NCBI GenBank assembly: GCA_036172245.1
Contig: JAYWIR010000003.1
Span: 7,378,001-7,418,691 of the forward strand
Direction: 5' to 3'
From: Raillietiella orientalis
Lineage: Eukaryota
Length of the DNA stretch: 40,691 nucleotides
Part shown: positions 1 through 40,691 of the stretch, one piece after another
How positions within the stretch are numbered: position 1 is the first letter of the stretch
Layout: each line of letters starts with the position of its first letter
Translations under genes and position numbers: made by a program
Notes under the pieces: model-generated
Seen by the model: only the letters and a program-made list of their open reading frames with translations
The model's database searches: none
What the model was told of the DNA's origin: nothing

Positions 1-1396
1 GAATGCAGGGAGGTTCCGAGCCCGTTTCAAAAACTTGTTTTTCTCCTGGAGATGGTCCACTGGGCGTCGCTTCGTTCGACACGCTGGAACGTCTGTTTCA
101 GATAAGAACACACCCTCGCATTCAGACTGTGGAGTACGCAGTGATGCGCACCTGCACGCCTACCGGACAGAAAAGAAGGAGGCTGCCAAGGGTTTTCTTC
201 ACTTTTCGTAGCAAACCAAGCGACTCTGTCACTTTGTGGCTGTCAGCTACGTCGAAGAGTGGCTCTGGTGCAGGAGAACCACACCTCCTGGATTACCTGC
301 ACACTCGTGAACTGCACTGCATGTGTGCAGAAGTCAGCTTCCGCGTGCGAAAAGACGCACGGCTGGAGCGAGGCGAAAAACACCCGCCTCCAGAAAGGAA
401 GGCACGCTCCACAGCTGCTCTAGGAGATTGTGTACAGCCCACGGCACCTGCTGTATGCACCGTTCACCGCCCTTGTCACGGTGCAGACCAACCTAAAAGA
501 CTGAAGGGTCAGCGACCTTTCGATCAGGTGGTAAATGTCCGCCACCGAAACTGCAAAACCGACCTCTGGACTACTGGAAAAGTCGGCAATTGACAGAGGA
601 TACTGCGTCCTCGATTGTCCCGCCAAAAGGACATCTATGGTGGGGCGAGCTGCTCTCCATACCTCCGGAGGTGGTGGAATGCCCACTGCGCGTTGAGAAC
701 TGGCTTCCTCTCTCTAAAGTGCCAGAGGTCGGCATAGCTCGTATTGCACTGGGAAATCCCATGCAAGGCACGCCTTTATCACCAGACACGATGTAGTGTG
801 CATGCCAATTGGGATCGGTGCGCCCAGAAGCAGACTTTCCCGTCCTCACGCATGGACTGAGTCCCTGGAACCCCTCTGGGATCGACTCTTTCACGAACCA
901 CGATAAGCGACCTGACGAACAATTTTCGAGGCCTTTCATGCGCGCCTCCCGGCGACGAGCCGCGTCCCTAGCAGTTTTCTGCTGCATATTTCGATTCGTG
1001 GGAGCCTGCAACGCGCAAAGAAAAGGAAAGATGACAGGGACGCCATCAACTGGGAGGTAACATTATTGAATAACGCCTCCAGTTGGTCCCACCTAAGAGA
1101 TCAGGCTAAAGAATTTGTCGGCATCCTCGACAGGATGCAGAGGACGCCTCACGTGGAAATGATTTATGGGCTGCTTCCCTGCTTCTCCCTCAGCACCAGA
1201 TAATCTCTTTTCTCCTGTGTGGGTTCATTTTATTTGTTTCTCCGTCGACGCGGAAACGGACATTGGCGATCCACAAACCGGTCAACACAAGATCTCTCAC
1301 TTGGCAGGACCAAGTGATCCTAAAGATATTTTCAAATTGGGAAGAAGTTTATTATGACATCAATGATGGATGCCCCCACAAAGCAGGAAGAAAAAC
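1..1396 (+). mobile_element. Degenerate L1/Tx1-like non-LTR retrotransposon (family 1), ORF2 C-terminal part and 3' UTR remnant
   Basis: Frameshifted translations GDGPLGVASFDTLE, RLWSTQ*CAPARL, WGELLSIPPE and LHWEIPCKAR match the better-preserved copies at 23000-24143 and 26172-27330 (RDGGLG..TLER, LWSTPWCAPARL, WGELLGIP, LHWGLPCNAR). The 3' boundary is approximate (possible degenerate tail ending GAAAAAC). Confidence 0.75.
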
Positions 1397-4300
1397 TTCA
1401 AGGCGGTAGAAAAGAGCGGAGAGCACGATAGGAAAACGACACGATAACAAATAAATGAGGCTTCCGTACGGGCGATTGGACAGAAAAATCGGCTCTTGAG
1501 GAGGGTCCTCAACTTGCTGTCTGGGTGTCAAGAACATCATCATTAATGGAGCTGGTGGTTGCATGGGGCCAAATTACTCACCCTACGAAAGAAGCGAATG
1601 GAAAAGTGAATGGATAGCTTATCGTTGAGGGCTGTTCTCAAGGAGTTCGAGACAGTCTCAATAATGCGGAAGAAGAAAGAAGCTGCTGAAGACGAGGTGG
1701 GCGGCAGTGCATGTCTAAAGAACAAGCGCACCAAAAGGAATCTGAGGGTGCCCATCGGATTACCGAAGATGGCGATAGAATGGTCTCAAATATGCAGAAA
1801 AGGAGCGCAAATTCGTGTAGGTACAGAAAGGACCAAACCCCCACACCTGTCGCGATTCGGAACTTGCCTGGACGAAATCCACCCGCGGGTACTCCATGAA
1901 GGACATTCTGCAACGTGAGGAAAACCAAATGCTGCTGTTTATGGTAAAGCGGATAGTCGTTGGTAGTCACCGCGAACAGCGCAAGGTCATGTAAGCGAAT
2001 CTCATCGGGCTCTGAACGACATGGAAGGCGGCAGCTCCCTTCCAGAGAAAGGCCGTCAGTTGCGAGGTTACAGACGACAGGGTTGGTTGGATTGACTCTC
2101 GCCTTCCACGCTGACAGGCAACGAAGGATTCCGTGATTAAGGAAATACAGAAAAGGCGAGGGATGTCCTTCTGGATGAGTACCAGTGTCGTGGCCGCACA
2201 ACTTTTCCTTGTCTCTTCACTTCACCGAGGTCAATTCGGCGTCGTGCTGTCGAACATTTTGGAGAACGACAGATGCTTCCTCGTTCCAAGAGTGAGTCCG
2301 GTGCCTTCCTCAGATACGCACAGATCGCAGAGAGTTTACTTCCTGTCTTTAAAGGAAGGGGCGACGGGTAGTCTTCCGCTGGCGACGACCCCATGTTCTT
2401 AGTCTTAGCTCTGTAGCCGACCTCACTTCGGGTCAACATGCGAGCCTTGCCGGACGCGTTCAGGCCTCAGCCTGGCAAAAGATGAACCCTGTCTACCGTT
2501 GGAGCGATCGAAGTCAGGACGAAGGATGCAGGACTGATTTTTATCTCAAACTTCTCCGTATACACGGATCTCGCTACAGACAAGAAAAAAAAGAAAATGC
2601 GACTCTGCCCTAAGCTGTTGTGGGTCAGATCGAAGAAATACAAGAAGAGCCGGAACAGAAGAGTGGTGAAGAGTGAGTGAAGTTTTTTGGGGCGCAGGAA
2701 GACCTCACATTACCTGGAGAGATGAAGCCTCAGCTTCCTTGGTGAAAGTGAGGATTCTGCACAAGGGAATCACAAGAAGAGTCGGACGACATCCGATGCT
2801 CTGGGAGCATTTGTTGTCGTGAAAGGCACCAATCGAAATGCAAAAAGATCCTCAAATTAGCGCCATTACGGGCGGCGCAAACGCAAGGCAATCTGACAAC
2901 ACTACGTGTGGCGGAGCACCAACAGTTTGGCAATTCCCCCCGAAAACGCCATCTTTACTTCTCTTCGAAGCCTCCCTGCGCAATAGGCTGGGAATACTGC
3001 TTTCCGTTTTGAAGAAGAACGTGTAATTACGCGGTGTTACAAGTGTCTTCGTGTTGTCTACGGTAGACAGCAATGCGGATACAAAAGTGGAAACTTTTTG
3101 ATCAAAACGTTTACTTCACACGTCAGGTAAGGATCACAGGAAGCACAGGCAGGGAGGCGATCCCGCATTGGTTGTTTCTTCCACGGGCGATCCTGATGTA
3201 GCCTTTTTCGCCCCAATGTGTGCCCCAGGAATGCCTCACTGTCCAGTACTCTTCTCCTCTGTCGGACACTCCGTACTCCACAAGAAGGCCGTTATGCACT
3301 CCTGCTTTGCCGCAACTATCCTCGTAGTACACTCCTGGGAATTTCAAAAGAGACTGTACAGCTCAAGGAAGCCAGCAGGTAAGCAGTCATACCTGAAGAG
3401 TAAAACCTGAAGGAGTCGTGGCTGCCATCGTAAGAAACAGAAATCGGTCCTTTAGTGTAAAGAGATTGTTGCAGCAGATTTTCATACCCTGCCGTCAGAT
3501 ACTGGTACGAGTTAATCCAGACTCCGATGTGGTCCACAGAAAAATTGCAGTGTGATTTCTGAAATCATAGCGAACTCTACCACCTTGCTCAGTGTGGATA
3601 CGCGAGGCACCAACGTAATTTTTGTACGGATAAAACGCGTCCGTGTCGACTCCTTTCAATGTGGTTGCACACTGAAATGCGAAAAAGGACAACGCCGATT
3701 GCAAGCAGTTGTCGGAAACTGAACAGCAGTCGATGATGTTTTGCTCGCTCAGTACTACCAATTTCTGTTTGCTCACGCATGAAGCACTTTCCAGGGCAGC
3801 AACCTAAGGTATCATCATTCGAGCATAACGCTGCTTCTGAAAAGTGCAGAAGTGTTACCGCGCTGAAGGCCCAATCGTAGCTGCAAAATCCTTGGTCCTT
3901 CACTGGGGCCACGCAATTTTTATCTCTCCAATCGAAGGTGTTTGGAAGTGGATTGGAAAATACAGGAATCGGGGACCGGGGAAGAGAGGGAAGAGCTCCT
4001 TTCCATTCATTCAGTACTTTCCATTCATTCAGTACAGGCCCACTCCCAGGCTTCCTGGAGAACGAAAAGAAGTGCAAACAAATTCGGAGGAGCTTCCGAT
4101 ACCCTTCCGTGAAGCTGACAGCATTGCTCGCTAAAGGAATCTGCATCTTAGAAGCATGAGGACAATTTTGAGGGAGGGCACTTGGGACAGGCACTTTCCT
4201 GGAGTGGCAGTTGCTAGGAAATAGTGAAGAACGGTGATTTCCTATGGAGCCCAACACCCGAAACCCAAAACACTTCCCGTGCGTGGCGAGAGAACGGGCG

Positions 4301-5770
4301 GGCCAGAGTGCAGCTCGCCACACTTGCCCGGAAGGCATTCGCGAGAGGATGCACTTGTTGGCACTCACCGTGTCGGCGAACCGGTTCAGAGCCATCCTGA
4401 AGCTGGTCTGGTTTCTCTCGTACTTTGCGTTGTGTTCCTCCACCATTCGCTTGTTCTTCAGGTAGACGGAAAGGCGGTGCCTCTCTTCTCCCGTGCTCGC
4501 GTACTTCTTGCCGTGCACATGCTGCAAGGGAACGGAGGCAGTGTAAGAAATTTGCAGGTCAACGGTGCGTGGTTCATGGGGAAGCAGTCGCCGAAGAGGG
4601 AGACATGAAGTCTGCGGGCCTGGTCATGAGGCTGCTTTGGAGCGGACGAGGAGGTGCCAGCTGTGACCTAGGAATTCGCAGTACGGGAGCAGCGTGACAG
4701 CGTACGTAGGGAAACTTTCGTCTCACGCTCGGACTTGTGCACCATGTGGATGGAAGCGGAACATGCTCGGAGGCATAAGAGCCACGGTAGCTTCCAGCTG
4801 TAAGAAAGCTGCTGGTTGCATGGAAACGGACTGTGCTCGCACGCTGAAGCCATTCGGAATGGTGGAACTGCATGCACATCGGATGGAGTGTTGCCATGGG
4901 AGAGACGTGAATGCGCGTGTAACGCCTAAACTTGATGGCAAGGGAAACGTGCAAAAGTAAAAACCCTGCCACTTCCCCCAGGGCTCAAGATCTGATTCAG
5001 CCACCAACTTTCTTTCCTTCTAGTTCTTCCCGAGTTAAGCTGCAGCCGAAGCGAATCTGCGGTTCGCCGTGGGGACACGGTGATTCCGACTGGCATCCGG
5101 AACTCACCTTGAAGTTTGCCCATTCCTGGTTAAGAGGAGTGGCCAATGCAAGCAGCATGTGCATCTGAAGAAGCAAAAGGACAAGCTTGTCCATCTTGTT
5201 TAAAGGGAACTCCCTTGCACACTGTAGGGCCTGCAACGCGTGCGTGAACTGCACTATATTGAGAGAGTGGAATCCTGGTCCCTTCCTGATTGCTTTTTAT
5301 GGAAATTCGTTGTATCTACGAGATTGGTCCTTATCTGTTTCTGTTTCTTTATGTTTCCGATGGGAAAGTTCTCTGTCATGCAGAAACTCCGGGACGCAGT
5401 TCTCACGAGAATCAGTTCCACGAATGGCATCTTTCGGTTTCGCAGATGCTGCACCTCCGTGCATTTTTCGTAGCCTTGCTTTCGTGATTCGTCTTCACCT
5501 TTCGTGGAGCTTCAGTCCTTCAGGTCTTCCACCTTCAGTCCTGCACTTTCAAGCAGAACGTCCCCGGATAACTTTTCTTAGACCTCGGGTCATTCATTTC
5601 CTGGACTCTCAATTGGCTCACATCCAACGTGCTGGCCAACATCAGATTCAGTTGGAGATGGAGTTTCCGTGTCCTCGCGTGAGTGCATACGGCGTTTCTC
5701 ATGCGTGCTTCTGATTTCCTTGGTTACGTTGTGTTTGGTGCGATGTGCATGCGGTCTCCACGTAGGGTCA
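730..5770. repeat. Left arm of a ~5 kb inverted segmental duplication (partner 14645-19674)
   Basis: Reverse-complement match at both ends (cggcatagctcgtattgcactggg at 730 vs 19674; gtgcatgcggtctccacgtagg near 5766 vs ~14650) and mirrored ORF translations throughout (e.g. 1638-2201 and 18202-18765 give the same 187 aa). Confidence 0.97.
3123..5194 (-). pseudogene. Cathepsin L-like (papain family C1A with I29 prodomain) homologue, six exons, frameshifted; catalytic Cys replaced by Asp
   Basis: Signal peptide MDKLVLLLLQMHMLLALA; ERFNIN-type motif EERHRLSVYLKNKRMVEEHN; ALNRFAD; FDWRDK..VAPVKDQGFCSYDWAFSA; LSEQNIIDC; KGPISV; HNGLLVEYG; YWTVRHSWG..WGEKGY. GT-AG introns at the same positions as the + copy. 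Exon 3 has a 2-nt loss plus an 18-nt tandem duplication (~4000-4040), giving a premature TGA. NSWG is changed to HSWG. Confidence 0.9.
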
Positions 5771-5773
5771 CGC

Positions 5774-6971
5774 GGCGCCTCCATGGCAACCTGTTGCGTG
5801 GCGTACTGGAACTCCGAATATTGGTCAAGCTGACCAGGATGATGATCTGAATCTCCACCCAGGCCCTCAACGGTGGTACCTGGCTACAGGAAACCGTTCG
5901 CACATGGGTCCTGAACAATGAAGGCTGCGCGGAGTTGCAACTGCGACTGATGCACTTTTATTTCACTCGCTGTTTAACGTCATAGTGCAGCACAACTCGC
6001 GTTGGTGGACAGAAATGACGGACCGCCATAGCCACTGACCTGTCTTCCCCCAGGGAACAACTGGTCATTGGTCATACGTCCATATGGGAGGTTACTATTG
6101 AAATCTCGAGAAGAGAGAAGAAACTAGGTGGTCGGACCACGGTTCATCTTATGGATGCTGAGACTCGAAGTGTCCCACCGAAGTTTCTATTTCGTTGGGG
6201 CGAGCTGCTGAGAATCCCACAGGAAGACCCCGAGTGAACCCCCAGCGCTGAAGAAAGACTGGGTTCTTTCCCTAATTTAGCAGGAATCGGCTTTTCTGCT
6301 GTTGCATTGGGGTCTTCCCAGCAACGCCCGTTGTTCTCTGTGGACGAGGGGGGCTGTGGAGCCAAACTGCATCAGGTGCGGGGAACGGGAATCCCTCCCA
6401 CATCTGCTTATTGACTGTGTCACCCTCCGGCCCTTGTGGTTGCATTTCGCAACGCCCGTAGGTGAACCGGTGGACGCTCCCAGAGATATGTTCAGGCGCC
6501 TCTTTGTGCGCGATTTCCTCTCGCCTGCCGCAGACCTTGCAGCCCTTTGCCGCCATTGTGGGATTGTGGAGTCCTGGAGTCCAGGACTCCACAATCCCAC
6601 ATTTGCGTGAGAGAAGGACGGCGCGATACAAACGCGATCTTCTTCGCCTTGCTCTTCCTGAGGACGGCAGCCAGATAGCCCCATCTGGGACATACGCAGA
6701 TGGAACTTGCCGGCATCCTGCAAAGGACGTGGAGGACGGCCTCCAGCGCAATGTGATTCTTTCCCTGACATCCCTGTTCTTTTTTTGTAAATAGTGTTTC
6801 ATTTTAATTTTCTGTTTGTTTGTTCTTTCTCCCTCTGCTGCCGAGTTTAACCTCACCGGACTGCGTTTAGGATACTCGGCAGGTGCCGAACTCTTTCAGA
6901 CGCTCTAGGGCCGATGGCCCTACATATGTTTGTTATTTAAATGAACGCTTCGGCGCACCTGGGTGTTTAAC
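5774..6971 (+). mobile_element. Family-1 LINE remnant: ORF2 C-terminus with Cys/His zinc-binding motif, 3' UTR and terminal motif
   Basis: WLQETVRTW, WGELLRIP, LHWGLPSNAR..NCIRCGERESLPHLLIDC; ends aatgaacgcttcggcgcacctgggtgtttaac, a variant of the family terminal motif. Confidence 0.85.
6557..6601. repeat. Perfect 22-bp inverted repeat with 1-nt spacer
   Basis: tgtgggattgtggagtcctgga-g-tccaggactccacaatcccaca read directly. Confidence 0.95.
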
Positions 6972-7037
6972 TATTGAGAGTTTCACCGTGATTAGGAGCA
7001 GCCCTATGTCGCCCTTTACAACGGGGGTTCTCAACGG

Positions 7038-7517
7038 TCACTGAGCTGGACCTCTCTCCTTGCAGATCACTCCAAGGAACTGAACGCCGCTGCGTGCGAT
7101 GAGGGCGTGAAGCTGCTCCCTTTGAATACTGAGAGAGCGCAGCTCCTTCGAAATGGTGGAATAAAGGTTGCCTATCTCATACAAGAGGGGCGCGTTGGCG
7201 CCTTCCAAAATGTAGGTCTGCCATGGATGTAGGCGACGGAGCCGCAGCCATGGCATCTCCAGTCCTTGCTCTCGTGAAAGGAGATTCGGTTGCCTCCACT
7301 TCGACAGCCTTGGAGGACGATTCGGACATCGCCTCCTGGCCTTCCTTGGTGATGGTGTCAGGCATTGCTGCCTCCGCCACCACCTAGTGTCCACAGCTTC
7401 TCCCTTGCGGATCAATCAAATAAACACCCACCAGACAAGCAAACAATGCGACCGTCCGAGAGGATGATGGAAATCCTTCCGGGGTATTCTGTTTCCCAGC
7501 TTTTTTTTGCAGGAGCT
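7038..7517 (-). mobile_element. LINE ORF1 5' remnant
   Basis: LLYEIGNLYSTISKELRSLSIQREQLHALIARSGVQFLGVICKERGPAQ aligns by eye with the ORF1 near 19980-20140 (LLFKVGRVFDDRVARSFEQELHHLNVNKEDLLGLHPQRGQHFELTCKEAWLAQ). The upstream boundary is tentative. Confidence 0.55.
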
Positions 7518-8185
7518 AGGTTTTGGTTCCCAAAGTTTAGAAGAACCGTTGGCCTGACGGTTCTCGAAGCCTTTTGACGCTGTCCACGACACCTGAGGGC
7601 GCGTGTAGTAACTCCTTCAAGTTAGGGAGAAACTCATGAAAAAGCATTCCATAAATCCAGAATGGTTTCGTAAAAAGGAGTCTGTTTTTCTTAAGGTTGG
7701 CAGGGAACGCGAAGGAAACTCCCGCCCTGGTTGTCTCCGGTGGGAATTCGAAAGGAACCTCTCCCTCATTCTCTTTCTAAAAGTCTTTCAAGGTTAGCCA
7801 CTACTCATTTCTTCTCCAGAGAAAACTCGGAAAGGGTTTGCCCCATATTGCTCCCTTGAAGAGAACCAAGACGGGGTGCGAACCCAGTTCATCTGAAAGG
7901 CACCTCCAGAAGCGAGCTGAGCGCTCCTTGCACTTTGCAGAGCAAACCCCTAAAAGGGATATCAACCAGCTCCATTTTCAAAAGCGTTTGGGTACCCAGA
8001 CCTTATTTTGTTCTTGGGAAAAACACGGAGAGCCGATTTCCGATCCCGGTCAGTCAGTAGAAGAGCATCCTGGAGTTTCCGGCTTCCAACAGTGCCACAC
8101 TGGAAGCTGAGAGACCAGCCAGCGTCATCCTGAGGGGGAAACTCGGAAGAAGCCCGCAGCGCACCCATTTTTCGGTGGCAGTCCT

Positions 8186-8261
8186 TGCCCAGGAGGGATT
8201 CGAACCCGCAGCGCAGGGTACCATGCGCAGAAAACGCGTTCATATTGCCGCCAAAGCGGGC
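8186..8261 (-). pseudogene. Degenerate tRNA-like sequence (tRNA pseudogene or SINE head)
   Basis: 76 nt with B-box GGTTCGAATCCC, A-box-like TGGCGGCAAT, short D-stem GCG/CGC and partial acceptor pairing GCCCG/TGGGC. The anticodon arm is not canonical, so no isotype is assigned. Confidence 0.5.
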
Positions 8262-11114
8262 GCGGAATCTTTAGACACACTCCTCCTTGCGGGTCATGCT
8301 CAAAAAGAATAACACGTGAGATTTCATAACATATCTTTTTCAGATGGGGGAGGTTGCGAAGAGGAAAAGCAAAGCAGCGACGTCGGAACCGATTTGCCCA
8401 AAAAAGGAGAACGCAAACCTGGACAACAAAAACGAGGATCCAGCCAGTTTCGGAAAGGTGAGGAAGCGCTGACAGCTGATAGCGAGGAAAAGGTGGGAAA
8501 TCAGCAAACAGAATGCCACCGGCCTTATCGATGCCTCTGAAAATCGTGTGGCAAAATTAACGCAAAGAAGAAACGTATGAGGGATTGAAAGAGATGAATC
8601 GTAAGGTACGACATACAAGAGTCAACTCGCACAAGAACCACAGCCTGTGTCAGAGACTTGAGTGGGATGCAAATGATGTTTTCCTCCGAAGAAATTCTAT
8701 GCCTGCTGTCAATGGAGGCCCTCACGGGCGCCTTGCAGCACATAATCCTCAGACAAAAGGGCGAGCAGGAGGAGAGAGGGAAAATGACAACACAGCAGAG
8801 TGAGAGTGAAAAAAAAAAAAATACTATGTGCGACTTCGAATGAAAAAAAAAAATTTTCAGGGAGTGTTGAGTCATATGCGACAGATAAAAGGGATGCCCA
8901 ACGGTAACGAAATGCGCTCACAAGTATACGTGGAAGTCTGTACCACTCTGCCAAGTGGTCGTCGATGGATGCTTTTCCAGTCCTCTTCAGCAATTGCAGG
9001 AGACCAAGTCAACCATTTTACGACACTTACGAAGTGTCTAGTTTGTGTGACGAAATGCACTGATCTTCAAGCACAAAAATCATTTTGTCGTAACCTGTCA
9101 GTGACTACTTCATTCCTCTAGTCACCGCTAGAGACCTTCTTTCTACTACTGACAAGACAGTTTCTCTGTAGCCTTACATCTTTTATTATTTATCTTACCA
9201 GCTACACTTTTTGAATGTCTACCCACTGAACTACGATTTGCGCCGGCGCACAATGGAGAACAGCCTGAATCGGTACGAAGATTACTCGGAAGAGTGGGAT
9301 CATCCGATCCCTTTTTTACCCGCAGACCCTCGAAAACTTCCAAGGACATTTTTCTCCCCAATAAAACATCCACAACTTGAACTTCGTGGTATTTGTCGTC
9401 ATGGTGAGAAACACGAAGTGAACCAATTAGCTGGTGCGCATAATGGCAATCCTGATTCTCCAAATACTCACCATGGCAGGTACAAAATCCGGAAGAATAC
9501 TCTCCGCGTGTTCACTTTGAACGAAACTAATGACCCAGCGTGACCTGGTCACAAGAGCGGCGGATCAAGATGCCGTCAGGAGACAAAAAACGTCAAAGTG
9601 CCCTTCCGATGGAAAGATCGAACGGACCGCTTCTGTATCGAAGGCACAAATGACTATGCAGGAATGCAGAAATCATCTCACTGTCTGTTCAGATAAGACA
9701 CTTTCGAAACAGCGGACGTAACAAAAAGACACGCCTTCGTTCCCGTCGTTTCTCTCAATAACGGGAGGAAATCTCTGAAGGGCGACATCCGTCATCAAGA
9801 GAGACCGACGGGCTGTCTCCGATTTTCCTCTCACGTGCAGCAACTCAGTTGCCTCTTCTTGTCGGCAGACTTCCACGGATTCCCGCGAGACTTCAGGTTG
9901 ATTCCTTCTCACTCAAGGAATTGGAGAACGCATTCAGTGGCAGCAACCTTTGCGTCAGAAACGATCGAGTAATCGATTCTGCAATGGCACACCGGGGCAA
10001 CCACTCCTTGAATTCCTGCTGACATCGTCTTCTTCTGAAAGAACTTCTCTTCTTCATTCGGAAGGTCTCTCAATACGTCAGCTGCACACTTGTGCTCGAA
10101 CGGTAATCCTCTATCAGGTAATGGGGGAGATAAAGCCTCCCGGTTGTGATCATCAGGGCCGAAAATTCAAAATGTCATTGCACAATCCCAAAGACACCAA
10201 AGGCAGCGCCATTTCCTTTCTCGGACCTAGTATTGCCTCCAGCAGACACTTTTAGCGGCGTGTGGACACGCGACCACTCAAAGTGGTCAAACAAGGACGC
10301 TAACATTCCGACTGTAGAGTAGTAGGGTGCGCGAATCGGGGGTGCGTGGTCGAACAGGTATGCACGCGCTTGGATCACCCGCATGCATTTCGTGCTGATG
10401 CTTTGCTCACCCTTCGCGCACGCTGCACAACCGCGAGAAGAGAAAGCGTAGCACCCATCACCAGAGAAAAGATGGGCGACGTTTCCAGAGTAAGGAATGA
10501 AGCAACGAGCAAGAGTTGACCCCATGGGATGCGAAATTAGCCCTGCAAGCATCGCTGTCTCTCATGGCCAGCAATGGCAGCGTGAGACAGAGATGGAGAG
10601 GTTCGACAGAGTAAGTAACGAAGAATTCGAGCGAACAAAGGAAGCTGAGGAAAAGGGTTTCGTACTCAAAAAGGAAGGATGCTGTGGACAGTGGAAGAAT
10701 AGGAAGACGGAAGATCCAATTGAAGTGAACTGATGCAGGGAAGCCGCGCTCGTGCTGGACATTCGAGTTTCGTGTGCGATGCCCGTAAAAAAAGAACACG
10801 GTGCAAGTTGGTTGTCGCCAGTGCGACATACGTTTTCCTGACAGCACGTCGCCATCCGCCTTCGGCAAAACGCGGAAAGTCGACAGTCTTTGCCAGACGC
10901 GTATGGTGGAAATCCGACTGCCGCGCCCACACAAATACGCAAAGTTGCTCCGATAGGCACGTGGACTCTCATCCTTCCCTTTCGCTCCATAGTTGGTCCA
11001 TGCACCCAAATCAAAGGGTCGTAGTATTACAGACTTGCTGGCGCCTCTTCAGCTTGAAGTTGTGGCACACGCGACCTCTTGTTTGTACGCGGGGGCACGC
11101 ATTCGCAATGAAGA

Positions 11115-14100
11115 ATTCTCGCCCGGTTACGCTGGTGCGTTTATTCCGTGTAAGCATAGAGATTACAGAAAAGAAACAAGTTGGGTACGCAGTTTCCGGC
11201 TGGCGACTGGACAAAAGTGAGGAAGAATTCACCTGGAACGCAGGCCGGTATAACATCGTGCAGAACGGTGTGAGAAATCTGGGAATATAATGAAAAAAAA
11301 GACACATATAAAAACATAACGTGAGGTGGGAAGGGAAAACGTTCTTTGGATTCTCTCCGTAGCGCACCAGCATACGAAGAGTAGCAACGGAAATTCAACG
11401 AAGTGTTCGGGGATCGGACATGGGTGGGCCAGAGGTTACAAGAGTCACAGGAGTACGCCCTTGTTTAACGTCTGCGTATTAGCGATGGATGCCTGCGATA
11501 TCCTCCCTCAGCTCGTCATAAAGGCGAGACCACCTTGCAGCCTTCTCCTTGGATTCAGCTGCAAGCCAGTGGGCCTCCCTTCGCTGCGCTCACGACTGCA
11601 GGGTGTAGCGTGCCTTGAAGGTGGCGCGAATGCAACATATGGTTGCGACGATCACGCCTACCGAGAGTCCATTTTTTTTGAAGAAGTGTCGCAGCACGTC
11701 CATGGTACTGCCTCCCTGTGGCATGATGGCCGAAATGAGCTTTCGGCGCAGTTCAGGGAGGTCACCGCATTCCAGCAAGTGCGGAAAAGACTCGATCTCT
11801 CCGCACCTAAAACAGTTTGGCAAAGCAGCTCCCCCGGAAACGATGCTTCGCCGCTGGCTACAATGGATACCCCAATGTAAGAACAGCAGCACATCTTGTT
11901 TTCATTTCAAAGGGAACTCGGAGCTGTCTTAACAAACGGGGGAACCACTATCTCTTCGGTGGCACACTTAAATGTTCGCTCCACCGAAGCAGACCCTTCG
12001 CCCTATTCCTAGGAGTGGCGGATTTCACCAGCTGCCTTGTCGTCCAGCCGCCGACTAGATTAGACACTCCTGCAATTGTGCAGTACTCCCATTCCGACGG
12101 CTGGAAACTCTCATTATTTGCTCTAAGAGAGGCAACGCTGCGGCGAGGGGTGTGGCGGCCAGACGATCCGACTTCTTGTCCTGCATGAAGTCGTCCAGGG
12201 AATGACTCAAGAGAACATCTTCCAGGTGCATTCCTTCGAAAGCGGCCCACGATGCTAAAGATTCCTGCCACCATGCATTAGCGTTCAGGGACGGTAGGAA
12301 ATCCAACTTCCGGCTTCCAGCAGCGAGGACAGCTATCTCAGCGAAAAGCCAAACCCTTTCCTGCTGTGCCGAAAGTGGGCCAGCAACGAAAGCAGTCCCT
12401 TGCTGCCCATGCAGAGCCGAAGTAGGAAGCACGCGGTAAGCACCACGGCCTACACTACAGGTTGGCACAGAGCGGCAGCATACGAAACTGCACCGGCAGC
12501 TTGATGATGTTCATGTCGAGGATGCCCAAGCCAGCATCTTAACGCAACGTTCCCAAGTCTTCAAGTCTGACCAGGGATCCTGCAGCGCCCCAAAAAGTCT
12601 TGCGTAAAAAGCGATTTGCCTGGATCCTGACTTCCTGGAGGGTGGGTGAACATAAAACAAGGGGCGGAGGAGGGAGGCAACGAATGTGTTCCATATGGTG
12701 ACCCGTTCCAGCAAGACCAACTCGAAGACACCGAGGAACGGACCAAGGCCACGCACTGCCTACCAAAGGCAGTCCGACCACGCTTCTGCTGGACACAATT
12801 TGCCCAACGGAACGCCAAGGTACGCAAATCACTGCTCATGGGGATCCGAGGCGTATCCAGTCGGTCTGTCCCTCCCACGTCGCTCCCACCGGGACGACCA
12901 TGCACTTGCTCCTGTTGACGCTCACGCACGCTCCGCAACGGATCAACTCAAGGAAACCTTTAAGGGACGCCGCCAGTATAGACATGGGCAACAGGAGAAG
13001 CAGGTCGTCAGCATAGGCTGTCACTTCTGGCGCACCTGGACAGGAGCTCGGTCGGTTGGCGAGCGCCAGCCTGTAAAGAGCACGTAAAACCAACTGAAAG
13101 TAGATGCTGAAGAGCAATGGGCTTAAGCTATCGCCTGCCTAACGCCCCGTCGTGCCGGCATACCGTACACGTGACAGCCACTGACACCAAAGGACGATAT
13201 CGCGTGGCGTTAGTAGGCGCGCAAGTACGCCAGCAAAGCCGCCATGTGTCCAGGACGTTCCAGGAGCTCGAGAAGCTTTTGGATCACGCAGTCGCACGCT
13301 TTGCGCAAATCGACTCCAACCGCCAAGGCTCCAGGCGATTCTTTTTGCGGCCCGAGCCTCCGGCTGTGAGCAATAGAAGCGTCTGTGAGCGACTCGACGA
13401 TCCAACGAGACGTGAAGCTGCAATTGCATCCATGTGCGGATGAAGAAAAGGTTCGCGTCCATGGACCGCCAGAGAACAGCTTAGGTATGCTACAGTGTTA
13501 CCACACACTCTGCGATCCTCCTAATCCGCGCCATCCAAAGATTCGAGAATAATGTGGAGTCCGAATTCACTAATCTGATAGGACGCCAATTGCTCAGTTG
13601 GCGCAGATATTCGCCTTTCGCCAGGAGACGCACCTTGGCCGAGAGAAACGAGGTGGACACATCTCCCGCGTCTCGCATTAGCGAAGAGAGGCTAAGCACT
13701 AGGGACATAAAATCCGCCGCTAAGCACTGCAAAAACTGCGCGGGGAGTCCATCTTCGCCTGGAGCCTTTCGACTCTTGAGCCCCACGATGGACGAAGAGA
13801 TTTCCTCTGGCGTGAAGGACCCATCGAGACGCGCGCGTTCCTCCTCGTCGAGAGCAGGTGCATCAACCGGCAGAAGCAGCTCGAAGAGACGGGGTTCCAT
13901 CAACGCCTCTGCATACAACGAAGAGTAATAGGGCCTGACTATCCGTCGCAGGTCGGCTGGCGCCGAGCATCCCCGGTCCAGCCGCTCCAGACTGCCAGAC
14001 CTGGCGCTCGGCGCTGGCCTTGTTCTCGGATAGTCGACAAACGCCCGCATACCTGGAAAAGGATTGACTGGACCGGGAAACTCTGCTGTTGGTTACTGGC

Positions 14101-14268
14101 ACTCCGAAGTCCCTTCGGAGTTGGTGCAAGGAAACCGGTAGTAGAACTCGCGCACCGATTTTTTCAGATCGTCCCAGTCCGCGAACTCACTTATGGCGAA
14201 GATGCAAAGCCGCCTCCAGGAGCCCAAGCCAGTGCGCGGGCATCCTCCAAACACTGTTTGGAGGCCCC
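11115..14268 (-). mobile_element. Family-1 LINE, 5'-truncated ORF2 (RT domain through C-terminal zinc motif) with frameshifts, plus 3' UTR
   Basis: KAPGEDGLPAQF, NWRPIRLVNSD, LFSIYFQLV..AYADDLL, LHWGI..NCFRCGEIESFPHLLEC; 3' terminal motif aataaacgcaccagcgtaaccgggcgagaa at 11116-11145. The 5' boundary is approximate. Confidence 0.92.
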
Positions 14269-14644
14269 TAGACTGAAGGGAGCAACTGGAACTCGATCCT
14301 AAAGATTGTAGAATGGAAATTTTATTTTGATCCGGGCCAAAAATCTTAAATGAAATAATATAATCCTTAGAATGTACACGTAAAACAGTGCAAAGCAACG
14401 GTTTCGAAGCAGCGAATGCCTCTCGAAGAAAAAATACGAAGAGTGCGTTTGCTGCTTTAACTCTTTTCCACTCCTTTTGAGGAAACGCATTGGTGTTGCC
14501 ATTTTTCAGCCAAGCGTTCTTCCCATCCGAGAAAACGTCTCTACCAAAATTCAGTTCAAGCGCTTGCTTGGTACTTTGGAACTTCTTCTCTGAGATAGCA
14601 GTGTGGTCCTTCGGAGACACTTCCACATCCAGAGCCGTCTGCGT

Positions 14645-17600
14645 GATACGTGTCCTACGTGGACACCGTATGCACATTGCACCAAACACAACGTAAACAA
14701 GGAAATCAGAAGCACGCATGAAAAACGGCGTATGCATCCACGCGAGGACACGGAAACTCCATCTCCAACTGAATCTTATGTTGGCCAGCACGATGGATGT
14801 GAGCCAATTGAGAGTCCAGCAAATGAATGACCCGAGTTCTAAGAAAAGTTATCGCACTGGCGTTCTGTTTGAAAGTGCAGGACTGAAGGTGGAAGACCTG
14901 AAGGACTGAAGCTCCACGAAAGGTGCAGACGCATCACGAAAGCAAGGCTACGAAAACTGCACGGAGGTGCAGCATCTGCGAAACCGACAGATGCCATTCG
15001 TGGAACTGATTCTCGTGAGAACTGCGTCCCGGAGTTTCAGCATGACAGAGAACTTTCCCATCGGAAACGCGCCGAAACAGAAACAGATAAGGACCAATCT
15101 CGTAGATACAACGACTTTCCATAAAAAGCAATCAGGAAGGGACCAGCATTCCACTCTCTCAATATAGTGCAGTTCACGCACGCCTTGCAGGCCCTATAGT
15201 GTGCACGTGAGTTCCCTTTCAACAAGATGGACATGCTTGTCCTTTTGCTTTTACAGTTGCACATGCTGCTTGCATTGGCCACTCCTCTCAACCAGGAATG
15301 GGCAAAGTTCAAGGTGAGTTCCGGATGCCAGTCGGAATCGCCGGGTCCCCGCGGCGAACCTCAGATTCCCTTCGGCTGGAGCTTAAATCGAGAAGAACTA
15401 GAAGGAAAGAAAGTTGGTGGCTGAATCAGATCTCGAGCCCTGGGGGGAGTGGCAGGGTTTTTACTTTTGCACGTTTCCCTTGCCATCAAGTTTAGGCGTT
15501 ACACGCGCATTCACGTCTCTCCCATGGCAACACTCCATCCGATGTGCATGCAGTTCCACCATTCCGAATTGCTTCAGCGTGCGAGCACAGTCCGTTCGCA
15601 TGCAACCAGCAGCTTTCTGACAGCTGGAAGCTACCGTGGCTCTGATGCCTCCGAGCATGTTCCGCTTTCATCCACATGGTGCACAAGTCCGAGCGTGAGA
15701 CGAAAGTTTCGCTACGTACGCTGTCACGCTGCTCCCGTACTTCGGCTCCCTAGGTCACAGCTGGTACCTCCTCGTCCGCTTCAAAGCAACCTCACGACCA
15801 GCCTTGCAGACTTCATGTCTCCCTCTTCGGCGAGTGCTTCCTCATGAACCACGCACCGTTGACCTGCAAATTTCTTACACTGCCTCCGTTCCCTTGCAGC
15901 ATGTGCACGGCAAGAAGTACGCGAGCACGGGAGAAGAGAGGCACCGCCTTTCCGTCTACCTGAAGAACAAGCGAATGGTGGAGGAACACAACGCAAAGTC
16001 CGAGAGAAATGAGACCAGCTTCAGGATGGCTCTGAACCGGTTCGCCGACACGGTGAGTGCCATCAACTGCATCCTCTCGCGAATGCCTTCTGGGCAAGTG
16101 TTGCGAGCTGCACTCTGGCCCGCCCGTTCTCTCGCCACGCACGGGAAGTGTTTGGGTGTTCGGGTGTTGGGCTCCATAGGAAATCACCGTTCTTCACTAT
16201 TTCCTAGCAACTGCCACTCCAGGAAAGTGCCTGTCCCAAGTGCCCTCCCTCAGAATTGTCCTCATGCTTCTAAGATGCAGATTCCTTTAGCGAGCAATGC
16301 TGTCAGCTTCACGGAAGAGTATCGGAAGCTCCTCCGAATTCGTTTGCACTTCTTTTCGTTCTCCAGGAAGCCTGGGAGTGGAACAGAGGACTGAACGAAT
16401 GGAATGGAACTCCTCCCTCTCTTCCCCGGGCCGCGATTCCTGTATCCTCTGATATATTTCCAAACACTTTTGATTGGAGAGATAAAAATTGCGTGGCTGC
16501 AGTGAAGGACCAAGGATTTTGCAGCTACGATTGGGCCTTCAGCGCGGTAACACTTCTGGACTCTTCAGAAGCAGCGTTATGCTCGAATGATGATACCTTA
16601 GGTTGCTGCCCTGGAAAGTGCTTCATGCGTGAGCAAACAGAAATTGGTAGTACTGAGCGAGCAAACATCATCGACTGTTGTTCAGTTTCCGACAACTGCT
16701 TGCAATCGGCGTTGTCCTTTTTCGCATTTCAGTGTGCAACCACATTGAAAGGAGTCGACACGGACGCGTATTATCCGTACAAAAATTACGTTGGTGCCTC
16801 GCGTATCCACACTGAGCAAGGTGGTAGAGTTCGCTATGATTTCAGAAATCACACTGCAATTTTTCTGTGGACCACATCGGAGTCTGGATTAACTCGTACC
16901 TGTATCTGACAGCAGGGAATGAATATCTGCTGCAACAATCTCTTTACACTAAAGGACCGATTTCTGTGTCTTTCGATGGCAGCCACGACTCCTTCAGGTT
17001 TTACTCTTCAGGTACGACTGCTTACGTGCGCATTCCTTGTGCTGTACGGTCTCTTCCACAATTCCTAGGAGTGTACTACGAGGATACTTGCGGCAAAGCA
17101 GGAGTACATAACGGCCTTCTTGTGGGGTACGGAGTGTCCGACAGAGGAGAAGACTACTGGACAGTGAGGAATTCCTGGGGCACACATTGGGGCGAAAAAG
17201 GCTACATCAGGATCGCCCGTGGAAGAAACAACCAATGTGGGATCGCCTCCCTGCCTGTGCTTCCTGTGATCCTTACCTGACGTGTGAAGTAAACGTGTTG
17301 ATCAAAAAGTTTCCACTTTTGTATCCGCATTGCTGTCTACCGTAGACAACACGAAGACACTTGTAACACCGCGTAATTACACGTTCTTCTTCAAAACGGA
17401 AAGCAGTATTCCCAGCCTATTGCGCAGGGAGGCTTCGAAGAGAAGTAAAGATGGCGTTTTCGGGGGAAATAGCCAAACTGCTGGTGCTCCGCCTCACGCA
17501 GTGTTGTCAGATTGCCTTGCGTTTGCGCCGCTCGTAATGGCGCTAATTTGAGGATCTTTTTGCATTTCGATTGGTGTCTTTCACGACCGCAAATGCTCCC

Positions 17601-19674
17601 AGAGCATCGGATGTCGACCCACTCTCCTTCAGATTCCCTTGTGCAGAATCCTCACTTTCACCAAGGAAACTGAGGCTTCATCTCTCCAGGTAATTTGCGG
17701 TCTTCCTGCGCCACAAAAAACTTCACTCACTCTTAACCACTCTTCTGTTCCGGCTCTTCTTGTATTTCTTCGATCTGACCCACAACAGCTTAGGGCAGAG
17801 TCGCATTTTCTTTTTTTTCTTGTCTGTAGCGAGATCCGTGTATACGGAGAAGTTTGAGATGAGAATCAGTCCTTCAACCTTCGTCCTGACTTCAATCGCT
17901 CCAACGGTAGAAAGGGTTCATCTTTTGCCAGGCTGAGGCCTGAACGCGTCCGGCAAGGCTCGCATGTTGACCCGAAGTGAGGTCGGCTACAGAGCTAAGA
18001 CTAAGAACATGGGGTCGTCGCCAGCTGAAGACTACCCGTCGCCCCTTCCTTTAAAGACAGGAAGAAAACTCTCTGCGATCTGTGCGTATCTGAGGAAGGC
18101 ACCGGACTCACTCTTGGAACGAGGAAGCATCTGTCGTTCTCCAAAATGTTCGACAGCACGACGCCGAATTGACCTCGGTGAAGTGAAGAGACAAGGAAAA
18201 GTTGTGCGGCCACGACACTGGTACTCATCCAGAAGGACATCCCTCGCCTTTTCTGTATTTCCTTAATCACGGAATCCTTCGTTGCCTGTCAGCGTGGAAG
18301 GCGAGAGTCAATCCAACCAACCCTGTCGTCTGTAACCTCGCAACTGACGGCCTTTCTCTGGAAGGGAGCTGCCGCCTTCCATGTCGTTCAGAGCCCGATG
18401 AGATTCGCTTACATGACCTTGCGCTGTTCGCGGTGACTACCAACGACTATCCGCTTTACCATAAACAGCAGCATTTGGTTTTCCTCACGTTGCAGAATGT
18501 CCTTCATGGAGTACCCGCGGGTGGATTTCGTCCAGGCAAGTTCCGAATCGCGACAGGTGTGGGGGTTTGGTCCTTTCTGTACCTACACGAATTTGCGCTC
18601 CTTTTCTGCATATTTGAGACCATTCTATCGCCATCTTCGGTAATCCGATGGGCACCCTCAGATTCCTTTTGGTGCGCTTGTTCTTTAGACATGCACTGCC
18701 GCCCACCTCGTCTTCAGCAGCTTCTTTCTTCTTCCGCATTATTGAGACTGTCTCGAACTCCTTGAGAACAGCCCTCAACGATAAGCTATCCATTCACTTT
18801 TCCATTCGCTTCTTTCGTAGGGTGAGTAATTTGGCCCCATGCAACCACCAGCTCCATTAATGATGATGTTCTTGACACCCAGACAGCAAGTTGAGGACCC
18901 TCCTCAATAGCCGATTTCCCCTGTCCAATCGCCCGTACGGAAGCCTCATTCATTTGTTATCGTGTCGTTTTCCTATCGTGCTCTCCGCTCTTTTCTACCG
19001 CCTTGAAGTTTTTCTTCCTGCTTTGTGGGGGCATCCATCATTGATGTCATAATAAAATTCTTCCCAATTTGAAAATATCTTTAGGATCACTTGGTCCTGC
19101 CAAGTGAGAGATCTTGTGTTGACCGGTTTGTGGATCGCCAATGTCCGTTTCCGCGTCGACGGAGAAACAAATAAAATGAACCCACACAGGAGAAAAGAGA
19201 TTATCTGGTGCTGAGGGAGAAGCAGGGAAGCAGCCCATAAATCATTTCCACGTGAGGCGTCCTCTGCATCCTGTCGAGGATGCCGACAAATTCTTTAGCC
19301 TGATCTCTTAGGTGGGACCAACTGGAGGCGTTATTCAATAATGTTACCTCCCAGTTGATGGCGTCCCTGTCATCTTTCCTTTTCTTTGCGCGTTGCAGGC
19401 TCCCACGAATCGAAATATGCAGCAGAAAACTGCTTGGGACGCGGCTCGTCGCCGGGAGGCGCGCATGAAAGGCCTCGAAAATTGTTCGTCAGGTCGCTTA
19501 TCGTGGTTCGTGAAAGAGTCGATCCCAGAGGGGTTCCAGGGACTCAGTCCATGCGTGAGGACGGGAAGGTCTGCTTCTCGCAGCACCGATCCGAATTGGC
19601 ATGCACACTACATCGTGTCTGGTGATAGAGGCGTGCCTTGCATGGGATTTCCCAGTGCAATACCAGCAATGCCG
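14645..19674. repeat. Right arm of the ~5 kb inverted duplication (partner 730-5770); includes a copy of the LINE remnant at ~19008-19674
   Basis: Reverse complement of 730-5770 along its length. Confidence 0.97.
15227..17280 (+). pseudogene. Cathepsin L-like C1A homologue; exons 15227-15313, 15900-16052, 16367-16546, 16602-16789, 16846-17011, 17069-17280; catalytic Cys replaced by Asp; 1-nt deletion in exon 4
   Basis: All introns GT-AG and phase-consistent (last three 55-57 nt). QGFCSYDWAFS in place of QGxCGSCWAFS; His (VHNGLLVGYG) and Asn (WTVRNSWG) retained. gagcaaacatc near 16663 has one fewer A than the other copy, breaking SEQNIIDC. If that is a homopolymer assembly error, the gene is intact. 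Confidence 0.9.
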
Positions 19675-19998
19675 GAGTGCTCCGCTAGCAGCGCTTTCGT
19701 TCTGACGTGTTTTTTACGCGCTCCTGACTCGGTTTGTGTTCATTGATGTAGGGCGGTGATTCAGTGGTTGGAGGATGGCAGAAATGCCTGATCCCGCCAC
19801 TGGTGAATGTGGGGGGGGCGACGGTCGAACGTCACTTGTCCCCATGGACGTGAGGCACTAGCCTTGAAAGCTTCATTTCTCCCGCTAGCGAGGGACTACA
19901 GCGCCATGGTCGTGGCGCCATATGCAGCGGCCATGGCCGAGTCCTAGGCCTACAAGGCCTATGGCTACAGCCTCAGCCTGCTGTTTAAGGTAGGCCGG

Positions 19999-20805
19999 GT
20001 GTTCGACGATCGTGTGGCGCGCTCCTTTGAGCAGGAGCTGCACCACTTGAATGTTAACAAGGAGGATCTGTTGGGTCTTCATCCGCAGCGGGGGCAGCAT
20101 TTCGAGCTGACCTGCAAAGAAGCATGGTTGGCGCAAGGACTGCTGCGAATCCCCGTTAGGATCGAAGACAGCCAGATCTTACCTGTCCCGGTGGACAACT
20201 CAATAGCTGTTCACCTCCGCGGAATCACCCTATGGATGCTCCCGAGTGCCCTCAGGGCTGCATTGAGCAAATTCGCCACCGTGCACGCACTGTGGGGGAA
20301 GCCCAACAGACTCCTTACTTATGACGGACTTCTATGCGGGCTCGCCGCTGCGCGCATCACGGTTGCCAAGCACGTTGGTATTCCCCACAAACTGGTTGTC
20401 GGCGGAGATACTGTCGACATCTGGCATCTGGGTAAACACAAATACTGCGCGTTCTGTGATGCTACGGGACACGTGAAGAAACGTTGCTCCAACATCACCT
20501 GCCGCAAGTGCGAGGCAACGGGGCACACGGAAGAAATGTGCCCGAAAAAGACTCCGCGCGCGCTGACTGCTGCCGCGAGTGGCACGAACGCGAATAAAAA
20601 GAAGCCTGGCAAGCCCAGGCCAACGTCCGAAAAACAGGAGCCAGCCGAAAAGGCCGTGCCGAGCACCCCGTCTGCGGAAACGCAGGCAACCGGGGTGGAA
20701 GGAGAAGAGCCGGACTGGCAAAAGGTCAGCTATAAAAAAGAGAACTTGAAAAAGAAGAATAAAGTCCCTGCAAAAACGCGAAACCCGCGAAAAAGCAGAG
20801 ACTGA
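19999..20805 (+). CDS. LINE ORF1 (gag-like) with two CCHC zinc knuckles; host element spans ~19675-21193, is frameshifted and is cut by the 3' end of the next element
   Basis: YCAFCDATGHVKKRC and TCRKCEATGHTEEMC knuckles; RRM-like region VHLRGITLWMLPSALRAALSKF; K/E/P-rich tail. The true start probably lies upstream. Confidence 0.85.
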   Translation: MFDDRVARSFEQELHHLNVNKEDLLGLHPQRGQHFELTCKEAWLAQGLLRIPVRIEDSQILPVPVDNSIAVHLRGITLWMLPSALRAALSKFATVHALWGKPNRLLTYDGLLCGLAAARITVAKHVGIPHKLVVGGDTVDIWHLGKHKYCAFCDATGHVKKRCSNITCRKCEATGHTEEMCPKKTPRALTAAASGTNANKKKPGKPRPTSEKQEPAEKAVPSTPSAETQATGVEGEEPDWQKVSYKKENLKKKNKVPAKTRNPRKSRD

Positions 20806-21193
20806 AAAAATGCACGATCGCACTGGAGCGTCTTACGGACGCCGAAGTGCCGAGCAAACAGGTCGTTGCCGTGTGCAACAACGCTGACAGCCCCGTCGCT
20901 GTGCAAACAGCAGCCGAGGGCTGCGGCGAGGGGGAGAGCCGCGATGACGCGGACTTTGCGAAAGCCGCAGCCGAGCTCGCCGCCTCCGTTCCTCAACCAC
21001 CCACAAAGGGCGGGAAGAAGGCCGTTCGACGTCCGGCCGAAAGGAGGGGTACCGGGACCTCGGACTCGGACCCGAAGTCCGGACACGCACCATCCGCGTT
21101 TGCACCCCCGAGGAAGACCGGACGGAAAATCCGTAACACGAGGAGGATCGTCTCCTCCGAGGAAGGGGAATCCTCCGAAAACGAGGGTGCGGC

Positions 21194-21799
21194 GTTTTCA
21201 CCCGGTCAAGTTTATTTAGAAAACTTGCAGTGTTTGCGGTACAAGGCCCCACTGCGGCCAATAGTTCTATGGAGTTGTCGGGTGGTCGGTGCACAGACCG
21301 AGTTGTCACTCCACGTCAACGGATGGGGCTGGGGGAAAAACAAAAATAAAAAAAAATATTAAAATTAAAAATACTTCTCAGTTGGAGGGCCGGGAAGGGA
21401 CCACTGTCCGTTGCGTGGAGCTTCCATCCTTTGCAGGATGCCGACGAGGTCCTGGTACAGATTTCCCAGATGGGGCCATCGGGATGCTATTCGCAGAAAG
21501 CGAGCTGCATACTCCAAGGCATCCCTTTCGTTCACATCCTCTGCTTCTTCGGATCCACTCCAAGCTGCCACAATACCGCGCACGCAGCAGAGAGCTGCTA
21601 TTACAGCGGCTGGCTGCAGGGCGTCCCGCACGACAAGGAGCCGAAAAACGTCTCAGGGAAGGCTACCTTCCAGGATCCCTAAGGTGGAACCGAAGCGTTC
21701 CCACAGGGGCCGGAGGGTAGCACAGTTAACTAAAAGGTGCGGGAGGGTTTCCCACTCCCCACACCGGGCACAGTTTGGGTTCACACTTCCCCGTGTCCA
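21194..21799 (-). mobile_element. Family-1 LINE copy B, 3' portion (zinc motif, 3' UTR, terminus)
   Basis: WTRGSVNPNCARCGEWETLPHLLVNC; ends aataaacttgaccgggtgaaaac at 21194-21216. The reading continues from the piece at 24365-25197. Confidence 0.9.
21785..21799 (+). repeat. Target-site duplication of copy A (partner 24363-24377)
   Basis: acttccccgtgtcca vs acttccccgtatcca: 15 nt, one mismatch. The first 2 nt overlap the element terminus. Confidence 0.85.
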
Positions 21800-24364
21800 C
21801 CACGATTAAATCATCACCGCTATTGAAAGGCTCAAGAGGCGTAAGGCGCCAGGGGAGGACGGCCTGCCGGCGGAGTTCTTTCAGTGCTTCGCTGCAGAGC
21901 TGACCCCTCTTGTGCTCCAATTTACACGGCTGATCCGAAACGAAGGCGATGTTCTCGCCTCGTTTCGGTCAGCCAGGGTGAGGCTCCTTCCTAAGGGAGG
22001 AGACCTCAGAAAATTAAGCAACTGGCGTTCGATCACGATTGTGAACACGGACGCCAAGTTGCCGGCTGGACTGTGGGCTGCGGGACTGGGGCAAGTAGCT
22101 GACATGAAGCGAACCTGTTCTTCGCCAGCACATGGTTCGATGTGCAACGCGAGGAAAAAAAGGAAAAAGAACGGAATGTCGACAAACCTGATTTGGGGGC
22201 GCCAGCGCGGCAAGTAAGGGACGACCGGGAAGGGAATGGGGCTCTAGCGATCGCAGTCGATCTGCACAAAGCGTTCGATTGCGTGGACCAGGAACTCCTT
22301 CTGGAGCTCCTGGATCGCATGGGCTTCCCGGACACCTTAACGGTCTACCTGCGCGCCTGCTGGCGCAATGCGATCATCAACTTGTTTTTCAGAGGACAGC
22401 ACGTGTTGGGCGTGCCGGTGAGGCGCGGCATCCGGCAGGGCGACAGCCTGAGTCCCCTACTCTTCAGCACCTATTTCGAACTGGTGCTGAGAGCATACAG
22501 GGTGACATTGGCTGCCCTGCCAAGCTCGTGTCCAGGCCGGTCGGCGTATGCTGACGATCTTTTGCTCCTGCTGCCCATGTCCGCCCCGGCTTCGGCAGTC
22601 GAAGATTTCTTCGACTTGCTGAGCCGTGGGACAGGACTACGGGTGAGCAGGACGAAGTCGTCGCTAGTGGCGGTTGGTGCAACGTGGGCAGGACGACCTG
22701 ATTGGATCCGCCTGGGGATCCCCACGGAGAGGTACTTGAAGTACCTCGGCGTTCCGTTGGGGGACTTCTGTCAGTCAGAAGCCTGGTCAGGTCGTCTCCA
22801 AAAAGTGGAGTCAGCGATCGGCCCGTTCCTGGAAGGCAAGCTTCACTTGCCGGAATGGCCCGCGGTGTGGAACGCGTTCGCGACCCCCCTCCTTCGACCA
22901 CTGCTTTTTGTTTGCCCCGTACCCCGTGAACTGAAAAAAAAAAAAAAGGACCTCCTACGCATCGCCCTGTGGGGCGGCAGAAGGCCTCGTGTGCCTTTAA
23001 AGGATTTGAGCGCTCCACGTCGGGACGGAGGTCTGAGCGTCCTGACGATGGAGAGAATGGAAACAGCTGCGGTGGCGTACTCTAGCCATCGCAGCGAAAA
23101 TGTGGAGCACCCATTGGTGCGTTCCGGCCCGCCTTCTCGCCAGACGTGTGTCCGGGACTGAAGGACTCGCGTCTTTTCTTCTGTGCCCCGGCCGGAAAAT
23201 AAGAAGATGCGGACTTCTCTTGGGACGCATGGCCACCCTGGCAAAGGAGAACGGGTGAATGGCCTGCAGCCCCGCCAACTCCAGCGCATGGCTGGAAGAA
23301 ACACTTGGAACGTGGGCAAAGTTGAAAGACATCAGTGGAGAATCCTGCAACCGGCTGCGCACCGGCATCTACACCCGCTGCATGCTGCGGAACATGATCG
23401 TGTGTCCCGTCAGAAGCACTTGGGCGGAGACGACCCCACTGGCCACGGCGCTGCCCTTCCTAAGAAGGGCGCTTCAAAACAGCCGGAAGCCGAGATAGCA
23501 AGTCTCCTGCAGGATAGCGGGCAAGGAGAAGGATCTAAGCGGGTGGATCATGAGGGAACTGCCAGACGCCGCAACCCCAAGCGTTCACCCGCATGGAATA
23601 CGGAGATGGGGCGAGCTGCTTGGCATCCCGGTGGATGACCTAGAGTGGCCCCCGTTGTTCATAGACTCATCCACAGTCCCCCTCAAGTGGCAGGAAACGG
23701 CGCTGTTGTTGTTGCACTTTGGTCTTCCCTGCAACGCGCGCCGCCACCACTGGACGTTGGGGAACGTGGGACAGAACTGTGCAGTGTGCGGAGAGAAGGA
23801 ATCCCTCCCCCATCTGTTAGTGGACTGCGCTGCCCTCCGGCCCTTGTGGGAACGTTTTGCTACGACCCTCCCTATGCCGGTAGGCAGTACCCCCAGAGAC
23901 GTTGTGAGACTCCTCTTCGTGCGAGACGCCCTGCCACCAGCCTCAACCCTGGCAGCGCTTTGCTACCTCCGAGGGATTGTGGCCGCGTGCAGCGCAGCCA
24001 AAAGAGGAAGCAGGGATAGGGACGCCATCGTACACGCGGGTCGCTACCTGCGAATCGCGATCGGCTGGTCCCATCTGGGAGCTATGACGAGGGACCTCGA
24101 GGGCATCCTGGAAAGGATGGTCTCTTCCTCCAGCGGGTTGTGATCCCTTCCCGGCCCCCCAAATAGTTTCTTTTTGTTATTTCATTTATTTTTCTTTTTT
24201 GTTTTCCCCCCTACCCCTTCCCCCTTCCGCTGCCGAGGAGAGTCAAGCCGGTTTGCGAACCGGCTTCCTGGCAGGTCACAGGAACTATTGGCCGTAGCGG
24301 GGCCTAGTACCGCAGATGTACTGTGTTCTTTTTAATAAACGCCCCGGCGTGACCGGGTGAAAAC
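21800..24364 (+). mobile_element. Family-1 LINE copy A, 5'-truncated, inserted antisense into copy B
   Basis: KAPGEDGLPAEF, DLHKAFDCV, GIRQGDSLSPLLF, YADD (22547-22558), LKYLGV, NCAVCGEKESLPHLLVDC; terminus aataaacgccccggcgtgaccgggtgaaaac; flanked by a target-site duplication. Confidence 0.93.
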
Positions 24365-25197
24365 TTCCCCGTATCCAATGGTGGCGGCGTGCATTGCAGG
24401 GGAGTCCCCAATGCAACAGCATCAGCGCCGAATCCTGCCATTTTAGGGGAAGGATCCTTGTTTGGGTTATCACTGGGGGCCACTTCAGGTCTTCCGTCCT
24501 GATGGCGAGCAGCTCGCCCCAGTTTTTCAATCCTTGCGGAAGGACGCTCTGGGTTGTGGCGTCTGCCAGCTGTCCCATTGTCCAACCGCTCAACAATTTT
24601 TCTCTGCCTGCGATACGGCAAGAGACTTGCCACCTCGGCGTCCGGCTGCTGACGAGGGCCCTACGTAGGAAGGGTAGCCCCGTCGCCAGGCAGGTCGTCT
24701 CTGCCCACGTGCTCCTGGCTGGACACTCCAGGATCTCGCGTAGAATGCAGCGGGCGTATCTGCCGCGTCGCAGGCTATTCCACCTCTCGTGGCTCCTCTG
24801 ATTAACTACCGCCCATGTGCCAACTGTTTCTTCCAGCCATGCGCTGGAGTTGACGGGGCTGCAGATCATCAGCGCATTCTCCTTCGCCAGGGTGGCTATT
24901 CGTACGAGGAGAAGGCCGCATCTTCTTATCTTCTTTCCACGACATAAAAGAAGAGATGCAACTCCTTCGGTTTTGGATGCAGGTCTGGCGAGGAGGCGGG
25001 CAGGAACACACCAGGGGGTGCTCCACAACTTCGCTGCGATAAGCAAGGATCGCCATCGCAGCTGAATTTCCATGCGCTCTAACGTCAGGAGGCCTAGACC
25101 ACCATCACGACGCGGAGCGCACAAGTCCATCGAAGGGACTAAAAGTCCGTCAGAGGCAATCTAGGCCTCCTCTTGCCCCAAAGGGCGATGCGGAGTC
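24365..25197 (-). mobile_element. Family-1 LINE copy B, upstream portion (post-RT region)
   Basis: LRIALWGKRRPR, DLCAPRRDGGLGLLTLERME ... LLHWGLPCNARRHHWIRGS; resumes at 21799. Confidence 0.9.
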
Positions 25198-27561
25198 CGA
25201 TCACCTTGGTGAATGCGGACGTCAAGTTGTTCTCCAGGCTCTGGGTCGCGCGCCTAGGCAGGATCGCTGGATCCGTGGTAAGTCCGGAGCAGTCTTACGC
25301 TGTTCCCGGGCGGTCCATGGAGGCGAACCTGTTCTTCGCGCGCACGTGGCTCGAGCTGCAACGTTGCGTGGCGCACGACAGCCAGGTAACCTCATCTGCG
25401 GCTGCCGAGGCTAGGCGTCGCTGCATTCGGCCTGAGGAAGCGCCGGGTGCCTTGGCGGTCGCGGTTGATCTCCGCAAGGCGTTTGACTGCGTGAATCAGG
25501 ATATCCTCCTGGAGCTTCTGGAACGCCTCGGTCTCCCGGTGCACCTCGTGGCGTATTTGCGCGCTTGCTGGCGCCACGCGCTCATTTCCATCTCTTTTAG
25601 CGGCTGCCACGTGCACGGCGTGCCGGTGCGGTGGGGCATCAGACAGGGCGACAGCTTAAGCCCGTTGCTCTTCAGCATCTTCTTTGAGTTGGTGCTGAGG
25701 GCGTACAGGCTAACGCTGGCCAGCCTGCCGAGCTCCTATTCAGGAACGCCGTCCGTGGCGGCCTATGCTGACGAACTGCTTCTCCTTTCACCCATGACCA
25801 CCCCGGCGTCCAGTCTCGAGGATTTCTTCGAGCTGATTCGCCGAGGAGCGGGCATGAGCGTAAACCGGAACAAGAGCGTGGTCGTTCCTATTGGTGCGGC
25901 GTGGGAGGGACAGTCCGACTGGATCCGCCTGGGGATCCCGACCGCTTCGTCCATGCAATATCTGGGCGTTCCGCTGGGGAACATCAGCCCAGTGGAAGTG
26001 TGGTCGGACTGCCTTCGGAAGGCTACGAATGCTCTGAGCCCGTTCCAGCATTGCAGGTTCCTCCTGTCGGAGCGGGCCGCGATATGGAACACCTTCGTTG
26101 GCCCCCTCTTGCGCCCCCTGCTTTTTGTTTGCCCGCCCCCCTACTAGGCCAAGCTCCAGGCGCACAGCCTGTTGAGGAACGCTCTGTGGGGACCTGCGAG
26201 GTGCAGGATACGCCTCAAAGACTTGGCGGCTCCGCGTCGGGATGCTGGCTTAGGCATCCTGACGCTGGAGAGAATCGAGCTGCAGGTGCAGCTTCGGATG
26301 TTGGCCCTGTGCGCCAACCTTTGGTCCACTCCGTGGTGTGCTCCCGCGCGCCTGCTTTTGCGGCGCTGCACCGGCAGCGATGGACTTCTGTCGCTGCGGC
26401 CGCATAAGGAGCGCGCCACGAGAAGCTTCGGTTTCCCGTTGAAACCCCTCTACCAGCTCCTGGAAGCCCAGGAATGGATCTCCTGCCGCCCAACGAACTT
26501 TGAGGCCTGGCGGCAGGAACCGTTGCATGGCTGGGCAAAGCACCATGATGTTTCCCTCCTGGAACTCCGTTGCACTCACCTCTCCCCGTACTGCACGGTG
26601 GATGAGGTGTGCAACAGCCAGGAGAAGTGGCCTCGCCTGGCCGTCACGCTCCTCGCTGACGCGCTGTCAGCCCTGAGGGCAAGAGATGACAGCTGCGAAC
26701 CGGCGAGATGGGAGGTCGCCGGCACCATCGCAGGAACAACACGACCCATTGGCGGCTGGAGGACTTGCGAGCTGGCAGACGCCGCCACCCCTCGCCACAT
26801 CCCGAAGGGACTCCTTCGATGGAGTGAACACTTGAGTGTGCCCCCCGAAGAACTTGTGGTCCCTCCCTCCTGTTTGAACACTTCTGTGTTCCCCCTTTCG
26901 TGGAAGCAGGACGTCATCATGCTGGTGCATTGGGGTTTTCACTCCAACCAGCGGACGAACCGTGTTTCCGGGGGAGTTGTCTCCCCAAACTGTAAGCGGT
27001 GCAGGGAAGTGGAAACGCTCCCGCACTTGCTCCTGGACTGCGGTGTCCTCCAAGGACTGTGGCAGTCTGGCCACAGCTCTCCAGCACCAGGAGGACACCG
27101 CAAGAGACTTGATGCGCCGCTTCTTCACGCCAGGCGGCCTGTCTTTAGGTGCTGTCGTTGCAACCGTGTATTGCACCCGGGCCATCGGCAAGGCCCACCG
27201 AGAGTTGGAGAAGCTGGCCATTCTTCGTCAGCCCACCGGAATAGTCAGCGCGAACATGACGTCGGCTGCCGAGTGGACCCATCTTCCAGAGGGCGTTAGG
27301 AGCGAGATCTGCGGCATCCATATCCGGTTCTAAAAGAATGGCACGGCCGCACCAAAGACCCCTGTCCTCTACCCTCCCCATATCTTTATTTTTATTTTTT
27401 ATATGTATATTTGTGCTCCCCTCCCTCTCGTTCCTGACTTTCGGTATACCGACTTGCGTGTCGGGGATCCCACCCCCTTCGTCTTCTCTGTATCCTTTGT
27501 CCGGGAACTCTGTTCCCGGATAGTTTTTCAATAAACGCCCCGGCGCACCCGGGTGATAAAC
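25196..27561 (+). mobile_element. Family-1 LINE copy C, 5'-truncated RT to 3' terminus, with stop and frameshift
   Basis: PITLVNADVKL, DLRKAFDCV, GIRQGDSLSPLLF, YADE (mutated YADD), MQYLGV, NCKRCREVETLPHLLLDC; terminus aataaacgccccggcgcacccgggtgataaac. Confidence 0.93.
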
Positions 27562-28563
27562 AGCAGGTGACGTTCTTGCGGTGCAGCGCAATCTTCAGAG
27601 GTCTGGTTTTAAAGGCCAGCAGTTTAAACTCAGGCCCAACCGCGATAAGTGTTGCGTCTTGTCGTTGAATAAACAGAACTTCGCCCTTTACTGGGCCCTT
27701 TCTTGGCTGGGAGCACACCCGGAAAACCATCGACACTCGACGTAGGCGCTGTATCGATAGTCGAGGTGGACGCCTCCACGGTCGTGTAAGAAGCCGGTGC
27801 CGTTATCTCCCTTGCAGGTCCGGCTCTCCGGAGGAGGGTTCCTCCAGATGGTTGCCGAAGGACACTTTCTTCACTTCTCCGTACTGAGAGATGTGGTCCC
27901 ACACATCTTCCTGCGTGGTGCTGCAGTGCACACCACGCAGGTATACAGGGGTAGAGGAGAACTCTCCCAGTCCGCGCAGTCTCCTGCCGCTGATGACGAG
28001 ACGGTTTTCCATGAGCTCTTCCTGCAATTGCTCGTCCGCGGTGTACACGGTGAAGCCTGTAGAGGACGGAATGATTGCGTAGATGAGCTTAAATTTCACG
28101 TTGTCTTTGTGTAACGCCACGTAGATGTCCCTCACGTTCGCGATCCTCAGCATTCCCGTTTTAAAGGTAATTGGCTCGTCATGGTCAGCAATTTCCCAGA
28201 CGGGTTTCCTCACGCGGTGGACTTCAAAGACGCCGGGCTTCGACGGCCCTGCCATTGTTCCTCCCGTCTTGTTCGGCATAAGGATGCCGCTTCGAGGCCG
28301 CCGCGGCCACGTACGTCAGCGGCTTCTGCGGCATCGTTGCCAACGCTGGCGCAGTTACCTCTCCGCATGTGCCGAACTAGCTCACCTCCATTGGCGTGGG
28401 AGACGCCATGCAAATGTTCTGTCCTTGTGAGGGGTACGGGTTCGCTCCTTCAGGTCGGGCTCCGTCAAGGGTTCCAGGAGGGGAGGGAAGCGTGCTCAGG
28501 GAAGGGGGAGAAAAGCACTGTTCACTTGGCACTTGTTCGAAGCTTTTTTTGCACTTGGTTTTG
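27562..28563 (-). mobile_element. Family-2 LINE 5' remnant (leader and degenerate ORF1) directly downstream of a U1 snRNA fragment
   Basis: FKTGMLRIANVRDIYVAL..IYAIIPSSTGFTVY..VYLRGV..VWDHISQYGEV is homologous to the ORF1s at 34700-35250 and 38400-38900 (FRTGLIKVSNIREVCLSL..IQAIIPNNSGFAVF). The N-terminal PMEVS*FG resembles MEVTFG/MEVTYG in those copies. The 3' boundary is uncertain. Confidence 0.85.
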
Positions 28564-28652
28564 CAGGAGCTTGCGCGAACGCAGGCTTCCAACCTAAAAA
28601 TTATGCTCCCGAGTAATCTGCATTTGGGGTTATCGCAGAGATGCAATGGATA
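28564..28652 (-). ncRNA. U1: U1 snRNA 3' fragment (SL2 loop, SL3, Sm site, SL4); 5' end absent
   Basis: Minus strand reads tatccattgca-tctctgcgataaccccaaatgcagattactcgggagcat-aatttttag-gttggaagcctgcgttcgcgcaagctcctg. This matches recalled metazoan U1 landmarks: UCCAUUGCA, UGCGA..CCCCAAAUG, Sm site, GCG-UUCG-CGC. About 20 nt of SL2 are deleted. Confidence 0.85.
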
Positions 28653-30200
28653 GTGGAGTCTCAATGGATGGTGCGATGAACCGAAGAGAAGACCCGGAGC
28701 AAGGCAGCCTTGCTGCTGGCTCCTTCCCCCCCCTTTTTACAGAGCTACTCCGTTCGCTGCGTATCTTCAAGTGACGCAAATTCTCCGACTTTGGAAAAGT
28801 GGCAGCAACGAGCAGGAGGGTTCGTCGGGATTCACTCCGTTCGAAAGTCCAAAGAATCCCGTAAACTCCTGAAATGGATGGCGACGATCCGCTTGCCCGG
28901 CGAATTCCGATTTCGTTCATTTCGACTCTTTTCGCCCTCCCTCCGCGGTTTGGTAACCCTGCGTCGGCCTAGGGATCTCGGCATGCTCGGGCATCCACTT
29001 CCCTCTGCTGAGCGCTTCCTAATTGCGTGCACCTTGTAGTGATTCGTGTCAAACATCTCCACTTCCGACCCTCTGGACCGCTTCGGTTTGGAATGGGCAG
29101 TGTGGATGAGGGCGCCGCGAAGCAATCTGTTTTGTACGGCTCATCGCGTTCCGTGTACTGTTTTCACTTATACCTCGAATGCCCAACGTTTCGCTAAGTT
29201 CTCATCACTTCACCGGGCTAGCTTACCAGCAAGCATGAAAAGGTAAATATTAAAGAAAAAAGAAACAAACGAGAAAAGGGGGGTGGGGGAATGCAGTGCA
29301 CGTTGAGGATTATGTCCTTTTCTCCTCTCAGAGTACATTCTGAAGTATCGGTTTAGGGGACAATCCAACTCTTGTCGAATTTCGCTGTTTCGGTAGTTTG
29401 AAAGAAGAAGGATGGATTTCTTTTTTTGGCCATGAAAAGTATCCGTAATAGTATGTAAGGAAATTCCATGCATGAAAAATTTACATTGCCTCGTGTATTC
29501 CTTGTATTTTCAACTGTTCATGGAAAGATGGTAGTATGAACGATATCCCGCCCCCCATCAGCACCGAGAATTCATGAATTCTCGGTAGTGATGGGGAGCC
29601 GAGCAGAGTTGGCCAAAATGTTTAGTACCAAAAAACAAAAGCAAAAACATGGCTTTCTGTGTTCCATGCTTTTGAATGTATTTAAAACAAAGGAATGGAA
29701 CATTCCAATCGTCATAGTGGATCTGTGAATTGAGTTAGATGCAATCTCTGCATGCACCCTTGGGATTTTCAAGTCTTTCTGTTCAATTGCCAGAAAATTC
29801 CATTCACATGAGGGTTGTGGGAATCACATTCGAGTGTGCTTCCCCATGATGTGGCATTCTTCAATCAACTGACACAAATTGACAGTACTGTATGATCTGT
29901 TGTCAAACTTGCCCTTTTGTTGTGAATGTGAATTTACAGCACTGTGCATTTGTGTAGATTGCTGCAAGACTTTTCAAAGCACACAATCCCTTCAGAGTGT
30001 CTTTCCTGAATTGTTTTTCAGAAGCTTGCCTACAAAAAAAAGGGGGGGGGGGGAATGTCCACAGTAGGTTTTGGAAAGACTAGTGGCTTCACATCGTCCC
30101 AGGTTTCATTGATTGGAATGCTTAGTATCTTCCTAAAACTTGTGTCATTGGCCCTTTTTTTTTTTGTTTTTTCAAATGGTTCTGTTCCTGTACAGGGAGA

Positions 30201-30918
30201 TCATGTGTTCACTGAATGAATGTGGAGTGTTGTGTACAGCATGTTTTGTTGCCTAATGAACAATGATGCACAAATGGAAGCATTGCCTTTCAAGCTAAGA
30301 AATATGTGCTGAGTTAGGATCTGTGCATGAAGTGATAATGGAGGCAAATGTCTCCAGTGAAAGTGTCCAACTATATAATTGCATACATGTATCATCCAGA
30401 TTAGAACATTATTCAAGATTGTTGCTGTCAAAGATTAATTTGCAACAAGTATGGGAATTGTCAGAGGTATCCAACCTTCTCTGAACAAAGTGGGAAGCAC
30501 TTCTGCATAGGGGAGCAATGTTCCTCCATGACTCAGTACAGCAGTCCAGTCATCTTCAGTGACATATAACCAGGGGTTATTCAATCCCTCATTGCATAGA
30601 AAATGGATCATTTGCAACTGGAACCTGTTCTGAGCTTCTGCTTTGCCTAGTCCCCGATATCTTGTATTGGGAGCAATAGCGTTCAAAATACACGCTATAT
30701 TTGTCATATCAGATCTGTCAGGATCAGAAGTGTATATGCACTCTCCCCTTGCTGCTGTGAACAAATATGGGTAGGTTAGCAGATGTCCTGTTTCCATTCA
30801 CAGGTCCTAATTTAAGGTTAATGCCTATGATATGATCAAGGGTTGACGGTTTGGCAAATTGGATAGTAAGTTGGTCTATATTGTCATTTGGATTCCTCCA
30901 AGTGCTATTGGTGTTCAT
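30201..30918 (-). pseudogene. Endogenous viral element: putative N-terminal half of a chuvirus-like nucleoprotein (internal stop and frameshift)
   Basis: ORFs 30435-30797 and 30201-30431 are in the same frame across one stop. ILVAN*SLTATILNNVLIWMIHVC aligns with NMLANDALTPAIMNNIILWAIHRC at the start of the N fragment at 32520. Boundaries are approximate. Confidence 0.6.
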
Positions 30919-31739
30919 GGCTGATACTTCAGGTACTGGCAACAGATGATGATGGTCTACCTCGGTTTGGTTTACGAGTATGCTCTGTGACGTTCCGATT
31001 ACTTCTTCTAGGTGCAGGTGCAGGACCTTTCTTACTCTTACGTTTAGATTCAGTAGCCAGGTATGCAGACTTGGTGCACCCAAGAAACAGAAATATTCTG
31101 TTTCGAATGTCTATTTACTATATGATTGTACCTAAACAAGTTGACTCACATAAAATTCACGATCTTTCTTTTTGTCGCAGAATAGATTGACAATTCTTTC
31201 ACCTAATTTACTAATAGAGAAACACCATACTTTGTAGCCTCTGACTATACAATTGTGTGTTACAGATGTACGTTTTAGATTATTTGCATCTTTTTACAGT
31301 AGAAACTGATTGGCCCAACATTTCATGGAAACTGTTCCGTGCTCAAAAAATATCGGCAAATTAATTGATTGTGTAATTGCCCTATGTAGGCCGTTTCAAC
31401 TTGTCAGTGGATTTGCCTTTTATGTGTGATATGTGTAACTGTTGATAAACTGATGAAACTGCAAAGAATCCTCTTGACTGTTTTTTTTTTCCCTTTGGAA
31501 TGCCAGAATGATCTTTGGAACGCATGGAGTCATTTATTATTTTCTCCCCAAATTGTGGGGTTTGTTTCATTTGTAGCAAAGGAAGGCCATGTTTTAACAC
31601 CAACATGGTTTTCAGATAAAAACAGTCTGCTTATCGATGCCCTGCCCCGAATCATTTTACTGATTGGAGAAGAGATATCCGCAACAACACCGTTTAGTTG
31701 TTTTTTTTCATTTTGATATAGCTAGGTAGCTATATTGTG

Positions 31740-32520
31740 TGTCTATTAGCAACCAGGCATAACTCAGTCAGTGCGCGAACTGCATTAATTGCTAATTCAG
31801 GCAGGCTCTCTACATTCGAGGATGCTGTTTCATAATGAGTGATCATGTCATCCAGAATTCTTCGATGTCTAGGGTTATTAGTTCATCCTTGGTATTCCCC
31901 CATGGTCGCATAACTGGATCCTCCGTACAGTTTGAGCATACCTTTTGCTACGTACGCTACATTCTTACACAGTGTGGATTTTACATTACCTAAATCCTTG
32001 GAAAACCCATAATATGGGTTGTAGTTGCCCACCGTCAATGTCTGGTTAATGCAACTGCACTCGTCGACAAACATTGTCGCTATGGCCGTCCAGTTAAAAT
32101 TGCAAAATCCAACATAACCTTACGAATTACCAGTAAGACTGTAAGCCCAGAACCCACTGTAGGAGACAAAGTGACCCCGATCCTTAACGATAGATTGCGC
32201 ATATCATGGCACCACGTGGTAAAGATAATCTCTGCGTTCGTTTCATCAGTGAGATTTCCAAGGTGTGCAAACAGCTTTCGAACATAATTTGGAGATAGAG
32301 AAGGGTTAGCGAATTCCTCGTCAATATGTTCTGGTTGATCTTGTCGGTCTTGTTGACAGTAATTTGCCCACGTTTAGCGAAAGAAACGTGAATATACAAT
32401 TGTCTGAATATACAATATGTTGCCAACTTGAGTTAACATCAGGGTTTTACATCTGTGGATGGCCCACAGTATGATATTGTTCATGATGGCTGGCGTTAGT
32501 GCGTCATTTGCCAGCATGTT
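31740..32520 (-). pseudogene. Endogenous viral element: chuvirus (Jingchuvirales)-like nucleoprotein, C-terminal portion, degenerate
   Basis: Hand translation across one frameshift and two stops: LSLRIGVTLSPTVGSGLTVLLVIRKVMLDF/FNWTAIATMF..VGNYNPYYGFSKDLGNVKSTLCKNVAYVAKGML..YQG*. This resembles the recalled chuvirus N block GSGLT..F.W..NPYYGF..DLG..KST.YK.LAYVAKELL..Y.GW. Confidence 0.78.
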
Positions 32521-32960
32521 GGGGTTGCCGGTTTGCGAAGCAGATGATGGGGGGGGGGGGGGGGGGTTGAAAATACTTCAAGCTTCCCCGATATTTTGAG
32601 TCAAATATAATACCATTTTTCAGACTCTCAATGAAGCCGTACTGTACGTGCTCCATGTTATCTTTTGTGAAGTCTACGACTATAATGTGTTCTCCATTAT
32701 AAAGATGGGCTGCATCGGCTTTGCGGCAGGAATGCATGTAAATAGCTCCACGTTTGAGGAATAAAAATTTCGCCATTGTAGTCTTGCCGGTATTGCCACG
32801 TGTCGTAGCACCAGTGGATTTTTCTTGTACTTGGTTTGCAGCTTGATGTCGACTATACTCATCTGCCATTGTTTGAGTTGTAGGTTGTCGATATGGTTTG
32901 GAATGGCTCTGTTTCTTGAAAGGCGGAAGCATTCCTTGATAAAATTAATATTGGAAGGAT
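32521..32960 (-). pseudogene. rep: Endogenous CRESS-DNA virus Rep fragment (SF3 helicase domain)
   Basis: Across frameshifts: LKQWQ, IHWCYD, Walker A GNTGKT, Walker B IIVVDF, FIESLKNGIIFDSKY, motif C IICFAN. This layout is typical of nanovirus/alphasatellite-like CRESS Reps. No HUH endonuclease part is seen. Confidence 0.88.
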
Positions 32961-32967
32961 ATTATCT

Positions 32968-35686
32968 TCGGGGTGTGAGCTTTTGGCCGTGGATGTCTAA
33001 GCCCCGTAGTCGCCCGCTCTTCTCCATGAAAGACAGCGCCTCCATGTAAATAACGAACAGCATCGGACTTAGCGAGTCGCCCTGCCGAACTCCTCATTCC
33101 ATCCGAATGGCTGCCGTTTCTACCCCGTTGATCTTGATCCGGAAGCGTTGATTTCCGGAGAATGATTTCTACGAAGTTGCTGAAGTATTCCGGAAGTCCC
33201 AGCTTTTCCAGAATCTTCAGCAGCATCCCGTGATCTATGGTGTCGAAGACCTTCTCCATGTCGGTGAACGCCAGCACCAGGTTCCCACCGATGTGTCGGC
33301 TGAGTCTCACTGTGGCTTGGGCCCACTTGACATTGTCCGACTTGTCGCGTCCAGGCAGCGCACAAGTCTGGACTGGAGAGATTAGCTTCGGCATGATTTT
33401 GCCTAAGCGGTTGGCCCAAGTCTTTGCCAACCACTTGGCGTCGGAGTTGAGGATTGAGATCGGCCTCGCAAACTTCCATCTGTTCGCCATCTGGCGCGCC
33501 ATCCTGCTCCGCGGCCTTCTAGGAAAATTTCTGCTCGAACGACTCTTCGGATCTTAATGGTCTTCAGAATCGCCTCCAGGACATCCTGATGACAGGGATG
33601 GTTCTCGAACCAGGTGGGCATGCTGATGAGCGCCGCCCTGGTGCCTTGTCTTCGTCGAGGATTTTCCGTCCTTAGGGAAAACCGCAACAACGGGTGATCG
33701 GACAACGCAGTGAGCGTGTCCGGAAAGCCTTGTATGCGGTTCTCTAGTTCGGAATCGATGTGTTCGCTGATCGGGCGACCCAGCTTGTGGGTCACCTGCA
33801 GGCACACGATGTCTTGATGTGCGATGGTTCGCACAATCCTTCTTTTGACCTGGTCGATCAGACCATTTACATTCCAGGAGGCGATGTTAATCCTGTTGGC
33901 GGTCGATGGGGTTGAGGCCATAAAGGGGAAGACCTACTCTTGGCCTTCCTGAGCTTCTTCTGTCTGGGAGAGCGTGGTGCTCTTCCAGACGAAGAAGAGG
34001 GAGCGGTTTTCTCGCTGCCAGCGTCGCTCTCCGTCCCGGTGAGGTCGGTGAGGTCGGTGAGGTCGGCCTCCTCGGTGTAGTGTTCAGTTCGTGCGACGAG
34101 CTTCCGGGGTAACACTCTATCTCCACGTTTGCGCAGAAGTTTGCCTTCACGTCGAGAAGCTTATCCTCCAGCATCTCTCGCTCGGCAGTCTCCACCACCT
34201 GGTTGATGGTTTCTTGCGCATTGCAGATCTTCTGCAGGAGTTCCTGCTGAGGTCCGCTCTGCGCCTCCATGAGTTCTTCCGCCAGTTTCTCCACCTCCTC
34301 GGTGTTCTTCAGGGCAACCTGTGGCACCGGGGTGGGTTCTGACACTTTCACTTCTCCTTCCTCCGCTACCTCAATCCTCTCGCCTTCCTCCGCGCCTACT
34401 GCTTGGGCAAGTGCAGTTTCCTGCTCCTTAACGAGCATCTTCCTCTTCCCCTTCTCCCCTATCTCCACAAAACCGTCCGCCGAAAGCGGGGCGGCCTCCT
34501 TGGCCTTTGTCTGTTTACCTGATTTTGAGGTTTCGCAACCTCCGTCAAAACCTTCTCCCTCCCGGTGGATTGACCCCGCATAGTCCGGTAGTTTGCCAAC
34601 TCCGGACAGCACCACCTCGCGTGCCCTGGCTGCTTGCAGAACGAGCACACCTCGAGCATGACAGCCGCGCACCTGGAGTCCTTACTTCCCACAGCGAAAG
34701 CACTTAGACCTGGGACACGCGCTCATTCTGTGACTGCAATTTTTGCAACCGGTGCAGAACACCGGCTGCTGCCTATAATATACGGAGACCTGCGTGTAAC
34801 CGTCTATATGTACGATCCTCGTGATCTGTGCTCCCTCGCTCAACTTCAACTTGGCGTTCACCTCGTCCGAAAAGATCTTCCCTGTTATGTTCTGGAATTG
34901 CAAGTCCAGAACCTCCCCGAACTTGGACAAATAGTCCCAAACCGTCATTTGCGTGGTGGTCATCCCCATGCCTCTCAACAGAACGCTTGTGTACGGCATT
35001 TCGCCGATCCTACCAACCATTCGCCCCTGTATATTAATGCTCGTCTCGATGAGGGCCTCACGTAGTGGTTCACTATCCGAGTAGATGATGAACCCCGGCG
35101 TAGTCGGGATGATCGCCTTAATGCTATCGAAGTCTACATTTGTCTTGTAGAGAGACAGTTAGACCTCTCTGACGTTATGTAACCGGATTAAGCCATTCTT
35201 CAAGGTGACGGACTTTATGTTCGGACCAACCCGAACGATCGGCTCGTCCACCCTGGCCAGCTTCCCCCTTTCCGGTTTCCCGAAACTTCTTTGCGGCTGG
35301 GCACTAGCCTGGCCCGCTGCCACCGCCGCATACGAAAAAGGCTTTGCAGCCGAACAAGATCACATTTCATCCTGCACCCTATGCGCAGCGTGGACGCCCG
35401 CAGGTCCCGCCTGGGACGTCGCCGCTGCAGGCACGATCCTCGACGTTGCCGCCGTCGCGGGCGCGAACCTAGGCATCGCCGCTGCCTCGCCATCGCCAAA
35501 CGTTACCTCCATTTCCATATGGGACGTCGGCCTCTTCGTCACACCTGTTGCCTGCATCCCCGCGGCTGCCACTGCCGCTAAGGAAGTTGGCAGGGCTTCC
35601 ACCGTGGATTCCTCGCCGCTGATGCTGCAGGTGTAGTGGATGATCCTCGCCTGCTCCATGAGTCCACACTCAATTTTTTACTAATT
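32968..35686 (-). mobile_element. Family-2 L1/Tx1-like unit I: ORF1 (ATG 35659; RRM-like region, CCHC knuckles) and internally deleted ORF2 (APE endonuclease start at 33921; RT cut before YADD)
   Basis: FCTGCKNCSH, KCFRCGK, CSFCKQPGH; IASWNVNGL..DIVCLQVTH, LSDH; RPISILNSDAKWLAK, DMEKVFDTIDH, VRQGDSLSPMLF. Confidence 0.92.
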
Positions 35687-35806
35687 TACCCTCTCGGGGC
35701 ACTCAAAAATTGCCGCGGCAGTGAGGTTAGTCACTGCCTTGGCGGGGTATTGAGTATAGTTTTCAACTAGCAATAATCGCGCCTCCCTTTCGTTCAGCGG
35801 CGGCAG
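35687..35806 (-). ncRNA. U4: U4 snRNA fragment (about nt 20 to 3' end), junction copy 1
   Basis: gccgctga..gaggcgcgattattgctagttgaaaactatactcaataccccgcc matches the recalled U4 5' stem-loop/K-turn and U4/U6 stem I region. It is followed by a central hairpin ggcagtga/tcactgcc, Sm site aatttttg and 3' hairpin tgccc-cgaga-gggta. Confidence 0.92.
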
Positions 35807-38800
35807 TTTTCCTCAAGTACCACAAGGGGTGGGGCAATTTATTGCACATGCAGGAAATCGAAACTTTGATTACGCACTTTTAAGTTCATTCCACTATCAC
35901 TTGGGGAGTCACTCAGGGAACTCTACGTTGGATTTGCACTTGGGAAGACTAAGTATGGGTTTGGGCTCGGGCAATACTTACTATCCTGCGAAGGATGTGT
36001 TTGTACGTCCATGCTTACACTTTCCCGCAGTTCCTGATTCCAATTTCCTTCTGGACGAGTCCTCGGAGGATGTCCATGGGATGTGCTGCCGTTCCGGTTT
36101 TCGCCATCTTCCACCATCGGATTAGGATGGCTTTAATGAACAAGGCAATGGTTATCCTAGCCATCGGATTATACAAGGGTGCACTGGCGTTCCCCTGAAA
36201 CATCAGCGCTAGTACTTCCGTGGTGGTGACGTCGGGTAGTCCTAAGAACCTTTTCAGGGTATCCCAGTACCGGGGGTATGTGGGACAGGTTAGGATGTGC
36301 AGTCTTGTTTTCCCATCTCCACACGCCTTGCATTTCCCGTATTCCACGTTTCCCGTTATGTGGTAGAACCTGGAACCACTCTGGATTCCGCCCTGATAAC
36401 ACATCAGGACTTAGTCCTGAACGTTCGGCGGTAGGTCACTCCTCCATAATGTTGTGCCAATCGCTAACAGATTGATCCTCAGACTTCCGTGGCGATCGGC
36501 AGCTTCATGGAGAGCACTGATGTCCTGTTTGTCTTCTTGAATGATTCTGCGGATGTTTTTCCTATCTAACCTGGATAACGCGAAGTTGTCGTTTTTCCAC
36601 ACCTCGCGGGTCCTGTGGGTGAATTTTTTCAGCATCATCTCGATATACCGAAGTATACGAGAATGGTGAAGGTTTCCTCCTCTTCTCCATTCCTGGATTT
36701 TCTTCAGGGTAACTCTGGGTTGCTGGTGGATCCAGCTCATTGCGTCAGCAGGCACGCGAAGCCTTCTAGGGATCACCAGGATGGATTCCTCCTGCCAGAG
36801 TTCCCTGCTTCGTGGCACAATCTTCAGCTGGTGCTTCTGTACCACCGGCTGTTTCCTCTTCCAGGTGGGATCGATAGTGTTCCAATCTCCTGCTTCGCCT
36901 AGCAGCGCAGTTATCAGGCCTCTCGAGCTGTTCAGCAACAACGCGTAGGCCCTGTGCGCTACATACGTCCAGTAATTCCAGTGAGTGGCTATGTCCAGGA
37001 TGTGTCGCGTATCCATTATTCCTATGGAGAGTGCAGGAGACTTTATCCCGGAACCGCCTTTTTCCCTGGGACGACACAGGGGTTTCAAACCAACTCCAGT
37101 AATTCCAGTGAGTGGCCCCACAGTGTTTTTCGCTGCAGATTCTCTACTTCTCTAGTGGTTTCCGTGTTCATCCTAGCGAAGGCTGCCACGATGAGTACCT
37201 TTGAAAGGAGTACTCCGTTCCATAGGTTGGCTCTCGAGATATTTCAAGAAACCTTGTTAAGTCGAGCGACAGAGATGTGTCCCTTAAAGTGTTTCCTGTA
37301 CAGCTTCTGTAAGGCTTAGACGATATCTTCAAACGAGTGTCTCTTCTGGCCGTTGTACTGATTGCACATGTCTGTTGCCCAATTCCTCTTCTCCAGTACT
37401 CCGACTTCCCTTTTACATTATGGAAAACGTACGGTCTCTCGTACTCCTCGAAGCACTTGGAGAGTGAGCGATCTTGCATGTTCCGCTCCCGGAACGCACC
37501 TTGCCTCAATCGTCTATCGCCAAACTGCATGTTCGCAAACAGTAATATCCTGTGTTTCCAGACGATGAAGAAGGAGCGGGTTTTTCGCTTACAGGGTCAC
37601 TCTCCGTCCCGGTGAGGTAGGTAAATTCGGCATCCTCATTAGAGTGTTCTGCTCGCGCGATGACCTTTATGGGTAGCGACTCTATCGCCACCTTCGCACA
37701 GAAGTTCGCCTTTACTTCGAGAAGCTGTTCCTCCAGCTTTTCTCGCTCGGCTACCCCCACCATCTGGTTCACAGTCTCCTGAGCATCGCAGATCTTCTGC
37801 AGGATTTGCTCCTGCTGGGGCCCACTTTGCACCTGCACGAGTTATTCTGATAGTTTTGCCAACTCTTCGGTGGATTGTCGGGCAGCCTACGATAACGGAG
37901 TGGCTTCTTTTTCCACTTTCGCGTCTTCCTGAACTCACTCCATTTTCTCGCCTTCCGCCGCTACTTCTAGACTTGGAGAGGCTTCCTGCACCTTGACGAG
38001 CATCCTCCTCTTCCCCTTCTTTCCGACTTCTATGAAGCAGTCCGCCGATACCGCGACAACTTCCTTAGTCTTTCTCGGCCTTCCTGCTGTCTTTTGAGGC
38101 TGTTCCGCCTCCTTTAAATTCCTCTCTCTCACGGGAGAGAGTCCACGAATCCTTCTGCAATTAGAAATTCCGGACAGCTCCATTTAGCATGCCCGTGCTT
38201 CTTGCAGAAGGAACAAACCTCCGGCTACGCGCAGTTTCGGACTTCGTGTCCAATCTTGCCGCAGCAGTAGCATGTTGATGTGGAGCAAGCGCAGGCCTTG
38301 GGGCCAAACTGCTTGCATCCGCTGCAAAATACCGGTTGCTGCCGGTAACGCACACTCACGCAGTGGGATCGTTCGTCTATGACGGCTATCCCGGGGATCA
38401 GCGCGGCATCATTAAGTTTTATTCTGGCGATCATGTCGCCAGAAAAGATTTTTTCAGAGAAGTTCTCGAACTCGAGGTCAAGAATTTCTCCAAACTGTTC
38501 AATGTATTTCTAAACCGTTAGTTATGGTGTGTAGATGGAAATACCGCGCATATAGACGGTCGCGTACGGCATCTCGCCGACACCACAGACCATCCTGCCT
38601 TGGATGTTGATCCCTTTCTCGATCAACCTTTCCCTGATGTTTTCACAGTCTGTGAAGACTGCAAACCCGGAATTGTTTGGAATGATCGCCTGAATGCGAC
38701 CAAAGTCCAAATCCGTCTTATCTAGGGACAGACATACTTCCCTGATGTTGCTGACCTTGATCAGCCCTGTTCGAAACATTCTGAACTTGACCTCCGCGCC

Positions 38801-39369
38801 AAGCTGGACAACATGCCGGTCCACCCTTTCTACCGTGCCCCTTAGGGGCTTCCCAAATTTTCGTGGCGGCTGGACACTAACCTGTCCCGCGGTCACCGAC
38901 GCGTAAAAAAATGGCTGTGTTCACGCAGCCGAGCAAGATGCCGTCGCATCTTGCGCTGCCTTCACCGCGTGGACGTCCGCGGGCCCCGCCTGGTACGCCG
39001 CCGCGGACGCAACACTCGACGTTGCCGTAGCCGCCACCGCGGTCGCGATCCTCGGCGTCGCCGCCACGGGCACGACCTCCACCGTGGCCGCTGCGGGCCT
39101 GACCCTTGGCATCGCCTCCACCGGCGCAGCAAAGCCCGCCACGGGCGCGATCCTCGGCGTCGCCGCCGCCGCCACCTCGCCGTTGCCATACGTTACCTCC
39201 ATGGTTTCCATGGGAAACGACGGCCTCACGTCTCCTGGTGCCTGCATCCTGGCAGCTGGTCTTGATGCTCGGGACGACTGCAGGTCTTCCACCGCGGACT
39301 CCTCGGCTCTCCTGGTGCTGTAGATGGTCCTCGGTTGCACTATTTCCACACTGGTCTTCCTGAAACACT
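35807..39369 (-). mobile_element. Family-2 unit II: degenerate ORF1 joined near 37555 to the post-RT part of ORF2 (endonuclease and RT core deleted), plus 3' UTR
   Basis: ORF1 knuckles FCSGCKQFG, CYCCGKIGH, CSFCKKHGH; LCRPREKGGSG; C-terminal CKACGDGKTRLHILTC; ends aataaattgccccaccccttgtggtacttgaggaaaac. Confidence 0.9.
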
Positions 39370-39489
39370 TGCCCTCTGGGGGCACTCAAACATTGCCGCG
39401 GCAGTGAGGTTAGTCACTGCCTTGGCGGAGTATTGGTTATAGTTTTCAACTAGCAATAATCGCGCCTCCCTTAAGTTCAGCGGCGGCGA
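39370..39489 (-). ncRNA. U4: U4 snRNA fragment (about nt 20 to 3' end), junction copy 2
   Basis: tcgccgccgctgaacttaagggaggcgcgattattgctagttgaaaactataaccaatactccgcc...ggcaatgtttgagtgcccccagagggca. Same structure as copy 1, with 10 differences in 120 nt by hand count, one of them in the Sm site. Confidence 0.92.
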
Positions 39490-40691
39490 TTTTCCCCAAG
39501 TCCCACAAGGGGTGGGGTAAATATATTTCACAGTTTTTGAAACACATTCATACTACAGTCTCATTCATACCACTGACACTTGATTACCGCTTTGAAGTAT
39601 CTGGGGTTTCTCAAGTTCTGCATTCCGGATGGGTTGCCGGATGTTTGGTCCCGGGCGTCGTCTTGAATCCTCTACAGGATGAACCGGTACGTCCGGGCAT
39701 GCATTCTTCCACAATTCCTGATGCCTATCTGCTTCTTGATGAGTCCTTGAAGGATCTCCATCGGAGGTGCGCCTCTTCTGCCTTATCTCATCTTAGACCA
39801 GCGCACAAGTATTGCGGTGATGAATAGGGCAATGGTCGTCCTAACCATTGGATTGTAACGGAGAACATTACCATCTCCCTGAAACATTCCGAAGATGATC
39901 TCCATTGTGGAGCTGGTGGTGAGTCCAATGATCCTATTCAGGATCAGCCAGACGTGTATCAATTTGGGACACTTAAAGACGTCAAGTCTGGTGTCGGTGT
40001 CGTCACATGCTACGCAGTCTTCATCTTCCCGTCTTCCGGTAAAGTACTGGAGTCTGGACCCGCTTTGGATTTCTCCATGATAAAACATCAGGAGGTTGTC
40101 CTGGGTCTTCGGCGGAAGGTCACTCCTCCAGAGCGTGGCGCCAATCGCTAGCAGGTTGATGCGATCGCTCCCGCAGCGTTCGGCAGCTTCTTGGAGGGCA
40201 CTGATGTCTTGGTCGTCTTCTCGAATGAGTCTTCTGAGGTTAATTTTGGTTACCCTAGACCACGCGAGATTGTTGTGGTTGATCCACACCTCACGGGTCA
40301 TATGGGTGTACCTTCCTAACATCATCTCTATATACGGAAGTATACGAGTATGATGCAGGTAACCTCCTCTTATCCACTCCTACATTCGTTCCACGATAAC
40401 TCCGGGCCGCCGGTAGATCCAGCTTCTCCTGTCCAAAGCGACCAGAAGCATCCAGGGGATCACCAGGATCGATTCCTCCTGCCAGAGTTCCCTGCTTCCC
40501 GGCACGATCTTGATTTTGTGCTTCCGCACCAGCCGTTGCTTCCTCCTCCAGGTTGGGTCCATGGACATCCAATCTCCTGCTCGGCCTAGCAGCGCAGTCA
40601 TAAGGCCTATCGTGTTGTTTCACAACAACGCGTAGGCCCTGTGTGCTGCGTACGGCCAGTCATCCCAGCGGGTGGCTATGTCCAGGATGTG
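39490..40691 (-). mobile_element. Family-2 unit III: ORF2 C-terminal part and 3' UTR; runs off the window
   Basis: Homologous to 36015-37010 (RINLLAIGATLWRSDLPP, CVACDDTDTRLDVFKCP); ends tttaccccaccccttgtgggacttggggaaaa directly against U4. Confidence 0.92.

Follow-up and report, generated by a model that had tools for sequence, protein, structure and literature searches.

LINEs that home into multicopy RNA genes are used as models for safe targeted insertion, in which the parasite spares its host. Keno, which belongs to the Tx1 group of the L1 clade, is an APE-type LINE that is specific for U2 snRNA genes; in sections of one study the Tx1 group is credited with many changes of target, and a U5 target is given in a figure legend (PMC4494074). 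Utopia is described from the U2 arrays of Phytophthora, where, according to parts of the report, intact U2 genes rather than 5′ fragments are located upstream of the Utopia copies and 5′-shortened genes are located downstream (PMC4640811). Those parts further record several Utopia lineages within one U2 array, and the authors invoke deletion or gene conversion within gene arrays (PMC4640811). A third system is SINEU, a set of crocodilian SINEs with U1- or U2-derived heads that are moved by Tx1-Mar. Portions of its description state that U1 and U2 were swapped between subfamilies and that the source of transcription is possibly located upstream; the units are short and non-coding, with heads 3′-truncated at various positions and with a Mariner transposon as the insertion site (PMC4494074). 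In the literature searched, as far as the available parts of these sources extend, the spliceosomal RNA genes named as LINE targets were U2 (Keno and Utopia) and U5 (one Tx1 family). In the same literature, U1 was recorded as a target of Dada DNA transposons only and of no LINE, and no element with a U4 target was found.

The locus presented here is located in a 40.7-kb stretch of Raillietiella orientalis DNA (40,691 nt), which is referred to as the window. A remnant of U1 snRNA is followed on the same strand by the remnant of a LINE ORF1, and two related LINEs, elements A and B, each follow a U4 copy. The features and their coordinates are collected in Table 1.

Table 1. Features of the U1-linked LINE copy, its neighbours and its U4-linked relatives, in window coordinates.
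Feature	Position	Strand	Basis
LINE 'P', reverse transcriptase and C-terminal domain, on the opposite strand	25143..27564	+	Pfam RVT_1, E 5e-19; relatives elsewhere in the window
Stretch past the ORF1 remnant, without significant similarity to relatives; ends at the start of another repeat	27565..27805	-	ORF1 similarity, contig divergence
U1-linked ORF1 remnant: N-terminal piece, TAG, frame shift, 170 open codons with an RRM-like core	27806..28409	-	tblastn, alignment
Start motif ATGGAGGTRA, common to both U4-linked ORF1s	28382..28391	-	Motif search
Likely 5′ UTR of the U1-linked copy, 154 nt, U1 end to first ATG	28410..28563	-	Read from the sequence
U1 snRNA remnant (SL2 loop region, SL3, Sm site, SL4; SL2 partly deleted)	28564..28662	-	Rfam U1, nhmmer
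Stretch given to the U1 5′ part by the full-length Rfam alignment (model 1-166)	28663..28711	-	Alone not significant
Possible third 3′ terminus of the same LINE family, where G+C drops, ~570 nt upstream of U1	29280..29309	-	Motif and shuffle test
U4 copy ahead of element B; the 3′ end of the upstream copy directly precedes it	35688..35826	-	Rfam U4, 67.3 bits
U4 copy ahead of element A; the 3′ end of another copy directly precedes it	39371..39512	-	Rfam U4, 76.1 bits

An earlier, sequence-only reading of this DNA had placed the 3′ part of U1, through SL4, about 150 nt ahead of a third ORF1 and on the same strand. This placement was borne out, as the Rfam match is on the minus strand and the first ATG, at 28409, is 154 nt past the U1 end. 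The check that the same reading had proposed, a cmsearch with Rfam U1, did return a U1 match, with a score below the curated cut-off. The U1 model (RF00003) aligned to 28564-28711 (minus strand) with 35.9 bits (E = 9e-7 in a 3-kb search and 1.2e-5 over the whole window), while its gathering score is 69.5 bits. The last 99 nt of this match (28564-28662, minus strand), searched alone, scored 36.5 bits (E = 2.4e-8) over model positions 60-166 and were flagged as 5′-truncated. A search by nhmmer with the intact U1 of metagenome contig L025 aligned positions 67-163 of that gene to 28565-28645 of the window (E = 1.1e-7). The 5′ half (28640-28780) on its own gave no match to Rfam U1 up to E = 10, and 28663-28711 displayed only a weak resemblance in a three-way alignment. 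The reading of 28564-28711 as a complete U1 was rejected because its 5′ part adds no score. A functional U1 snRNA gene (RF00003) was likewise rejected: 35.9-36.5 bits were obtained against the 69.5 bits of the cut-off, the 5′ 60 positions are unrecognisable, and SL2 has lost a part. The U1 stretch does not fold in an unusual way (z = -1.3). The remnant at 28564-28662 is a piece of a pseudogene and no working gene. The earlier description of an intact U1 3′ end and a missing 5′ end is a fair one, given that the SL2 loop region, SL3, the Sm site and SL4 can be recognised and the rest cannot.

The open stretch behind U1, at 27806-28315, encodes 170 aa and matched both U4-linked ORF1s. In tblastn, the U1-linked ORF1 displayed 40% identity over 130 aa to 34889-35278 (E = 7e-30) and 35% identity over 139 aa to 38435-38851 (E = 2e-24). 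The reading frame is dead: a TAG interrupts it at 28377-28379, and it shifts before 28315. Its likeness to the relatives stops at 27851. Weak RRM matches (E about 0.01) were obtained for the related ORF1 of element B, and Pfam found nothing on the U1-linked ORF1 or on the frames upstream of U1. Searching the ESM Atlas with ORF1 gave unnamed eukaryote clusters only (top score 0.91), and in a metagenome scan with the ORF1 alignment none of the 591 pattern matches was confirmed.

In the U1-linked copy no ORF2 is left, the cut falls at or before 27565, and U1 is present only on the 5′ side. The probable 3′ end of LINE 'P', a repeat that ends at 27564, cuts this copy. Contigs of DNA run X1 that span 27400-27565 diverge beyond 27564. 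In one DNA run (word share 0.07), 22 contigs matched the window at 80% likeness, none of them covering 27601-28739, and one contig of 151 nt in the DNA run is identical to 28771-28921. The window as a whole is a dense pile of nested LINEs. On the other side of the U1 piece, at the possible LINE terminus, the motif CCCCACCCC is present; it occurs three times against 0.39 expected, and the other two occurrences are the U4 joins. The terminal 30 nt of this feature match at 23/30 positions, and a score of this size was attained in 0 of 500 shuffles. The sequence farther upstream displayed no likeness to the LINE family, and across 28700-29320 these 30 nt were the only significant similarity to ORF2 or the 3′ UTR. 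Directly upstream of the U1 piece neither an ORF2 nor a 3′ UTR of the family can be recognised, so U1 goes with the element behind it and not only with one in front.

The spacing between snRNA and ORF1 links the three copies. The start motif ATGGAGGTRA was matched three times in the window against 0.17 expected, a count that 0 of 100 shuffles reached. The matches start at 28391, 35512 and 39202, each behind an snRNA, and the distances from the snRNA end to the motif are 172 nt (U1), 175 nt (U4, motif at 35512) and 168 nt (U4, motif at 39202). All three ORF1s of the family in the window have an snRNA upstream on the same strand, and a whole-window Rfam scan (E ≤ 5, 40.7 kb) yielded eight matches, in which the only snRNAs were these two U4 copies and the one U1. 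Clear nucleotide similarity was not found between 28410-28563 and the 5′ UTRs of the U4-linked copies; the lengths match. Equal spacing behind two different genes implies that the ~170 nt are part of the element and directly adjoin the end of the snRNA. The view that chance adjacency is unlikely can be strengthened to very unlikely, since nearly equal spacing is observed in three diverged ORF1 copies that follow U4 twice and U1 once. The same reading had also proposed that the snRNA-then-ORF1 order is a trait of the lineage, with switches between spliceosomal snRNAs. Within the window this part stood, and two U4 copies beside one U1 are most simply read as lineages having changed their snRNA; the part that found no support is the view of the snRNA as merely a head. 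A template-switch chimera of the L1 type (the U6-L1 kind), in which an snRNA is joined in one-off events to varying points of a 5′-truncated LINE or mRNA, was rejected. The join here is homologous in three copies, 168-175 nt before the common start motif, and the copies have only 35-40% protein identity.

The U4-linked relatives form a head-to-tail array located 7 to 11 kb from the U1-linked copy. The 5′ side of each U4 directly adjoins the 3′ end of the element copy before it, with the same join at both sites. Between the two copies, identity amounts to 92% in the U4 core (109/119) and to 59-72% in the flanking element sequence (3′ UTR, 5′ UTR and ORFs). A core that is kept so much better than its flanks would fit copies of a conserved host target gene, and not a part of the element that diverges together with the rest. 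Both U4 copies depart alike from the U4 consensus in the first ~35 nt, and these common departures could point to a variant head inherited by both, in place of fresh copies of the host gene.

The affinity of the family was assessed on the reverse transcriptase of element B, which matched Pfam RVT_1 (E = 1e-10). Its best match among solved structures was human L1 ORF2p (E = 2e-9), with R2 at 2e-4; as judged from sequence, the enzyme is L1-like. The N-terminus of the endonuclease gave only weak ExoIII/APE matches (E = 0.07-0.6). In a tree built on 107 columns, to which no named Tx1 reference contributed, element B was placed in no supported group. Protein word searches with the C-terminal part of ORF2 and with the reverse transcriptase, covering longer proteins only, gave nothing at E ≤ 0.001. 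HMMER against cluster representatives returned 5011 matches at E ≤ 0.001 for the same reverse transcriptase, the best being a sea turtle gene model of 1555 aa with 39% identity; among the 20 of these 5011 that were looked up, 16 are nameless and the four names give no clade label.

LINEs inside snRNA genes were also identified in metagenome contigs, where 5 of 80 loci carry a LINE with a distantly related reverse transcriptase (32-34% identity) within such a gene. One is located inside U1, where about 13-15 bp of the target are duplicated (L025), and three are located inside U1 with ~17 bp duplicated (L055, L063 and L009, the last with tandem copies). A diverged relative is located inside U2, with one join at the Keno/Utopia position (L039). 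These U1 and U2 LINEs present a classical split target, in which the front carries only the first 19-33 nt of the snRNA. At L055 a whole U2 gene is found ~470 nt upstream of the LINE ORF1, since U2 and U1 genes cluster there.

With confidence a little above even, we read the stretch as a dead, 3′-cut, L1-like LINE, with an ORF1 of the RRM and zinc-knuckle type, from a lineage that homed into U1 and has U4-homing relatives nearby, the snRNA head being the target itself. Integration into an snRNA gene would leave a copy of the snRNA, through its 3′ end, directly before the ~170-nt 5′ UTR of the element, and a 5′-shortened snRNA copy would remain behind the element. The front snRNA and the target would then be one sequence; if the former is a copy of the latter, head and target are the same thing, and the difference between U4 and U1 would designate a change of target specificity between lineages. 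The front copy may arise, we infer, because snRNA sequence is among what gets reverse-transcribed. It could enter the template through a read-through transcript from the snRNA promoter or through a template jump onto the snRNA. The snRNA sequence would then pair with the target gene, allowing the whole gene to be rebuilt upstream, and the promoter of the rebuilt gene might drive the element, although transcription from the snRNA promoter is put forward here purely as conjecture. A role in target and promoter supply would, we infer, be better grounded than RNA stability or nuclear import through the Sm site or the terminal hairpin, which had been speculated upon earlier. Besides the features of the window, the homing reading is favoured by the metagenome LINEs located inside U1 and U2, by the intact U2 genes ahead of Utopia (PMC4640811) and by the repeated gain of U1 or U2 sequence at the 5′ ends of SINEU through Tx1-type machinery (PMC4494074). 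Against it count the single U1-linked copy, decayed and truncated, in which U1 can be recognised only from about position 60; the split target of the metagenome U1 and U2 LINEs, which do not share this architecture; the tree, in which element B has no supported place; and the departures from the U4 consensus common to both U4 copies. A wider proposal, which we hold tentatively and consider possible but on the doubtful side, is that of an autonomous LINE family for which an entire Pol II snRNA gene serves as a front module that can be swapped. Each insertion would rebuild an intact gene (U1, U4 or another snRNA) just upstream of the element; the host would not lose its gene, the element would acquire the snRNA promoter and a fresh landing site, and lineages would have swapped the module from one spliceosomal snRNA to another.

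It is also conceivable, though unlikely, that the head is carried without any homing. An ancestor of each lineage would have gained the 5′ snRNA by a template switch of the reverse transcriptase and would have copied it ever since, and the insertion sites need not be snRNA genes. Such a history agrees with the 5′ truncation of U1 at about position 60 and with the lack of anything recognisable upstream of it, as is seen in an ordinary 5′-truncated LINE copy. It agrees as well with the homologous place of the join to the 5′ UTR in three lineages, with the odd 5′ features common to both U4 copies, and with the precedent of SINEU, which, in portions of its description, gained U1 or U2 at the 5′ end repeatedly through Tx1-type machinery (PMC4494074). 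It leaves unexplained why in both U4 copies the 5′ side meets another element's 3′ end at one and the same point, and why U4 is kept at 92% identity against 59-72% for the remainder. A Pol II snRNA sequence, moreover, carries no internal promoter, as noted in the same portions (PMC4494074).

Homing by the same family in which the front copy arose at the level of DNA, as a very long duplication of the target site, is in our estimate improbable. The first nick would fall close to the 5′ end of the snRNA gene, the second at its 3′ end or slightly beyond, and no RNA containing snRNA sequence would be involved. This course would yield exactly a whole gene, the element and a 5′-shortened gene, would build arrays through repeated hits, and would account for the high identity of U4. 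R9, which reportedly makes a target-site duplication of exceptional length, 126 bp, provides a precedent. The second cut would nevertheless be needed at the 3′ end of the gene in U1 and U4 alike, though their lengths differ, and the metagenome relatives duplicate 13-17 bp only. Mere neighbourhood, in which the element landed by a U1 pseudogene or in an snRNA gene cluster and U1 is unrelated to it, would suit the dense packing of nested LINEs in the window and the clustering that places a whole U2 gene ~470 nt ahead of the LINE ORF1 at L055, but it is disfavoured and highly improbable, as the U1 match is the sole one in the window, its spacing of 172 nt agrees with the 168 and 175 nt at the U4 copies, and, by simple arithmetic, a site and strand picked at random would come within 10 nt of this spacing in ~21/81,382 cases.

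Under the favoured homing into snRNA genes, the locus can be set beside the described systems. The metagenome LINEs in U1 genes (L025; L055, L063 and L009) are alike in being L1-like, in their zinc-knuckle ORF1 and in their sites within U1, and differ by the split target, the 13-17 bp duplicated and the A-rich tails. The metagenome U1 and U2 LINEs are distant from the window family, with ORF1 similarity that is not significant and reverse transcriptases that are 32-34% identical. Keno is comparable as an APE/RT LINE whose homing target is a Pol II spliceosomal snRNA gene, with the endonuclease only weakly matched here. It differs in that the snRNAs here are U1 and U4, and in that the front snRNA reaches its 3′ end, in contrast to the short 5′ fragment of Keno. 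Utopia, in the parts of its description at hand, is similar to the window family in having an intact snRNA gene rather than a 5′ fragment ahead of the element, and is set apart by a restriction-like endonuclease, another clade and a target limited to U2. As a further difference from Utopia, the elements follow U1 and U4 at equal distances, which suggests that the join is made at the snRNA end.

If the homing reading is true, a LINE family that switches between U1 and U4, with a complete snRNA copy left ahead of the element, would add new targets, and target choice, promoter supply and repair of the gene that was hit would be tied together in one case. SINEU shares with the locus an snRNA-derived sequence at the 5′ end of the unit, found here as U1 154 nt before the first ATG and on the same strand. 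In contrast to SINEU, the unit here is a LINE, the 3′ end of the snRNA is intact, and the relatives have snRNA sequence on both sides; the unexplained snRNA heads of SINEU would, if the reading is true, gain an autonomous counterpart in this family.

Eight Rfam matches were obtained in the window at E <= 5, and the only snRNAs among them were U4, U4 and U1, each of which precedes one of the three ORF1s that the LINE family has in the window. The motif ATGGAGGTRA, which marks the ORF1 start, occurs at exactly three sites against 0.17 expected, a count reached in none of 100 shuffles, and lies 168 nt and 175 nt past the ends of the U4 copies and 172 nt past that of U1. If position and strand were drawn at random, simple arithmetic gives about 21 cases in 81,382 within 10 nt of such a spacing. 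The results showed that the snRNA-to-ORF1 join occupies homologous positions in three lineages. A sequence-only reading had proposed that an snRNA followed by ORF1 is a lineage trait, with the snRNA switched between lineages, and that chance adjacency is unlikely; within the window, both proposals are supported by the motif count and the shared spacing.

The U1 model of Rfam matched 28564-28711 (-) at 35.9 bits (E 9e-7 in 3 kb; E 1.2e-5 in the whole window), which falls short of the curated cut-off of 69.5 bits. On its own, 28564-28662 (-) scored 36.5 bits (E 2.4e-8) over model positions 60-166 and was flagged as 5'-truncated, and a search of 28640-28780 alone with the same model returned nothing up to E = 10. 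Positions 67-163 of an intact U1 from a metagenome contig aligned to window positions 28565-28645 (E 1.1e-7). The SL2 loop region, SL3, the Sm site and SL4 are retained, while part of SL2 is gone. Because the Rfam signal sits in the 3' part, the 28564-28662 segment is identified from its sequence as the remnant of a U1 pseudogene, with 50 decayed nt upstream of it. The earlier description of a 3' part of U1 through SL4 with its 5' end missing thus held, as did its expectation of an Rfam U1 match, though one below the cut-off.

The first ATG of the U1-linked ORF1 was located at 28409 (-), 154 nt past the U1 end. A TAG (28377-28379) and a frame shift break the frame; the 170 open codons that follow (27806-28315) share 40% identity over 130 aa and 35% over 139 aa with the two U4-linked ORF1s, in agreement with the more distant ORF1 that had been placed about 150 nt behind U1 on the same strand. 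Likeness to the U4-linked relatives stops at 27851, and another repeat starts at 27564/27565; the 27400-27565 segment is multi-copy, with several contigs of the DNA sequencing run X1 showing 85-90% likeness, and the repeat ends at 27564; at 80% likeness, no contig of this run fell on 27601-28739. The repeat probably represents the 3' terminus of a LINE on the opposite strand (25143-27296, +) that landed in reverse orientation in the U1-linked ORF1. The U1 case is a single dead, truncated copy.

Coordinates of the window features and of the LINE loci in metagenome contigs (contig positions for the latter)
Feature	Position	Strand	Basis or remark
U4 snRNA copy	39371-39512	-	Rfam
U4 snRNA copy	35688-35826	-	Rfam
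RT of opposite-strand LINE	25143-26144	+	Pfam
L025 parts	23-55, 78-5572, 6060-6205, 7563-7726		U1-inserted LINE and following U1
U1-start-specific LINE family	L055 490-508 and 6094-6146; L063 5010-5150; L009 5740-5757		U1 positions 3-19 duplicated

Both U4-linked copies lie in a head-to-tail array (33983-37004 and 37556-40691, 67-71% identity) with the order ORF2 C-terminal part, 3' UTR, U4, about 170 nt, and ORF1. The 5' side of both U4 copies abuts the element 3' end via the same CCCCACCCC-containing stretch. The U4 cores are 92% identical between the copies (109/119) and the 32 nt preceding the core 88%; elsewhere the array copies share 59% identity in the 3' UTR, 64% in the 5' UTR and 59-72% in the coding parts. 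U4 is therefore conserved far more strongly than its flanks, a pattern that fits snRNA copies of a conserved host gene, which would have been picked up by diverged element lineages. The U4 copies (35800-35826 and 39490-39521, -) depart from the U4 consensus in the same ways over the first ~35 nt, the 5' stem-loop included, which reflects either an unusual host U4 or a variant U4 propagated by the array.

Directly upstream of the U1 piece, no ORF2 or 3' UTR of the family was found, and the link of snRNA to ORF1 is therefore independent of any element in front. A third CCCCACCCC, the sole other one in the window (0.39 expected), was observed at 29280-29309 (-), about 570 nt above U1. The 30 nt around it match the family 3' terminus at 23 of 30 positions, a score reached by none of 500 shuffles, and coincide with a drop in G+C at the border of G+C-rich and A+T-rich DNA. 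The sequence after this terminus is not U4, nor recognisably any snRNA.

Other features of the window were also recorded. An A+T-rich block (29300-32950, ~40% G+C) separates the U1-linked copy from the truncated RT of element B, the LINE copy behind the second U4 copy of the table. A frame at 32507-32944 (-) has a weak Pfam RNA_helicase match (E 0.0065, under the cut-off) and may be a replication protein remnant. By far the youngest duplication is a 5-kb inverted repeat (730-5766 and 14654-19674, 96% identity), and a palindrome at 6531-6630, within LINE-related sequence, has matches to Rfam MIR2084 on each strand (35-37 bits), far short of the cut-off of 100.

Element B carries Pfam RVT_1, and the best solved-structure match of its RT piece is human L1 ORF2p (2e-9, against 2e-4 for R2). 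Its ORF1 presents weak RRM matches and a zinc knuckle. These likenesses showed element B to be L1-like; an RT tree on 107 columns, built without a named Tx1 reference, left it unplaced.

On the side facing away from ORF1, the U4 copies border on an element 3' end. The most likely mode of insertion, we infer, is that the family nicks snRNA genes near the 5' end and that the molecule copied in has the snRNA at its own 5' end, perhaps through a transcript that reads through from the snRNA promoter, or because the reverse transcriptase jumps onto the snRNA. PMC4494074 considers jumps of this kind for L1 and for Tx1-moved SINEU. The snRNA sequence would pair with the target, so that the whole gene is rebuilt before the element and a shortened gene is left behind it, and repeated hits on the rebuilt gene would give rise to the array. 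Under homing, the U1-linked copy would be the remnant of a lineage that switched its target between U4 and U1, in one direction or the other. An snRNA head that is carried along with no homing would account for the truncated U1 but leaves the U4 joins unexplained, and we regard it as unlikely. A very long target duplication at the DNA level, of a kind reportedly known in exceptional length from R9, would produce the observed layout but requires the second cut to match the end of each of the two genes, which differ in length, and this makes it quite improbable. Within the homing mode, a role of the snRNA as target and promoter appears to fit better than the earlier speculation on RNA stability or nuclear import.

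An RT-based scan of metagenome contigs identified 228 relatives, the best 80 of which were taken further; 50 of these loci were scanned with Rfam, and the full set of 80 was searched with the U4 and U1 pieces of the window and U1 and U2 sequences from the metagenome loci, using blastn and nhmmer. snRNA genes were joined to a LINE in five of the best 80. In L025, an apparently intact LINE (ORF1 495 codons, ORF2 1306 codons, stop to stop) lies inside a U1 gene, with U1 positions 1-33 before it, an A-run and U1 from ~19-21 after it, and ~13-15 bp duplicated; a second, intact U1 (158 bits) follows 1.4 kb further, in the next repeat unit. L055 and L063 represent one family, with U1 positions 1-19 before the element and an A-run, then U1 from position 3, after it; in L055 a whole U2 gene also precedes, by 225 nt, the U1 gene that was hit, and L009 holds two LINE copies with only ~18 nt of U1 between them. 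Within one U2 gene of L039 (7000-7260), three different LINEs are joined, near positions 38, 52 and 85. The first join coincides with the site reported for Keno and for Utopia, and the U1-specific L055 family has a diverged relative in the last element (~70% identity in the 5' region). The five loci therefore illustrate that homing into U1 and U2, with changes between them, occurs in LINEs whose RT is only distantly related to the window family (32-34% identity).

A literature search, with Repbase reports and subscription journals outside its scope, returned no report of a LINE targeting U1 or U4, nor of an autonomous LINE in which an snRNA precedes ORF1. Among known systems, U1 is targeted by Dada DNA transposons (PMC8869645), and a figure legend of PMC4494074 lists U5 as the target of one Tx1 family. 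The metagenome LINEs differ from the window: their target is split in the classical way, with a duplication of 13-17 bp, and the window layout is absent from them. Homing into U2 is described for Keno, of the Tx1 group, and for Utopia in passages of PMC4640811, which also describe Phytophthora arrays with intact U2 genes upstream of Utopia copies.

Follow-up and report, generated by a model that had tools for sequence, protein, structure and literature searches.

A co-oriented mosaic of a U4-headed LINE, a CRESS-virus Rep fragment and a chuvirus-like nucleoprotein fragment in the genome of Raillietiella orientalis

Nucleoprotein fossils derived from the mRNAs of negative-strand RNA viruses are known, among them the bornavirus-like elements of EBLN type. 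Endogenous circovirus-like Rep elements in animal genomes have reportedly been the subject of a published study, and the EVEs of ticks are said to have been surveyed. LINE chimeras whose parts are fused directly and in one orientation, some of them tripartite, have been described and attributed to template switching (PMC2104539); for U6/L1 chimeras, RNA ligation is the other proposed route (PMC11838501). Co-oriented TE-virus hybrids among mosquito EVEs have been proposed to arise via copy choice, and 543 of the 614 nearest LTR elements there lie on the strand of the EVE (bioRxiv 10.1101/127498).

We analyzed a stretch of 40,691 nucleotides (the window) from contig JAYWIR010000003.1 of the Raillietiella orientalis assembly GCA_036172245.1. 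Read 5' to 3' on the minus strand, the locus consists of a U4 copy, a LINE that extends to just before motif C of its reverse transcriptase (RT), a piece of a Rep gene, and the 3' 60% of a nucleoprotein (N) mRNA (Table 1). The 3' part carries a natural mRNA end and an A-run, the middle part is internal, and the LINE at the 5' side has its 5' end only. The whole mosaic is a non-coding fossil in which all three coding parts are pseudogenes. It has no protein function now and could at most serve as a source of small RNAs, should the array be transcribed. As it stands, the locus is a well-documented case of an EVE/TE mosaic and not a new kind of system.

The described LINE chimeric retrocopies (U6/L1 and other bipartite chimeras, and the tripartite elements of Magnaporthe and mammals) resemble this locus in the direct, co-oriented fusion of transcripts and in a small nuclear RNA at the 5' end; they finish in a 3' A-tail, to which the A8 run here may correspond. 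There, however, the LINE is the 5'-truncated 3' partner, whereas here it is the 5' partner with an intact 5' end, and viral transcripts take the 3' side. The small nuclear RNA is U4, plus a U1-like sequence near a neighboring LINE, instead of U6, and unlike the fungal tripartite element with its 14-bp repeats, the locus yielded no target-site duplication. With the TE-virus EVEs of mosquito piRNA clusters it shares several viral families among retroelement fragments in one orientation. The mosquito hybrids involve LTR elements (Ty3/gypsy, Pao-Bel) and the mosquito chuvirus EVEs are mostly glycoprotein; here the element is a non-LTR LINE, the chuvirus-like gene is a nucleoprotein and the host is not a mosquito. 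Like EBLN-type fossils and the chuvirus N fossils of ticks and beetles, the N fragment adjoining Rep (N1) has the form of a 5'-truncated N mRNA copy with a stop codon, a short 3'UTR and an A-run, but it is fused upstream to a piece of a DNA-virus gene and not to host DNA, and again no target-site duplication was seen. The Rep piece, like endogenous CRESS/circovirus-like Rep elements, is a Rep-derived pseudogene in an animal genome; unlike them, it comprises linker and helicase only, with the HUH endonuclease domain absent.

Table 1. Coordinates of the features discussed (window numbering).
Feature	Position	Strand	Basis or remark
U4 snRNA head of LINE unit II	39371..39512	minus	Rfam RF00015, 76.1 bits
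U4 snRNA copy, full-length, 5' head of LINE unit I	35688..35826	minus	Rfam RF00015
LINE unit I	32965..35687	minus	Pfam RVT_1, ORF1 comparison, DNA identity
LINE unit I ORF1	35158-33890	minus	one in-frame stop
LINE unit I APE-like region	33933-33406	minus	Exo_endo_phos only E 0.09
LINE unit I RT	33553-32965	minus	one frame change; cut before motif C (YADD)
LINE-Rep joint zone	32916..32974	minus	sequence; single-frame hmmsearch
CRESS-DNA-virus Rep fragment, linker + SF3 helicase	32520..32955	minus	Rep profile about 100/113-254 of 270
Rep Walker A	32797-32777	minus	aligned to CRESS Reps
Rep Walker B	32686-32672	minus	aligned to CRESS Reps
Run of 18 C inside Rep fragment	32549..32566	minus	TRF; alignment
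Rep motif C	32548-32531	minus	aligned to CRESS Reps
Chuvirus-like nucleoprotein fragment N1	31733..32523	minus	N profile about 155-401; C-terminal ~60%
N1 stop codon + 21-nt 3'UTR + A8 run	31701..31732	minus	sequence
Second chuvirus-like N fragment N2	30387..30918	minus	N profile 7-175
U1 snRNA-like sequence	28564..28711	minus	Rfam RF00003; 444 nt upstream of third LINE's ORF1
Third, related LINE ORF1	28120-27851	minus	tblastn, 44% identical ORF1

Pfam RVT_1 matched the RT of the LINE in the mosaic (unit I) in ORF 33553-32948 (E 1.3e-10, profile positions 9-107 of 205) and, past one frame change, at 33093-32965 (E 0.011, profile 118-138 of 205). ORF1 of unit I is 48–58% identical to that of the neighboring unit II, and its DNA is 67–77% identical to 37556-39532. 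The 3' remainder of this LINE family was sought downstream in the window by tblastn and blastn and was not found. Unit I also has a 5'UTR upstream of ORF1.

The U4 copy heading unit I scores 67.3 bits against RF00015 (gathering score 46), and that of unit II is likewise above the gathering score; both cover model positions 1-138 of 138. The two heads are identical at 127 of 139 positions (91%) without gaps, compared with 62% and 66% for their flanks, so that repeated capture of a conserved host RNA fits better than one inherited fusion. The 3'UTR of a LINE further upstream (unit 0) directly adjoins the U4 head of unit II. A LINE 3'UTR lies within ~10–20 nt of each copy, leaving no room for a promoter, and the U4 copies are therefore not functional genes. 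The U1-like sequence near the third LINE spans model positions 1-166 of 166 at 35.9 bits, below the gathering score of 69.5 (E 1.2e-5 for the whole window). These observations suggest that snRNAs are frequently captured at the 5' end by the LINE lineage at this locus, and its head-to-tail array of U4-headed and U1-associated copies may be the more informative part of the locus.

To characterize the Rep fragment we used a profile of eight natural CRESS-virus Reps from 2.0–2.4 kb IMG/VR contigs; all seven members that were scanned match Pfam Viral_Rep, six of them at or above the curated cut-off. The profile aligned to ORF 32944-32507 with an hhalign probability of 97.7 (E 2.3e-12). A six-frame hmmsearch of the window gave one credible Rep match (32803-32513, iE 7.9e-11, profile 154-255 of 270). 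Shorter matches in two upstream frames continue it collinearly, at profile 113-139 (32916-32842) and 142-154 (32837-32799). Frame changes near 32840 and 32800 spread the fragment over three frames. The SF3 helicase motifs Walker A, Walker B and C occur in order, each aligning with the matching positions of the eight CRESS Reps, and the 18-C run translates as Pro6 at a place where relatives carry PP or P. The highest-ranking Atlas clusters were Cressdnaviricota (score 0.95), and Pfam RNA_helicase gave a match (E 0.0065, 17.4 bits) under its 21.5-bit cut-off. HUH motifs I and II are missing, as are the last ~15 residues; profile positions 1-112 had no match in a six-frame search of the whole window, nor did Viral_Rep match the ORFs upstream of the fragment. 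What the locus retains is part of a Rep gene rather than a Rep.

The nearest Rep relatives found are uncultivated 2.0–2.4 kb IMG/VR genomes at about 30–36% identity, and not Circoviridae proper. A 20-base pattern returned 121 loci, nearly all phage noise, of which one was a Rep relative (E 7e-9); this locus served as a stepping stone to other relatives and was left out of the final profile. Other routes were unproductive for this fragment: a longer degenerate Walker-A pattern gave no Rep relatives, a protein-pattern scan of IMG/VR gave none among 12 matching stretches, word-indexed searches gave none among 79 candidates and none of the three scored, and phmmer against PDB sequences returned only two irrelevant PR-10 matches (E 0.3). 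The AlphaFold2 model of the single sequence (pLDDT 46) was too poor for a fold search.

N1 retains its natural end and contains three frame changes and one in-frame TGA. HMMER searches against 1.84 billion representatives gave 182 matches at E<=1e-3, of which 14 reach E<=1e-10; the named cluster members are the nucleoproteins of Amblyomma dissimile mivirus, Wufeng shrew chuvirus 6 and Wuhan tick virus 2, and a protein from a beetle genome (Carabus) is among the matches. By BLASTP, N1 is 38% identical to residues 289-401 of the Amblyomma dissimile mivirus N (E 1e-22), and hhalign gave E 1.2e-12. A 27-sequence N profile matched 32396-31763 in three frames (E 1.2e-34, 5.7e-13 and 5.9e-5). By these similarities, N1 is a homologue of the mivirus-like chuvirus nucleoproteins (Jingchuvirales / Chuviridae). 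No relevant Pfam family exists for these nucleoproteins (none of 14 homologues has a relevant Pfam match), no N relatives were found in IMG/VR, and Atlas was uninformative on a 97-residue piece (score 0.87, recognition 1597). The original prediction had named a CRESS Rep helicase and a chuvirus-like N, and the profile searches bear out both viral identities.

Mononegaviral mRNAs end in a short UTR followed by an A-tract signal. The sequence after N1, with its stop codon at 31732-31730 and its A8 run at 31708-31701, looks like a viral mRNA 3' end; the A8 run may be a shrunken poly(A) tail or the viral A-tract itself.

A second N fragment (N2) lies ~770–800 nt downstream of N1, with a start codon at 30918-30916, one frame change and one stop. 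It was detected by HMM (iE 4.5e-5 and 2.8e-7) and by blastp, with E 1.2e-11 to P0005 and 8e-8 to the Wufeng shrew chuvirus 6 N. N1 and N2 are both partial, with frame changes and stops, and a complete open N reading frame is absent. They overlap over ~22 residues that are ~42% identical (DNA ~58% identical, z about 2.6), and N2 is of a different lineage from N1. A single circularly permuted gene from a circular chuvirus segment, made up of N2 (1-175) and N1 (155-401), is rejected given the low identity of this overlap.

The two joints of the mosaic differ. Rep profile homology runs to 32522 and N2-like similarity begins at 32523, and the Rep-N joint, which lies within 32524-32517, is free of filler to within ~4 nt. 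At the LINE-Rep joint, LINE homology holds until ~32974 and Rep homology is supported from 32916, which leaves 20–58 nt without statistical assignment; an AT-rich stretch in this zone bears a putative resemblance to the Rep motif III region. The direct passage from Rep to N at ~32520 proposed in the original prediction therefore stands, and joining without spacer is shown for this joint only. LINE RT, Rep and N do all lie on the minus strand, as proposed. Joining end to end in coding sense is correct as to orientation and not as to a single reading frame, because the Rep and N1 frames are offset by one base. The placement of the end of the unit I RT just before YADD (~32968) agrees with the loss of LINE-like residues at ~32974 and with the other LINEs in the window, in which YADD or YADE lies ~30–40 residues past the QGDSLSP motif.

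The two explanations offered at the outset, serial template switching and deletions that fused separate insertions, are both supported as live. With evenly divided confidence, we favor RNA-level joining of the parts in the course of a single LINE-mediated reverse transcription. An N mRNA would be primed at its poly(A) end and copied back to about codon 155; the reverse transcriptase would then switch to a Rep transcript for about 150 codons and finally enter a LINE RNA within the RT region, which it would follow to the 5' end. The same product would result if the template RNAs had been ligated or spliced together before being copied. The polarity of the parts fits an enzyme moving 3' to 5' over successive templates, and a LINE with its 5' end but without its 3' end is not the product of an ordinary LINE insertion. 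Joining at the RNA level is also favored by the common orientation of all parts, the Rep-N joint without filler, the absence of a LINE 3' remainder downstream in the window, the snRNAs at or near LINE 5' ends (two U4 heads and one U1-like sequence), and the published LINE chimeras and mosquito hybrids cited above. It is weakened by the unassigned bases at the LINE-Rep joint, by an A-run of just 8 nt, and by the lack of a target-site duplication: comparison by eye of the flank past the A-run with the flanks upstream of 35836, 32970 and 32524 gave no clean repeat. The flanks of the candidate inserts show loose A-rich similarities only, and decay could hide a short target-site duplication.

The dense pile of LINE and viral fragments likewise weakens RNA-level joining, because the independent N2 and the gapped unit II indicate that rearrangement or repeated insertion clearly occurred. 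Stepwise assembly at the DNA level is the main alternative, and we consider it somewhat less probable than RNA-level joining. An older Rep fossil would have lain within a full LINE or beside it and would have received a 5'-truncated, A-tailed retrocopy of an N mRNA. The 3' half of the LINE, the 5' half of Rep and what was left of the Rep 3' side would have been lost through one or more deletions or end-joining repairs; co-orientation would come from retrocopies entering earlier A-tails or from selection in a one-strand small-RNA cluster. Many truncated fragments of separate events lie at the locus, including the N2 lineage, a unit II that has a large internal gap and lacks APE and most of the RT, and LINE fragments on opposite strands that adjoin one another elsewhere in the window. 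Two further A-runs (A10 at 31490-31481 and A6CA11 at 30172-30155) cut the low-GC block into pieces resembling stacked retrocopies. The Rep-N joint alone needs no template switch, since an older Rep fossil that received an A-tailed mRNA retrocopy truncated at its 5' side, an ordinary form of retrocopy, would look identical. Clusters in which EVEs of several viral families lie among TE fragments of one direction are also well described (10.1101/127498). Stepwise assembly nevertheless needs at least one deletion that happened to leave three co-oriented pieces with the polarity of a single cDNA. It is further opposed by the joint without filler, by the absence of any LINE remainder, and by a search downstream, past the N1 A-run, in which no Rep C-terminal remainder was recognizable.

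Capture of loose DNA at a double-strand break in the LINE, with CRESS dsDNA and an N cDNA end-joined and the LINE 3' half lost, would draw Rep from its natural source, as a DNA fragment of a DNA virus, and joints that are seamless or overlap by a few bases fit end joining. We judge it very improbable, because end joining is blind to orientation, giving both fragments a 1 in 4 chance of sharing that of the LINE, and because the LINE 3' half expected beyond the captured pieces is absent there. Hardly any weight falls on an assembly artefact, in which one or both joints would be chimeric contig joins. The region is repeat-rich, the 18-C homopolymer lies 25 nt from the Rep-N joint, and the contigs of one low-coverage DNA run, apparently from the same species, span neither joint and leave bins 32272-32805 uncovered. 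Short contigs of that run, however, are identical to the window at four places (28771-28921, 29523-29703, 34536-34686 and 34825-34975) and show a single difference from it at 31555-31705, so that the assembly is locally faithful. Neither joint sits at the homopolymer, and base composition and decay are coherent across the mosaic block.

If the mosaic arose by joining at the RNA level in one event, it would be a natural record of a non-LTR RT recombining the transcripts of an ssDNA virus and a negative-strand RNA virus with its own RNA. Copy-choice EVE formation, known for LTR elements, would then extend to LINEs, and co-infection of one germ-line cell by the two viruses would be implied. In an extension that we consider unlikely, the entire minus-strand array 40691-31701 would be one cDNA of a single jump-prone LINE RT, passing from N mRNA to Rep transcript, LINE RNA, U4, LINE RNA, U4 and again LINE RNA. 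Were this true, the LINE family would habitually build snRNA-headed, head-to-tail arrays by template jumping.

The 770-nt gap between N1 and N2 and the region 30387-29250 gave no Pfam (28 ORFs), Rfam or tRNA match. A host cathepsin L was also noted, with only 38–41% identity to spider, bivalve and other animal proteins.

The RT of LINE unit I, a U4-headed element on the minus strand, matches Pfam RVT_1 at 33553-32948 (-) (E 1.3e-10, profile 9-107 of 205) and resumes past a frame change at 33093-32965 (-) (E 0.011, profile 118-138). In the other LINEs of the window, YADD or YADE lies ~30-40 residues past QGDSLSP; the same QGDSLSP occurs in unit I, which terminates near 32974 (-), a few codons before motif C. 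The extent of the RVT_1 match and this spacing agree with the original prediction that the RT ends just before YADD. The 3' remainder of the unit I family was sought downstream in the window and not found. GC content changes from 0.55-0.56 at 33001-35000 to 0.38-0.43 at 29001-33000.

Downstream of the RT, a fragment of a CRESS-DNA-virus Rep was examined initially as a 146-aa ORF, 32944-32507 (-). This ORF matched Pfam RNA_helicase under the cut-off (E 0.0065), had no relevant match among PDB sequences and no match in two word-indexed sequence searches, and gave an AlphaFold2 model with a pLDDT of 46; the protein Atlas pointed to Cressdnaviricota clusters (score 0.95, 215/256 features). A degenerate pattern modelled on the Walker A of the ORF itself, run over IMG/VR, yielded 121 loci, one of them a relative (E 7e-9), which served as a stepping stone to 9 related loci on contigs of 2.0-4.1 kb. 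All seven IMG/VR Reps scanned matched Pfam Viral_Rep, six reaching the curated cut-off. A profile of 8 of the related Reps, with the stepping-stone locus left out, aligned with the window ORF across Walker A, Walker B and motif C (hhalign probability 97.7, E 2.3e-12). Its sole credible match in the six-frame window was 32803-32513 (iE 7.9e-11, profile 154-255 of 270), with collinear upstream matches in two other frames (profile 113-139 at 32916-32842 and 142-154 at 32837-32799). The predicted Rep helicase fragment is therefore borne out, and the piece comprises the linker and the helicase. Two frame changes and an 18-C run interrupt it, and it lacks HUH motifs I and II and the last ~15 residues.

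For the adjoining nucleoprotein fragment (N1), the 129-residue frame 32119-31733 (-), with one stop entered as X, was searched with HMMER against 1.84 billion representatives, giving 182 matches at E<=1e-3, 14 of them at E<=1e-10. Most are 400-560-aa proteins aligned at their C-termini. Named members of the matching clusters include nucleoproteins of Amblyomma dissimile mivirus, Wufeng shrew chuvirus 6 and Wuhan tick virus 2, besides a beetle genomic protein. A profile built from 27 sequences matched N1 in three frames, at 32107-31763 (E 1.2e-34), 32307-32104 (E 5.7e-13) and 32396-32319 (E 5.9e-5), confirming its chuvirus-like character; similarity with a second such fragment, N2, extended N1 as far as 32523. 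N1 closes with a stop codon (31732-30, minus strand), followed by a 3'UTR of 21 nt and an A8 run; a viral mRNA would be expected to end in this way. Where N2 overlaps N1 (22 residues), the two are ~42% identical (DNA ~58%), so N2 represents a separate viral lineage; we rejected it as a permuted half of N1.

The joints had been described as seamless. This holds for Rep|N, where homology to Rep reaches 32522 and homology to N begins at 32523 without filler, the reading frames being one base apart, but not for LINE|Rep, where 20-58 nt (32974-32916) lie outside statistically supported homology to either; by resemblance only, this stretch looks like the Rep motif III region. No part of the mosaic forms a continuous ORF.

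Both U4 copies lie exactly at the 5' ends of their LINEs, and each is adjoined by the 3'UTR of the preceding LINE without an A-tail, forming a head-to-tail array. The heads share 127/139 positions without gaps (91%) and their flanks 38/61 and 79/120 (62-66%). That the heads are far more alike than the flanks suggests that this lineage recurrently captured a conserved host snRNA, or that the head is constrained, rather than that one fusion was inherited. A third, related LINE has a U1-like sequence 444 nt upstream of its ORF1 (28120-27851); this sequence could represent another type of snRNA head. The gap in unit II arose through an intramolecular template jump or else by deletion of internal sequence.

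Features of the mosaic, the LINE array and the remainder of the window
Feature	Position	Strand	Evidence or content
U4 snRNA copy, full-length (unit I head)	35826-35688	-	Rfam 67.3 bits, threshold 46
U4 snRNA copy, full-length (unit II head)	39512-39371	-	Rfam 76.1 bits, threshold 46
U1-like sequence	28564-28711	-	Rfam 35.9 bits, below threshold, E 1.2e-5
LINE unit II	36020-39532	-	ORF1 and ORF2 C-terminus present; endonuclease and most of RT absent
N2	30918-30387	-	N profile 7-175; N-terminal 175 residues, start codon present; co-oriented, 800 nt downstream
Cathepsin-L-like gene or pseudogene	3592-4623	-	Inhibitor_I29, Peptidase_C1
Cathepsin-L-like gene or pseudogene	15699-17277	+	Inhibitor_I29, Peptidase_C1
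Other-family LINE copies	22103-24140, 25143-27296	+	RVT_1, zf-RVT
Other-family LINE copies	13615-12500, 25195-24354	-	RVT_1, zf-RVT

Ordinary target-primed insertion cannot yield a LINE with a 5' end but no 3' end; unit I was therefore either the last template of a chimeric cDNA or lost its 3' half by deletion. We give about even chances to joining of the LINE, Rep and N parts at the RNA level, with the LINE RNA as the final template in one chimeric cDNA. The polarities of all three are compatible with such an event, the filler-free Rep|N joint and the snRNA heads on adjacent LINEs count in its favor, and bipartite and tripartite LINE chimeras provide precedent, as described in PMC2104539 and PMC11838501.

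Stepwise assembly at the DNA level is a serious possibility, though we would not presume it: no target-site duplication was found at the locus, the A-run is short, repeated events are evident, and the Rep|N joint could equally be a plain 5'-truncated retrocopy within an older Rep fossil. Break-capture seems improbable, and an assembly artefact more improbable still; in the sole public run found, of low coverage, contigs of 151-181 nt match the window exactly or nearly at five places, none across the joints.

In mosquito EVE clusters, mixed viral families and co-oriented retroelement fragments are established, with copy choice as the explanation, as described in 10.1101/127498. Three features set the Raillietiella orientalis locus apart from these: its non-LTR partner, the direct joint between a DNA-virus and an RNA-virus sequence, and the array of LINEs headed by snRNA copies.

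An A10 run (31490-31481) and an A6CA11 run (30172-30155), both on the minus strand, split the low-GC block into pieces that resemble retrocopies, and a C11T8 run (30040-30058, minus strand) also divides it; the pieces ~31700-30930 and 30387-29250 matched no protein or RNA family tried. A 50-nt near-perfect palindrome (29550-29599, centre GAATTCATGAATTC) lacks a loop of the size that a CRESS-type origin would need. The window is a transposon graveyard, in which some of the other-family LINE copies adjoin in opposite orientation. For the cathepsin-L-like pair, the best matches among database proteins reach no more than 38-41% identity, so no close relative of the host is represented in the collection. 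The MIR2084 model gave a palindromic match at 6531-6630 on both strands, far under threshold (37 vs 100 bits), which is probably a mere inverted repeat.

What the first reader, a model, noticed from the sequence alone, without database searches (positions are those of the whole stretch)
35640..39540. Head-to-tail L1/Tx1-like array with U4 snRNA (about nt 20 to end) at both unit junctions: candidate U4-targeting, target-restoring retrotransposon
Seen: at both junctions (35687-35806 and 39370-39489, minus strand) the element 3' terminus (hairpin then GAAAA) abuts U4 at the same position, the start of the 5' stem-loop. The U4 sequence runs to its natural 3' hairpin, and the next unit's ORF1 begins about 27 nt later. 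The two U4 pieces differ at only 10 of 120 nt and keep the K-turn GA/GA, stem I region and both hairpins, while the neighbouring ORF1s are visibly far more diverged. Known: Keno (Tx1 group) and Utopia insert specifically into U2 snRNA genes; I do not recall a U4-specific element. Inference: the element carries U4 nt ~20-end as its 5' head and inserts at nt ~20 of U4. Insertion would rebuild a complete U4 behind the host promoter, let the element be expressed by read-through, and recreate a target, which would yield exactly this tandem array. This parallels phage integration that restores tRNA genes. An alternative is that U4 is co-mobilised 3' flank or an old template-switch chimera.
Basis: partly seen in the sequence, partly recalled or inferred. 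Interest (0 to 1): 0.92.

Follow-up and report, generated by a model that had tools for sequence, protein, structure and literature searches.

The report
LINE array joined by U4 snRNA pieces
Dead copies of a LINE-type jumping gene lie head to tail, each joint filled by the same 3' four-fifths of the U4 spliceosomal RNA gene, which suggests a jumping gene that inserts into U4 genes and leaves a fresh U4 copy behind, though one window cannot prove it.

Summary
Rfam U4 matches both joints above threshold. In both, the LINE's conserved last 28 nt abut U4 at about nt 20. The two U4 pieces are 109/119 identical, against 61% for the flanks.

Codon-position bias and few stop codons show that the units diverged as coding lineages. 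They are separate insertions, not a decayed DNA duplication.

One new fact: a sub-threshold U1 piece (28564-28711, minus strand) precedes a fourth, distant ORF1 at the same spacing. The snRNA 3' end lies 168, 175 and 172 nt before a shared ORF1 motif, in 3 of 3 such 5' ends.

My reading, at about 0.45: an L1-clade LINE specific for U4 nt ~20, whose full-length copies gain an RNA-derived U4 20-end on their 5' side and so recreate the target.

The rivals stay open: template-switch heads without U4 targeting, an R9-like ~120-bp target duplication, and DNA-level processes.

No genome, sequencing reads or related loci could be reached. No U4-targeting element appeared in my literature searches.

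A similar pattern is published for U2-specific Utopia in Phytophthora, where truncated U2 follows each element and intact U2 lies upstream. I therefore rate this a new variant of a known kind.

The parts
39518..40691 (-). Unit A: the 3' part of a LINE (ORF2 C-terminal region and 3' UTR), cut by the end of the window.
   Evidence: It is 71% identical by blastn to unit B (39136-40691 against 35452-37004). tblastn gives 57-67% aa identity to the ORF2 C-terminal pieces of B. There is a weak zf-RVT hit, E 0.013.
39490..39517 (-). The terminal 28 nt of unit A: a hairpin followed by GAAAA.
   Evidence: Exact pattern match. It folds as a local hairpin, z -3.6. It is 26/28 identical to the copy at 35807-35834.
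39371..39489 (-). U4 snRNA piece a, running from about nt 20 to the natural 3' end.
   Evidence: Rfam RF00015, 76.1 bits. Homology to ordinary U4 genes starts at ATCG.
35835..39370 (-). Unit B. It holds a 5' UTR, ORF1 (ATG 39246, running to about 37560, with stops) and only the C-terminal part of ORF2 (about 36015-37151). The EN and RT regions are deleted. A 3' UTR follows.
   Evidence: Sequence and translations. No RT or EN family was found in its ORFs. It is 67% identical to unit C over ORF1.
35807..35834 (-). The terminal 28 nt of unit B.
   Evidence: Pattern match. The hairpin is weakened by 2 changes.
35688..35806 (-). U4 snRNA piece b, running from about nt 20 to the 3' end.
   Evidence: Rfam RF00015, 67.3 bits. 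It is 109/119 identical to piece a.
32945..35687 (-). Unit C. It holds a 5' UTR, ORF1 (ATG 35557, with RRM-like regions and CCHC knuckles), the ORF2 start at 33921, an EN remnant and an RT fragment. Unrelated DNA then cuts it off.
   Evidence: Translation. RVT_1 E 1.3e-10 and Exo_endo_phos E 0.091. The best solved relative of the RT fragment is human L1 ORF2p at E 2e-9, against R2 at 2e-4.
28564..28711 (-). A U1 snRNA-like piece, diverged, with a non-canonical first ~6 nt.
   Evidence: Rfam RF00003, 35.9 bits, below the gathering score of 69.5. E is 1.1e-5 over 35.6 kb and 2.4e-7 over 801 nt.
27650..28563 (-). Unit D: the 5' UTR and N-terminal ORF1 of a more distant relative of units B and C, truncated.
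   Evidence: tblastn gives 35-44% aa identity to ORF1 of B and C at 27851-28240. The shared ATGGAGGT motif lies 172 nt after the U1 piece, against 168 and 175 nt after U4 in B and C. The 3' limit of about 27650 is my estimate from the translation.

Best explanation
These are dead copies of an L1-clade (APE-type, possibly Tx1-like) LINE family that inserts in the sense orientation at about nt 19/20 of U4 snRNA genes. The 3' junction is precise: the conserved terminal hairpin plus GAAAA, then U4 nt ~20.

Each full-length copy also ends up with a U4 20-to-3'-end piece joined about 18 nt or less before its own 5' end. After an insertion the locus therefore reads U4(1-19) + U4(20-end) + element + U4(20-end). 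The upstream U4 is whole again and can be hit again, and repeated hits by diverged lineages built the A-U4-B-U4-C array.

I infer that the 5' U4 piece is RNA-derived. Either the transcript carries it (read-through from the rebuilt U4), or the reverse transcriptase jumps from the element's 5' end onto U4 snRNA. Homology with U4 1-19 of the target would then guide the 5' joining.

Shown: both junctions, the independence of the units, the conservation pattern, and the fixed snRNA-to-ORF1 spacing. Inferred: target specificity in the rest of the genome, the RNA origin of the 5' piece, and the rebuilt complete U4.
For: 1. Two of 2 element 3' ends in the window abut U4 at the same base, in the same orientation, with the same 28-nt terminus.
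2. Three of 3 ORF1-type 5' ends found by tblastn (B, C, D) have an snRNA 3' end 168, 175 and 172 nt before the shared ATGGAGGT motif. This holds for both U4 and U1.
3. The conserved block stops at the natural U4 3' end. The next 18 columns are only 7/17 identical, against 109/119 for U4 (p 5e-6). That fits a piece copied from RNA that ends there.
4. The units are separate insertions of diverged lineages.
   - Differences are enriched at third codon positions: 76/65/117 (p 1.6e-4) and 146/129/223 (p 2.7e-7).
   - There are only 6 stops in 986 ORF1 codons, against 20.4 expected if all divergence were neutral decay (P 2e-4). There are 4 in 606 ORF2 codons against 10.8 expected (P 0.017).
   - The stops imply about 5% decay per copy. 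That matches the 8% difference between the U4 pieces, so the pieces were near-identical when inserted.
5. Published parallels:
   - Tx1-group LINEs target small RNA genes near their 5' ends. Mutsu inserts about 20 nt into 5S genes (PMC5340908, passages). Keno inserts in U2 (PMC4640811).
   - In Phytophthora every U2-specific Utopia is followed by U2 39-end, and intact U2, not U2 1-38, lies upstream, in arrays of different families (PMC4640811, sections 6 and 7).
   - Retroposons moved by Tx1 repeatedly gained U1/U2 sequence at their 5' ends (PMC4494074, sections 17 and 18).
Against: - There are only two U4 junctions, both in one array. No other copy, no host U4 gene and neither end of the array could be seen.
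- No U4 nt 1-19 is present in the window. A 14-nt motif allowing up to 3 mismatches gave 11 matches against 15.85 expected, and none lies beside the U4 pieces.
- If the head were inherited through RNA in lineages about 20% apart, its near-identity would need strong selection on all ~120 nt.
- The U1 piece before unit D is not a restored gene. Its first ~6 nt are not U1-like, and no U1 promoter could be recognised.
- Both U4 pieces share 9 differences from 7 ordinary animal U4 genes in 23 invariant columns of the 5' stem-loop. They share 0 in the next 39 invariant columns (p 4e-5). I cannot say whether the host's own U4 looks like this.
Confidence: 0.45

Rival explanations
1. Template-switch heads without U4 targeting. 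The reverse transcriptase of this LINE group often jumps from the 5' end of its own RNA onto the 3' end of an abundant snRNA (U4, U1). Copying of U4 stops at about nt 20, where the region that pairs with U6 begins. The array arose because later copies landed in the A-rich tail of an earlier copy.
For: - The U1-D junction looks like such a chimera: a 5'-truncated U1 with non-LINE DNA upstream.
- The snRNA pieces end at their natural 3' ends.
- Repeated 5' addition of U1/U2 by Tx1-type machinery is published (PMC4494074).
- In an unrelated metagenome organism, a U4 fragment also starts at ATCG, about nt 20, inside foreign DNA. This is L007, L011, L031 and L041, one locus seen in 4 contigs.
Against: - Both U4 heads begin at the same base, directly after exactly GAAAA of a sister element. 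A tail split at random should give variable A runs.
- Two successive hits into sister tails need a strong preference of their own.
- As I recall, classic chimeras join a full-length snRNA to a LINE truncated at variable points. Here the LINE part is full length at a fixed spacing, 168-175 nt.
Confidence: 0.2
2. Long target-site duplication. The element nicks the bottom strand at U4 nt ~20 and the top strand just past the U4 3' end. Each insertion therefore duplicates about 120 bp (U4 20-end) as DNA. The element RNA carries no U4.
For: - It predicts that the two U4 pieces flanking unit B were identical at insertion. Their 8% difference fits the ~5% decay per copy inferred from stop codons.
- It also explains why both pieces share the same unusual 5' stem-loop.
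- 126-bp duplications are known for the rDNA-specific R9 LINE of rotifers. I saw this in a passage of PMC9977147 and as a title in the reference list of PMC3636483.
Against: - The second nick would have to fall within about 2 nt of the snRNA 3' end for U4 and, independently, for U1 in unit D (168, 175 and 172 nt spacing). That is an unexplained coincidence.
- The 18 nt after U4 are not duplicated, at 7/17 identity.
- R9 belongs to a different LINE clade with a different endonuclease (recalled).
Confidence: 0.12
3. DNA-level origin. Either classical insertions into a tandem host U4 array lost the spacer and U4 1-19, or an old [element+U4] unit was duplicated and gene conversion kept the 150-nt block alike.
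For: - Kojima and Jurka considered deletion of the 5' gene fragment, recombination and gene conversion for the same pattern in Utopia/U2 arrays (PMC4640811, section 6).
- Conversion could spread the shared odd 5' stem-loop.
Against: - The third-codon-position excess and the deficit of stops reject pure neutral decay of a duplicate.
- The same deletion end point would be needed twice.
- The 18 nt after U4 differ strongly although they touch the conserved block.
- This origin does not explain the U1 piece at the same spacing before unit D.
Confidence: 0.13

Closest known systems
Keno (Tx1 group of the L1 clade), specific for U2 snRNA genes
   Same: It is an APE-type LINE with two ORFs, inserted at one fixed position in a Pol II snRNA gene (PMC4640811). 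The precise 3' junction and sense orientation are as I recall.
   Different: The target here is U4, not U2. No U4 1-19 lies upstream of the units. Membership of the Tx1 group could not be tested, because no named reference sequences were available.
Utopia in Phytophthora and Nasonia (restriction-like endonuclease LINE, specific for U2)
   Same: Every intact 3' end is followed by a 5'-truncated snRNA gene. Upstream lies an intact gene rather than the missing 5' fragment. Different families share one array, and tandem insertions occur (PMC4640811, sections 6 and 7).
   Different: It belongs to a different LINE clade with a different endonuclease, and its target is U2 nt 38/39. The spacing between the upstream gene and the element is not reported as fixed. 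I could not open the paper's S2 figure, which is a PDF.
Mutsu (Tx1 group, specific for 5S rRNA genes)
   Same: It inserts about 20 nt from the 5' end of a small RNA gene, and the gene remnant lies directly downstream of the element (PMC5340908).
   Different: The target is a Pol III gene in large tandem arrays. Whole 5S units separate the elements.
SINEU and Tx1-Mar in crocodilians; U6-L1 type chimeras
   Same: snRNA sequence is added in the sense orientation to the 5' end of a retroposed unit by LINE machinery (PMC4494074).
   Different: There the units are short non-coding SINEs aimed at a Mariner transposon, and the heads are U1 or U2. Here the units are full-length LINEs, the head is U4 from nt 20, and it is flush with a sister element.
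R9 of bdelloid rotifers (specific for 28S rDNA)
   Same: It is a site-specific LINE that duplicates about 126 bp of target at insertion. That is close to the ~120 nt of U4 seen here on both sides of unit B.
   Different: As I recall, it belongs to the R2 clade. Its target is a long gene, so nothing is rebuilt. A duplication here would have to end exactly at the gene's end.

Membership tests
U4 spliceosomal RNA (Rfam RF00015) | Covariance-model score above the gathering score | tested here: met
   76.1 and 67.3 bits against a gathering score of 46.
U4 spliceosomal RNA (Rfam RF00015) | The 5' ~19 nt, which by my recollection pair with U6 in stem II, are present | tested here: not met
   Positions 1-19 are replaced by the LINE tail, and homology to 7 reference U4 genes starts at ATCG. 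No such motif lies elsewhere in the window. The pieces are therefore fragments, not genes.
U4 spliceosomal RNA (Rfam RF00015) | 5' stem-loop with a kink-turn, an Sm site and a 3' hairpin | tested here: inconclusive
   The tandem G-A pairs are kept, but the short stem beyond them is changed, with non-standard pairs flagged. Both copies share 9 differences in 23 invariant columns. The Sm site is intact in piece b and carries one G in piece a. The hairpins are kept.
L1-clade non-LTR retrotransposon | Reverse transcriptase closest to L1 ORF2p | tested here: met
   RVT_1 E 1.3e-10. The best solved relatives are five human L1 ORF2p sequences at E 2e-9 to 9e-9, against R2 at 2e-4.
L1-clade non-LTR retrotransposon | APE-type endonuclease N-terminal to the RT | tested here: inconclusive
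   Only the first ~35 residues survive. Exo_endo_phos E 0.091. Exonuclease III E 0.071 and APE1 E 0.55.
L1-clade non-LTR retrotransposon | ORF1 with RRM and CCHC knuckles, and a Cys motif after the RT | tested here: inconclusive
   CCHC-like motifs are visible in the translation. RRM_1 E 0.018 in unit D and zf-RVT E 0.013 in unit A. All are below the curated cut-offs.
Tx1 group (Keno, Mutsu and others) | The RT groups with Tx1 in a phylogeny | not testable with these tools
   No named Tx1 or Keno sequences were available. The nearest of 5011 library hits are about 45% identical or less and carry no names.
Target-specific LINE of a small RNA gene | All intact 3' ends abut the same base of the target gene | tested here: inconclusive
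   This holds for 2 of 2 3' ends in the window. The rest of the genome could not be reached.
Target-specific LINE of a small RNA gene | The upstream flank is the 5' part of the same target gene | tested here: not met
   Zero of 2 units have it. U4 20-end plus about 18 nt lies upstream instead.
snRNA-LINE template-switch chimera | Full-length snRNA joined to a LINE truncated at a variable point (feature as I recall it) | tested here: not met
   The snRNA pieces lack their 5' ends: U4 starts at about nt 20 and U1 at about nt 6. The LINE parts are full length at a fixed spacing of 168, 175 and 172 nt.
Long target-site duplication (R9 type) | The same target stretch flanks both sides of one unit | tested here: inconclusive
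   The U4 pieces on either side of unit B are 109/119 identical, but the adjoining 18 columns are only 7/17 identical.

The most novel reading that the evidence does not exclude
A LINE lineage that makes its own safe landing site. It inserts at nt ~20 of U4. Using U4 RNA, either carried at its 5' end or picked up by a template jump, it rebuilds a complete U4 gene upstream of itself. The host then keeps a U4 copy, the element can be transcribed from the U4 promoter, and the site can be hit again. A related lineage would do the same with U1. The same mechanism would explain the unexplained intact U2 genes found upstream of Utopia elements.
Probability: 0.35. Interest if true: 0.8.

Novelty: new variant of a known kind. 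Interest (0 to 1): 0.62.

Why it matters
LINEs that target snRNA genes are few. [quoted passage not shown] A figure legend in PMC4494074 adds a Tx1 family with a U5 target. My searches found no element reported for U4.

How such elements persist in low-copy essential genes is an open question that the Utopia authors raise. An insertion that regenerates the gene it hits would answer it. It would also explain why arrays of mixed families form. If the same pattern holds across this genome, the mechanism becomes directly testable.

Tried and rejected
- **Whole genome:** none is held for this window.
- **Sequencing runs:** none was listed for 35400-39700, and no RNA holder was listed.
- **Earlier scan notes:** nothing relevant turned up by place, words or sequence.
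- **Element terminus in metagenome contigs:** 0 matches.
- **U4 core in viral contigs:** 0 matches.
- **U4 core in metagenome contigs:** 44 loci. They are ordinary U4 genes plus a few fragments, and no LINE lies beside the six odd ones I translated (L007, L011, L031, L041, L030, L035).
- **The window's unusual U4 5' stem-loop:** 0 matches in genome contigs and in viral contigs.
- **Protein word searches, longer proteins only:** no hit for the ORF2 C-terminus or the ORF1 RRM region.
- **Exhaustive HMMER search with the RT fragment:** 5011 hits at E 0.001 or better, but none close. The two top scores are gene models that fuse several RT copies. Ten hits were looked up and none carries a name.
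- **Host taxon:** the cathepsin search and the Atlas gave only distant, mixed animal and plant hits, so the taxon stays unknown.
- **A U4 5' fragment after the U4 pieces:** no Rfam hit in 39150-39620, and no motif match.
- **LINE terminus pairing with the U4 3' end:** rejected. In the A/B copy, 1491 of 2000 shuffled tails pair as well; in the B/C copy, 31 of 2000 do.
- **Ordering the units by age from stop counts:** the counts are too small. A has 3 in 303 codons, B has 1 in 303 and 2 in 493, and C has 4 in 493.
- **SLACS paper:** PMC330328 is not held.


Full report
**What is there**

On the minus strand the last 8 kb of the window holds three related, dead LINE units laid head to tail.
- Unit A (40691-39518) is only a 3' part.
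- Unit B (39370-35835) has ORF1 and the C-terminal end of ORF2, but has lost the endonuclease and reverse transcriptase.
- Unit C (35687-32945) has ORF1, the ORF2 start, an endonuclease remnant and an RT fragment, and is then cut by unrelated DNA.

The RT fragment matches Pfam RVT_1 (E 1.3e-10). Its best solved relatives are human L1 ORF2p (E 2e-9), against R2 at 2e-4. Evidence for an APE-type endonuclease, an RRM/CCHC ORF1 and a C-terminal Cys motif is weak or visual only. I therefore place the family in the L1 clade and leave the Tx1 group untested.

**The observation**

At gathering threshold Rfam finds exactly two hits in the window. Both are U4, and they lie at the two joints (76.1 and 67.3 bits; cut-off 46). 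The model's first ~20 positions are merely laid over the LINE tail.

A scan of metagenome contigs with the U4 core returned 44 loci. Seven ordinary U4 genes from them were aligned with the window's pieces. Real homology starts at ATCG, about nt 20, in both copies.

The 28 nt before that point are the same in both joints: a hairpin then GAAAA. The pattern has 2 matches in the window against 0 expected.

Identity between the two joints:

| Segment | Identical |
|---|---|
| U4 piece | 109/119 |
| Terminal 28 nt | 26/28 |
| Next 18 columns | 7/17 |
| 3' UTR | 85/164 |
| All flanks pooled | 390/637 |

Fisher's test of U4 against the flanks gives p 3.8e-12.

**Not a decayed duplication**

The units are only 67-71% identical, yet their differences pile up at third codon positions. 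The counts by codon position are 76/65/117 in the ORF2 C-terminus (p 1.6e-4) and 146/129/223 in ORF1 (p 2.7e-7).

If all divergence were neutral decay, I would expect about 20 stops in the 986 compared ORF1 codons, and there are 6 (P 2e-4). I would expect about 11 in the 606 ORF2 codons, and there are 4 (P 0.017). These expectations use a rough recalled figure: about 4% of random changes make a stop.

The stops imply about 5% decay per copy. That fits the 8% difference between the U4 pieces. So the units were already about 20% apart when they landed, while their U4 pieces and 28-nt termini were then nearly identical.

**A new fact outside the given coordinates**

A permissive Rfam scan of 1-35600 gives three matches at E 0.05 or better. 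One is a U1 match at 28564-28711 on the minus strand (35.9 bits, below the cut-off of 69.5; E 1.1e-5). The other two are the two strands of a palindrome.

Just downstream of the U1 piece, in the same sense, tblastn finds a fourth ORF1, unit D. It is 35-44% identical to ORF1 of B and C.

The distance from the last snRNA base to the shared ATGGAGGT motif is 168 nt in B, 175 nt in C and 172 nt in D. All three ORF1-type 5' ends in the window therefore carry an snRNA 3' end at a fixed distance.

No LINE remnant lies upstream of the U1 piece (tblastn up to E 10). Its first ~6 nt do not look like U1.

**What this means**

A classical target-specific insertion would leave U4 1-19 upstream of each unit. 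None is present. Something must therefore place U4 20-end on the 5' side of each unit.

Four routes give the same array:
1. The element RNA carries the piece as a head, by read-through from a rebuilt U4.
2. The reverse transcriptase jumps from the element's 5' end onto U4 snRNA, and homology with the target's U4 1-19 guides the 5' joining.
3. About 120 bp of target is duplicated, as with the 126 bp of R9.
4. Copies already bearing an snRNA head land in the tail of an earlier copy, with no U4 targeting.

The block ends at the natural snRNA 3' end for both U4 and U1, and the adjoining 18 nt are unlike. This favours an RNA-derived piece (routes 1 and 2) over a DNA duplication.

The identical nt-20 boundary directly after GAAAA, seen twice, favours real targeting of U4 over route 4. 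The near-identity of the U4 pieces at insertion favours a host-derived piece (routes 2 and 3) over a long-inherited head.

I commit to U4 targeting with an RNA-derived, target-recreating 5' piece at 0.45. The rivals stand at 0.20, 0.12 and 0.13.

**An unexplained detail**

Compare the two window pieces with 7 ordinary animal U4 genes. In the 5' stem-loop, both pieces differ at 9 of the 23 columns that are invariant in those genes. In the next stretch they differ at 0 of 39 invariant columns (p 4e-5).

The changes keep the tandem G-A pairs and partly compensate in the stems. This could be the host's own unusual U4. It could also be a variant kept by the element, or sequence mobilised together with the upstream element's 3' end. 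The host's U4 genes would settle it.

**Comparison with what is known**

Targets of transposable elements among snRNA genes, as listed in print:
- U2 (Keno and Utopia), U1 and U6 (Dada): PMC4640811, passages.
- U5 (a Tx1 family): PMC4494074, figure legend.
- The Dada survey of 2022 adds tRNA and 5S genes but not U4: PMC8869645, passages.

Three full-text searches found no paper on a U4-targeting element. Repbase reports and subscription journals were not searchable.

The closest parallel is Utopia in Phytophthora. There truncated U2 follows every element, intact U2 lies upstream in place of the missing fragment, and several families share an array. The authors left this unexplained. Their S2 figure is a PDF that I could not open.

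Repeated 5' addition of U1/U2 to retroposons mobilised by Tx1 is also published.

**Verdict**

I rate it a new variant of a known kind, with interest 0.62.

Noticed in passing
window 32504-32944 (minus strand): The DNA that cuts off unit C encodes a P-loop stretch with a weak RNA_helicase (PF00910) hit, E 0.0065, below the cut-off. A run of about 16 C follows at about 32545-32560. It may be a fragment of a small DNA or RNA virus-type helicase gene.
   Followed up: no
window 730-5766 and 14654-19674: A 5-kb inverted duplication, 96% identical. Each arm carries a cathepsin L-like gene with an I29 propeptide and a papain domain. The nearest database relatives are distant and mix animals and plants.
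   Followed up: partly
window 20000-27300 (plus strand) and 11749-13587: A second, GC-rich (59%) LINE family. RT ORFs lie at 22103-23161 and 25143-26147, and a zf-RVT region lies at 23499-24143. The pieces are nested and inverted. It has no snRNA piece, and one copy appears to cut off unit D.
   Followed up: partly
L007, L011, L031, L041 (metagenome loci): In an unrelated organism, a U4 fragment that also begins at ATCG (about nt 20) and ends near nt 75 sits inside foreign DNA. No RT-like ORF lies within 2 kb. It may hint that nt 20 is a natural stopping point when U4 is copied.
   Followed up: partly
L008, L019, L025 (metagenome loci): A 3'-truncated U4 fragment with an inverted copy of its own 5' part, flanked by an 11-nt direct repeat. 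It looks like an ordinary snRNA retropseudogene.
   Followed up: no
window 6531-6630 and 29550-29599: Two palindromes of 57 and 50 nt. The first gives sub-threshold MIR2084 hits on both strands, most likely only because it is a hairpin.
   Followed up: no
window 39353-39370, 35670-35687 and 28540-28563 (minus strand): The short stretch right after each snRNA piece is A-rich, with GT..AAAA motifs. It resembles what follows ordinary U4 genes in the metagenome loci and, as I recall, the snRNA 3' box. If real, the pieces would derive from gene DNA or a precursor rather than from mature snRNA.
   Followed up: no
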